Positions 1 to 34,612 of a DNA stretch of 34,612 nucleotides are shown here, piece after piece. The position numbers were made by a program, and so were the translations under genes. The stretch's first letter is position 1. Every line of letters starts with the position of its first letter. The DNA comes from a virus. The DNA lies in UHGV virus genome UHGV-0271976. One strand, given 5' to 3'. The notes below the pieces were generated by a model. The model had not been told where the DNA came from. It worked only from the letters and a program-made list of their open reading frames with translations, and searched no databases.

Positions 1-1
1 G

Positions 2-283
2 TCTTTCGCTCTGGGAGCGCCTCCCTCCAATGGAGAGGAATCGACTACCGTCGGACATGGCGGCGACAACAAGATTGAGGGGTATCTTCACTTCTGGTAT
101 CAGAACGACGTGGGTACTATCTATCTGGTCGGAACGGCGCATGGCGCCTTGCGCCTCCTGCAGGATCCCGAACACACCACGGCGATTGCTTCACCCCAGT
201 TCGAGTTCGAGATGGATTATCGCGGCAAGTACCAGTTCACGCCCTCCAATGTGCAGGACGAGACGCCGGCGCCGGGTTCCTGA
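2..283 (+). CDS. 3' end of an upstream structural (tail/baseplate-like) gene, 5'-truncated by the window edge
   Basis: Frame-2 reading is open from the window start to TGA at 281-283. It shows GC3-rich, protein-like sequence (...GHGGDNKIEGYLHFWYQNDVGTIYLVGTAHGALRLL...). The ORF-track entry 30..356 in another frame looks spurious. Confidence 0.35.
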   Translation, partial: SFALGAPPSNGEESTTVGHGGDNKIEGYLHFWYQNDVGTIYLVGTAHGALRLLQDPEHTTAIASPQFEFEMDYRGKYQFTPSNVQDETPAPGS

Positions 284-295
284 CGCGTTTCACCA

Positions 296-330
296 GGGGG
301 CGCGCTGCGCCCCCGCATCCTCTTTTTTTT
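296..330 (+). terminator. Rho-independent terminator after the upstream tail gene
   Basis: An 8-bp GC stem GGGGGCGC/GCGCCCCC (296-303/308-315) with a 3-nt loop is followed by a T9 run at 322-330. Confidence 0.5.
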
Positions 331-390
331 CTCAGGCAGCAGGCAGGCACATATGATATACGGACAGTCACAGGGCTCAACCAGTCCCTC

Positions 391-1968
391 GTGATCCGTA
401 TTCTGGACTTCCATGGCGACCCAGTTGATATGACAGGGGTGACGCTTCGGGGGGCTATCCGTCTCAAAAGCGGCATCACGGAATTTGGATATTCCACGGA
501 TGATGACGGCAATGGCGTGATCTCCTGGGAATCTGTCCCTCCCGGCGCCTGGGCCTACGATGTTTTTATGGACAGAAATGGAGATGAATCTCCCCTTCTG
601 CGCGGATGTTTCGTTTCAGCCGGACGCGTGACTCCTGACTTGCCTGGCGAAAAACAAGCGATTGCCGGCGCCGTCATTGTCAATCTGCCCGATGGAAACG
701 GATGCGTCAACGTACTGTTGGGAGGAGACTCCTCTGCCGCCTATTACGCGGAGCAGGCCAAAGAGGCCAGCAACGAAGCTCAACAGTCCAAGGAAGACAG
801 CCAGAAGGCGGCGGAAAACGCCGGCCAATCCGCAGAATCCGCAGAAGATGCTGCCAAACGGGCCGAAGACGTTCTTGCTGCTATGCCTGAAATAGATGCC
901 GAGGGCAATATGACCCTCCAGGGCAATCTGGCGGCCAAAGGAGCTGTGTTTACCGAGCTAGTTACATGCGGAAAAGGGCTTTCTCTTCCCGGCGGGGAGA
1001 GAATTACATTAAGTAATGGGGGAGCAACAATTTTCGCAAATGAAAACAACGCTACCATACACGTCCCCTCCCTTGCTTCTGCAGGAGAAATATCCGGCAA
1101 TGCCGTAAATTGTAACAGGGTTGCTGCTTCTACTTTATCCATCAGCACGGCGGCTACTTTTGGAGGCACGATTAACGCCAACGGGGGTGTCAATATTCCA
1201 GTAGTGCCATCCACTGACACGGAGGCGGCCAGATACAAGGAGGTACAACTACTCAATGAAATGGAGTTTTCTCCCTTGAGAACCTATTTCAGTTCTTCCA
1301 ATCCTTTTTCCTGGGGAATACTTGTAGACCGGTTTTGGTGGGCTGCCGGGCGAGACAACATGCCGGCATGGACTGTGGTCACGGCTGATTTTAATATGCT
1401 TAATCTCGACAATAACAATTCAGCTTACGACGGCTTGACCAGTTGTTATTTCCCAATGTCCTGCGGTCTGGGATATGGCCGGTGCTTTGATTCGATCGCC
1501 ATAGGCAATACTTATTTCAATACGGATTACGCGAGCCTGGATGATGATCCGTTTACCACGCCCGCAGGTTACATGCGGTACTGGATCGATATACAGATAG
1601 GCCGTCCGGCTAATGGCCAATGTGCCGTGTCTGTCCGCATGTCCCGGTGGGATAATGCGTCCAGTACTGCCGTCAATACCACCCACCAGTGTTCCGTGCC
1701 CGACAGCCTTGCCTTGCGGGGAGTGGCTTTGTCCATGACGAGTAAGCATTCCGGTGTCTGGCTGGTTGGGTTTGATAAAAGCGCCGGGCGTCTTGTTTCC
1801 TACAAGATTCTACCGGAGACATTTACGTTGGATTCTTATGCCAGAGCGATGTCCAGCAGGCTGTCACTGGCAAAGACGGCGGGACATTGTTCTGTCGGGG
1901 TGCATGCACCCAATTATTATGGAGGAACTATCGTTGGTGAATGGTGCGAACTGATCCAGAGAAATTAA
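391..1968 (+). CDS. Tail fibre-like / receptor-binding protein
   Basis: This 525-aa protein has a GTG start. Its N-terminal region holds an Ala/Glu/Gln/Ser-rich coiled segment (AYYAEQAKEASNEAQQSKEDSQKAAENAGQSAESAEDAAKRAEDVL). A Gly/Asn/Thr-rich beta-rich region follows (TLQGNLAAKG...GGATIFANENNATIHV...), as is typical of phage fibres. It lies downstream of the tail gene end. Confidence 0.5.
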   Translation: MIRILDFHGDPVDMTGVTLRGAIRLKSGITEFGYSTDDDGNGVISWESVPPGAWAYDVFMDRNGDESPLLRGCFVSAGRVTPDLPGEKQAIAGAVIVNLPDGNGCVNVLLGGDSSAAYYAEQAKEASNEAQQSKEDSQKAAENAGQSAESAEDAAKRAEDVLAAMPEIDAEGNMTLQGNLAAKGAVFTELVTCGKGLSLPGGERITLSNGGATIFANENNATIHVPSLASAGEISGNAVNCNRVAASTLSISTAATFGGTINANGGVNIPVVPSTDTEAARYKEVQLLNEMEFSPLRTYFSSSNPFSWGILVDRFWWAAGRDNMPAWTVVTADFNMLNLDNNNSAYDGLTSCYFPMSCGLGYGRCFDSIAIGNTYFNTDYASLDDDPFTTPAGYMRYWIDIQIGRPANGQCAVSVRMSRWDNASSTAVNTTHQCSVPDSLALRGVALSMTSKHSGVWLVGFDKSAGRLVSYKILPETFTLDSYARAMSSRLSLAKTAGHCSVGVHAPNYYGGTIVGEWCELIQRN

Positions 1969-1981
1969 CCGATTAACAATT

Positions 1982-2401
1982 ATGGATAATACCCAAATAC
2001 AGATACAGTTTCCTTCTCCCGGCGCGTGGGACAAGTTCACGATGACCGCTGTTTTTCCAGATAAGGACGGATACACTCATAGGGACAACTACACCCAAGA
2101 CGATATCCCCGCCGACCAGGCTCCGGCTATGTCCGCCGTGGTGGCCGCGCTAGTGGGCATGGGAGAGGACTGGCAGGCGTCCCAGGTATGGGCGCATTTG
2201 ATGACAGCTACCATCTACGGCGAGGATGATCCTTACACCCCCGTCGGGCATCAGGATGAGATTGCGCTGGATGTCGAGGCCATCAATGCTCAGGGAGGAC
2301 GGCGGATATTCACAGTCCGCGACTATCCGGAATTTGTCATCACAGACCCTGCCGCCGTGGCGTTCTTCAAACATTTTACCAAAACACAAAACAATGACTA
2401 A
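1982..2401 (+). CDS. Hypothetical acidic protein; possibly a tail-fibre accessory or assembly protein
   Basis: The 139-aa ORF sits directly after the fibre gene and has GC3-rich codon usage. I recognise no motif. Confidence 0.3.
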   Translation: MDNTQIQIQFPSPGAWDKFTMTAVFPDKDGYTHRDNYTQDDIPADQAPAMSAVVAALVGMGEDWQASQVWAHLMTATIYGEDDPYTPVGHQDEIALDVEAINAQGGRRIFTVRDYPEFVITDPAAVAFFKHFTKTQNND

Positions 2402-2858
2402 CAAAAATCAATGCAATCATGCCGAGGCTATCGCCAGAGAAATGCACATGTACTATGCAGCCCAGGCACACAATGAGTCCAACACTCCAATCCCTCACTG
2501 GGCAGACCTGACGGAAAACGAACAACAAGGATGGATTGCCGTAGCAAATACTGCCCTCCCGATCATCGGTAAGCATGCGCTGGAAGATGTTCGGGCCTAT
2601 CTCGGCCTCAAGGCTTCCGGCGCGTCCACTTGGTGGAAAAAGGCCCTATATGCAGCCGGAGCGGTTATCGCTGGCGCCATCCTTGGCGGCTTGGGAATGT
2701 CCCTCTCCGGCTGCGGTCATTCCGTGGACGTGACGCCGGAAAAGACGGTGGTCTGTAAGGACGGCTCCTGCCTGGTGCTGGAACCAGGGCATATCTCCTA
2801 CAGTCAGGCCCAGCCGGAAACGGATGTTCCGCCCATCGTGCAAACCATCAAGAAATAA
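2394..2858 (+). CDS. Single-pass membrane protein; holin/antiholin-like candidate
   Basis: The likely start is the ATG at 2394 (MTNKNQ...), overlapping the stop of the previous gene. There is one hydrophobic helix (ALYAAGAVIAGAILGGLGMSL) and the gene heads a lysis-type block. Confidence 0.35.
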   Translation: MTNKNQCNHAEAIAREMHMYYAAQAHNESNTPIPHWADLTENEQQGWIAVANTALPIIGKHALEDVRAYLGLKASGASTWWKKALYAAGAVIAGAILGGLGMSLSGCGHSVDVTPEKTVVCKDGSCLVLEPGHISYSQAQPETDVPPIVQTIKK

Positions 2859-2862
2859 GGCC

Positions 2863-3114
2863 ATGTGTAAGCTCTCCGAAGTACCGGCCCGTTTCTTCGA
2901 CTTCGCCAAGGCTTTCCCCGCCTGGGCCTGCGTCATGCTCTCGCTGGCCATTTGCGGCGCTGCCTGCTGGTACATCGGGGACGTCATGGGTCACCACAAT
3001 GACCGCCTTTGTGATTTGATGACCATGCAGACACAAGTCCAGGTGGAGACCGCCAAGGCGATCCAACTGCTTGCCGTCCGAATCGAAAACATAGAAAAGA
3101 AACTGGAAAAGTGA
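2863..3114 (+). CDS. i-spanin-like (Rz-like) protein
   Basis: An N-terminal TM segment (AWACVMLSLAICGAACWYIG) is followed by a coiled-coil tail (QTQVQVETAKAIQLLAVRIENIEKKLEK). Its stop overlaps the start of the next small lipoprotein ORF. An alternative start lies at 2824. Confidence 0.35.
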   Translation: MCKLSEVPARFFDFAKAFPAWACVMLSLAICGAACWYIGDVMGHHNDRLCDLMTMQTQVQVETAKAIQLLAVRIENIEKKLEK

Positions 3115-3263
3115 ATAAGCTGCTGAATCCTTCCGTTCTTTTGCCGCTGATGGGGTGCGTGATGGCCGGCGTTTTTGCCGCTTGCGGAGACACGGCGGCG
3201 GGCATTGCCGCGTTCTGTTTCCCCATTGCGTGCCTTGTGATCCTCCGATGTGCGGAAAGCTGA
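3111..3263 (+). CDS. o-spanin-like (Rz1-like) small lipoprotein; not in the ORF track
   Basis: GTG at 3111-3113 overlaps the i-spanin TGA at 3112-3114. The 50-aa product is VNKLLNPSVLLPLMGCVMAGVFAACGDTAAGIAAFCFPIACLVILRCAES. It has a signal-like N-terminus, a lipobox-like LMGC or FAAC, and is Cys-rich. Confidence 0.3.
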   Translation: MNKLLNPSVLLPLMGCVMAGVFAACGDTAAGIAAFCFPIACLVILRCAES

Positions 3264-3334
3264 CCAACTGTAAAGTTTTTCTTACAAGTTCCACTATATT
3301 AACAATCAACCATTAAAGGAGAATAATCAGGAAA

Positions 3335-3859
3335 ATAGCTATTGATATAGGCCATGCCAACAACACCGGGGCCCGCGGGAACGGGCTTGAAGAACACGCC
3401 GTCGCGGCGACGATCGCCGAACGCCTCGCCCCCATGCTGGAACGGCTGGGAGCCCGGGTGGATGTGATCGACTTCCCGAAGATGACCAATTCCCAGGACT
3501 TGAACGCCACCGTCAAGGCCGCCAACGAAGGCGGCTATGACTTCGGAATTTCATTGCATTGCGATTCGTCCGACAATCCCCAGGCTCATGGCGCTCATGT
3601 ATGTTTCTACCCGGGAAGCGTCAAAGGAAGCCGGTTGGCCATATGCATCGCGGAACCTCTTGCCTGGCTGCTGCCCGGACGGGCCAACACCGTGCAGTCG
3701 CGTCCGGGACTGGCCGTCCTGAAAAAGACCCGCTGTCCGTGGGTGCTGTGCGAATGTGGATTCATCACCAATCCTGAAAACGCCTCTATTTTGAAGGACC
3801 ATCCAGGACGCGTTGCCGAAGCCATTGCGGAAGGGGTGAAGGACTATATCAACCAGTAA
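3335..3859 (+). CDS. N-acetylmuramoyl-L-alanine amidase (Amidase_3 family endolysin); start codon uncertain
   Basis: In-frame translation from 3317 gives ...KIAIDIGHANNTGARGNGLEEHAVAATIAERL...ISLHCDSSDN...CECGFITNPEN. This matches the Amidase_3 zinc-ligand motifs. The first ATG (3434) lies downstream of the catalytic His, so a non-canonical start (ATA 3335, ATC 3326 or ATT 3341) is required. An AAAGGAG SD-like sequence sits at 3314-3320. Confidence 0.75.
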   Translation: MAIDIGHANNTGARGNGLEEHAVAATIAERLAPMLERLGARVDVIDFPKMTNSQDLNATVKAANEGGYDFGISLHCDSSDNPQAHGAHVCFYPGSVKGSRLAICIAEPLAWLLPGRANTVQSRPGLAVLKKTRCPWVLCECGFITNPENASILKDHPGRVAEAIAEGVKDYINQ

Positions 3860-3865
3860 CCGCCC

Positions 3866-5380
3866 ATGACTTACCAGGCCCCCTACGCGGCGCGCTACGT
3901 TTCCGCCGCCGGCAACCAGATCCAGCTGCTCAACCTCTGGGACGATACGCCGGAGCCTCCCCGCTTCGGCGGATCCATGGAGGCATTTGAAACGTCGCTG
4001 GTAGACGGACCGCGAGCGTTCGCGCAGGGGCTGGGAAGCGCCGTGGAGCAGCGCACCATCGCGTTTTACCGCTGGTTTACGGATTATCACGACATGGCTT
4101 CCTGGCAGGAGAACCTGGCGTTGTGGCTGGCCAGCAACCAGAACGGCTATCTGTACCTGCAGTTCTCCGACCAGCCGCAATGGCGTTTTGCCGCCGTCAT
4201 CACCGGCTACCAGTTTGAGACGGAGAACTTTGTTCCTCCGCCGTCTCCCGAAGACGGCTATCTGTGCCTGCTGGTCACGCTGACCATGACGGTCACCGAC
4301 CGGACCCCGGACAATTCCAACTGGATATTCAGCGTGACGCCCTCTTCTTTCGACGTTCCCGTCAAGGGAGGCGAATACACCATTAATGTGGAATCGTCGT
4401 TCAGCCCTGGACCGGTAGGGCAGGGGTGGCAGATTGCCGACGTTTCCGAAGGATTAACCGTTTCCGATATCGTCAACGGCAACAACGGGACATTTAAGGT
4501 TATCGTCGCGGCCAATGAAGGAGACCAGGACAGGACCATGTCGCTCCAGGTCATTCAGGACGGAACAGGACAGACTGTTGAGGTTGAATTTCGTCAGCTT
4601 CAACCCTCTTACTCCTTCAACCTTGCTCCAACCCAGGTACAGGTTCCCGTTACTGGCGGAAGCTACCAGGTCCAGGTGACTTCCTATTATGACCCGGGGG
4701 AAGTCAGCGTTGACTGGACGCCCAATTCTCCCAGCTCTTCCGTTGTCATCTCCGATATCACGAACGGAAATAACGGGTCCTTCACGTTAACCGTGGCCCC
4801 CAATAAAGGAGCGGCCGGCTCCGTCGTCGTTTCCGTGACACAGGCGGATTCCGGGTTAAAACAGACAATCCGCGTATTGAGGGCAGGACTGGTCACCCGA
4901 AATCATCAGCTTCCCCCGCCCGGAGGGGAATACTCGGATAATCCGATGAGTTATTCCTCATGGAGGTTTATTCCCTCGGACGTTTATCCGGACTTCCCGG
5001 AAGGCAACCCCGAAGGAAAGGGACTGACGCTGCAGGAAATCATCACGACGAAACCCACCAGCGTCAATTCCGGCACGTTAACGCTTTGCCGGGTGGAAAA
5101 CGGGTCTGACTCTCTTCTGGCGACCAGCAGCGAGGCGGTTTTCACCGGAGAGGGCGGAAACGCGAAATGGACGTTTTCTCCCGGCGTGGAAATCCGTTCG
5201 GACTGGCAGCTGGTCGTGGAAAACCAGAACAGCATTTATGAGCGGCATGCCATGCTGGCCAATCCGCAGGCGTTTGACGGCCTCGGAAATGCCATCTACC
5301 CCATGCCGGCGGACGCTCCCGGGCGCACGTTCGGATTATCCCTCGTCATCCGCTACACTTCCATCGAATACCCATCTTAA
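3866..5380 (+). CDS. Tail protein with two tandem Ig-like/BACON-like beta-sandwich repeats (Dit-like N-terminus?)
   Basis: This 504-aa protein has two ~95-aa internal repeats (F.V.P...VPV.GG.Y...V.S...PG.V...W...S..L.VSDI.NGNNG.F...VA.N.G). Its N-terminal ~150 aa resembles distal tail protein starts. This is a weak, pattern-level call. Confidence 0.4.
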   Translation: MTYQAPYAARYVSAAGNQIQLLNLWDDTPEPPRFGGSMEAFETSLVDGPRAFAQGLGSAVEQRTIAFYRWFTDYHDMASWQENLALWLASNQNGYLYLQFSDQPQWRFAAVITGYQFETENFVPPPSPEDGYLCLLVTLTMTVTDRTPDNSNWIFSVTPSSFDVPVKGGEYTINVESSFSPGPVGQGWQIADVSEGLTVSDIVNGNNGTFKVIVAANEGDQDRTMSLQVIQDGTGQTVEVEFRQLQPSYSFNLAPTQVQVPVTGGSYQVQVTSYYDPGEVSVDWTPNSPSSSVVISDITNGNNGSFTLTVAPNKGAAGSVVVSVTQADSGLKQTIRVLRAGLVTRNHQLPPPGGEYSDNPMSYSSWRFIPSDVYPDFPEGNPEGKGLTLQEIITTKPTSVNSGTLTLCRVENGSDSLLATSSEAVFTGEGGNAKWTFSPGVEIRSDWQLVVENQNSIYERHAMLANPQAFDGLGNAIYPMPADAPGRTFGLSLVIRYTSIEYPS

Positions 5381-5394
5381 CAGAATAATCCATC

Positions 5395-5676
5395 ATGAAC
5401 GAACAACAACAAAACGGAATAGAACGGCTTTTCATTGAATTCGCCGAAGAGTGCGGCAAGAACCCGAACCTGAACCAGGCGGCGCAGGAATTGAAGGAAA
5501 GCGTCTTTGCTGCCTCTCAAGCCGCCGGCGTTGATCCCTCCCATGCCTTCGGCGTCATCATCCGGGATATGATGCTCCTGGAATCCTTGCAGAAACGCGT
5601 GGAAGAATCCCGCAACGCCCTCACCGCCGGGAAACTGCCCGCTTTCGTCATCGAGGAAGCCCGCGCTCAACGATAA
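5395..5676 (+). CDS. Hypothetical small protein (position of a tail assembly chaperone)
   Basis: The 93-aa ORF sits directly upstream of the tape-measure-like gene. I recognise no motif. Confidence 0.3.
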   Translation: MNEQQQNGIERLFIEFAEECGKNPNLNQAAQELKESVFAASQAAGVDPSHAFGVIIRDMMLLESLQKRVEESRNALTAGKLPAFVIEEARAQR

Positions 5677-5694
5677 CCCTCCACCTTTACCACC

Positions 5695-7563
5695 ATGGCC
5701 ACCAAGAAAGAAATTGAAATCAAACTCAAGTCCACGCTGGACGGAAAAGGCGTGGAAGAAGCCAAACAGCAGATCGACGCGCTGAACAAGTCTACGGAGC
5801 AGTTGGATAAAAACAGCAAGCAGGCAACCAGGAGCGTGAAGAACATGGGGCAGGGGGCCTTGCAGGCTGCCTATTTCTTCGATGACTTGCAGTACGGCAT
5901 CCGGGGCATCATGAACAACATTCCCGGGCTGGTGATGGGATTCGGAGGCGGCGCAGGTCTGGCCGGCGCAATGTCGCTTGCCGTTCTGGCCGGGGCGAAG
6001 CTTTACGAATGGATGGGAAAAACGGAAGACAAGTCGGCGGATCTCGCCAAAAAAATGAAGGAGCATAGCAAAGAGATTGCCGAAGCTTCTCGTCAATCTA
6101 TCCGGGCAAGTTATCAGGCTTTGCAGGAATTCAACCAGCAAGAACGCACCAAGACCATTAACGAAGAGTATCAAAACTATGTAAAGGACATTACCCGGGA
6201 GTTTGAATATCAGACGGAAGAGCTCGAAAAACAAATTCGCTTGAGACGGGAGGAAGCGGCCCGCCAGAAAGGCGTTGATACACGCCAGGCGGAACTTGAC
6301 CGCGTCAACTTGAAGAATGACTACCAGGAAGGAAGAATCACCAAGAGGCAGCGAGATTACGGCTTGATGATGGTTGATCAGAATCTGGACCAGAAAATCA
6401 GACAGCGTGATTTAGGCGTGGAGCAGGCTAATTACATGGATATTGGCAAACAGCTTTCGGAGGCAGTCAAGGCCCGAGATGCTGCGGAAGCTCATGCTTT
6501 TGATATGCAGCTCAAACAAGGGAGCCTTCCTTCTCTTCAAAATATTATTGGACTTTTACAGCAGCAAGAACGTGCTCAACGGAGTATCGATGAGATAAAT
6601 GAAAAATTACCCGAAATACAAAAAGCAATACAAAGAAGAGAAATAGGAGTGGAATATGCCCCAAATGCCACTCGACGTGAGGACGCTCAACGATACTTAA
6701 TTCAAGCACAAGAGGAAAATCAACGTCTTTTAGTTGCTCGTACAGCAGCGCAAGAAGAATTAAATGCTGCCCAATCTGGATTGGGAGAATTTCAGGAGTC
6801 ATTGAGATCCGGCGGCGTAAATCTTGAATTCGACTATAGCCAAGGATCTGATATAAACAGTCGCTTTAAACAAGCATCAGTTGCAGTAGAAGAGTTTAAG
6901 AAGAATACGGACGCCGCGAAAAAACAGTTTGATGATTTAACGGAGAAAGCCGGTTCTTTGGGGGATGCAATGGCTTCGACCGAAGCATCTATCAAAAACA
7001 TGGAACAAATCGACGCTATTCAAAACCAAATAGACGCCGGCAAGGTTAAATCATTTAACATGCAAAGAGACAGGGAAGAAGCAGAGGAAGCCCGAATAAA
7101 TGAAGAAAAAATAAAGAAGGCTCGTGAACGGGCCGAAAGGGAGGCTCAAAAGCAGACCGCCGAGAGGCAGCAGGCGATGATCCGTGGCATTACCCTTGAA
7201 GGCGTTCCCGAGCATCCTACCGCCCAGCAACGCGCCCGGATTGCGGCTGCCCGCGAAGCTTTGAATGCAGGGAAGAAACGCCTTGCGGAAAGCATTTCTG
7301 ACAAAGATACGGAAATCGACCCCAGCGAGATTCAAGGGGCGTTTGACGTGATGGAAAACGTATTGAGAGAAAGCGGACAATACACTAAAAAATTGATGGA
7401 TTATTTGAAAACCATAGCAACAGCACAGACCGCCAATGTAAATGCCATTCAAGCAGATACGAAAAAATATGTAGATGCTAAATTCGAGGAAATCTTGAAG
7501 ATAGTGCAGAAGGGCAACGGAAGATTGCAAACAGGGATAAACAGGATTGCCGGAGGCTTTTAA
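5695..7563 (+). CDS. Tape-measure-like protein (long coiled coil with a Gly-rich hydrophobic segment)
   Basis: This 622-aa protein has a hydrophobic Gly-rich stretch (GLVMGFGGGAGLAGAMSLAVLAG) followed by an extended charged coiled coil. The middle third (~6480-7130) is markedly lower in GC than its flanks. Confidence 0.45.
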   Translation: MATKKEIEIKLKSTLDGKGVEEAKQQIDALNKSTEQLDKNSKQATRSVKNMGQGALQAAYFFDDLQYGIRGIMNNIPGLVMGFGGGAGLAGAMSLAVLAGAKLYEWMGKTEDKSADLAKKMKEHSKEIAEASRQSIRASYQALQEFNQQERTKTINEEYQNYVKDITREFEYQTEELEKQIRLRREEAARQKGVDTRQAELDRVNLKNDYQEGRITKRQRDYGLMMVDQNLDQKIRQRDLGVEQANYMDIGKQLSEAVKARDAAEAHAFDMQLKQGSLPSLQNIIGLLQQQERAQRSIDEINEKLPEIQKAIQRREIGVEYAPNATRREDAQRYLIQAQEENQRLLVARTAAQEELNAAQSGLGEFQESLRSGGVNLEFDYSQGSDINSRFKQASVAVEEFKKNTDAAKKQFDDLTEKAGSLGDAMASTEASIKNMEQIDAIQNQIDAGKVKSFNMQRDREEAEEARINEEKIKKARERAEREAQKQTAERQQAMIRGITLEGVPEHPTAQQRARIAAAREALNAGKKRLAESISDKDTEIDPSEIQGAFDVMENVLRESGQYTKKLMDYLKTIATAQTANVNAIQADTKKYVDAKFEEILKIVQKGNGRLQTGINRIAGGF

Positions 7564-7609
7564 CAGCTTTTAGGCTTGCACTAATGCCGGTTTATAGCAC
7601 CATACCACT

Positions 7610-8098
7610 ATGGCTAATTATTACGTCGCTTCCAACTCAAACAATGCTGAGGGCCCCTACTCTTTTGAAGAACTTGAAGCCTTGTACAAGGAAGGGAAAA
7701 TCTTTTCAGAAACTCTTGTTTGCCCTGAAGGAGGTCAGGAGTGGCTATCCTTTGGAAGGATTTATCATCTGACCAAAAACACCAACAGAAAATCAGAAGA
7801 AAAAGAAACGGAGCGGCAACAAAAGAAACGATTTGTTGAATTTATTTTAGATGAGAGAGAGAAAAAACCTGCTTGGGTGAATGAGCAAGAGCCTCTAAAA
7901 ATTACAGTAGAGGGGTTGTTTCAAGTAGTGGGAGCAATGACGATTATTGCTGGTATTGTATTATTTTTAATCAATTTTTATCATCATCAGTTTCCACTAG
8001 CCTTCATCTATTTGTTATCAGGTGCCTTCTCCTGCCTTGGCTGCTTCTGGTTCGCGAAGGTTCTGACGTTGCTCCAAAAGATCGCCGATAAGAAATAA
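7610..8098 (+). CDS. DUF4339/GYF-like domain membrane protein; moron and superinfection-exclusion-type candidate
   Basis: The N-terminus (YYVASNSNNAEGPYSFEELEALYKEGKIFSETLVCPEGGQEWLSFGRIYHL) matches the DUF4339 pattern. Two hydrophobic helices follow. The ~40% GC is well below the ~60% flanks, and the gene is inserted between tail genes. Confidence 0.5.
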   Translation: MANYYVASNSNNAEGPYSFEELEALYKEGKIFSETLVCPEGGQEWLSFGRIYHLTKNTNRKSEEKETERQQKKRFVEFILDEREKKPAWVNEQEPLKITVEGLFQVVGAMTIIAGIVLFLINFYHHQFPLAFIYLLSGAFSCLGCFWFAKVLTLLQKIADKK

Positions 8099-8149
8099 AC
8101 AACTAACCATTTTACAAGCAGCAGGAACCACGACATCACCATCAATGAC

Positions 8150-10294
8150 TTGCTGGCCCTCAAGCCGTCGAGCCTGACCCACGACCAGCAAAGCTTTTCC
8201 GCCTCCGCCATCACCGCGGTTTATCCCGTCCGCACCTTGGACGAGGTCTTGCCCTTCCAACAGTTCGATACTGTCACCATTTCCCAAAACGGGAACACCA
8301 TTCTATCCGGCCTCGTTTCCAGCATCGAAAAGACCTACAGCGGCTCTTCCCGTGCGTGGAAAATCGTCTTTTCCGATCCTTGGTATTGGCTGGACCATTG
8401 CTTTGCGCTGGATAACGACTGGAAGCCGGTCTTTTCCATGTGGAATAAAGTCAGCGGCGGGGGCGCCATCATTCCGAAGATAAGCATTTCCGCCGCGCTC
8501 TCCCGGGTGCTGAATCTCGCCAAGCACCACCCGGCGGACTACGAGCTGCGCATCAGCGATGACAAGATGCTGATTCCGTGGAACGCCTCTTGTGATACGC
8601 TGGGCAGCCTTCTTCAATCCATCCGTCACTGGTCGCCCCGCATGGTTTCCTACTATGACTACAGCGGCGCGCGCCCCAAACTCATCATCACGGACTATGA
8701 CGCCCTGACGCCCATTTCGCTTCCCTTGCAGCCATCCGGCGAGATTAAAGCCATGGACGTTTCCCTGGTCCCACGCGGCGACCTCGTGCCTCCCTGCGTG
8801 GCGATTGTCGCGGAAACGACCGGCAGCAACGGCTACCGCGTCTCCTACCTGTCCAAATACCCGAAGGACGGGGACCCGACCCTGCCGCATTCCATCGTTT
8901 ACCGTACGTCAGTAGACTTCTACTACTCCAAATACAGTTCTACCGGGGAACCGGTAGAAGATCCGCAGCCGGTGCAGGGAACCAGGGCCGGCAGCCTGTC
9001 CTACCAGCGCATGAAAGTAAGGGGGCGGAAAATTAACCAGAACGACATGATCAAGAGTTTCTGGAAACATCATTTCCCGTGGATGAAAGACGTTGGCGCG
9101 ATTGCTGTCTATGACAAGGATCCGACCATCACCGGGAAGCCCTGGGACGGAACGGAGGAAGACAAGCCGCGAGGCTACAACACCGCCGCCACAGGCTATG
9201 AACTGACGGACGGGCAAATTCATACCAAATCCATCAGGCCGCAATGGTGCAACGCCACCGTCAAGCAGCGTCTCGCCATCCCGGAAAGAGCGCCTGCCAA
9301 GTGGAGGGAGAAATTCAAGAATGTGGGGACCCTGCAAGGCGTGCCCTGCTTCTGGGAAGAATTCTCGGTGGATCTGGTCACCATGGACCGCCCCTACGCG
9401 AGCTACCCCATTGACGGCATCTACAACGGGGAACAGCCCTCCAACGGCCCGGAAGAAGGGGAATCGCCGGAACCGTCGGAAGGAGTGCCCTATGGGGACA
9501 TTGCCAAAACGGTATGGGAATCCATGCAGGAATTGCCCTGGGACGGCTCTATTTCCTTTGTCGCGCTGGGAGAAGCGCAGACGCGGCAATACATGGGCCG
9601 GCGCGTCTCGCTGCTGGGAGGAAACCCCGCTTGGCAGAACATCAACACCATGATTCAGACGGTGAGCCGCGACCTGCAAACCAACGTGATTTCCCTTTCC
9701 TACGGCGCGCCGGAACAACTAGGGATTGAAGAATGGGTAGAATTGAAGCGCGTGAATGCCACCTCGCGCACATCTTCCACGCTGGAAAACATGCAGGGGG
9801 CGCCGGAATCGCCGGAATACGGCTTTGACCCCAAGCCGGAATCCCCCACCATCAGCCAGCACATCACCAAATCCACGGGAGAATCCACGCCCGCGCCGGA
9901 ATACGGCTTCCAGGTGCGCTTGCAGAAAGATACGGAGGGGGCCATCACCGGGGCGCAAATGAAGCCCGGCGCGCTCTACCTGAACGGCTCGCTGCTCGGC
10001 AAATACCCGCAGGGGGGCGGTTCCGGTTCTTCCTGGGTGACTATCCTCCAAACCAGCGGGGAAGTATGGCTCAACGTCCACTTCGACCAGGACGCCAAAC
10101 TGACGGGCGTTGATGTCTCGGGCATCCAGGGGACCGTCTATCCGATCATGCTCGGAGAGGAAAAGCCTGACGTCAATTTCGACTATTCTTTCCAGATAGC
10201 CTACATCGAAGATGATCAGGTGACGCAGTACGCGCTGGGAATGATCCAGATACCCGTCTTCGGAGGCACCTTCTACCCCTACGGACCAGCTTAA
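8150..10294 (+). CDS. Large tail-tip / host-specificity-like structural protein
   Basis: This 714-aa protein has a TTG start and lies downstream of the tape-measure-like gene. It carries internal PESPEYGF / PAPEYGF repeats. This is a size- and context-based call. Confidence 0.35.
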   Translation: MLALKPSSLTHDQQSFSASAITAVYPVRTLDEVLPFQQFDTVTISQNGNTILSGLVSSIEKTYSGSSRAWKIVFSDPWYWLDHCFALDNDWKPVFSMWNKVSGGGAIIPKISISAALSRVLNLAKHHPADYELRISDDKMLIPWNASCDTLGSLLQSIRHWSPRMVSYYDYSGARPKLIITDYDALTPISLPLQPSGEIKAMDVSLVPRGDLVPPCVAIVAETTGSNGYRVSYLSKYPKDGDPTLPHSIVYRTSVDFYYSKYSSTGEPVEDPQPVQGTRAGSLSYQRMKVRGRKINQNDMIKSFWKHHFPWMKDVGAIAVYDKDPTITGKPWDGTEEDKPRGYNTAATGYELTDGQIHTKSIRPQWCNATVKQRLAIPERAPAKWREKFKNVGTLQGVPCFWEEFSVDLVTMDRPYASYPIDGIYNGEQPSNGPEEGESPEPSEGVPYGDIAKTVWESMQELPWDGSISFVALGEAQTRQYMGRRVSLLGGNPAWQNINTMIQTVSRDLQTNVISLSYGAPEQLGIEEWVELKRVNATSRTSSTLENMQGAPESPEYGFDPKPESPTISQHITKSTGESTPAPEYGFQVRLQKDTEGAITGAQMKPGALYLNGSLLGKYPQGGGSGSSWVTILQTSGEVWLNVHFDQDAKLTGVDVSGIQGTVYPIMLGEEKPDVNFDYSFQIAYIEDDQVTQYALGMIQIPVFGGTFYPYGPA

Positions 10295-10306
10295 ACCGAT
10301 AATACC

Positions 10307-11062
10307 ATGATCAGAATCTATCTATTCACCTATGCCGGAGACGCGGAGGAAGCCCTCGTTTGTGTCCGATGCGCCGCGGCGGCCCTCCCCGAAGCCGTCA
10401 TCACGGTGGTGGACGATGAATCCGCCCCCATTGCTGAACGTGCCAGAATCGCTCTTGTAGAAGCCGGTGCGCGGTATCGTCAAACCGGCTGGACAAGGAA
10501 CGGCAACCTGCGCGGCCCGGAATGCGTCCGGGGCGTCATTTCCACGCTGGCCGGGGAAGCGGAGGATGAAGACGTCATCGTCAAAATCGACTCCGACACG
10601 CTCCTGTTGTCGGGCGGCTGGATCCGCGACATGCAGCGCAACGGTCTGACTCTGCACGCCTCCGGCTACCAAAACCCCAGCCACCCGTCCGAACGCTCCG
10701 CCTATGGTCCGTGTTACGCCATAAAAGGATGGGCGGCCAGACTGGCGGCGGATGAACTGATGCAGGCTGACATCCCCGAGCTCGCTCCCGAAGACCTGAC
10801 GATCTGCCGCACCATTCAGGACCTCTTTCCCCAGGAGAAGATCAGGCTCGATGAACCCTGGACGCCCTTCAACCGGGAAGGGAAATGGACGGCATGGAAC
10901 TGGTTCAGCATCGCCGTAACGCCGAAAAAATACGCCGAATTCTGGATGGTCACCTTCGGCAACCCTCGCCCTACGAACATTCCCAAATCCGAACGCGCCC
11001 GCGCCATGGACGCCTTGTACCGTTACCGGTTCCACAAAAAAGAAGACGGATCATCTTGTTGA
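10307..11062 (+). CDS. GT-A-like glycosyltransferase candidate (possible lysogenic conversion gene)
   Basis: It has VVDDESAP (D-D-x-S-like) and KIDSDTLL (DxD-like) motifs. It sits next to the integrase, where phage O-antigen-modifying glycosyltransferases usually sit. Confidence 0.3.
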   Translation: MIRIYLFTYAGDAEEALVCVRCAAAALPEAVITVVDDESAPIAERARIALVEAGARYRQTGWTRNGNLRGPECVRGVISTLAGEAEDEDVIVKIDSDTLLLSGGWIRDMQRNGLTLHASGYQNPSHPSERSAYGPCYAIKGWAARLAADELMQADIPELAPEDLTICRTIQDLFPQEKIRLDEPWTPFNREGKWTAWNWFSIAVTPKKYAEFWMVTFGNPRPTNIPKSERARAMDALYRYRFHKKEDGSSC

Positions 11063-11095
11063 TGTCAACAAAATGATCGTCTTAGGGAAGGAAGG

Positions 11096-12283
11096 CTAAC
11101 GGGCCAGTCCGACGGCAATCTTGCTCATGGCCTCCTGAACGTCCGACGAATCCGGGCGGAAATACACCCGCTCAATCTCTTCGGAGTCGTGTCCGACGAT
11201 GAAGCGGCACAAATCCGGGGACACCCCGGCCAGGCGCAGGACGGTCACGGCGGTCGCCCGGAGGCTGTGGAAGCTCTTTTCCGAAAGCCGGTGCCGGTCG
11301 CCTCTCACCTCTCCGGGCATCTCTCGGATAATCCCGTACGTTTTCAACAATGTCGTGAACTCCGTGGAAAGCTTGTCGGAACGTCCGCCGGCATGGGCAT
11401 GGCGAAGCGCGGCCAGGGGAAACACGTAATCGTTCACCCGGTTGAGCAGACGCCTTTCCAGAACCTCTTTCAAGGGCTGGATGATCGGCTTGTTCATGCG
11501 GCGCCGGCTCTTCTGCGTGGTCATGAAGAGGAAGGAGTTCTTCAGGTCAATCTGGTCCCATTTCAGCGTCGCCAGGTCTCCGAGGCGCTGGCCTCCGGTG
11601 TAGAGGCACACCCGCACCAGATCCGGCCATTCATCCGGGAACCGTTCAATGATGGTGTTCACTTCCTCCATCGTGAACGCGCCGCGCAGCTGCTTTTCCG
11701 CCTGGTGGTCCGCCCGGGAAGGCATGACGCCCCGGAACGGATTCCGGGAAAGAATCTCCCGGTCTACAGCGACATTGAACGCGGTGGACAGCGTGGACAC
11801 ATAGCGGATGACGGTTCCGGCGGAAACGCGCTCCATTTCCGTTTCTACAAAATCCTTCGCCATCCCTTTATTCAGGGCGGCCAGCGGCATATTCCGCCGG
11901 TCCCCCAGGAACGCCAGAAGCCGGCGGACGGCCATGCCGTCCCGCTCATAGGCCCGCTTCTTGTTTTTCCTCCCGTCCAGCCAGTCAAAAAGAAACCGCG
12001 TCACCGTCATGCCGTTCATGGTGGCTTTCAGCACGCCGGCCTGGTCCCCGGCAATGGCCTTCACCTTGTCCAGGTCAAAAACCCCGTACCGGGCTTCCTT
12101 CTCCATCTCCTGGGCGACGAGCCGCGCCCGGGCTTCATTCTGGGACATAATTGATTTCTTATTGGATCCCGGAAGCAGCGCCTTGGGAACCACGTCGATG
12201 CCGGTTGTTTTCCGAAGCTCTTTGCCGTCCAGGGAGCGGAAGACGGCCACCCATTTGTTGTTGCGTTTGATGATGCCTGCCAT
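11096..12283 (-). CDS. int: Tyrosine integrase (phage integrase family)
   Basis: The 395-aa protein has a C-terminal catalytic region with ...FHSLRATAVTVL...IVGHDS...RVYFRP (H-x-x-R, GH and the nucleophile Tyr). An N-terminal SAM-like DNA-binding region is present. Confidence 0.9.
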   Translation of the reverse strand: MAGIIKRNNKWVAVFRSLDGKELRKTTGIDVVPKALLPGSNKKSIMSQNEARARLVAQEMEKEARYGVFDLDKVKAIAGDQAGVLKATMNGMTVTRFLFDWLDGRKNKKRAYERDGMAVRRLLAFLGDRRNMPLAALNKGMAKDFVETEMERVSAGTVIRYVSTLSTAFNVAVDREILSRNPFRGVMPSRADHQAEKQLRGAFTMEEVNTIIERFPDEWPDLVRVCLYTGGQRLGDLATLKWDQIDLKNSFLFMTTQKSRRRMNKPIIQPLKEVLERRLLNRVNDYVFPLAALRHAHAGGRSDKLSTEFTTLLKTYGIIREMPGEVRGDRHRLSEKSFHSLRATAVTVLRLAGVSPDLCRFIVGHDSEEIERVYFRPDSSDVQEAMSKIAVGLAR

Positions 12284-12890
12284 AGTGCTGTACAGTCCTT
12301 AGACAATGTACAGTTGCATGTACAGGGCGCTTTTTTCTGTCAGGCGCTTTCAGGTGCGCTCAAAACTGCGCAAAATGTAGGAAAATCAAGGGTCATTCCG
12401 TCACGTGCTGACGAGAATTGGCATCGCGTACGGGATTTAGTGTCTTGTCCATAAACTTTTAGCGGGCCACATGTACAGCATACCGTATAGCACTGCCGGA
12501 AAGCCGCACCGTTTATTACTCCGTCGGAAGCTTCACGTAAAGGTCGATATGTCATGACACAGAAAAAATGAACCCTGCGAGGATAAAAAACCGCCCGCGT
12601 CTCCCGACGCGGACGGAAAAGAATAAATAGAAAGGACGTAGTCAGGAATCTGAATACGTGCCTTTTATATCACATTTTACCCGTTAGGCAACCCTTTTTT
12701 CAGCGTTTTAGGCAATGTCATGACTTGTCATCCGGTGAACGGGAAATTGATGACAAAACGTCTTAACGGGGTCACAAGACATCAAATCTCATGAAAAACT
12801 GGAAATCCTACCCCCCCTCTCCCCGCATTTATAACGCTTTAAATATTAGCGTATTAGTAACTAAATTTTCAGCAAGAAAGGGTTACGGCA
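12284..12890. promoter_or_regulatory. Repeat-rich non-coding region upstream of int; candidate attP / integrase arm sites / regulatory DNA
   Basis: No convincing ORF is present. TGTACAG occurs at 12289, 12307 and 12319. A perfect 10-bp palindrome TGTCATGACA lies at 12550-12559, with a related copy TGTCATGACTTGTCAT at 12716-12731. There is an inverted repeat TTGTCATC/GATGACAA (12727/12751) and GGCAATGTCA twice (12711, 12886). A - strand terminator and an AT-rich tract are also present. Confidence 0.4.
12591..12616 (-). terminator. Rho-independent terminator for leftward transcription (insulating int)
   Basis: Stem CCGCGTC/GACGCGG with loop TCCC, plus an outer CCG/CGG extension. On the - strand the hairpin is followed by TTTTTTAT (the A6 run at 12585-12590 on +). 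Confidence 0.45.
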
Positions 12891-13037
12891 ATGTCAGGTA
12901 ACGTAATGCTTGTGTTTTTCTTGCTGGCCGTTCTGTTCGGGTTCACTTGTTTCCGACTCGGCATTATTGAAGGTTGCCGGAGAACCACGAAAAGGATCTT
13001 GGAGAACATTTCAAAGGGGATGAAGAAAGGGGAATGA
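12891..13037 (+). CDS. Small hydrophobic membrane peptide (48 aa)
   Basis: The ORF begins with ATG and translates to MSGNVMLVFFLLAVLFGFTCFRLGIIEGCRRTTKRILENISKGMKKGE. AAGAAAGGG lies upstream. Its stop sits inside the palindrome shared with the convergent repressor-like gene. Confidence 0.3.
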   Translation: MSGNVMLVFFLLAVLFGFTCFRLGIIEGCRRTTKRILENISKGMKKGE

Positions 13038-13050
13038 ATTATTCCCCTTT
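13026..13050. terminator. Perfect 10-bp inverted repeat hairpin shared by the convergent gene ends (+ strand terminator)
   Basis: AAAGGGGAAT-gaatt-ATTCCCCTTT is followed by GTTTTTCTCTTCC on the + strand. Both convergent ORFs end inside it, at ...KKGE* and ...KNKGE*. Confidence 0.4.
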
Positions 13051-13416
13051 GTTTTTCTCTTCCTGTAACCGTTTCATAAGGAGTTCTTTATTGTCTCCTG
13101 CATATTCCAAGACGTAAATAATCCAGTCCACGATATTCATGCCGCAGGCTTTCGCATAATTATTGAATTCGAGGAATTTATCATGCGAGACCTTGAGGTT
13201 GATATCAAGATCAGCGATAGAGATTTGGCTATCGTCGGCAGGTTGGGGTTGGTTCATTAGGTTGTCAATAATGATCAGAGCCTTTTTGGGGATAGTGCGG
13301 CTTTTGGAAAACCAGTTGTTGACAACTAGGTATTTCACTCCGCATTGGTCCGCCAACCATTGCCGGGTTTTTCCGATGTCTTTAAGCCATTGATCTATCT
13401 CTTCTTTTGTGTGCAT
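13039..13416 (-). CDS. HTH (Cro/CI-type) DNA-binding protein; candidate prophage repressor
   Basis: The N-terminal HTH-like segment is GKTRQWLADQCGVKYLVVNNWFSKSRTIP. It diverges from the + strand early genes across a 130-bp intergenic region. The gene is very AT-rich (~37% GC by eye) against a ~60% GC backbone. The C-terminal half has no motif I recognise. Confidence 0.5.
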   Translation of the reverse strand: MHTKEEIDQWLKDIGKTRQWLADQCGVKYLVVNNWFSKSRTIPKKALIIIDNLMNQPQPADDSQISIADLDINLKVSHDKFLEFNNYAKACGMNIVDWIIYVLEYAGDNKELLMKRLQEEKNKGE

Positions 13417-13547
13417 GCCGATGTATTATCATCGTTTAATGACACAAGCAAGATGAAAAAAACAAGCATACAGTGATATTTTTGTCTTGCTCTACAATCA
13501 AACAATGATAAAAAGAGGGCATCAACCAACCAAATCATCACACACCC
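13417..13547. promoter_or_regulatory. Divergent promoter/operator region between the repressor-like gene and the early genes
   Basis: ACAAGCA direct repeats lie at 13444 and 13462. An inverted relative CTTGCTCT is at 13486. A TACAAT -10-like hexamer is at 13492. The region is AT-rich. Confidence 0.35.
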
Positions 13548-13739
13548 ATGATAGATACCATCCAAGTACCAATTCAAAAACTCGCTGAGTCTCCTAAAGC
13601 CAGCGGGTCAGTTATGGCCCTTTCAGTCAGGGACAACTTGCCACTGAGCGAGGCCATTATTCAGACCCTCCGCATCTTGGCTCATGATGCGACCGACAGC
13701 AAAACGCAGCCGAATCAGACCAAAACCTTCAACCGATAA
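13548..13739 (+). CDS. Hypothetical early protein
   Basis: This 63-aa ORF is the first gene after the divergent intergenic region. I recognise no motif. Confidence 0.3.
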   Translation: MIDTIQVPIQKLAESPKASGSVMALSVRDNLPLSEAIIQTLRILAHDATDSKTQPNQTKTFNR

Positions 13740-13744
13740 ACAAC

Positions 13745-14050
13745 ATGAACAACAACATAGTACCATTCAACAATGCCGCGCTTGGCTGTTCTGTCCGGAC
13801 AGTCATCATCAACAACGATCCTTGGTTTGTCGCCAAGGATGTCTGTGAGGCCTTGGAAATCAACAACACCAGCGATACTCTCAAAAAGGTATTGGATGAC
13901 GACGAAGACCGGTGCATCCGGGTTGACGGCGAACCTATTTCCTACGGCGTCGCGGTTGGACTCCTGGAGCAGATAGAGCAGGCAATCGATGAGTGGGATT
14001 TTGACCACGCTCCCCAATGCTACAACCCGGACGGACACTACGACGACTAA
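13745..14050 (+). CDS. Bro-N domain protein (anti-repressor-like, N-terminal domain only)
   Basis: IVPFNNAALGCSVRTVIINNDPWFVAKDVCEALEINNTSDTLKKVLDDDE matches the Bro-N signature (F.F....R.v...ge.WFvakDv...L...n...). The 101-aa length means only the N-domain is present. Confidence 0.6.
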   Translation: MNNNIVPFNNAALGCSVRTVIINNDPWFVAKDVCEALEINNTSDTLKKVLDDDEDRCIRVDGEPISYGVAVGLLEQIEQAIDEWDFDHAPQCYNPDGHYDD

Positions 14051-14181
14051 CTGACTTTTAACCAATCGCCCGGCCCAGGTGGGGCCTAAAACCAAAACCA
14101 AAACATCAATAGGTATATAGAGTAATACGGTCTGGCAGGCGCGGGGAAACCCGTCCGGGCGGCCAATTCAGAAGAACGAAC

Positions 14182-14493
14182 ATGAGCGAAAACGACACAA
14201 CCATGACCACCCTTGCGACCGCGCTGGAAACGCTGGCCGGAGTATTGCGGGAGCTGGCAAGCACGCCTGTTCCTTCTACGCCTGAATCGTCTTCCGTTTC
14301 CATTTTCGGATCAATCGAAAAGAAATACGCTAAAAGCTCCACCTTAGCCACTTATTATGACATTTCATCCCGTCAGATGGACAACATCCTGGCACGGGCG
14401 GGCAAGAATGTAAGAAGGCTGGAAGGAGTCGGAAAAGGAACCCTTTATAACATGGAAGACGTGGAAAAATACTTAACTAACAAAAGAAAATGA
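14182..14493 (+). CDS. HTH_17/excisionase-family DNA-binding protein with an S/T-rich N-terminus
   Basis: The C-terminal half (YAKSSTLATYYDISSRQMDNILARAGKNVRRLEGVGKGTLYNMEDVEKYL) fits the excisionase/AlpA-type winged HTH pattern. Confidence 0.45.
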   Translation: MSENDTTMTTLATALETLAGVLRELASTPVPSTPESSSVSIFGSIEKKYAKSSTLATYYDISSRQMDNILARAGKNVRRLEGVGKGTLYNMEDVEKYLTNKRK

Positions 14494-14870
14494 CCACACA
14501 TCAACACATCATTGACCGGGGCCCCTTCAAGGGGATGGTGGAAACGATCACCAACAACCCGCACCCCGCAAAGACGACGCGCTGCTACATGTGCGCAGCG
14601 CCGCTGAAAGCCTCGTCTTCATGGATGTCCCTGGTAGGGGACCATCAGGACGGCGTCTTCACCGCGCGCTTTCTGTGCCCGTTATGCGCCAGGGAACGCC
14701 TCAACGGCATCCCGGACGAAGCGGAGCGCTGCTGGAACTATACCCAAGCCGCCCAATCAGGGCCCCGGATTACCAAAATCCTCGCTTACCTGATTTTCTG
14801 GTGTGGACTGGTTACTGCCGGAGGAACATTCCTCTTCTTAATTTTCCTCCTGCTCAAAAACCTTTTTTAA
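14490..14870 (+). CDS. Zn-ribbon (CxxC...CxxC) protein with a C-terminal transmembrane helix
   Basis: It has CYMCAAP...(26 aa)...CPLCARE and a hydrophobic C-terminus ILAYLIFWCGLVTAGGTFLFLIFLLL. It overlaps the upstream gene by 4 nt. Confidence 0.4.
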   Translation: MTTHQHIIDRGPFKGMVETITNNPHPAKTTRCYMCAAPLKASSSWMSLVGDHQDGVFTARFLCPLCARERLNGIPDEAERCWNYTQAAQSGPRITKILAYLIFWCGLVTAGGTFLFLIFLLLKNLF

Positions 14871-14896
14871 CTGATTAACTAAATAAATAAAACATT

Positions 14897-15700
14897 ATGC
14901 AAAAATACAAATTTACTGGAGAAACAAAGGAGGTGTATGGCTGCACCTTGCACCAGATCGTATGCGTAACAGCGTTTGCCTCCGTCGCTGCCGGAGAGGT
15001 TGGCGGCTACATTGAAAAAGAAGTCAACCTGTCCCAAGACGGGAACGCCTGGGTCTTCGGGGACGCCGAGGTCTTCGGGGACGCCAAGGTCTCCGGGAAC
15101 GCCAAGGTCTCCGGGGACGCCAAGGTCTTCGGGGACGCCGAGGTCTGCGGGGACGCCGAGGTCTTCGGGGACGCCAAGGTCTCCGGGAACGCCAAGGTCT
15201 TCGGGAACGCCGAGGTCTGCGGGGACGCCGAGGTCTTCGGGAACGCCGAGGTCTTCGGGAACGCCGAGGTCTTCGGGGACGCCAAGGTCTTCGGGGACGC
15301 CGAGGTCCGCGGGGACGCCGAGGTCTTCGGGAACGCCGAGGTCTTCGGGAACGCCAAGGTCTCCGGGAACGCCGAGGCCTGCGGGGACGCCGAGGTCTGC
15401 GGGAACGCCGAGGTCTGCGGGAACGCCATTTTGAGACGTGGGTCCACCGAGACGGCAACCGATTACATCGTGATTGGACCCCAGGGATCGCGCCGGAGTT
15501 TTGCGACGTTGCATTTACCCTCCAATACGGTGTGCACTGGGTGTTTTGTCGGAGACTTGAATGAATTCAAGGTAGCGGTCTCCACTAGTCACAATCCTAA
15601 TCACTGTGATGACTGCAAGATCTTCAACGAGCAGTATCAGCGTGTTATCCAGGTGTTTGAATTTTACGCGAAGGACCGTCAAGACAAAGATGTTCAATGA
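14897..15700 (+). CDS. Acidic tandem hexapeptide-repeat protein (predicted beta-helix-like) with a Cys/His-containing C-terminal domain
   Basis: The 267-aa product carries 21 consecutive hexapeptides G-[DN]-A-[EK]-V-[FSC], with a net charge of about -16 across the array. The C-terminus has CTGCF...HNPNHCDDC. It shares orientation with its neighbours and has protein-like sequence on both sides of the repeat. Its stop overlaps the recT start (ATGTTCAATGA). Confidence 0.6.
   Translation: MQKYKFTGETKEVYGCTLHQIVCVTAFASVAAGEVGGYIEKEVNLSQDGNAWVFGDAEVFGDAKVSGNAKVSGDAKVFGDAEVCGDAEVFGDAKVSGNAKVFGNAEVCGDAEVFGNAEVFGNAEVFGDAKVFGDAEVRGDAEVFGNAEVFGNAKVSGNAEACGDAEVCGNAEVCGNAILRRGSTETATDYIVIGPQGSRRSFATLHLPSNTVCTGCFVGDLNEFKVAVSTSHNPNHCDDCKIFNEQYQRVIQVFEFYAKDRQDKDVQ
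15047..15427 (+). repeat. 21 x 18-nt near-identical tandem repeat, consensus GCC(G/A)AGGTCT(T/C/G)CGGG(G/A)AC
   Basis: I counted the units directly. Units differ almost only at nucleotide positions 4, 11 and 16 of each unit, and all of those changes are nonsynonymous. All third codon positions are invariant. Confidence 0.9.
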
Positions 15701-16664
15701 GCAGTTGGCCGGGCCAGCACCAACTGGTCCCCGGCCTGTTATCAATAACATGAATGTGAATACCAATAACATGAATACCCCTACAACAGAATCCCTGACT
15801 TTACAAGAGCAAGGACAGCAACTGTCCGTACTGGGAGCGTTTGCCAACAGTGAACAGTTCCAGATGGCGAAGCAGGCCGCCGAGATGCTTGCATCTTCCA
15901 GCATGGTGCCGACCACCTACCAGAATAACCCCGGTTCCTGCTTCATCGCCCTGAATACAGCCCTGCGGCTGCGGATGGATCCGCTGATGGTGATGCAGAA
16001 TTTATACGTCGTGCACGGAACTCCTTCCTGGTCGGGCAAGTTTGCCATCGCTCTTATTCAGACTTGCGGAAAGTTTAACGGCATCAAGTTCGAGGAACGC
16101 CGCGATGGAGAAAGGCTGGTTGGCATGCGCCTGGTGGCCACGAAGAAGGAAACCGGCGAAGAGGTCCGCGGCGTATGGGTGACGGAGGAAGTGGCGGATA
16201 AGGAAGGATGGCTGAAGAAGAATGGCAGCAAGTGGGTATCTATACCGGAATTGATGTACAGGTACAGGGCCGCGGCGTTTTTCGCCCGGACGGAGTGCCC
16301 GGAAGTCCTGAACGGGTTGAGCGTGGAGGGAGAGGCGGAAGATATTGCCGGCAAGAGCCAGCCGGATATTAAGCCGCCCCTGTTCAAGTCCAGGGAGATT
16401 TCCGGGGGCGACGTTGTGGATGCCGAGAAGGTTGCTGACTCCCCGCGGCAGCTGGGAGACGCGGAGGTTCCCGGCAAAGGCGACGTAGAAGTTCCGCCGC
16501 CCCACATCCGGCTGATGGAAGTTCTTTCCTGTACGGAAGATCAACTGAACAAGGCTATTGCGAAGGCCAGCGGCGACAAGGTGAAGGGATGGCACGAACT
16601 GAATGACAAGCAGAAGGAAAAGCTGGCGGCCAATCCTGACAAGCTGCAACCCTTTATCGGATAG
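15690..16664 (+). CDS. recT: RecT-family single-strand annealing protein
   Basis: The ATG at 15690 overlaps the upstream stop. The sequence ...MLASSSMVPTTYQNNPGSCFIALNTALRLRMDPLMVMQNLYVVHGTPSWSGKFAIALIQTCGKFNGIKFE... follows the RecT/Bet pattern. A PD-(D/E)XK exonuclease gene follows directly. Confidence 0.75.
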   Translation: MFNEQLAGPAPTGPRPVINNMNVNTNNMNTPTTESLTLQEQGQQLSVLGAFANSEQFQMAKQAAEMLASSSMVPTTYQNNPGSCFIALNTALRLRMDPLMVMQNLYVVHGTPSWSGKFAIALIQTCGKFNGIKFEERRDGERLVGMRLVATKKETGEEVRGVWVTEEVADKEGWLKKNGSKWVSIPELMYRYRAAAFFARTECPEVLNGLSVEGEAEDIAGKSQPDIKPPLFKSREISGGDVVDAEKVADSPRQLGDAEVPGKGDVEVPPPHIRLMEVLSCTEDQLNKAIAKASGDKVKGWHELNDKQKEKLAANPDKLQPFIG

Positions 16665-16679
16665 GAAGGAGACGACAAC

Positions 16680-17882
16680 ATGACCGATACTGTTGAAGAT
16701 GTACGTAAAGGGCTGCCCTCCGCGTCCGCGTTTGGACGTCTGGCTTTATGCCCAGGCTCGTTTACGATGGAGAAGTCCTGTCCCGACGAGAGTTCCGAGG
16801 CTGCCGCAGAAGGCACGCTGTTGCACCGCTATATGGAGTATCTTCTTTTGAAGGATGATGCAGCCGAAGAAGGAATGGAGTTTTCCTGGCATGATTTTCT
16901 GAATAGCCGGGAGTATGAGTCTGCCGAGCTGAATCATGAGCAGGTGGAGCTTTGCGGACGTGCTCTGCGTCTGCTGGATGATGTGAAAGAGAGGATCCTG
17001 GATTATCCCGATGCTTTTTTTTCTCTTGTATCCACCGAAGAACGCCGTTTCTTGTCCGACTGGATTGAAGGGGGCGAGTATTCCGGACAGTGGGACGCAC
17101 TGTTCAGAGTTGGAGTGGATCTTCTGGTACTGGATTGGAAGTTTGGCCGCGTGGCTGTGGATTCCGCCGAGGCCAACCGTCAGCTTGAAGCCCTGGTTCC
17201 GCTGGCGGCTCAAAAAGCCAATGAAGAGGGGATTATTTACAATGGCATTTACGCGGCTATCATCCAGCCACGGGTGGCTGGTCCGGCATCTGTTACGTTT
17301 TACGATGACGAGGCGATTAGCCAGGCCGAACAGGATTCTCTTGCCGTCGCCAGGGCAGCTATGGACCCGGACGCCCCGCGCTATTGCAGTGAGGCAGCCT
17401 GCCGGTATTGCCGGGCCAAGGCGGTGTGCCACGAGGCCGCGGCCATGGTGGAGCAGGCTTCCCTGATCGCTACGGACCGGGATAAGTGGGAGCTGTTTTC
17501 CCCTACCGAGAAGGTTCAGGCTTACCACCTGGCGAAGACGGCAAAGAAATGGGCGGCTGCTGTGGATTACCGGTTTGAACAGGATGTGGCCGCCGGCCTG
17601 ATTCCCGGTTTTGAGATGGCGCCCGGACGCACCAGTTTCACGGTGACGGATCCTTCCGGGGCGTTTTCCGCGCTGAATGCCGAGTTCCCGGACGAGGTGA
17701 CGGCGGAAGCGTTTGCCGGGTGCTGCAAGGTCGGCATCACGGAATTGAACAGACTGGTTCACGCGGCCCGTAAAGCGGCGGATCCGAAGGCGACCACGAA
17801 GGCCAGCCGCGAATGGCTGCGGCAGTTGCTGGCGGAGTATGGCGAATCGAAAACCACGAAGGGATCCGTGAAGGAGATTTGA
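16680..17882 (+). CDS. Cas4-like PD-(D/E)XK exonuclease with a 4-Cys (Fe-S) cluster; partner of RecT
   Basis: The nuclease core is QWDALFRVGVDLLVLDWKFG (D...D-x-K). An N-terminal Cys (LALCPGS) pairs with the C-terminal C-x5-C-x2-C-x5-C (CSEAACRYCRAKAVC), as in Cas4/AddB-type nucleases. Confidence 0.7.
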   Translation: MTDTVEDVRKGLPSASAFGRLALCPGSFTMEKSCPDESSEAAAEGTLLHRYMEYLLLKDDAAEEGMEFSWHDFLNSREYESAELNHEQVELCGRALRLLDDVKERILDYPDAFFSLVSTEERRFLSDWIEGGEYSGQWDALFRVGVDLLVLDWKFGRVAVDSAEANRQLEALVPLAAQKANEEGIIYNGIYAAIIQPRVAGPASVTFYDDEAISQAEQDSLAVARAAMDPDAPRYCSEAACRYCRAKAVCHEAAAMVEQASLIATDRDKWELFSPTEKVQAYHLAKTAKKWAAAVDYRFEQDVAAGLIPGFEMAPGRTSFTVTDPSGAFSALNAEFPDEVTAEAFAGCCKVGITELNRLVHAARKAADPKATTKASREWLRQLLAEYGESKTTKGSVKEI

Positions 17883-17919
17883 GAATACCCCCCCTTTTAA
17901 CCATCAACCATTTCATACC

Positions 17920-18420
17920 ATGCAAAAAATCAAAAAAGTTTATCTGGTCCCGTCCGTGGGAGAAAACATTCTGGCCTTCACCAATTTTTCCGGGGCCTGG
18001 AAAAACGTTTGCCAGCACCCTGACCGTTGCGTTTACACGGCCAAGGGGAAGCTGGCCGCCCGTTACGCCTCCCTGCTCGTCCAGCCCACCGTGCTGACGG
18101 CATGCGAGGATGAACCGTCAGATCCCCACATGGAAAAGCTCCAGGGAGAGATTGACGCCGTGTCCAGGGCTGTAGTGGAGTCCTGCAACCTCAAGAAGTA
18201 CGACAAGATCAGGCAAGAGGCTATTGAAGCCTCCGTTCCGCTGTCTATGAGCTTTTCCGTCAAGGTGGATTACCGTAAGTGCCGGGCGGATGCCAGCATG
18301 AGCGGAAGTATCAAGGTCAAAGGTGAGGGCGTTGCCCTGCTGCCGGATGACAGCCAGCCGGAATTTGATTTCGACGAAGAAGAACAGGAAGGAGAAGAAG
18401 ACGATGATGAAGGTTTTTAA
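17920..18420 (+). CDS. Hypothetical protein with a strongly acidic C-terminal tail ending in an aromatic residue (SSB-Ct-like)
   Basis: The C-terminus is ...DDSQPEFDFDEEEQEGEEDDDEGF. The body does not look like an OB-fold SSB. It sits between the exonuclease and RusA. Confidence 0.3.
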   Translation: MQKIKKVYLVPSVGENILAFTNFSGAWKNVCQHPDRCVYTAKGKLAARYASLLVQPTVLTACEDEPSDPHMEKLQGEIDAVSRAVVESCNLKKYDKIRQEAIEASVPLSMSFSVKVDYRKCRADASMSGSIKVKGEGVALLPDDSQPEFDFDEEEQEGEEDDDEGF

Positions 18421-18853
18421 GAACAAGCTGCTTTTGTCCGTCGTTCTTCGTCATCCGGATAAAGCGCTGCATCCTAATAACAGCATGCCCCTCTCTTCGA
18501 GGGGGGCAAAAATTGCCAACCAGATTAAAATCGACGCCAAGAAGAAGGCCCGCGGCCTGGCAAAGCTCAAGGCCATTGAGGCTGGGGCCAAAAGACTGCC
18601 CATGCACCCCAATGCCTATCGCATTTACTGGTTTTTCCAGACTGGCCGCGGGCCTGATGGCGATAATTGCGGAGCTGTCTGCAAAGCCTACATGGACGGG
18701 ATTTGCCAAGCCATAGGCATGGATGACCGTCATCTTGAATTTTTGGGTGTCAAGGTTGTCCGTGACCGGGCGAGGACTGGTTATCTGGCTATCAATTTTT
18801 ATGATCGTATTCTAGTGGATGCGGATAGAAAGGATGTCAGCAATGAGAACTGA
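18404..18853 (+). CDS. rusA: RusA-family Holliday junction resolvase
   Basis: The start at the tandem ATG at 18404 overlaps the upstream stop. ...PDGDNCGAVCKAYMDGICQAIGMDDRHL... aligns with RusA's [27 protein letters not shown] catalytic Asp/Lys block. Confidence 0.7.
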   Translation: MMKVFKNKLLLSVVLRHPDKALHPNNSMPLSSRGAKIANQIKIDAKKKARGLAKLKAIEAGAKRLPMHPNAYRIYWFFQTGRGPDGDNCGAVCKAYMDGICQAIGMDDRHLEFLGVKVVRDRARTGYLAINFYDRILVDADRKDVSNEN

Positions 18854-19049
18854 ACTGAATTTCGAAGAAGGGATGAATCTGATAACCACCTTGCCCGAAA
18901 GCGGGCTGCTGCGCGTTGAATTCTCCATCCGGCACTGTTTAGAATATCCAGAAGATGCGCAAAAATTGGCCCGGCACTTTAGGTTTTGCGCTGCACACTT
19001 GGATTCTTTGGCAGAAATCATGCAGAAGAAAGGAGGGGCGGAACAGTGA
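18843..19049 (+). CDS. Hypothetical small protein
   Basis: The ATG at 18843 overlaps the rusA 3' end. The 68-aa product is MRTELNFEEGMNLITTLPESGLL.... Confidence 0.3.
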   Translation: MRTELNFEEGMNLITTLPESGLLRVEFSIRHCLEYPEDAQKLARHFRFCAAHLDSLAEIMQKKGGAEQ

Positions 19050-19252
19050 AAACGACTTACGATGTTATTATTTGGATTGCCACGATAAACAGAGAAACAC
19101 ACCTGATTGAACCGAAAGATATTTTAATTGCTCACGGTTTGAGAACAAAGCATTCCGCCCGGAAATACATTGAATTTTATAAGGAAGAATACGACCAGAA
19201 AGGAAATAAGTATGAAATCCGCGTGTCAGATGGAAAGGAGGGGGAATCATGA
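19046..19252 (+). CDS. Hypothetical small AT-rich protein translationally coupled to the C5 methyltransferase
   Basis: GTG at 19046 overlaps the upstream TGA. The 68-aa gene has ~38% GC. Its 3' end supplies the GGAAAGGAGGGGGAATC SD for the methyltransferase (ATGA overlap at 19249-19252). Confidence 0.3.
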   Translation: MKTTYDVIIWIATINRETHLIEPKDILIAHGLRTKHSARKYIEFYKEEYDQKGNKYEIRVSDGKEGES

Positions 19253-20772
19253 AATACCTTTCCGTCTGCTCCGGCATTGAGGCCGCCTCCGTGGCTTGGG
19301 AATCCCTGGGATGGGAACCCGTGGCCTTTTCAGAAATCGAACCCTTTCCGTCCGCCGTACTCGCCGAGCGGTTCCCGGGCGTTCCCAACCTCGGCGATAT
19401 GACCAGATATGAACAATGGAATATACCAGCAATTAACCTTTTGGTCGGAGGAACCCCCTGCCAGGCGTTCAGCGTCGCCGGAAAGCGAGGCAGCCTCGCC
19501 GACGACCGGGGAAACCTGTGTCTCACCTTCTGCCGCATGGCGGACCATTTCAAGCCCAAGTGGGTGCTGTGGGAAAACGTTCCCGGAGTCCTTTCCACGC
19601 CGGATAATGCGTTTGGATGCTTCCTGGGCGCTCTTTGCGGAGCTGACGCCCCCGTCATCCCTCCAGGGGGAGGGAGGAAGCACCCCAATAGCGGTGTGGT
19701 GGCCGGACCCAAAAGAACCGTGGCGTGGAGGGTGCTTGACGCCCAATGGCACCGAGTTCCCCAGCGAAGAAAACGTGTGTTTGTCCTGGCTGTGGCAGGC
19801 GCTGGAAACTGGGCCAGTGCCGACGCGCTTTTACCTGTCGGCGAGCGCGTGCCGGGGAATCTTGAGGCGTGCCGAAAGGCGTGGCAAGAAGCTGCCGGAA
19901 ATGCTGGAAGCCGCATTGAAGGCTCGCATTGGGATGGAGAGAGAGTCCATCCCACCTTGTACGCCCACAAGTCAGGAGTCGGCTTGAGCGACCAGGAGAT
20001 TTTCAGCCAGCGCGGGGCTTATCTGGTGCCCGATGTGGCGCCCACCCTTGACGGCAGCTATGGCGACAAATGGACGGGCGATCAGTATTGTTTTCGTGAT
20101 GGATTTTTTGTCTATGAAAACCACGCTCAGGATTCCCGCGTCCGAGAAATGGGAGATGTCTGCTCCACCGTGTCGGCCAAGTACGGCACAGGGGGCGGCA
20201 ATACGCCGATTGTGGTATTTACCCAAAACGACGCGGGACGGGATGCCTCTATTGACGTGGCTCCGACATTGCGGAGCGGTCATGGCGGCGGAGCCGTCAA
20301 TCAATGCGTGTGCCTGCCTGTGGACATACGCAACGCCATACGGCAGAGCGATAACGACGTGACCGGGAAAGGCTGGGGAGACGTGGGAGACCCCATGTAC
20401 ACCCTGACGGCGGGCGGTAATACTCCGGGGGTGTGTTGCATCCAAGGTGATATCGCGGCAGGCCGAAGAGGGGCCCAGCATGGGATGGGAGTTTGTGAGG
20501 ATGTATCGTTTTCATTGCTCACGTCCTCGCCTCATTGCGTGGCCTACAATTATGTCGTGCGCCGCCTGACACCGCGGGAGTGCGAGCGTTTGCAGGGCTT
20601 CCCGGATGACTGGACACTGATACCGTGGAGGGGCAAACCCGCTGCGGATTGCCCGGACAGTCACCGCTATAAGGCCGTAGGTAACAGCATGGCCGTGCCC
20701 GTCATGTGGTACATTGGCCGGAGAATTCAGATTGTGGAAAGGAGACATTATGAAGGACTGGACAGGGAATAA
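19249..20772 (+). CDS. DNA (cytosine-5)-methyltransferase with a very large variable region (orphan; no restriction partner seen)
   Basis: Motif I-like LSVCSGIE, motif IV GGTPCQAFSVAGKR, motif VI VLWENVPGV and the C-terminal motif X AVGNSMAVPV are all present. The region between motifs VIII and IX is roughly 300 aa in a 507-aa protein. Confidence 0.9.
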   Translation: MKYLSVCSGIEAASVAWESLGWEPVAFSEIEPFPSAVLAERFPGVPNLGDMTRYEQWNIPAINLLVGGTPCQAFSVAGKRGSLADDRGNLCLTFCRMADHFKPKWVLWENVPGVLSTPDNAFGCFLGALCGADAPVIPPGGGRKHPNSGVVAGPKRTVAWRVLDAQWHRVPQRRKRVFVLAVAGAGNWASADALLPVGERVPGNLEACRKAWQEAAGNAGSRIEGSHWDGERVHPTLYAHKSGVGLSDQEIFSQRGAYLVPDVAPTLDGSYGDKWTGDQYCFRDGFFVYENHAQDSRVREMGDVCSTVSAKYGTGGGNTPIVVFTQNDAGRDASIDVAPTLRSGHGGGAVNQCVCLPVDIRNAIRQSDNDVTGKGWGDVGDPMYTLTAGGNTPGVCCIQGDIAAGRRGAQHGMGVCEDVSFSLLTSSPHCVAYNYVVRRLTPRECERLQGFPDDWTLIPWRGKPAADCPDSHRYKAVGNSMAVPVMWYIGRRIQIVERRHYEGLDRE

Positions 20773-21352
20773 AAGGACGCTTGGCGCTACGCTGGGAGCA
20801 TCCTATCTCGCCACCGGTGAAAGGCCGAGGGAAGATTATTACGCCACGCACCCGGACATGGTGAGAGAGCTGCTCAACGCTGGCGCGCCTCTCCGTCAGC
20901 GGGTATGGGAACCGGCCTGCGGGGCCGGCCACATTGTCAATGTCCTGCGGGAGCGGGGGCATGAAGTCTGTGCAACCGATATCGTTGATAGGGGATGCCC
21001 TGATTCCAGCGTGCTAGATTTCTTATGGGAGTTTTCCGCTGCGCCGATGGGTGACGTGGACATTATGACCAATCCCCCCTATGCCACGGCCCTCGAATTT
21101 GTTGAGCGTGCGCTTGCCTGCGTCAATGATGGAGCCAATGTCTGGATGCTTTTGCGCCTCCAGTTTTTAGAGGGCAAGGCCCGGCGCCGTCTATATGACG
21201 TAGCGCCGCCCGCGGACGTGTGGGTGTTTTCCGAACGCCGGACCTGTGCCAAGAACGGGGATTTTTCCAAAACCGAAGGCGGAGCCATTGCCTACGCTTG
21301 GTTTCATTGGATTAAAAACCACCGTAGAGACTGCATTATTAAATGGTTATGA
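20750..21352 (+). CDS. Small NPPY-motif DNA methyltransferase (N6-adenine or N4-cytosine; phage orphan type)
   Basis: The AdoMet motif VWEPACGAGHIV is followed by DIMTNPPYA. The likely start, ATG at 20750, overlaps the C5-MTase 3' end by 23 nt. Confidence 0.7.
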   Translation: MKDWTGNKRTLGATLGASYLATGERPREDYYATHPDMVRELLNAGAPLRQRVWEPACGAGHIVNVLRERGHEVCATDIVDRGCPDSSVLDFLWEFSAAPMGDVDIMTNPPYATALEFVERALACVNDGANVWMLLRLQFLEGKARRRLYDVAPPADVWVFSERRTCAKNGDFSKTEGGAIAYAWFHWIKNHRRDCIIKWL

Positions 21353-21382
21353 ACTACAACCCCCAACTGACACTTTTTTGAT

Positions 21383-22150
21383 ATGGCCGGAGACTGGATC
21401 AAGGTGGAACACACGACACCGGACAAACCCGAAGTGGTGAAGCTGGCCGGCATCCTTGGAATTGATCAGGATGCCGTTGTCGGCAAGCTGCTTCGCCTCT
21501 GGATTTGGGCTGATCAACAATCCGTTTCTGGTAACGCCATTACCGTTACAAATTCGTTTCTCGACCGTCTCGTATTCTGCCCCGGCTTTGCTGCTGGGCT
21601 TGTCAAAGTCGGCTGGTTGAATGGACGCGAGGGCCTCCTTTCAATCCCCAATTTTGACCGCCACAACGGCCAATCCGCCAAGAATAGGGCCAATACGAAC
21701 CGCCGTGTTGCGAATAGCAGAAAAGCTCATCATGAGCGAGTTGCAAAAACATGTAACGAAAATGTAACGCTCGAACCGTTACAAAAACCGTTACCAGAGA
21801 AGAGAAGAGAAGATAATACTACTACTACAACTACAACCGGGCGCGAGGTTTGCCAATTTCCGAAGGACGTTTCCGAGGTTGACCGTTTTATGGACGCCCA
21901 GGTTCTGCACCCGCTTGGAGACGAGCTGACCCGGTGCGCGGAACGGTTTTTCAACGAACAGTCCGCCGTTGGATGGCGAAACCGGCACGGCGTCCCCCTG
22001 GCGGACTGGCGGCCCATGGCTCGCCAATACGCTGCCACCTGGGCCCGGAACAATGCGGACGCGCCCGGTCTGAAACCCGCCAATACCGTGGGAACCAAGC
22101 CAAAATCAACGACTAAACCATCAAGAAGAGATGACCTCTGGAAAGATTGA
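21383..22150 (+). CDS. Phage replisome-organizer-like replication initiation protein
   Basis: The N-terminus (W.KVEHTTPDKPEVVKLAGILGIDQDAVVGKLLRLWIWADQQ) resembles the phage replisome organizer N-domain. It holds an in-frame Thr7 run encoded by (ACT/ACA)7. It overlaps the DnaC-like gene. Confidence 0.5.
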   Translation: MAGDWIKVEHTTPDKPEVVKLAGILGIDQDAVVGKLLRLWIWADQQSVSGNAITVTNSFLDRLVFCPGFAAGLVKVGWLNGREGLLSIPNFDRHNGQSAKNRANTNRRVANSRKAHHERVAKTCNENVTLEPLQKPLPEKRREDNTTTTTTTGREVCQFPKDVSEVDRFMDAQVLHPLGDELTRCAERFFNEQSAVGWRNRHGVPLADWRPMARQYAATWARNNADAPGLKPANTVGTKPKSTTKPSRRDDLWKD

Positions 22151-22871
22151 CGAACCCATTAAACCCCAGGGAGGACTGAAAGGAGTTAATCTTGAAAGCC
22201 TCTTGGAATCCATCACCCTGCTTGCCGAGGACGACGGAAGAAGCATTGAAGAGCTGGAAGCGGAAGCGCTGGCTGCTGAAAAGCAGCGGGAAGAAGAACG
22301 CCGGGCGGCATACGAACGCCTGGGCCTGATTGATCGCGGCTTTCCCCGACGCGCTATTGATTGTCTCGACGAAGTAACTGGGGATCCATGGAAGAAAGCC
22401 CTCCGTGACTCCTACCGCCTCGTTTTAACCCCTGGGAGCATCATTGTGCTGAACGGTCGATACGGCACCGGGAAAACGGTATTGAGCACGTTTCTTGGAC
22501 GCATCATGTACAGGCGAAAGAAGCGCGTACTCTATACCAAGGCCTATGATTACACGATGGCCTTGAGAGAGACGTTTGACGGCAACGGCTTAGAATCCGA
22601 TGTCATGAAGCGATACAAGGCGCCGTATCTTCTGGTGCTGGACGAGTATCACGAGGTCAAGGACACGGACTTTGCAGGCGCTGCGCTGGAACGGCTCATT
22701 GACTACCGGCACCAGAACGGCAAACCGACCATCATCATCGCCAACTACAGCCCCGCCGCCCTTGAAGATCGACTCGGGCCGGCCATTGTTTCCCGCATCC
22801 ACCTTTGCGGCACCATCATTACCTGCAATTGGACATCCTACCGCGAAATCAACTACCATCCCCGGGAATAG
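22131..22871 (+). CDS. DnaC/IstB-like AAA+ helicase loader
   Basis: Walker A is LNGRYGTGKTV and Walker B is LLVLDEYHE. The size is ~245 aa and it sits directly after the initiator. Confidence 0.8.
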   Translation: MTSGKIDEPIKPQGGLKGVNLESLLESITLLAEDDGRSIEELEAEALAAEKQREEERRAAYERLGLIDRGFPRRAIDCLDEVTGDPWKKALRDSYRLVLTPGSIIVLNGRYGTGKTVLSTFLGRIMYRRKKRVLYTKAYDYTMALRETFDGNGLESDVMKRYKAPYLLVLDEYHEVKDTDFAGAALERLIDYRHQNGKPTIIIANYSPAALEDRLGPAIVSRIHLCGTIITCNWTSYREINYHPRE

Positions 22872-22905
22872 CCCTGGAATCTCGTATACCCTGGAATCTC
22901 GTATA
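22872..22905. repeat. Perfect tandem direct repeat 2 x 17 bp (CCCTGGAATCTCGTATA)
   Basis: I read it directly. It exactly fills the gap between the convergent stops of the DnaC-like gene (TAG at 22869-22871) and the Cro-like gene (ORF end 22909). Confidence 0.85.
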
Positions 22906-22908
22906 GGT

Positions 22909-23109
22909 CTATTCGTCCGGCAATCCGTGACGGGTGATTAGCTCCATCAACAGCTCCATGGAAGGACTCGTTTTTCTGGACCCGCCCAACCATTGCCACA
23001 CCGCCATTTCCGTCACACGCAACATTTGCGCAGCCTTTTTGACCGCAGAAGTTTTGGATCGCAAATGGTATCTGGACTGCACCCAATCAACAAATTCTTG
23101 AATAGTCAT
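22909..23109 (-). CDS. Cro/YdaS-like HTH regulator
   Basis: This 66-aa protein contains ...AAQMLRVTEMAVWQWLGGSRKTSPSMELLMELITRHG, which matches the YdaS/Cro pattern (DNA-binding, with SPSM). Confidence 0.5.
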   Translation of the reverse strand: MTIQEFVDWVQSRYHLRSKTSAVKKAAQMLRVTEMAVWQWLGGSRKTSPSMELLMELITRHGLPDE

Positions 23110-23116
23110 AGCTGTG

Positions 23117-23140
23117 CCAGGGCGGCATGCACCGCCCTGG
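23117..23140. promoter_or_regulatory. 9-bp perfect inverted repeat 8 nt upstream of the Cro-like start codon
   Basis: CCAGGGCGG-catgca-CCGCCCTGG. No U-tract follows it on either strand. It overlaps the expected RBS of the Cro-like gene. Confidence 0.4.
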
Positions 23141-23148
23141 AATCATGG

Positions 23149-23370
23149 TTAGAGGGCTTCAACGCGGTCGGAGTCCTGGAACCAGTTAAGGTTTTCCGGG
23201 TCTATCTCTTCACCTTTCACCTGCGTGAAAGTCATGAAGATTTCCACGGGGTTTCCGTTTTCGTCGTATCCGGGCGCGGAGTATTCCTCGGTGTATTCGT
23301 CCCCGTCTTCCGCGTCGTTGTAGCATCCGGCAAAAAGACGATTGGTTAATTCCATTTGGCGAGCAGTCAA
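23149..23370 (-). CDS. Small acidic protein of a low-GC Firmicutes-type cassette
   Basis: The 73-aa ORF has ~50% GC in a ~60% backbone. Its sequence style matches small ORFs of Clostridiales ICEs and transposons. Recognition is weak. Confidence 0.35.
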   Translation of the reverse strand: MTARQMELTNRLFAGCYNDAEDGDEYTEEYSAPGYDENGNPVEIFMTFTQVKGEEIDPENLNWFQDSDRVEAL

Positions 23371-23423
23371 AACATCGGATGTAAGCTCGACATTTTGACC
23401 GCATATCGCCCCTAACTGTTACA

Positions 23424-23735
23424 TTATTCCGTCCGGCTCTTGAACCCGGTTTGCTTTGCGCTCTCGCTTGCTTTCCGTCTGCGTTCTTCGCTGTACGGTG
23501 CTTGCAGTCGGATAGACAGTCTGGACTTGTCCAGCACATAGATCACGCCGCCCTGGGCGAAGGATTTTTCCAAGCAGCAAAGGTCGGGGTGTTTCTTGCT
23601 GAACGCTGCCAGCCGCTTTCGCAGTCCGGCATTGTAGGTCTGGATGTGGGCGGTGTCCTCGCCCTCGTTGAACAGGATAATGGTCTCTTTCTCATACTTT
23701 GTCAGGGTCATATTCGTCATCCTCCCATTCCTCAT
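23424..23735 (-). CDS. Small conserved-hypothetical-type protein of the low-GC cassette
   Basis: This 103-aa ORF (MTLTKYEKETIILFNEGEDTAHIQTYNAGLRKRLAAF...) recalls small proteins that accompany serine recombinases in gut Firmicutes mobile elements. That link rests on memory only. Confidence 0.35.
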   Translation of the reverse strand: MRNGRMTNMTLTKYEKETIILFNEGEDTAHIQTYNAGLRKRLAAFSKKHPDLCCLEKSFAQGGVIYVLDKSRLSIRLQAPYSEERRRKASESAKQTGFKSRTE

Positions 23736-24021
23736 TGTATTCCATGCCGTCCTTGCAATCCTCTGCCGGACAGCCTCTCACGATGCGCTCAAAAGCCTTT
23801 TCGTAGCGCAGATATGCTTCCATCTCTAAGCGGAGATTGAAGAACATACAGCGATACCAACGGTCGGCGGTCGGGGTGTTCATTTCTCTTGCGATTGCAA
23901 GGAAGAATCGCTTTACGGCAGGATCGGGGGCAAGCTCTGCCAGCGTACAGAAACGGTTGACCGTTGCTTCACGGTCAGGGCTGCCAAAGGCGTACAGTGC
24001 TTTCTTCTGGTTCATTGTCAT
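23692..24021 (-). CDS. Small TnpV-like(?) protein of the low-GC cassette
   Basis: This 109-aa ORF (...ATVNRFCTLAELAPDPAVKRFFLAIAREMNTPTADRWYRCMFFNLRLEMEAY...) resembles Tn4451-family accessory proteins, from memory only. It overlaps the previous ORF by 44 nt. Confidence 0.3.
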   Translation of the reverse strand: MTMNQKKALYAFGSPDREATVNRFCTLAELAPDPAVKRFFLAIAREMNTPTADRWYRCMFFNLRLEMEAYLRYEKAFERIVRGCPAEDCKDGMEYNEEWEDDEYDPDKV

Positions 24022-24113
24022 AGTTTTGTTCTCCTTTGATTTGATAAAATAAAAGCGGCAGGGACTTCACAAGGAAATACCTGTCGCTTTGCTGACGATA
24101 TAAAATTGTTGGG

Positions 24114-24794
24114 TCAGGACTTGATAAAATCACGCAGTCCGTAGTTAATAACGGCGATTCTAATAATCAGCCATTCCGCAATGGCGGTGGTGCTGTTGCC
24201 CTGACAAACCAGACGGAAGATTTTTCTGACAACCTCTGCGGCTGGCTCGTCCACGATGAGAGTCTGCTTATCGTCCGGCTTTCTCTTGTAACCATACGGG
24301 ATAGAGCCGCTGCATCGCATTCCGTCTTTCATTCTGGACTTGAAGATTGCCTTAATTTTGTTGCTGGTGTCCTTGGCGTACCATTCGTTCATGATGTTCA
24401 AGAACGGCGTGAAGTCATTGTCCTGCGGGGTAGCACTGTCCACATTGTTGTTGATGGCTATGAACCGAACGCCCTTTTTCGGGAAAAGGATTTCTGTGTA
24501 GTAGCCAACTTGCAGGTAGTTTCTACCAAAACGACTGAGATCCTTTACCACAAGGGTCTCCACTCGTCCGGCTTCGACTTCTTCCAGCAGGGCGGCAAAA
24601 CCGGGACGATTAAAGTTCGTACCGGAATAGCCGTCATCATAGAAGTGCCGGATATTTCTCAGCCCATGCTGACGGGCATATTCTTCAAGATATTTCTTTT
24701 GGTTCTGGATGGAGTTCGATTCTCCAGCCTGTTCATCATCTCTTGATAAACGCTCATACAGAGCTGTAATTTTGATTTCTTCTTTCTTTGCCAC
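24114..24794 (-). CDS. Serine recombinase, truncated (catalytic domain plus ~70 aa of the recombinase domain); probable gene remnant
   Basis: A GTG start with a strong Firmicutes-type SD (AAGGGAGGT, 7 nt upstream) opens the ORF. The catalytic domain runs ITALYERLSRDD...SIQNQ...YDDGYSGTNFNRPGF...VVKDLSRFGRNY (nucleophile Ser region). Similarity to large serine recombinases stops at ...TAIAEWL and a stop follows soon after. GC is ~45%. Confidence 0.7.
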   Translation of the reverse strand: MAKKEEIKITALYERLSRDDEQAGESNSIQNQKKYLEEYARQHGLRNIRHFYDDGYSGTNFNRPGFAALLEEVEAGRVETLVVKDLSRFGRNYLQVGYYTEILFPKKGVRFIAINNNVDSATPQDNDFTPFLNIMNEWYAKDTSNKIKAIFKSRMKDGMRCSGSIPYGYKRKPDDKQTLIVDEPAAEVVRKIFRLVCQGNSTTAIAEWLIIRIAVINYGLRDFIKS

Positions 24795-24945
24795 GGTTTT
24801 ACCTCCCTTCTTTATGTAATTAAGCAGGTAAACATCGGTCGTGCTTGTGAAACACACCCTTTGTCTATCTGCTTATAGTATAACCGTTCGGGGCTGTGGA
24901 TTAAAACGATCGCAAGATCATCCGGGCGGCAACGCCCACTTCCCT

Positions 24946-24984
24946 TAAAAAGGGGCGGTTTTTTCGAAGCCGCCCCTTTTTTTA
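24946..24984. terminator. Bidirectional rho-independent terminator
   Basis: AAAAA-GGGGCGG-loop-CCGCCCC-TTTTTTT. The stem spans 24952-24958/24970-24976 and has A/T runs on both sides. Confidence 0.55.
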
Positions 24985-25054
24985 TTCCGGGACGGATGGA
25001 GCCTCCAGGATCCGCCATCCGGCCCCCGTGCCGAATCAAGAACAAACAACGCGC

Positions 25055-25084
25055 TTGAATTGGATATCCGTTGCCTCCTATAAT
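25055..25084 (+). promoter_or_regulatory. Sigma70-like promoter for the packaging/late operon
   Basis: TTGAAT (25055-25060), an 18-nt spacer, then TATAAT (25079-25084). It sits immediately upstream of the terS leader. Confidence 0.4.
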
Positions 25085-25107
25085 AGAGCCGCAGGAAAAA
25101 TAAACCT

Positions 25108-25602
25108 ATTACCAAAAGAAAACCGGGGCGGCCGAGCCTCTACACCGAGGAACTCGCCGCCGAAATAGCCTCCCGTCTTGCCAACGGCGAAACCATGAAA
25201 TCCATCTGCTCCGATGACCACATGCCGGAGGTCTGGACGGTCTGGAACTGGCGTGAAACAAAGCCGGAGTTTTCCAAACTCATTCAACACGCACGGGAAG
25301 CGCAGTCGGAAGCTATGATTGACGCCTGCCAGGAGCTGGCCGACGAAGCCGCGAAAGTCGCCCTTGACCCGGAATGCGGCTCCGCCTCCGTCGCCGCGAA
25401 GAAGCTCGCCATTGAAACCCGGCTGAAAGTCGCCGCCCGCTTCGCTCCTGATAAATTCGGAGACCGGGTCCGTCAGGACGTCGCCGGCGTTCCCGGAGCG
25501 CCGCTGGAACGGAAAATCACGCTGGACCCTGAGCAGCTCGCCCAGCTGCAGGAAGACGAGAAAACCGCGCTGGAAACCATCGCCGGCAAACTCCATCCCT
25601 AA
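25108..25602 (+). CDS. terS: Terminase small subunit; probable ATT start
   Basis: Translation in the frame open from 25087 gives TKRKPGRPSLYTEELAAEIASRLANGETMKSICSDDHMPEVWTVWNWRETKPEFSKLIQHAREAQSEAMIDACQELADEA. This is a conserved TerS N-terminus (GRPs.YtpEla..I...La.GesL..IC...). The first ATG is 25195, inside the conserved block. No in-frame ATG/GTG/TTG lies upstream after the tandem TAA TAG stops. Confidence 0.65.
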   Translation: MTKRKPGRPSLYTEELAAEIASRLANGETMKSICSDDHMPEVWTVWNWRETKPEFSKLIQHAREAQSEAMIDACQELADEAAKVALDPECGSASVAAKKLAIETRLKVAARFAPDKFGDRVRQDVAGVPGAPLERKITLDPEQLAQLQEDEKTALETIAGKLHP

Positions 25603-25635
25603 CCCGTCAGGACACGAATCCCCGTCAGCTTCTTC

Positions 25636-26982
25636 TTGCGCCATATCCTCCGCCTTGACCCCTATCCATGGCAGGTGGAGTCCATCAAGGCGTTGTCCCT
25701 GGGTAAGCTGACCCTGGGAGGGAAAAGCGTGGCTCTGGTCGCTCCTAACGGATCCGGCAAGACAAGCAACTGCATCGCTCCCGCCATCCTGTACTTTCTC
25801 ACCTGTTTTCCGCGGGGACAGGTCCCCGTTACGTCCTCATCGTGGATGCAGGTGGAAAAGCAGCTCTTTCCCGCGCTCCGCCGCTACATGGACAATCCTT
25901 TCTTTTCCGGCTGGACCTTCAACAAGACGGAGATCCGCACGCCGGAGGGAGGCTTTGCCGTGGGTTTCTCCACCGACAACGCGGGACGTGCGGAAGGATG
26001 GCATCCAAAAATCTCGCCCGACGTGGATCCTGTCTTTTACGTCCTGGACGAGGCCAAAACCATTCCGGACTCCATCTTCACCGCCGTTTCCCGCTGCACG
26101 CTCTTTCACGCGTTCATCACCTCGTCGCCGGGCGCCGATTCCGGCACCTTCTACGACTGCTTTCACAAAAATTCATCGCTCTACTACAAAATCCGCGTCA
26201 AATACGAGGATTGCCCGCACATTGAAATCAACGACCCGGGCAAGGCCGAACGCCTGAAAAAAGAATATGGTGAGCAGTCCTCCTTCTACCGCTCGGCCAT
26301 CCTTGGTGAATTCACCGACCTTGACGGACAATCCGTCATTTCCCGCCGCGCTCTCATGGAGCTGGTCAACAACCCGCCTCCCTTCCTGGACACCGGAGAG
26401 ACCTGCGGCGGCTTCGACTTTGCCGCGGGAGGCGATGAAAACGTCTTTGCGGCCGGGCAGGGCAACCGTTTTTTCATCGCCGACCACTGGTCCGACCCGG
26501 ACACCGTAGGAGCGCGCGGACGTTTCCGCCGGAAGGCCGCCGAACTCGGCATCTCTGCCGACCGCATCTTTGCCGACGGCGACGGCCTAGGGCTCCCCAT
26601 CATTGATGACTTCCGCGCCGAGGGCTTTCCGGTGCACTCCTACCGCGGCGGGTTTCCGGCGGATGACACACAAGCCTTTGTCAATCTGCGAGCCCAGGCA
26701 TGGCGGGCTCTCGCCCGCGCCATCGAAGAAAAAGAACTCATCCTCGACATTGACGAGGATACGATTGAGCAGCTGGTTGCTCCACGACTCCAAACCGACG
26801 CAATAGGCCGCGTCCGCATTGAAAGCAAAGAAGATATGGCAAAGCGGGGCGTTCGTTCCCCAGACCGGGCCGACGCCCTTGTGATGGCCTGGCACGCGCG
26901 CCGGAACAGCGGACTGGCGCGGACGCTGGGAGCCTGGTACGCCCGTCCCGTGTCATCAAAACGCGCTTACGGGAGATATTAG
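25636..26982 (+). CDS. terL: Terminase large subunit
   Basis: TTG start. Walker A-like VAPNGSGKTS is followed by an acidic ATPase core. The C-terminal nuclease-like region ends ...DRADALVMAWHA. It is in the same frame as terS, separated by a single TAA. Confidence 0.7.
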   Translation: MRHILRLDPYPWQVESIKALSLGKLTLGGKSVALVAPNGSGKTSNCIAPAILYFLTCFPRGQVPVTSSSWMQVEKQLFPALRRYMDNPFFSGWTFNKTEIRTPEGGFAVGFSTDNAGRAEGWHPKISPDVDPVFYVLDEAKTIPDSIFTAVSRCTLFHAFITSSPGADSGTFYDCFHKNSSLYYKIRVKYEDCPHIEINDPGKAERLKKEYGEQSSFYRSAILGEFTDLDGQSVISRRALMELVNNPPPFLDTGETCGGFDFAAGGDENVFAAGQGNRFFIADHWSDPDTVGARGRFRRKAAELGISADRIFADGDGLGLPIIDDFRAEGFPVHSYRGGFPADDTQAFVNLRAQAWRALARAIEEKELILDIDEDTIEQLVAPRLQTDAIGRVRIESKEDMAKRGVRSPDRADALVMAWHARRNSGLARTLGAWYARPVSSKRAYGRY

Positions 26983-27035
26983 GGTTGACAACATATCAAG
27001 ATATCAATACATGACGATATGTAAGCAATCGCAGG

Positions 27036-28484
27036 GTGGTGAAACGGTATCACGCGGGGTTCCTGTCCCCGAATCGAAGGTCCAACTCCTTCCCCTGCAA
27101 CCACCTTTTCTTTAGCCTCAGGTTTAACGCCGTCAAAAATATCCTCAACGCCCCGAAGCTGGTAGCCCAACAGGAGACCAGAATCAAGGAGCTTGAAACG
27201 GACCTGGCCCGGCGAGCGTTGACGGAACAGAGCCGGAAGCCTAACCAGCCTCAATGGTACGAATATTGGGACCCGTTACAGGGCGCCGACCTGCAAACCC
27301 TGATTGACGCCCGGAACGAAGCGCGGCGTGGAGCCTTTGCCCGCCAAATGCTCATTTGGGACGAGGTCATCTACTCGGACGGCTTGATGGGCATGCTCTA
27401 TTCCCGGCTCATTGAAAGCGTCTCCATGCAGGGATGGAAGATTGACGCCGCGGACGACAGCCCGGAAGCCCAGCGTCAGCAGAACGCGCTGGAAGAATTC
27501 TATCACTCCGTCACCGGACTTCAACAGGCCTTTGGGCAGTTGGCCTCCGCTATGTTTTACGGGTACGCCCACCTCCAATACATCGAAGATTCCTGGGGCC
27601 GCCGCTTTGAATTCATCCCGCAGCGATACTGGGTGCGGCCCGGAGAGCTGAACGAATGGCAGTTTAATCCCCAGTGCTACATCGGGGTCGACACGGGCGA
27701 GAGCGTAGAGGAAGAAACGCTCGTGGTCATGGAGCACCGGAACCCCATTCTTTTTCCGGCAACCCGCGCCTCTTTTGAGCGGAATCACGCCAAAGTTACG
27801 TGGGACAACCATATGGACCGCTACGGGAGCGCCCCGGTCATCATCACGGCGCCCAAGGACGCGAGCGCCGCCGTCATGGACGCGCTGGAACGGGCCTGTG
27901 AGGAACTCAAATCGGGAGCCTCCATTGTGCTTCCTCCCGGCTGCACCGCCGAACCGTTGAAAGCCTCCAACATCAACGAAAACTATTTCCTATCCCGAAT
28001 CAACATGTCCGACAAGGACCAGGTGCGGTTTGTAATGGCCGGCACTCTGACCGTCCTGAATGAATCAGGATCCGGCACGCTGGCCGGGGGAGCGCACACG
28101 GATAGCTGGAATTCGGTCGTCTCCGCGGTCTGTTCCAAGGTCGCCGAAGCTTTTAACGCCGCCATCAGCCCGCTTGTCCTGGGAGACGGCGAACCGCTGG
28201 CCCGCCTCCACATCACTTTTGACACCGTCCAGACCCCGCTGCAGAAAGCCGAGGAAATCGCCGCGCTTGCCGACGGAGGCGTCCGCCCCGAGAAGACCGA
28301 GATTGAAGAAAAGATCGGCATGTCGATCGAGGACACGCAGGACCCCGTTCCGGTGACGGCGGCGGCCAACAGGGAACCGGAAAAAGCACTCATTCCGCCC
28401 GATGCTTATGAACAGCTTCAGCAAATGATTTACGCCGGACTCATGAAAGGATTTACCGATGATCAGCACGAAACAAATCAATGA
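27036..28484 (+). CDS. Portal protein (Mu gp29-like)
   Basis: The 482-aa protein sits directly after terL and before the gpI-like protease. The first ~45 aa (GTG start) look non-protein-like, so the true start may be downstream. Confidence 0.55.
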   Translation: MVKRYHAGFLSPNRRSNSFPCNHLFFSLRFNAVKNILNAPKLVAQQETRIKELETDLARRALTEQSRKPNQPQWYEYWDPLQGADLQTLIDARNEARRGAFARQMLIWDEVIYSDGLMGMLYSRLIESVSMQGWKIDAADDSPEAQRQQNALEEFYHSVTGLQQAFGQLASAMFYGYAHLQYIEDSWGRRFEFIPQRYWVRPGELNEWQFNPQCYIGVDTGESVEEETLVVMEHRNPILFPATRASFERNHAKVTWDNHMDRYGSAPVIITAPKDASAAVMDALERACEELKSGASIVLPPGCTAEPLKASNINENYFLSRINMSDKDQVRFVMAGTLTVLNESGSGTLAGGAHTDSWNSVVSAVCSKVAEAFNAAISPLVLGDGEPLARLHITFDTVQTPLQKAEEIAALADGGVRPEKTEIEEKIGMSIEDTQDPVPVTAAANREPEKALIPPDAYEQLQQMIYAGLMKGFTDDQHETNQ

Positions 28485-29571
28485 CCTGTCCCGACCCGCC
28501 AACGGCTGGTTCCACGTTGAGAAAAGCGGAGACCATGACGTTGACTACGGCGAGGGTCCCGCCGTGTTGCGCATCGACGAGCAGGCGATCCGGGACATGG
28601 TGGACGACTTCAACGCCCGCACCTTTGACGGCCCGGGCATGCTCATCGACGGCGACCACCTGAGCCACGACCTTTCCCGCGATACTCGGGCCCTCGGATG
28701 GCTCAAGAGGCTGGACACCTACCGCGACCCTTCCGGCACGCTGGAACTCTACGGGTTCATCGAATGGACGCCGCGCGGCCTGAAGATGCTGCAGGACAAG
28801 GAATACACGCAATCATCCACCGAATATGGCGAAGGCATGACTTTGACGGACGGCGTCTACCGCCCGTCGCGTCTGACCGGCTTCGCTCTGACCAACCGGC
28901 CGCGCATCAAGGGAAAGCGGCCTCTGGTCAACCGACAGACTTCCCCCGCCTCCGACGAGGCCGGGGGCGACCCCAAAAGCCCCGAAGAGGGGGAAACAAC
29001 CCAGAAAACCAATATGGAAAACGACGATAGAGAATATCCGTCCAAGGAGATGGACAAGGCCCAGCGGGCCCTGTTCGACTCCCTGCTTGACAAGCTGGAT
29101 GTCGAATTTGACGGCACCGACGACATGAGCAGGGCGATCCTCGGACGCCTTGATGAACTGCTCTCGCTGGAAAAGCGTGAGAAAGACCACGTGAACGCCG
29201 AAGTGGACGACGCCGTCAGCACGTACGAAAACGCGCTGGACGAGGAAGAACGCGAGGAATTCACGGAAGAACGCCGGGAAGAGCTGAAAAACTCTCTCCG
29301 GGAAAGCCCCGCCGCGCTGAACGCTTTTATCCGTGCGCTCAACCGCCAGACTCCGCCCAAAAAACCGGATCAGGAGGAAAAGAAGGAACTGCCGAAAAGG
29401 ACGCCTCTGAACCGCCGCGCGACGCTGAATCCCCCTGACCCATTCCGCAAGAAGGAATCCATTGACGGATTCAACAACCGCGTCAACGAACTGATCAAGG
29501 ACGGCATGAAGCGCTATGACGCCTACCAGAAAGCGACCGAAGAAGGCTTCATCGTCTCCGCCAACCGATAA
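28459..29571 (+). CDS. Prohead protease fused to a scaffold-like C-terminus (Mu gpI-like)
   Basis: ...LIDGDHLSHD...LGWLKRLDTYRDPSGTLELYGFIEWTPRGLKML..EYTQSSTEY.. fits the Mu gpI family pattern (IDYEHQ...GWI...dGLwa.veWT...EYRYiSP). The C-terminal half is highly charged and scaffold-like (EEREEFTEERREELKN). Confidence 0.6.
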   Translation: MISTKQINDLSRPANGWFHVEKSGDHDVDYGEGPAVLRIDEQAIRDMVDDFNARTFDGPGMLIDGDHLSHDLSRDTRALGWLKRLDTYRDPSGTLELYGFIEWTPRGLKMLQDKEYTQSSTEYGEGMTLTDGVYRPSRLTGFALTNRPRIKGKRPLVNRQTSPASDEAGGDPKSPEEGETTQKTNMENDDREYPSKEMDKAQRALFDSLLDKLDVEFDGTDDMSRAILGRLDELLSLEKREKDHVNAEVDDAVSTYENALDEEEREEFTEERREELKNSLRESPAALNAFIRALNRQTPPKKPDQEEKKELPKRTPLNRRATLNPPDPFRKKESIDGFNNRVNELIKDGMKRYDAYQKATEEGFIVSANR

Positions 29572-29589
29572 CTTAACCCATATCAACCA

Positions 29590-30021
29590 ATGCCATCACT
29601 CAACGTAACCCAGAAAAGCGCCATCGTCTATTTCAACGCCCCTGAAAGCGTTGACCTGTGCGGACAGGAAGGAACCGTCGTGGCGCTGACCGCCAATCCT
29701 GACATCCCCGAATTTGTCGGAACTCCGTTGTCCGCCATCCCCACGCAGACGCAGCTGCTCGGCGTCGTCCTGCAGGGACAGCCCAACAAGGGAACCTGCG
29801 TCGCCGCGCTCGTCGGAATGTATGCCGGCCTGATCAAGGCGGCTCTATCCGACACGCCCGGAACCATCAACGCCGGAACGCCCGTCACCATCACGGCCAA
29901 CGGGACATGGAAGGCCGCCGCCAGCGGCGACACCGTCTATGCCCGCGTTATTCATGCCCAGTGGGAACAGGGCCTTGTGGAAATCGGCTTCGTTCCGTCC
30001 TACCAGGTCGCCGTAGCCTAA
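29590..30021 (+). CDS. Small head protein (DUF2190-like decoration/scaffold?)
   Basis: The 143-aa ORF lies between the protease/scaffold and the capsid gene. The call rests on context only. Confidence 0.35.
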   Translation: MPSLNVTQKSAIVYFNAPESVDLCGQEGTVVALTANPDIPEFVGTPLSAIPTQTQLLGVVLQGQPNKGTCVAALVGMYAGLIKAALSDTPGTINAGTPVTITANGTWKAAASGDTVYARVIHAQWEQGLVEIGFVPSYQVAVA

Positions 30022-30241
30022 CTATTAACCCCAACCAACAGAAAGACCAAGAACAAGGGCTACTCCATTTTGCTCCGCCGTTCAGTTCACCGATGTCCTG
30101 ACCTCCTATTCCGCGGGGTCCGGGAACACCGAAGAGAACTCCATCATCAGCCGCATCGCTCCGATCGTCCCGGTCTATGACCTGAATTTCCAGTACAAGG
30201 TCTGGGACACGGAATCGGCCTTCACCGTCCAGCCCATCCAG

Positions 30242-30982
30242 GTGGGGCCGGGCGAACCTCCCCGCCAGACCGTCCTGCGCGGAAGAAACGAAACCGACAC
30301 CCTTCAGGGCTACGGCTTGACGCTGCCCATCCCTGACGCCTTGCTGGGCGTCAACCGGGAAAAGGCGCAGGCCATCACCCTGGCGGAATACAAACTCATC
30401 GAATCGCAGTTCGTCACTTCGTACGAATACGAACGCGCCAAGCTTCTGATGAGCCAGCTTCCGGCCGCTTCCGGCATGGGTGACTGGGCCAACCAGCAGA
30501 AAAACCCGTTGGCGGACCTGGACAAGGCAATCCTGTCCATCAATGCCGCAACCGGACACATGCCGAACACGATTGTCTTCGGCATCAACGCATGGCAGCT
30601 GCTTCGCTCCAACACGCTCGCGCGTCAGGTGGTTTCCTTCAACAGCGTCGGCCTGTTCAACGAAGACCTTCTTCGCATGGCTCTGATCCGTCCTATCCGG
30701 GATATTTACATCGCGTCCATGCCGTACCGCGACGCTTCCGGCGACGCGAAAACCATCATGGAAAACGAAGTCTATGTCCTGTACAAGGAAGACTCCCCGA
30801 CGCAGTTCGACGCCTCCGCCGTCAAGACCTTCGGTCTTTCCGGCAAGCTTCGCCGAGAAGTCATTACCGAATACAAGCCGACGCCGGCCTTGACGCTCGT
30901 CACAAACCGCGTCTACTCGCTGACCAAGTTGACGAACCCCAGCGCCATCGTCCGCATCGACGCGACGGCCACCGGCGATTAA
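30242..30982 (+). CDS. Major capsid protein (Mu gpT-like), minimal ORF from GTG; coding clearly extends upstream
   Basis: It follows the protease/scaffold. GC3-rich, protein-like sequence in the same frame continues upstream to ~30090-30143 (SYSAGSGNTEENSIISRIAPIVPVYDLNFQYKVWDTESAF) with no in-frame ATG/GTG/TTG. An ATG at 30093 sits one base out of frame. Confidence 0.5.
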   Translation: MGPGEPPRQTVLRGRNETDTLQGYGLTLPIPDALLGVNREKAQAITLAEYKLIESQFVTSYEYERAKLLMSQLPAASGMGDWANQQKNPLADLDKAILSINAATGHMPNTIVFGINAWQLLRSNTLARQVVSFNSVGLFNEDLLRMALIRPIRDIYIASMPYRDASGDAKTIMENEVYVLYKEDSPTQFDASAVKTFGLSGKLRREVITEYKPTPALTLVTNRVYSLTKLTNPSAIVRIDATATGD

Positions 30983-31002
30983 CCCTAACGCCCGCCTCCA
31001 TC

Positions 31003-31479
31003 ATGTCCGCCTTTCCTGCCTGGTCCACGATTTCCACCGACGAAGCCGATCGGCTGCTCGGTCTCAACACCGCCGAACGCGATGCCCTGGTAACAGCCGG
31101 GGAACAGCGCAGCCTGGACTACCGGGATGTCATGATGGAGGCGGTCAACGATGTCTGCATGACCATCCGCGGGGCGCTGGCCAACAACCTCGCCCTGCGG
31201 CAATCGCTCCAGAACAGCGGCATGTACGACATTCCGCAAAGCATGCGGTCCCTGGCATGGCCGCTGATCATCCGGCAGCTCTACCTGCGCTACCAGCTCA
31301 ACCTGACCGATACGCGCCAGAAAGCCGCCGAATCGGCCGACGCGATGCTGGCTCTCTATGCCCGGGGCGACATGCTGCCCGAAAGCGTGGAGGGATCCGC
31401 TCCTGCGGACCCCGCCTACATGATGCCGCGCTACACGCGCCGGCCCTGGTTCAACCCGATGCGAAGCACCTACCGATGA
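31003..31479 (+). CDS. Hypothetical head-completion / structural protein
   Basis: The 158-aa ORF has an ATG start, lies after the capsid gene, and its stop overlaps the next gene's start (ATGA). Confidence 0.3.
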   Translation: MSAFPAWSTISTDEADRLLGLNTAERDALVTAGEQRSLDYRDVMMEAVNDVCMTIRGALANNLALRQSLQNSGMYDIPQSMRSLAWPLIIRQLYLRYQLNLTDTRQKAAESADAMLALYARGDMLPESVEGSAPADPAYMMPRYTRRPWFNPMRSTYR

Positions 31480-32612
31480 TGACCGCCGCCCAGAGAGAGA
31501 TGATCTCCAACGACTACGCCGAGCGCGCCTTTTTCGTGTCCGGCGTGGAACCCGGCGTCATCCTGTCCGATTTTGAGGACAAGGCCGCGAAAGTCGCGTC
31601 CGGCGCCTTGAGCTACGAGGAAGCGCAGCAGGCCATCCGCGAAACCCTGCGCCAGCAGGGCTACCGTCCCCCGGCGACAGGTCAGGGAGGCATTCGGGAT
31701 TTGTCCTCCTGGGTCCGCATCCAGGTCGTGATGGAAACCAACGCGGCCATGGCCCACGGATACCGGAACTGGTACAACTGGACGCAGGATGAAGACACGG
31801 CCGCCTTCAAATTTTACCGCTCCCAGGGCCGGGAAGACCCGCGCTATTGGGCCGAACGCTGGAATCGGGCCAGAGCGGGGCTGGAAGAAGAAGCCACAGA
31901 GGCGGTATCCTCCGGGTTCATCCGGGGCGAGACCGTCGGCTATGCCCTGGCGTCCTCCGATATCTGGATCCGTCTGTCGCGGTTCGGAACGCCTTACCCT
32001 CCTTTTGACTACCTGTCCGGAATGAACATTGCTCCCATCGGAGCCGAAGAAGCCCGCGCTGCCGGGCTGGACGTTTCCCGCGTCCGTCCCGCTCCTGCCA
32101 GCTTCAACGCCACACTGGAAAGCAATGCCCAGGGTGTGACGGAAGCCAACAAGAAGAAGATCCGCGGCATCCTGAAAGACGCCCTGTGCGTCAACAACGA
32201 AAACGACGGAAATACCACCTTTGTCTATACCGACCCAAACGGCACGCGGCCTTACACGGACGCGGAACTGGCGGAACTCCTGTCCGGGGATTTCCCGGAA
32301 GAGATCCCCTTGCGGCAGGTCCAGGCCTTCCGCCTGGCGGCGGCCGGGGGATCCGTGGCCGGAACGCTGGCAGCCCTCTACCTGGACCGCCTGCTGGATC
32401 GCCTGTTTGCCGAAACGGAAGGCGTCTGGTACGCCCGGCCCGCGGACGTGGCCGCCGCGTCCTCCCGCCAGTATATCCCCGTTTCCCGGAAGGAAGAGGG
32501 AGAATTCACCTGGCGCCTTACCTCCGGGCACGTCAAGAAAGTGGAAGACGTCGCCGGAGCCCTCCGCGTGGAACTGCCCACCCCTTACGTTTTACCCTCC
32601 AAATGGCTGTAA
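31476..32612 (+). CDS. Hypothetical virion structural protein
   Basis: The 378-aa ORF starts at the tandem ATG at 31476 and has GC3-rich coding. Confidence 0.3.
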   Translation: MMTAAQREMISNDYAERAFFVSGVEPGVILSDFEDKAAKVASGALSYEEAQQAIRETLRQQGYRPPATGQGGIRDLSSWVRIQVVMETNAAMAHGYRNWYNWTQDEDTAAFKFYRSQGREDPRYWAERWNRARAGLEEEATEAVSSGFIRGETVGYALASSDIWIRLSRFGTPYPPFDYLSGMNIAPIGAEEARAAGLDVSRVRPAPASFNATLESNAQGVTEANKKKIRGILKDALCVNNENDGNTTFVYTDPNGTRPYTDAELAELLSGDFPEEIPLRQVQAFRLAAAGGSVAGTLAALYLDRLLDRLFAETEGVWYARPADVAAASSRQYIPVSRKEEGEFTWRLTSGHVKKVEDVAGALRVELPTPYVLPSKWL

Positions 32613-33268
32613 CCGTCCATATTGACCAGACCGAGATTGACCGGGCGTTTGCCGACATGGAGCCGTCCTCGGCCCGGCACAAAACCGCCCTCCGCAAGTC
32701 CGGCGTCGCCCTGAGCCTGCTCATTCAGGAAACCCTGCGCCAGCAGGGCAAGGACTACTACGACGGCGCGGCGGACGCCACGACCATGGAAGAAACCGCC
32801 GAGGGCGTCAGCGTCTCCATCGCCTGGCGCGGCATCGGTCTTCACTGGATCGGCACGCAGGGTTATCTGGGCGGGCCGCTTCGCCCCACGGGGCGCACCT
32901 CGGAAATCACCGGGAACCCGATCCGGAACCTGGCTATCCCCACCATCAACGCCCCCCGCGGCCATGGCGGGGCCCGAAGCATTTACAGCGCCGGCTTCCG
33001 CAAAGAGGACTTGCAATTCATCCCCTCCAAAAACGGCGGGCGCAACGGCAATGTGACCGGCGTCCTCATCCTCAAGACGGCGCAATCAGCCACCGGAAAG
33101 AAAGCGGCCCGCAAACTGTTCCGCCAGGGATCCAGAACGGGCGACGTGCTCTACGTGCTGTGCCGCGAAGTCACGATCCCGCCCACGCCTGGAATTCTCC
33201 CGACGATGGACCGGATGGCGCAGCGCGCCGCGGAAACCTACCTCGCCAACATCGGAAACGCATCATGA
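32603..33268 (+). CDS. Hypothetical virion structural protein
   Basis: The ATG at 32603 overlaps the upstream stop. The product is 221 aa. Confidence 0.3.
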   Translation: MAVTVHIDQTEIDRAFADMEPSSARHKTALRKSGVALSLLIQETLRQQGKDYYDGAADATTMEETAEGVSVSIAWRGIGLHWIGTQGYLGGPLRPTGRTSEITGNPIRNLAIPTINAPRGHGGARSIYSAGFRKEDLQFIPSKNGGRNGNVTGVLILKTAQSATGKKAARKLFRQGSRTGDVLYVLCREVTIPPTPGILPTMDRMAQRAAETYLANIGNAS

Positions 33269-33792
33269 TCCCCTCCATCGACCAAACCATGTGCCGGCGC
33301 GTCATTGAGCGCCTCAAGAGCCTGGGAGCGCTGAACTGCCACATCTTCGAACGGCCCTTCGACCCCCAGTACGCCGCCAACGACATCATCATGTCGGCGA
33401 TGGGCAACAACGGCGTCGTTCTGGTGTGCCCCGGAGAAGCCGCCGAATACCAGGACGGGCACGGACAGACCGCCGTCCCGACCATGTGGCGGCAGTATTT
33501 CGTCATCGCCGCCATTTATCACAACGCGTCCCTGTTCCCCAAAGAATGCCTGACGCCGGATTACTATCTGCGCGCTATCGGCGACCTGATTGAGGAAACC
33601 CTTTGGGACTGGAACCCTTTTCCCTTTGCCGCTTCCGCCTCCATGAAAGGAAAGGTCAAGGGCCGCTTCGCTTCCTCCGCCCGCATTGACGGCGAGGAAC
33701 GGCAAATGAACGTTTTGACCGTGGACTACCGCGTCCCGGTCAACATCAACATACGAAACCATCCGCAATTCCATGAACACATCCAAAACTGA
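33265..33792 (+). CDS. Hypothetical virion structural protein
   Basis: The ATG at 33265 (ATGA overlap) opens a 175-aa ORF. Confidence 0.3.
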   Translation: MIPSIDQTMCRRVIERLKSLGALNCHIFERPFDPQYAANDIIMSAMGNNGVVLVCPGEAAEYQDGHGQTAVPTMWRQYFVIAAIYHNASLFPKECLTPDYYLRAIGDLIEETLWDWNPFPFAASASMKGKVKGRFASSARIDGEERQMNVLTVDYRVPVNINIRNHPQFHEHIQN

Positions 33793-34036
33793 CAAGAAGG
33801 CTGTGCGGAAGAACGTCCCCAAACCGGACGAACCCCGCGAAACCGCCGACAAAACGCCGGCAACGACCAACGAAAATAAGAAAACCACTGACAAGAAGGC
33901 CGTGCGGGTCATTCGCACCCGCGCCGAACTGGACGGAGGGCTGGTTCTCAGCCTCTCCATGAAAACCGACACCCCGGAACTTCCCGCGCCCGTCGCGGAA
34001 GCTCTGTCCACCCTCAACCTCGTTGACATCAAATGA
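33773..34036 (+). CDS. Hypothetical Lys/Thr-rich small protein
   Basis: The 87-aa ORF has a low-complexity basic N-terminus. Confidence 0.2.
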   Translation: MNTSKTDKKAVRKNVPKPDEPRETADKTPATTNENKKTTDKKAVRVIRTRAELDGGLVLSLSMKTDTPELPAPVAEALSTLNLVDIK

Positions 34037-34230
34037 GCAAAGCAACTGCAGCCAACACTGAACCGGAGAAGAAGACGGATCAGGCCCCCGTCATCGACAC
34101 GAACATTCTCATTCTCGCCAAAGAAGTGAGGATAGGGCGCTCAACCTTCTTGAAAGGAGCGCGCATCCGTGCTACAAAAGAACTCGCCGATAAACTGGAA
34201 GCCGACGGCAAGGCATCCATCATCTACTAA
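34033..34230 (+). CDS. Hypothetical small protein
   Basis: The 65-aa ORF is overlap-coupled to its neighbours. Confidence 0.2.
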   Translation: MSKATAANTEPEKKTDQAPVIDTNILILAKEVRIGRSTFLKGARIRATKELADKLEADGKASIIY

Positions 34231-34232
34231 CC

Positions 34233-34612
34233 ATTTCCAGCACCAGGGCTACTACATACGATCCCACATTCACAAACCGCAATGTTACGCCGCAGATTAC
34301 CGGCGTTCTGGCGATTTTCCTCCCCGACGGCATCAAGGTGACCGAAGACGGGGGAGTTTCCTACGTCACCGGGCCGGACCAGTTTCCGACGCCTCCCACG
34401 GCTCCGCCCGCCGATCCGACAGCCGGGCCTGAACAGCCCTGGGTGAGTTTCGGGCTTTTGGGGGCTTTCCAATCCGTCGCAACCCAGGTCGAAGGAGAAG
34501 TGACGCGCTTTTACGGCGGCGCGCTGGGCTACCGCCAGCAGCGCAAGAACACGACGACCGGCAAGCGGATGACCTTCACCACGCCGGACATGTCCCCCGA
34601 ATGGTTCCAGCT
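34233..34612 (+). CDS. Structural protein, 3'-truncated by the window edge; start codon unclear (ATT?)
   Basis: Frame-0 reading is open from 34194 to the window end with GC3-rich, protein-like sequence (...ITGVLAIFLPDGIKVTEDGGVSYVTGPDQFPTPP...FYGGALGYRQQRKNTTTGKRMTFTTPDMSPEWFQ). It is not in the ORF track, because there is no stop in the window and no canonical start near the 5' end. Confidence 0.3.
   Translation, partial: MSSTRATTYDPTFTNRNVTPQITGVLAIFLPDGIKVTEDGGVSYVTGPDQFPTPPTAPPADPTAGPEQPWVSFGLLGAFQSVATQVEGEVTRFYGGALGYRQQRKNTTTGKRMTFTTPDMSPEWFQ

What the first reader, a model, noticed from the sequence alone, without database searches (positions are those of the whole stretch)
3314..3436. 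Endolysin (Amidase_3) catalytic N-terminus is encoded upstream of the first ATG, with no canonical start available
**Seen:**
- The conserved zinc-ligand block IAIDIGHANNTGARGNGLEEH is encoded at 3338-3400.
- It is in frame with the ORF-track start at 3434 but lies 5' of it.
- Between the upstream stop (TAA 3314-3316) and that block there is no ATG, GTG or TTG in any frame.
- The in-frame candidates are ATA (3323, 3335), ATC (3326) and ATT (3341).
- ATA at 3335 would give M-A-I-D-I-G-H, which is a natural Amidase_3 start.
- AAAGGAG lies at 3314-3320.

**Inference:**
- Either a genuine non-AUG initiation is used here, or the 5' end carries a defect such as a sequencing error or decay.
- The start-less TerS, capsid and last partial structural gene may share the same explanation.
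Basis: seen in the sequence. Interest (0 to 1): 0.55.

Follow-up and report, generated by a model that had tools for sequence, protein, structure and literature searches.

The report
Phage initiator tRNA makes AGG start
This Akkermansia phage starts its endolysin and at least six other late genes with AGG instead of ATG, and it carries its own initiator-type tRNA whose anticodon reads AGG; that would be a natural private start codon, so far built only by engineers.

Summary
The Amidase_3 domain begins upstream of the first ATG (3434), and no ATG/GTG/TTG is available. The missing start is neither a defect nor ATA/ATC/ATT. It is AGG 3329-3331, 7 nt after the AAAGGAG, exactly where close relatives have ATG.

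The same holds for TerS (25093), TerL (25609), portal (27120), major capsid (30056), a tail gene (34245), a large tail gene (334) and probably the gene at 8123. At each site AGG is invariant across dozens of independent assemblies while the flanks diverge.

The phage encodes a tRNA (27030-27103) with anticodon CCU and bacterial initiator hallmarks: an invariant C1·A72 mismatch, G2:C71 and C3:G70, three G:C pairs in the anticodon stem, and A73.

Every relative that has AGG starts carries this tRNA. A syntenic relative without the tRNA has ATG or TTG at the same positions.

Engineered E. coli initiator tRNA(CCU) with AGG starts is reported as the best orthogonal initiation pair. I found no natural case in ten literature searches.

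Everything here is computational. Still untested are the tRNA's charging and formylation, the N-terminal residue, and the biological purpose.

The parts
3315..3321 (+). Shine-Dalgarno-like AAAGGAG upstream of the endolysin. The GGAG core ends 7 nt before AGG 3329.
   Evidence: Read directly. Conserved in ATG-type and AGG-type relatives. A few loci have AAAAGAG.
3329..3331 (+). AGG start codon of the endolysin.
   Evidence: Aligns column for column with the ATG of DTMo-2021a and about 11 other close relatives. Residue 1 of the endolysin of the tRNA-less relative L236 projects exactly onto it.
3329..3859 (+). Endolysin, an N-acetylmuramoyl-L-alanine amidase of 176 codons.
   Evidence: Pfam Amidase_3, E = 3.7e-29, full profile. 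PDB relatives include 3qay and 5emi. Codons 2-35 have pN/pS = 0.125 among AGG-type genes.
27030..27103 (+). Phage tRNA with anticodon CCU and initiator-type features: C1·A72 mismatch, G2:C71, C3:G70, G29-31:C39-41, A73 and an encoded CCA.
   Evidence: ARAGORN. Rfam tRNA, 52.7 bits, with the first pair flagged non-standard. Across 16 variants all 20 helical pairs are kept, 8 of them by compensatory double changes, while 1:72 is C·A in 16 of 16. Present in all 46 portal-bearing relatives, in pJ30893 and in L360. Absent from L236 and L237.
25093..25602 (+). Small terminase subunit with an AGG start.
   Evidence: The upstream in-frame stop is TAG 25084-25086. The first ATG (25195) lies downstream of the conserved GRPSLYTEEL N-terminus. 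AGG in 47 of 47 loci, 15 sequence contexts.
25609..26982 (+). Large terminase subunit with an AGG start.
   Evidence: PHROG 2. AGG in 56 of 56 loci, 15 contexts, while the flanking codons vary. L236 and L360 have ATG within 1-2 codons of this position. TTG 25636 is a weaker alternative.
27120..28484 (+). Portal protein (Mu-like, DUF935) with an AGG start, 17 nt after the tRNA.
   Evidence: PHROG 113. AGG in 62 of 62 loci, 20 contexts, with upstream indels. L238 has ATG at this position and L236 has TTG. L360 has AGG.
30056..30982 (+). Major head protein with an AGG start.
   Evidence: PHROG 1005 matches from residue 21 of the open frame, yet the first canonical start (GTG 30242) is codon 71. 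AGG in 56 of 56 loci. L236 has ATG at the projected position: MPNNFCTAVQFTDVL against ·ATPFCSAVQFTDVL.
34245..34612 (+). It continues across the window end into 1-283.
   Evidence: AGG invariant in 7 distinct contexts. The L236 homologue starts with ATG at the projected position: MATTLSPDY against ·ATTYDPTF. The tblastn match runs through the end-to-start junction.
334..1968 (+). Large tail-region protein with an AGG start.
   Evidence: The first canonical start in the frame is GTG 391. The projection of residue 1 of the L236 homologue lands on AGG 334. AGG in 8 of 8 loci despite indels in the upstream T-run. Also AGG in pJ30893.
8123..10294 (+). Protein of about 720 aa with a probable AGG start.
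   Evidence: AGG is the first candidate, 8 codons after the stop, with TTG 8150 as an alternative. AGG is conserved in DTMo-2021a and pJ30893. Only two relatives cover the site, so support is weaker.
25055..25084 (+). Promoter-like TTGAAT-18-TATAAT that ends 8 nt before the TerS AGG.
   Evidence: The only sigma-70-like site in 24700-27200, no more than chance expectation. A -10-like hexamer sits at the same distance in diverged relatives. Function is inferred only.

Best explanation
**What it is.** The window is a complete, circularly permuted genome of a temperate Akkermansia muciniphila phage. It uses two start codons. Most genes start with ATG, or with GTG or TTG. Seven or eight key late genes start with AGG: TerS, TerL, portal, major capsid, two tail genes, probably the gene at 8123, and in this lineage the endolysin.

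**How it most likely works.** AGG is read in the ribosomal P site by a phage-encoded initiator-type tRNA whose anticodon is CCU instead of CAU.
- The C1·A72 mismatch, G2:C71, C3:G70 and A73 would allow formylation and IF2 binding, and would keep the tRNA off EF-Tu.
- The G:C pairs in the anticodon stem would allow P-site and IF3 acceptance.
- The fully Watson-Crick CCU:AGG pairing would pass IF3 proofreading, which rejects the host tRNA-fMet on AGG.

**Likely consequence.** Translation of the packaging, head, tail and sometimes lysis proteins would depend on the phage's own tRNA. That gives an orthogonal initiation channel acting as a translational gate on the lytic programme.

**Shown here, by sequence and comparison.**
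- AGG occupies the start position.
- AGG is interchangeable with ATG at that position.
- The tRNA has the initiator features and is under selection.
- The tRNA and the AGG starts co-occur.

**Inferred.**
- The tRNA acts in initiation.
- The tRNA is formylated.
- Which amino acid it carries: Arg is the simplest guess from C35 and U36, but this is uncertain.
- The purpose is gating.
For: 1. **AGG aligns with the relatives' start codon.**
   - Endolysin: AGG against ATG in the same column, behind the same SD and a 7-nt spacer.
   - Portal: ATG in L238 and TTG in L236 at the AGG position.
   - TerL: ATG in L236 and L360 within 1-2 codons of the AGG.
   - Residue 1 of the proteins of the tRNA-less phage L236 projects exactly onto AGG for the portal, the capsid, the 34245 gene, the gene at 334 and the endolysin. 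It projects onto ATG for the protease and the genes at 29590, 31003, 31476 and 32603.

2. **AGG is invariant at these sites while the flanks diverge and carry indels.**
   - TerS 47 of 47 loci, TerL 56 of 56, portal 62 of 62, capsid 56 of 56, gene at 334 in 8 of 8, gene at 34245 in 7 of 7 contexts.
   - An internal AGG (2758) toggles with AAG like an ordinary Arg/Lys codon.
   - Some contigs are represented by more than one locus, so the number of distinct contexts is the safer count.

3. **No other start is available.** The capsid frame has no ATG, GTG, TTG or AUH codon between the stop and the region of homology.

4. **The regions upstream of the first canonical start are translated.** Endolysin codons 2-35 have pN/pS = 0.125 in AGG-type genes.

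5. **The tRNA has initiator features and is under selection.**
   - C1·A72 in 16 of 16 variants and in the diverged L360 copy.
   - All 20 helical pairs are kept, 8 of them with compensatory double changes, and 0 of 500 shuffles reach the observed values.
   - The acceptor stem is identical to the verified E. coli tRNA-fMet in 6 of 7 positions.
   - Of 110 phage-associated tRNAs with that acceptor signature, 109 carry CAU.

6. **Co-occurrence.** The tRNA is present in all 46 close relatives, in pJ30893 and in L360, all of which have AGG starts. It is absent from L236 and L237, which have none.

7. **Codon usage.** AGG is rare as an internal codon (0.6%). It is almost absent inside the AGG-start genes, at 1 of 1,559 codons against 38 of 4,897 elsewhere, Fisher p = 4.9e-4. 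That argues against a codon-supply role for the tRNA.

8. **Feasibility, from the literature.**
   - Engineered E. coli i-tRNA(CCU) with an AGG start is the strongest pair in every strain tested, at 35- to 402-fold (bioRxiv 10.64898/2026.04.16.719103).
   - AGG alone is a poor start that IF3 suppresses (PMC6868393).
   - Non-near-cognate codons initiate at about 0.01-1% of AUG (bioRxiv 10.1101/063800).
   - IF3 accepts only Watson-Crick pairs at codon positions 1 and 2 (PMC10158994 abstract).
Against: - There is no experimental evidence here for expression, charging or formylation of the tRNA, or for the N-termini of the proteins.
- The D stem has U11:A24, not the A11:U24 typical of bacterial initiators.
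- Four of the 16 tRNA variants have only two G:C pairs next to the loop, with A29:U41 or U31·G39 instead.
- Most variants have C55 in the T loop.
- The tRNA-less contrast rests on a single lineage, L236 and L237, which are two contigs.
- The tRNA is also present in phages whose endolysin starts with ATG. For the endolysin alone the correlation is therefore not discriminating.
- The tRNA lies downstream of TerS and TerL, which would need it, and no clean promoter was found for it.
- Host tRNA-fMet and tRNA-Arg(CCU) could not be retrieved for comparison.
- The gating purpose is conjecture.
Confidence: 0.8

Rival explanations
1. AGG is a genuine start codon, but the host initiator tRNA-fMet reads it by near-cognate mispairing, which gives deliberately low expression. 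The phage tRNA(CCU) is then an ordinary elongator tRNA-Arg that supplies a rare codon.
For: Many codons support weak initiation in E. coli (bioRxiv 10.1101/063800). Phage tRNAs are commonly explained by codon supply. ARAGORN labels the gene tRNA-Arg. The D stem has the elongator-like U11:A24.
Against: - A major capsid protein, a portal and terminases cannot plausibly be made at 0.01-1% of AUG efficiency.
- IF3 suppresses AGG starts.
- The C1·A72 mismatch is kept in 16 of 16 variants and in L360, while every other pair is kept by compensation. To my knowledge, elongator tRNAs need a paired 1:72 for EF-Tu.
- AGG makes up 0.6% of internal codons and is nearly absent from the AGG-start genes, so there is little to supply.
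- The tRNA-less relative uses ATG or TTG at these sites.
Confidence: 0.08
2. The endolysin, and the other start-less genes, initiate at a nearby AUH codon such as ATA 3335, ATA 3323, ATC 3326 or ATT 3341. AGG is only a conserved element of the leader.
For: AUA, AUC and AUU are recognised weak starts, at 0.1-3% of AUG. ATA 3335 and ATT 3341 are conserved in the family.
Against: - ATC 3326 is CCC in the type-B lineage.
- ATA 3323 is 1 nt from the SD.
- ATA 3335 and ATT 3341 are equally conserved in ATG-type genes, where they encode Ile3 and Ile5.
- The capsid leader has no AUH codon at all before the homology begins.
- ATG replaces AGG, not an AUH codon, in relatives for the endolysin, portal, capsid and the genes at 34245 and 334.
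Confidence: 0.04
3. The missing starts are defects. Either they are sequencing or assembly errors, or the late genes are decaying in a domesticated or defective prophage.
For: One relative, L031, has a frameshift in the endolysin. Gene callers produce truncated proteins.
Against: - The identical AGG appears in dozens of independent assemblies from different samples and technologies. These include a finished circular replicon, pJ30893, and phage DTMo-2021a.
- The ORFs are intact.
- pN/pS is 0.125 upstream of the first ATG.
- AGG is invariant where neutral decay would scatter substitutions.
Confidence: 0.02
4. The tRNA is an integration-site remnant (attP or attB) or a hitch-hiking gene unrelated to the AGG starts, and its initiator-like features are coincidental.
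For: Temperate phages often integrate into tRNA genes. The phage encodes a tyrosine integrase at 11096-12283 on the minus strand.
Against: - The tRNA is full length with an encoded CCA.
- It sits between TerL and the portal, about 15 kb from the integrase.
- It is retained in the circular episomal form.
- It evolves by compensatory change.
- It co-occurs with AGG starts across three lineages.
Confidence: 0.03

Closest known systems
Engineered orthogonal initiation: E. coli initiator tRNA with a mutated anticodon (i-tRNA-CCU, i-tRNA-CUA and others) paired with a complementary non-AUG start codon. Sources: RajBhandary and Schulman work (from memory); Jaschke lab, bioRxiv 10.64898/2026.04.16.719103; PMC11744186.
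   Same: The same logic and the same pair. An initiator scaffold with a CCU anticodon reads an AGG start placed behind a normal ribosome-binding context. AGG is nearly silent without the tRNA.
   Different: Those systems are man-made point mutants of the host tRNA-fMet. This one is natural, phage-encoded and diverged: about 69% identity to E. coli tRNA-fMet by my manual count, a shorter D loop, U11:A24 and G37. It serves seven or eight essential virion and lysis genes and is maintained across many phage genomes.
Stop-codon recoding in gut phages (crAss-like, Lak and others), where phage-encoded suppressor tRNAs read in-frame stop codons concentrated in late genes (PMC10879173, PMC11210395).
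   Same: A phage-encoded tRNA changes the meaning of a codon. Translation of late structural and lysis genes then depends on phage-controlled decoding, and standard gene callers are broken by it.
   Different: That recoding acts at elongation and termination, with a stop codon becoming an amino acid through an elongator-type suppressor. Here a sense codon is recruited as an initiation codon through an initiator-type tRNA. Internal decoding is unchanged.
Natural non-AUG starts read by the normal initiator tRNA, such as infC AUU and the sigR GTC start under IF3 control (PMC5472188).
   Same: A non-canonical start codon is used as a regulatory device at the initiation step.
   Different: Those rely on near-cognate pairing of tRNA-fMet(CAU) and give low, IF3-tuned expression of single regulatory genes. 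Here a dedicated cognate tRNA exists, and the genes include the most abundant virion proteins.
Phage-encoded tRNA-fMet with the normal CAU anticodon.
   Same: Phages can carry initiator-type tRNAs.
   Different: Those keep AUG decoding. The tRNA here has CCU, and the cognate AGG sits at gene starts.

Membership tests
Bacterial initiator tRNA (tRNA-fMet class) | Unpaired 1:72 position (C1·A72), which allows formylation and excludes EF-Tu. | tested here: met
   C·A in the window tRNA, in 16 of 16 variants and in the diverged L360 copy.
Bacterial initiator tRNA (tRNA-fMet class) | G2:C71 and C3:G70 with discriminator A73, the formyltransferase determinants. | tested here: met
   G2:C71 in 15 of 16 variants, with G·U in one. 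C3:G70 in 16 of 16. A73 and CCA are invariant. The acceptor stem matches the verified E. coli tRNA-fMet in 6 of 7 positions.
Bacterial initiator tRNA (tRNA-fMet class) | Three consecutive G:C pairs at 29:41, 30:40 and 31:39 in the anticodon stem. | tested here: met
   Met in the window tRNA, in 12 of 16 variants and in L360. Two variants have A29:U41 and two have U31·G39. From memory, similar deviations are known in some natural initiators.
Bacterial initiator tRNA (tRNA-fMet class) | A11:U24 in the D stem. | tested here: not met
   U11:A24 in 16 of 16 variants.
Bacterial initiator tRNA (tRNA-fMet class) | CAU anticodon with methionine charging. | tested here: not met
   The anticodon is CCU in every copy. 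This is the point of departure. It works like an initiator but is not a tRNA-fMet.
Bacterial initiator tRNA (tRNA-fMet class) | Formylation, IF2 binding and P-site initiation in vivo. | not testable with these tools
   This needs biochemistry, tRNA sequencing or ribosome profiling.
Elongator tRNA-Arg(CCU) | CCU anticodon with C35 and U36. | tested here: met
Elongator tRNA-Arg(CCU) | Watson-Crick 1:72 pair, required for EF-Tu. | tested here: not met
   C·A in all copies.
Elongator tRNA-Arg(CCU) | A20 in the D loop, the ArgRS identity element in E. coli (from memory), and A37 for codons that start with A. | tested here: not met
   The D loop AACGGUA places U at position 20 by my numbering. Position 37 is G, or A in one variant group and U in L360. 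The identity rules of Akkermansia ArgRS are unknown.
Amidase_3 endolysin (PF01520) | Full-length match to the Amidase_3 profile above the gathering score, including the N-terminal GH block. | tested here: met
   102.4 bits against a cut-off of 27, profile positions 1-173 of 174. Solved relatives include 3qay, 5emi and 7tj4.

The most novel reading that the evidence does not exclude
A natural orthogonal initiation system. A family of Akkermansia phages has reassigned the sense codon AGG as a private start codon by evolving an initiator tRNA with a CCU anticodon. The virion and lysis proteins would begin with a non-methionine residue, most simply formyl-arginine. The system would work as a translational lock: the lytic and packaging programme is untranslatable unless the phage tRNA is expressed. 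That would keep the episomal or lysogenic state silent, time the late proteins, and make the late genes useless to hosts, satellites or rival phages that lack the tRNA.
Probability: 0.45. Interest if true: 0.97.

Novelty: categorically new. Interest (0 to 1): 0.93.

Why it matters
- **Rules of initiation.** Start-codon identity is usually treated as fixed: AUG and its near-cognates, read by one initiator tRNA. A natural second initiator tRNA with a different anticodon would be a new class of genetic-code variation, recoding at initiation rather than at stop codons. I found no natural example in ten full-text searches.
- **Phage gene control.** It would show how a phage can gate its most dangerous genes (terminase, capsid, endolysin) at the level of translation.
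- **Annotation errors.** It explains systematic mis-annotation. There are hundreds of truncated 141-aa endolysin entries, portal calls that run through the tRNA, and a RefSeq record with no TerS CDS listed.
- **Synthetic biology.** It offers a pre-evolved i-tRNA(CCU)/AGG pair, the same pair that engineers independently found to perform best.
- **A testable system.** The host is a cultured gut bacterium of high interest for health. Two strains carry the element: JCM 30893 with pJ30893, and NBRC 114322 with DTMo-2021a. The hypothesis can therefore be tested directly.
- **A search recipe.** Look for tRNAs with a 1:72 mismatch and a non-CAU anticodon, then test whether the cognate codon is enriched at gene starts.

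Tried and rejected
- **Genome scan.** The single genome-contig scan used the 17-nt anticodon arm. It returned 120 hits in unrelated GC-rich genomes, and none of the 60 checked lies in a tRNA. About 70 such hits are expected by chance in 596 Gb. The scan was wasted, so the host distribution and the host's own tRNAs were not obtained this way.
- **SD-plus-AGG scan.** A scan for SD, spacer, AGG and a long ORF recovered only the endolysin, because most genes of this phage have no SD. The other AGG starts had to be found by homology and comparison.
- **Frame listing and tiling.** The GC3-filtered frame listing was too noisy. Greedy ORF tiling mis-tiled 31-34 kb, where spurious long frames overlap the real genes. 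Projection from L236 replaced both.
- **First pN/pS calculation.** The first run was corrupted by the frameshifted L031 and by insertion-bearing variants. It was redone on intact genes of equal length.
- **AGG 2758.** It was considered as a start, then rejected. It toggles with AAG inside conserved coding sequence.
- **A fourth base pair between C(-1) and G37.** C(-1) occurs in 7 of 8 AGG genes against 5 of 11 ATG genes, which is not significant. L360 has U37 with A(-1).
- **Annotated phage collection.** It holds only one relative, and that record is unannotated.
- **Promoter for the tRNA.** TTGACA lies at 26975, but there is no acceptable -10, and the scan did not call it.
- **Not found.** No evidence for read-through of TAA 3314, frameshifting, RNA editing or introns.
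Full report
**1. The observation.**
- The in-frame stop TAA is at 3314-3316.
- The frame then reads AGG AGA ATA ATC AGG AAA ATA GCT ATT GAT ATA GGC CAT, which is RRIIRKIAIDIGH.
- The first ATG is at 3434.
- No ATG, GTG or TTG occurs in any frame before the GH block.
- Pfam Amidase_3 matches at E = 3.7e-29. Profile positions 1-173 of 174 fall on residues 7-175 of the stop-to-stop frame.
- Solved amidase domains such as 3qay align from their own N-termini to the same place.

So 33 codons of the catalytic domain lie upstream of the first canonical start. There are two small coordinate slips. The block is at 3335-3397, and AAAGGAG is at 3315-3321.

**2. What sits at the start.**
- The window is 87% identical to Akkermansia phage DTMo-2021a.
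- In the pairwise alignment, the relative has ...AAAGGAGAATACTCATGAAAATAGCC... where the window has ...AAAGGAGAATAATCAGGAAAATAGCT.... The relative's ATG aligns with AGG 3329-3331, 7 nt after the GGAG core.
- Among 52 IMG/VR loci encoding this endolysin, about 21 carry AGG at that column. They fall into two different upstream contexts, AATAATCAGG and AATACCCAGG. The rest carry ATG.
- The second context has CCC where the window has ATC 3326, which removes that candidate.
- The protein database holds many 141-aa and 158-aa calls that begin at the internal Met. Some clusters have about 100 member sequences. The state is therefore widespread and routinely mis-called.
- Among intact AGG-type genes, codons 2-35 have pS = 0.24, pN = 0.03 and pN/pS = 0.125. 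That is as constrained as the rest of the gene (0.22) and as the ATG-type genes (0.13-0.16). The N-terminus is translated.

**3. The tRNA.**
- ARAGORN finds one tRNA in the window, at 27030-27103, with anticodon CCU, the complement of AGG. Rfam scores it at 52.7 bits and flags its first pair as non-standard.
- Read by hand, the sequence is 5'-C GCAGGG UG GUGA AACGGUA UCAC G CGGGG UUCCUGU CCCCG AAUC GAAGG UCCAACU CCUUC CCCUGC A A CCA.
- It has C1·A72, G2:C71, C3:G70, G29-G31:C39-C41, A73 and an encoded CCA.
- The acceptor stem equals that of E. coli tRNA-fMet in 6 of 7 positions. I checked my recalled E. coli sequence against 5,426 genomes, where it matches annotated tRNA-Met genes at 100% with a median of 4 copies per genome.
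- Forty-six related genomes all carry the tRNA just upstream of the portal gene, in 16 sequence variants.
- On their alignment, all 20 helical pairs are standard in every variant. Eight pairs show compensatory double changes, and 0 of 500 shuffles reach the observed values. Position 1:72 is C·A in 16 of 16. The mismatch is therefore maintained by selection.
- Departures from a textbook initiator are U11:A24, A29:U41 or U31·G39 in four variants, and C55 in most T loops.
This scaffold marks initiators, and a non-CAU anticodon on it is exceptional.

**4. It is a genome-wide system.**
- PHROGs identify TerL (25603-26982), the portal (27105-28484), a protease/scaffold protein (28447-29571) and the major head protein (30029-30982).
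- The head protein's profile match starts at residue 21 of the open frame, but the first canonical start is codon 71.
- The conserved GRPSLYTEEL N-terminus of TerS lies upstream of its first ATG.
- In each case an in-frame AGG lies a few codons after the upstream stop: TerS 25093, TerL 25609, portal 27120 (17 nt after the tRNA) and capsid 30056.

| Start site | Codon in relatives (loci) | Distinct contexts |
|---|---|---|
| TerS 25093 | AGG 47/47 | 15 |
| TerL 25609 | AGG 56/56 | 15 |
| Portal 27120 | AGG 62/62 | 20, with upstream indels |
| Capsid 30056 | AGG 56/56 | 8 |
| Gene at 334 | AGG 8/8 | 4 |
| Gene at 34245 | AGG in all | 7 |
| Protease 28459 | ATG 61/61 | 16 |
| Gene at 29590 | ATG 59/59 | 16 |
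| Gene at 31003 | ATG 53/53 | 9 |

Some contigs were fetched twice, so the number of contexts is the safer count.

Two controls behave as expected. Internal AGG 2758 toggles with AAG. The holin-like gene at 3111 toggles between GTG and ATG.

**5. The decisive contrast.**
- A more distant syntenic phage, L236 and L237 (portal 60% identical), has no tRNA. It has canonical starts throughout.
- Residue 1 of its proteins projects exactly onto AGG for the portal, capsid, the 34245 gene, the gene at 334 and the endolysin. It projects onto ATG for the protease and the genes at 29590, 31003, 31476 and 32603. For example, MPNNFCTAVQFTDVL in L236 aligns with AGG followed by ATPFCSAVQFTDVL in the window.
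- L238 keeps the tRNA but has ATG at the portal start.
- A third lineage, L360 (portal 63% identical), has a diverged tRNA that keeps C1·A72, the three G:C pairs, CCU and A73. Its portal starts with AGG and its TerL with ATG.
- A finished circular replicon from a cultured strain, pJ30893 of A. muciniphila JCM 30893, has the tRNA and AGG at seven late genes, with ATG at the endolysin.
- Its RefSeq gene table lists no TerS CDS and a truncated capsid.

**6. Codon usage.**
- AGG makes up 0.6% of internal codons in confident genes.
- Inside the five best-supported AGG-start genes it occurs once in 1,559 codons, against 38 in 4,897 codons elsewhere. Fisher's exact test gives p = 4.9e-4.
- The tRNA is therefore not needed for codon supply. 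The depletion may reflect avoidance of internal initiation, which is an inference.

**7. Mechanism.** The established knowledge in this paragraph is from memory unless a source is given.
- The bacterial initiator is set apart by its 1:72 mismatch, which allows formylation and excludes EF-Tu, and by the G:C pairs in the anticodon stem, which allow P-site selection.
- Changing its anticodon redirects initiation to the complementary codon.
- In the library, IF3 tolerates only Watson-Crick pairs at codon positions 1 and 2 (PMC10158994).
- AGG starts are weak and IF3-sensitive in wild-type E. coli (PMC6868393).
- Codons outside the near-cognate set initiate at about 0.01-1% of AUG (bioRxiv 10.1101/063800).
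- An engineered i-tRNA-CCU with an AGG start gave the largest induction in every E. coli strain tested, 35- to 402-fold (bioRxiv 10.64898/2026.04.16.719103).

The most likely mechanism is therefore that the phage tRNA(CCU) acts as a second initiator and reads AGG in the P site. The charged amino acid is unknown. C35 and U36 suggest ArgRS, but position 20 is U. The preprint also leaves the amino acid on the engineered tRNA open.

**8. Purpose (inferred).** The AGG set comprises the terminase subunits, portal, capsid, tail proteins and, in some lineages, the endolysin. Making these depend on a phage tRNA would gate the lytic programme at the level of translation. Three points remain unexplained:
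- why interleaved genes keep ATG;
- why the endolysin toggles between ATG and AGG;
- how the tRNA is expressed before TerS and TerL, which lie upstream of it.

A promoter-like site ends 8 nt before the TerS AGG. That raises the possibility of a leaderless AGG mRNA.

**9. Comparison and novelty.**
- The closest systems are the engineered i-tRNA and non-AUG pairs, which use the same mechanism but are artificial.
- Next is phage stop-codon recoding by suppressor tRNAs (PMC10879173, PMC11210395). It follows the same strategy but acts at elongation and termination.
- Ten full-text searches found no natural initiator tRNA with a non-CAU anticodon and no AGG start codons in phages.
- The library is limited to open-access papers and preprints, so a precedent elsewhere cannot be excluded.

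**10. Verdict.**
It correctly proposes non-AUG initiation shared by several genes. It names the wrong codon, its defect alternative is refuted, and it missed the tRNA.
- I put the probability that AGG is the start codon at about 0.93, and that the tRNA acts as its initiator at about 0.8.
- All of this is computational. The proposed experiments are straightforward in available strains.

Noticed in passing
window 25055-25095: A TTGAAT-18-TATAAT promoter-like site ends 8 nt before the TerS AGG. Diverged relatives keep a -10-like hexamer (TATGAT, TAGAGT) at the same distance. The TerS mRNA may be leaderless or nearly so, beginning at AGG.
   Followed up: partly
window, position -1 of the AGG starts (25092, 25608, 27119, 34244, 333, 8122, 3328) and tRNA position 37 (27065): The base before AGG is C in 7 of 8 AGG-start genes, against 5 of 11 ATG-start genes. 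The tRNA has G37, which is unusual for a codon starting with A. A fourth pair, CAGG with CCUG, is conceivable. The difference is not significant, and L360 has U37 with A at -1.
   Followed up: partly
window 34245-34612 joined to 1-283: The ORF runs in frame across the window end into its start and matches its homologue throughout. The window is therefore a complete circular permutation of the phage genome. The same element is deposited as a circular 32.8-kb 'plasmid', pJ30893 (NZ_AP021899.1), although it encodes a tyrosine integrase at 11096-12283 on the minus strand.
   Followed up: partly
window 3264-3328: An AT-rich intergenic stretch upstream of the endolysin SD contains an imperfect palindrome, TGTAAAG-TTTTT-CTTACA. 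It is almost invariant in all close relatives. It could be a regulatory site, a promoter or a terminator for the lysis genes.
   Followed up: no
window 3111-3263: A small hydrophobic, holin-like ORF just upstream of the endolysin starts with GTG here and with ATG in some relatives. This is an ordinary start-codon toggle, and it served as a control.
   Followed up: yes
L031 3001-3495: This AGG-type endolysin has a 1-nt deletion in codon 8, which shifts the frame. It is either an assembly error or a genuine pseudogene in that contig.
   Followed up: no
proteins P0004, P0009, P0048 and P0050 (loci L004, L005, L009, L010, L024-L026): Some endolysin variants carry an insertion of about 17 residues after the HCDS motif, giving a 193-aa form (158 aa when mis-called). 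It occurs in both ATG-type and AGG-type genes.
   Followed up: no
L269 404-480: A viral-contig tRNA has canonical initiator acceptor ends (CGCGGGG...CCCCGCAACCA), but ARAGORN calls its anticodon ACT, and it has no G:C-rich anticodon stem. It could be a second kind of non-CAU initiator-like tRNA, or a mis-fold.
   Followed up: no
L239 (pJ30893) 22092-28067, and protein clusters P0010, P0018, P0021 and P0121-P0156: Public annotation is systematically wrong for this family. The gene table lists no TerS CDS, the capsid is called at 278 aa against about 308, portal calls either run back through the tRNA or are truncated, and endolysin clusters of 141 aa hold hundreds of sequences.
   Followed up: yes
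window 26975-27029: TTGACA lies 50 nt upstream of the tRNA and is followed by short inverted repeats (ACATATC ... GATATGT), but there is no clean -10 hexamer. How and when the tRNA is transcribed is unclear.
   Followed up: partly

Follow-up and report, generated by a model that had tools for sequence, protein, structure and literature searches.

A length-variable hexapeptide-repeat gene upstream of recT in an Akkermansia prophage belongs to a large, functionally uncharacterised phage family

The window analysed here, the whole 34,612-nucleotide stretch of UHGV virus genome UHGV-0271976, is an Akkermansia prophage. It carries a gene for an early accessory, cytoplasmic protein of the phage YdcK-type beta-solenoid family, built from an N-terminal cap, 21 near-perfect hexapeptide units and a separate C-terminal domain. 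Akkermansia alleles with identical flanks hold anything from 1 to 21 of these units. An earlier note, made from the sequence alone, had proposed a phage early gene for a hexapeptide-repeat beta-solenoid; homology to YdcK, PHROG and Pfam matches and a strand period of six residues in an AF2 model all support this. The family itself is not new, as the protein belongs to catalogued, functionally uncharacterised families. The features of the locus are as follows.

14897..15700, plus strand: repeat gene, complete, 267 aa, comprising N-cap, 21-unit hexapeptide solenoid and C-terminal domain (ORF list, PHROG matches)
14897..15040, plus strand: N-terminal cap and first solenoid turn, aa 1-48, homologous to the YdcK N-terminus (PDB, NCBIfam)
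15041..15418, plus strand: 21 head-to-tail 18-nt units encoding G-[D/N]-A-[E/K/W]-[V/A]-[F/S/C/R] (TRF, reading frame)
15419..15460, plus strand: partial unit 22 (GNA) and linker ILRRGSTETAT, a part of low AF2 confidence
15461..15697, plus strand: C-terminal alpha/beta domain, aa 189-267, with motif DYxxxGPxGSRxxxTT...TGCFxGxLxEF...Y, of which Cys216 and Tyr247 are invariant
15707..15736, plus strand: GC-rich hairpin between the repeat gene and recT (alignment with relatives, folding)
15750..16664, plus strand: RecT-like single-strand annealing protein (SSAP), with a start kept in relatives (PHROG 561, 6e-64)
16680..17882, plus strand: PD-(D/E)XK exonuclease, the RecT partner (PHROG 69, 4e-34; orthologs with PF12705 PDDEXK_1 and DUF2800)
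14490..14870, plus strand: ORF126, upstream of the repeat gene and the left edge of the accessory cassette (131-aa homolog in Akkermansia phage DTMo-2021a)

TRF found a single array at 15040-15427, with a period of 18, 21.6 copies, 90% matches and zero indels. Read in the frame of the ORF it contains 21 complete in-register units (15041-15418), the same copy number that had been counted before. The coordinates given at that time, 15047-15427, describe the identical array in another register, but the accompanying unit formula, G-[D/N]-A-[E/K]-V-[F/S/C], is broken by unit 1 (GNAWVF, through TGG), unit 15 (GDAEVR, through CGC) and unit 19 (GNAEAC, through GCC). There are 11 distinct DNA types among the 21 units. 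Six nucleotide columns are polymorphic, all at codon position 1 or 2, and no third position varies; the array is thus free of synonymous differences, as claimed. Taken alone, this array is borderline evidence (the chance of zero third-position columns is C(12,6)/C(18,6) = 0.05), and its pattern is explicable by about eight mutational events. The computed net charge of the array, -16, equals the earlier estimate; the whole protein has a net charge of -19 and a pI of 4.51.

The replacement-only pattern is nonetheless robust, because it recurs in relatives. Across 12 arrays from at least eight lineages, no third-position column is polymorphic, against 53 columns at positions 1 and 2 (pooled, (2/3)^53, or about 5e-10). 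In a set of 80 arrays, those with a synonymous diversity below about 0.3 mostly keep a replacement diversity among units of 0.15-0.30, and pN/pS is above 3 in 18 of the 80. Amino-acid variety is restricted to hexad positions 2 (D/N), 4 (E/K/R/W/Q) and 6 (F/S/Y/C), which, judging from the LbH repeat pattern, should point outward. In old arrays the similarity at the DNA level has decayed (pS up to 0.7), yet the hexapeptide pattern, the cap and the C-terminal domain are kept with pN < pS, which indicates selection on the protein. These observations fit the proposal that amplification or homogenisation of the DNA is combined with amino-acid diversification. The process is presumably an in-frame gain and loss of units, by slippage or by unequal or single-strand-annealing recombination, that homogenises the DNA.

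In the range from 1 to 21 units, the protein database covers 1 to 17, IMG/VR contributes alleles with 18 and 19, and the allele with 21 is that of the window, whose array is the longest found in the Akkermansia lineage and is unusually acidic. Two relatives (L085 and L086) share a 744-nt 5' flank that is 100% identical to the window, and these two and a third (L087) share an identical 289-nt 3' part with it. The first eight units of L085 are those of the window, except for a change from E to D in unit 2. That an 18-nt unit would permit in-frame changes in copy number, as the earlier note had argued, is therefore realised between identical flanks. The comparison with related phages that it proposed also showed variable residue patterns: alleles vary in the types and order of their units as well as in number, and so would differ in both rod length and surface.

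Array lengths are likely to be mis-assembled from short reads, and some of the spread in copy number may reflect arrays that collapsed during short-read assembly. It could even be argued that the array is real but that its 21-unit length and the 1-21 range are assembly artefacts, as it consists of 378 nt of near-identical units, the relatives mostly come from short-read metagenome assemblies (e.g. MEGAHIT k141 contigs), and the exact 267-aa protein is absent from the protein collection. We consider this improbable. The alleles differ in unit order and unit types as well as in number, and a continuous series of lengths is also found in many unrelated lineages, including isolate genomes and cultured phages.

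The window protein matches PHROG 5070 (HMM, 2.2e-79) and PHROG 7964 (1.3e-75; residues 1-260 against profile positions 25-266 of 269), while PHROG 20532 covers the C-terminal domain (residues 163-259). Of 8000 candidate homologs scored, more than 6000 had E <= 1e-3, and they occur in phages of many phyla. Cultured phages with homologs infect Streptococcus, Bacillus, Vibrio, Xanthomonas, Bacteroides, Mycobacterium, Liberibacter and other hosts, and plasmids carry homologs too. Members of these PHROGs, such as orf229 of Streptococcus phage Sfi19, Javan174_0012, the 'hexapeptide repeat transferase-like' protein of Bacillus phage phiAGATE and gp64 of Mycobacterium phage Boilgate, share the cap-solenoid-C-domain architecture and the early-region site of the window protein, and all are annotated as hypothetical or mis-annotated. 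The annotations of homologs are mutually inconsistent ('putative acyltransferase', 'LpxD', 'hexapeptide transferase-like', glycerol kinase, MFS transporter, acyl carrier protein) and hence evidently automatic. Homologous arrays in Vibrio phages have been mis-annotated as CRISPR arrays. None of the more than 6000 homologs found here has an assigned function, and a search of the literature on YdcK, PF18836, repeats in Akkermansia prophages and phage proteins of the hexapeptide or pentapeptide type brought up no study of function.

The closest relative of known structure is YdcK of Salmonella and E. coli. A phmmer search of the PDB matched residues 4-133 to YdcK (2f9c/2pig, E 1e-16), and a Foldseek search of the PDB with the full-length model, whose repeat region is of low confidence, returned 2pig first and as the only match below 0.001 (E 8.6e-4). 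The Pfam family B_solenoid_ydck (PF18836) scores 27.0 bits (E 3.4e-6), just under its gathering score of 30 bits; homologs at 40-50% identity reach 50-130 bits, and many database homologs carry a precomputed match. The NCBIfam model YdcK_fam (NF040481) aligns residues 13-131 with profile positions 21-138 of 326 at 83.3 bits against a cutoff of 350, so the window protein is not a YdcK ortholog. The two are alike in their homologous N-cap and first turns and in the type of hexapeptide solenoid. YdcK, however, is encoded on the chromosome, is 326 aa long, has degenerate repeats and lacks the C-terminal GCF domain, whereas the DNA units of the window array are nearly perfect copies and the length of the array varies. 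Among the other profiles named in the earlier note, Hexapep and Pentapeptide gave no match and Bactofilin remained below its gathering score, leaving PF18836 as described. The contrast drawn there with degenerate housekeeping LbH enzymes also stands, given the lack of a Hexapep match and an LpxA score far below cutoff.

AF2 models the cap with a pLDDT of about 90 and the C-terminal domain confidently, separated by strands of about four residues that recur every six residues. Cap residues G33, G36, G37 and N44 are invariant in the family alignment. Between the two domains the pLDDT is 35-50, and so neither the handedness of the solenoid nor any charge stripes can be read from the model.

The C-terminal domain, of about 80 aa, is presumably the constant module of the family. 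It had been described as Cys/His-containing; the domain is indeed conserved, but its HCDDC motif is missing even from sister Akkermansia alleles, and the only invariant Cys and Tyr in the alignments are C216 and Y247. Its AF2 model (pLDDT 86, pTM 0.77) has four strands and two helices. No Pfam family matched it, the PDB held no relative (a profile search gave one spurious match to a designed protein), and a structural search of BFVD gave nothing beyond uncharacterised phage proteins of this family. Elsewhere the domain is found on hexapeptide solenoids, on true pentapeptide repeats (P0147, P0168), on other short-repeat solenoids, with an alternative N-cap, or alone. The invariant Cys and Tyr together with near-invariant Ser, Arg, Thr and His could be catalytic, and 'non-enzymatic' as used below therefore covers the solenoid only.

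A PHROG scan places the repeat gene between genes for repressor-like and Bro-N/Ant-like proteins and the gene for RecT, and thus where the earlier note had put it, between the immunity region and recT. That this is an accessory slot is shown by Akkermansia phage DTMo-2021a, which is 94% identical and lacks the repeat gene exactly between its ORF126 homolog and the hairpin followed by RecT. ORF126 itself had no PHROG or PADLOC match. PADLOC gave no match for the repeat gene or for three neighbours, and a component of a defence system was rejected as a candidate on this basis. The hairpin (15707-15736; about -21 kcal/mol, z -2.5) is kept in relatives, including the phage without the repeat gene. 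It is not a canonical intrinsic terminator, because no T-run follows it.

The comparison does not support the claim of translational coupling to recT. Close relatives have an extra G just 3' of the stop codon of the repeat gene, and this one-base indel puts the equivalent of the ATG at 15690 out of frame with recT. In L085 to L087, a RecT of 304 aa is called 50 nt past the repeat gene, with the ATG that corresponds to 15750 as its start. Position 15690 offers an alternative RecT start, an ATG particular to the window.

The neighbourhood differs among other members of the family. The family gene adjoins RecT in the window and in Javan174, and other Akkermansia phages have it next to a Bet-like SSAP; in 19-20 related IMG/VR (metagenomic) phage contigs its neighbours are Erf, NinB, Mu Gam and resolvase genes. 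In Sfi19 it adjoins a Sak4-like SSAP, 2 kb from AcrIIA6, and in a Mannheimia phage genes for a recombinase and an exonuclease precede it. The commonest neighbours of family genes are tandem paralogs, five of which lie beside a type ISP R-M gene in Bartonella pBT01, and other members adjoin primase, helicase or HNH genes or sit in plasmid accessory regions. Of 47 non-redundant locus groups, about 8 contain recombination genes that BLAST detects, and among neighbours in general such genes are a minority. The association with recombination genes is real in several lineages but not general, and we treat it as supporting context only; the position may simply mean 'early region'.

The reading we favour, although we put it at slightly below an even chance, is that the protein, a solenoid of variable length and without enzymatic activity, interferes with a protein of the host. 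The solenoid is read as non-enzymatic because it lacks a Hexapep match, scores low against LpxA, and consists of near-perfect, uninterrupted units without the loops that form acyltransferase active sites. It would act without catalysis as a binding, decoy or spacer surface, with the C-terminal domain as a constant functional or oligomerisation module. The most likely target would be a factor of host defence or DNA processing that the phage meets early in infection, while it expresses its genes for recombination and replication. The length of the solenoid is set by the number of 18-nt units, and their turnover would vary the length of the rod and its exposed residues. The Akkermansia allele in the window would form a strongly acidic rod, for which nucleic-acid mimicry is one possible mode.

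Such mimicry could also be the general function. A Gam- or Ocr-like acidic rod would imitate duplex DNA and block RecBCD/AddAB, R-M/BREX or topoisomerase, and in this way protect the linear DNA of the phage and the pathway of RecT and its exonuclease. Among pentapeptide-repeat proteins, MfpA, Qnr and AlbG have been characterised and mimic DNA, and like the window protein they are regular beta-solenoid rods. The window allele is acidic (pI 4.51, array charge -16), accessory and fast evolving, it immediately precedes recT and the exonuclease, at the site that gam occupies in lambda, and in P0147 and P0168 its type of C-terminal domain is joined to true pentapeptide repeats. However, MfpA, Qnr and AlbG have a period of 5 rather than 6, with the consensus [S,T,A,V][D,N][L,F][S,T,R][G], and another type of solenoid, and the window protein had no Pentapeptide match in Pfam and no detectable homology to any of the three. 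Acidity, the basis on which a DNA mimic had been suggested, is a property of the window allele and not of the family: the charge of the array ranges from -18 to +7 over alleles, the median pI of the family is 5.5, and 20% of homologs have a pI above 7. The argument from charge is therefore weak. In addition, length steps of one hexad turn the face register by 120 degrees, the order of the units has no evident period-3 charge stripe (by eye), alleles of 1-3 units would be too short to imitate DNA, and a Mu Gam-like end-protection gene coexists with the family gene in the IMG/VR Erf group and in Sfi19. On balance, DNA mimicry as the general function seems unlikely. A role within the recombination module, in which the protein would assist the SSAP and exonuclease as scaffold, mediator or end-binding partner and would not be directed at the host, seems a shade less likely still. 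It would explain why the gene is found beside at least five non-homologous SSAP types (RecT, Bet-like, Erf, Sak4-like and the Mannheimia 'recombinase') as well as beside NinB/Orf, Mu Gam and resolvases, but in the 94%-identical phage the same RecT and exonuclease operate in its absence, no recombination gene is detectable in the vicinity of most non-redundant loci, and the primase, helicase, HNH and plasmid settings fit it poorly.

Bactofilins polymerise head-to-tail, and the solenoid could likewise belong to a self-assembling structural protein, either a bactofilin-like filament or a trimeric LbH rod that organises phage DNA or a replication compartment. The exposed Phe/Tyr/Trp/Cys ladders, which are odd for a soluble decoy, may indicate oligomer or filament interfaces and are possible packing surfaces; YdcK is classed as trimeric LpxA-like (PMC4372379), and some relatives match Bactofilin at up to 47 bits, above its gathering score. 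The window protein itself, at 24.1 bits, falls short of the gathering score of 27.9 for PF04519, folded domains cap both ends of the solenoid in the AF2 model and would block head-to-tail polymerisation, and a length that varies in steps of one-third of a turn is hard to fit to a defined lattice. We therefore rejected membership of the bactofilins, on the score and the capped ends, and regard a structural role in general as improbable. An ordinary left-handed beta-helix acyltransferase, as some homologs are annotated, is far less probable than any of these: there was no match to Hexapep (PF00132) at E values up to 1, TIGR01852 LpxA scores 17.9 bits against a cutoff of 231, YdcK_fam falls similarly short (83 vs 350), perfect repeats leave no substrate-binding loops, and the annotations themselves contradict each other. 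We rejected this reading on the HMM scores and the absence of loop insertions.

Equally remote is the idea that the array acts as DNA, as iterons or an origin, a recombination hotspot or a DGR target, and that the ORF is incidental. The 21 direct 18-bp repeats at about 90% identity would suit such a role, as would the CRISPR labels on the Vibrio arrays. Old arrays, however, keep the protein pattern despite the decay of their DNA (pN < pS), only the frame of the ORF encodes a protein with homologs in many phyla, and the window has no second array copy or template repeat. A DGR target was rejected in particular: the 34.6-kb window holds no template copy of the array, and its variable columns include G/A, T/C/G and C/T, which is not a template-adenine pattern, and distinguish tandem units from one another, not a variable region from a template. 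None of the ORFs between 11096 and 20772 was annotated as a reverse transcriptase in the PHROG scan.

The host-directed, length-variable solenoid can be taken one step further, to a version that is speculative and in our view unlikely. Here the constant GCF C-terminal domain would sit on a rod whose length and three-position surface code (D/N; E/K/R/W/Q; F/S/Y/C) are quickly reshuffled by repeat recombination, possibly driven by the neighbouring phage SSAP, to give a tunable inhibitor or decoy, contingency-type and TALE-like, that tracks variable host defence or DNA-repair targets. In TAL effectors, specificity positions vary within nearly identical repeats. The analogy is one of evolutionary mode only: both have near-identical tandem DNA units, few variable positions per unit and a variable number of units, but fold and origin are unrelated and the TAL unit is 34 aa long rather than 6 aa. 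Another comparison is the O-acetyltransferase NeuO, a true enzyme in whose gene 7-nt repeats at the 5' end turn expression on or off, whereas the window array, 18 nt and in frame, builds the solenoid itself. NeuO, of prophage CUS-3, is nevertheless also a prophage hexapeptide-repeat (beta-helix) protein whose gene has a variable-number tandem repeat (PMC3046976).

The protein thus represents a very large family located in early regions, where genes for host takeover and anti-defence are kept. What is added here is that the number of units ranges from 1 to 21 among alleles that are otherwise the same, that in at least eight lineages the repeats are homogenised as DNA and vary only by replacements, at three hexad positions, and that a conserved, unclassified C-terminal domain also occurs on pentapeptide-repeat proteins. 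The family also matters for annotation, as such arrays have been taken for CRISPR arrays, acyltransferases, a glycerol kinase and transporters. If the quickly reshuffled solenoid were real, the occurrence of its C-terminal domain on both hexapeptide and pentapeptide solenoids would mean that the thing selected is a 'rigid repeat rod + C-domain', and this would be a previously undescribed anti-defence architecture.

The window contains one strong tandem array, which TRF places at 15040-15427 (period 18, 21.6 copies, 90% matches, 0 indels), within a single coding sequence:

14897-15700, + strand: 267-aa ORF containing the tandem array

Read in frame, the array consists of 21 complete G-[D/N]-A-x-V-x units (15041-15418) and a partial 22nd unit (GNA) that passes into non-repetitive sequence. 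This confirms the earlier note's observation of the array, and its claim that third codon positions are invariant holds across all window units. Its formula, which limited position 4 to E/K and position 6 to F/S/C, describes most units but not unit 1 (GNAWVF), unit 15 (GDAEVR) or unit 19 (GNAEAC). The 21 units represent 11 DNA types and vary in six nucleotide columns, each of which falls on codon position 1 or 2. Counted as columns, the significance of this bias within the window is borderline (0.05), because a few mutations spread by duplication of units would be enough to produce it. The array has a net charge of -16 and the whole protein -19 (pI 4.51). No second copy of the array was found in the window, excluding a DGR-type template there. 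TRF also reported two short tandem duplications, at 22872-22905 (17 nt x 2, 100% identical) and 26549-26577 (15 nt x 1.9).

The repeat protein is not an orphan, but joins a catalogued phage family. It matches PHROG 5070 (2e-79) and, over its full length, PHROG 7964 (1e-75), while PHROG 20532 matches its C-terminal part; all three are listed with function unknown. The solved YdcK structure (2f9c/2pig) matches residues 4-133 (E 1e-16), although the NCBIfam YdcK_fam score of 83 bits is far under the equivalog cutoff of 350. The Pfam YdcK beta-solenoid repeat (PF18836) reaches 27 bits, short of its gathering score of 30, and 50-130 bits in relatives of 40-50% identity. AlphaFold2 models the N-terminal cap (residues 1-50, pLDDT ~90) and the C-terminal domain (residues 190-267) confidently and, between them, predicts, with low confidence, short strands that recur every six residues; YdcK is the only PDB match to the full model with E <0.001. 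The Bactofilin profile stayed under threshold for the window protein. An acyltransferase role was rejected, as the protein has no Hexapep match and negligible LpxA-type scores.

The window comes from a phage or prophage of Akkermansia muciniphila. The 94%-identical counterpart of the repeat-gene region in Akkermansia phage DTMo-2021a has no such gene: a GC-rich hairpin and then RecT come immediately after its homolog of the upstream ORF126. The repeat gene is therefore an insertable cassette, with the hairpin as its right-hand boundary, consistent with the earlier reading of a hexapeptide-repeat phage accessory gene. ORF126 itself (14490-14870, +) combines CxxC…CxxC motifs with a hydrophobic segment at its C-terminus, is conserved across Akkermansia phages whether the repeat gene is present or absent, and gave no family match.

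Among Akkermansia alleles, the cap and C-terminal domain are constant and the number of units differs, bearing out the anticipated copy-number variation over a range of 1 to 21: 1 to 17 units in 50 database clusters, 18 and 19 in IMG/VR contigs, and 21 in the window. Two close relatives, L085 (12 units) and L086 (5 units), are 100% identical to the window across 744 nt of 5' flank, and on the 3' side these two and L087 (3 units) match it without any difference over 289 nt. Units 1-8 of L085 equal those of the window, except for E to D in unit 2. Collapse during short-read assembly could be responsible for part of this range, but alleles also vary in unit order and type, and comparable length series occur in unrelated lineages and cultured phages, both of which argue against pure collapse.

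Variability between units follows the same pattern elsewhere in the family. Across 79 IMG/VR loci, identity to an array's own unit consensus is 80-91% in most cases, and the variability is concentrated in the first two codon positions. Twelve arrays of 12-39 units, from at least eight lineages, have 0 polymorphic third positions vs 53 polymorphic first- or second-position columns, and codon usage differs between such arrays (GGC AAT GCA vs GGG AAC GCC). Rare synonymous variants occur in sister alleles (GCT in L002; GAT in L003 to L006). Synonymous diversity between units ranges from 0 to ~0.7; where it is below ~0.3, replacement diversity is mostly 0.15-0.30, and this sustained replacement diversity gives pN/pS >3 in 18/80 arrays, with values <1 in old, degenerate arrays. 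Diversification is confined to hexad positions 2 (D/N), 4 (E/K/R/W/Q and others) and 6 (F/S/Y/C), which would face outward by analogy with the LbH repeat pattern, while the Ala and Val predicted to face inward are fixed. We infer that the units evolve in concert as copies are gained and lost, alongside selection that keeps the solenoid surface heterogeneous.

A model of the C-terminal domain on its own is confident (pLDDT 86, pTM 0.77) and shows four strands, then two helices. The domain carries the motif DYxxxGPxGSRxxxTT...TGCFxGxLxEF...TH...Y, in which C216 and Y247 are invariant; the HCDDC motif emphasised earlier is not conserved even in sister Akkermansia alleles. Searching 1.84 billion representative proteins with HMMER, plus BFVD, placed the domain in these contexts:

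Contexts of the C-terminal domain (P-numbers label individual proteins)
On YdcK-type hexapeptide solenoids
On true pentapeptide repeats: P0147, P0168
On other short-repeat solenoids: P0153, P0159, P0165
With a different N-cap in front: P0148, P0164
Alone: P0142, P0145

Given these many partners, the domain is the constant element, and the rod varies in kind and length. The cap and solenoid are also joined to other C-terminal modules, making the solenoid a reusable module: DUF3310 (locus L056), a DUF5758-like domain (L055, with a similar C-terminal sequence by eye in L062 and L070) and a Cys-rich domain of ~105 aa (L032). Locus L035 carries a 469-aa paralog (3195-4601) two genes downstream of its family gene.

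In the window, the gene order is integrase (-), repressor-like (-), Bro-N/Ant-like, two small ORFs, the repeat gene, RecT and a PD-(D/E)XK exonuclease, with a DNA methyltransferase gene farther along. Elsewhere the orders are:

Neighbourhoods of the repeat gene in other phages
Other Akkermansia phages: repeat gene, then Bet-like SSAP, exonuclease, resolvase
19-20 related IMG/VR (metagenomic) phage contigs: Mu Gam, Erf, NinB/Orf, then repeat gene, then resolvase/HNH
Javan174: repeat gene, then RecT
Sfi19: repeat gene between cro and Mu Gam + Sak4-like SSAP; AcrIIA6 at 2 kb
Mannheimia phage: recombinase, exonuclease, then repeat gene
Mycobacteriophage Boilgate: repeat gene adjoins HNH and primase genes

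Among the neighbours at 25 non-redundant loci, paralogs of the repeat gene itself are the most frequent kind (8/150), and recombination genes make up a minority; BLAST detected recombination genes in about 8/47 locus groups. The position is thus best described as an early DNA-metabolism or accessory region, where the link to recombination modules is recurrent, not obligatory. On Bartonella tribocorum plasmid pBT01, where tblastn gave 5 matching places, five consecutive hypothetical-protein genes (4920-8657) are probably tandem paralogs of this family; a restriction-modification gene of type ISP lies 2.4 kb away. Streptococcus salivarius plasmid NZ_CP054155.1 has 14 matching places. Downstream of the window's exonuclease, a 166-aa ORF (17920-18420, +) without PHROG or PADLOC match has a very acidic tail (…EEEQEGEEDDDEGF) resembling the C-terminal tails of SSB proteins. 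The methyltransferase region (~19231-20747; window 19249-20772) shares 90% identity with Akkermansia phage Chantilly (ON453895.1), while the remainder of the 10-kb query lacks such identity, indicating mosaic exchange between Akkermansia phages.

Translational coupling to recT, proposed in the earlier note, is not supported. Only in the window, where one G is missing, does the overlapping ATG at 15690 share the reading frame of RecT, to which it adds 20 N-terminal residues. Relatives, L085 and L087 among them, have an additional G past the stop codon of the repeat gene, and gene calling starts their 304-aa RecT at the 15750-equivalent ATG, 50 nt downstream. The one-G difference may be genuine or may reflect a sequencing error in the homopolymer. 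The GC-rich hairpin (15707-15736; ~-21 kcal/mol, z -2.5) also intervenes and is kept in relatives, even DTMo-2021a. No T-run follows it, and it is a candidate attenuator, RNA processing site or recombination site.

The solenoid may provide a non-catalytic surface for binding, decoy or spacer use, through which the protein would interfere with a host factor early in infection. That this surface mimics DNA, as previously suggested, is in keeping with the very acidic window allele and the gam-like position, but the idea is weakened because acidity is not conserved across the family, the gene coexists with Mu Gam-like genes, and single-hexad length steps scramble face-specific patterns. A cofactor role in recombination is similarly weakened by DTMo-2021a, a near-identical phage that manages without the gene, and assembly into filaments by a solenoid that appears, in the model, to be capped at both ends. 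A DNA-level role of the array was rejected. Taken together, these results bear out the earlier note's interpretation in part.

The family is large, with at least 6221 homologs at E <=1e-3 among 8000 candidates scored from a 5.8-billion-protein collection. Using tblastn, we found it in 87 deposited phage records, with hosts including Streptococcus (Sfi19 orf229 and Sfi18 gp229 among the members), Bacillus, Vibrio, Xanthomonas, Bacteroides, Liberibacter and Mycobacterium, and 44 plasmid records also carry members. Deposited phage homologs are labelled hypothetical or, inconsistently, acyltransferase, glycerol kinase, MFS transporter, acyl carrier protein or LpxD. In five Vibrio phages (MG592419, MG592418, MG592510, MG592511 and MG592579; matches H27, H28, H34, H35 and H83), hexapeptide arrays are annotated 'CRISPR_spacer', evidently because coding tandem repeats were mistaken for a CRISPR array. 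The literature searched gave no published function for YdcK or its phage homologs, nor a description of the repeat dynamics or the shared C-terminal domain. The window gene adds a new member to a phage family that is catalogued but functionally uncharacterised, and in which both these features are striking.
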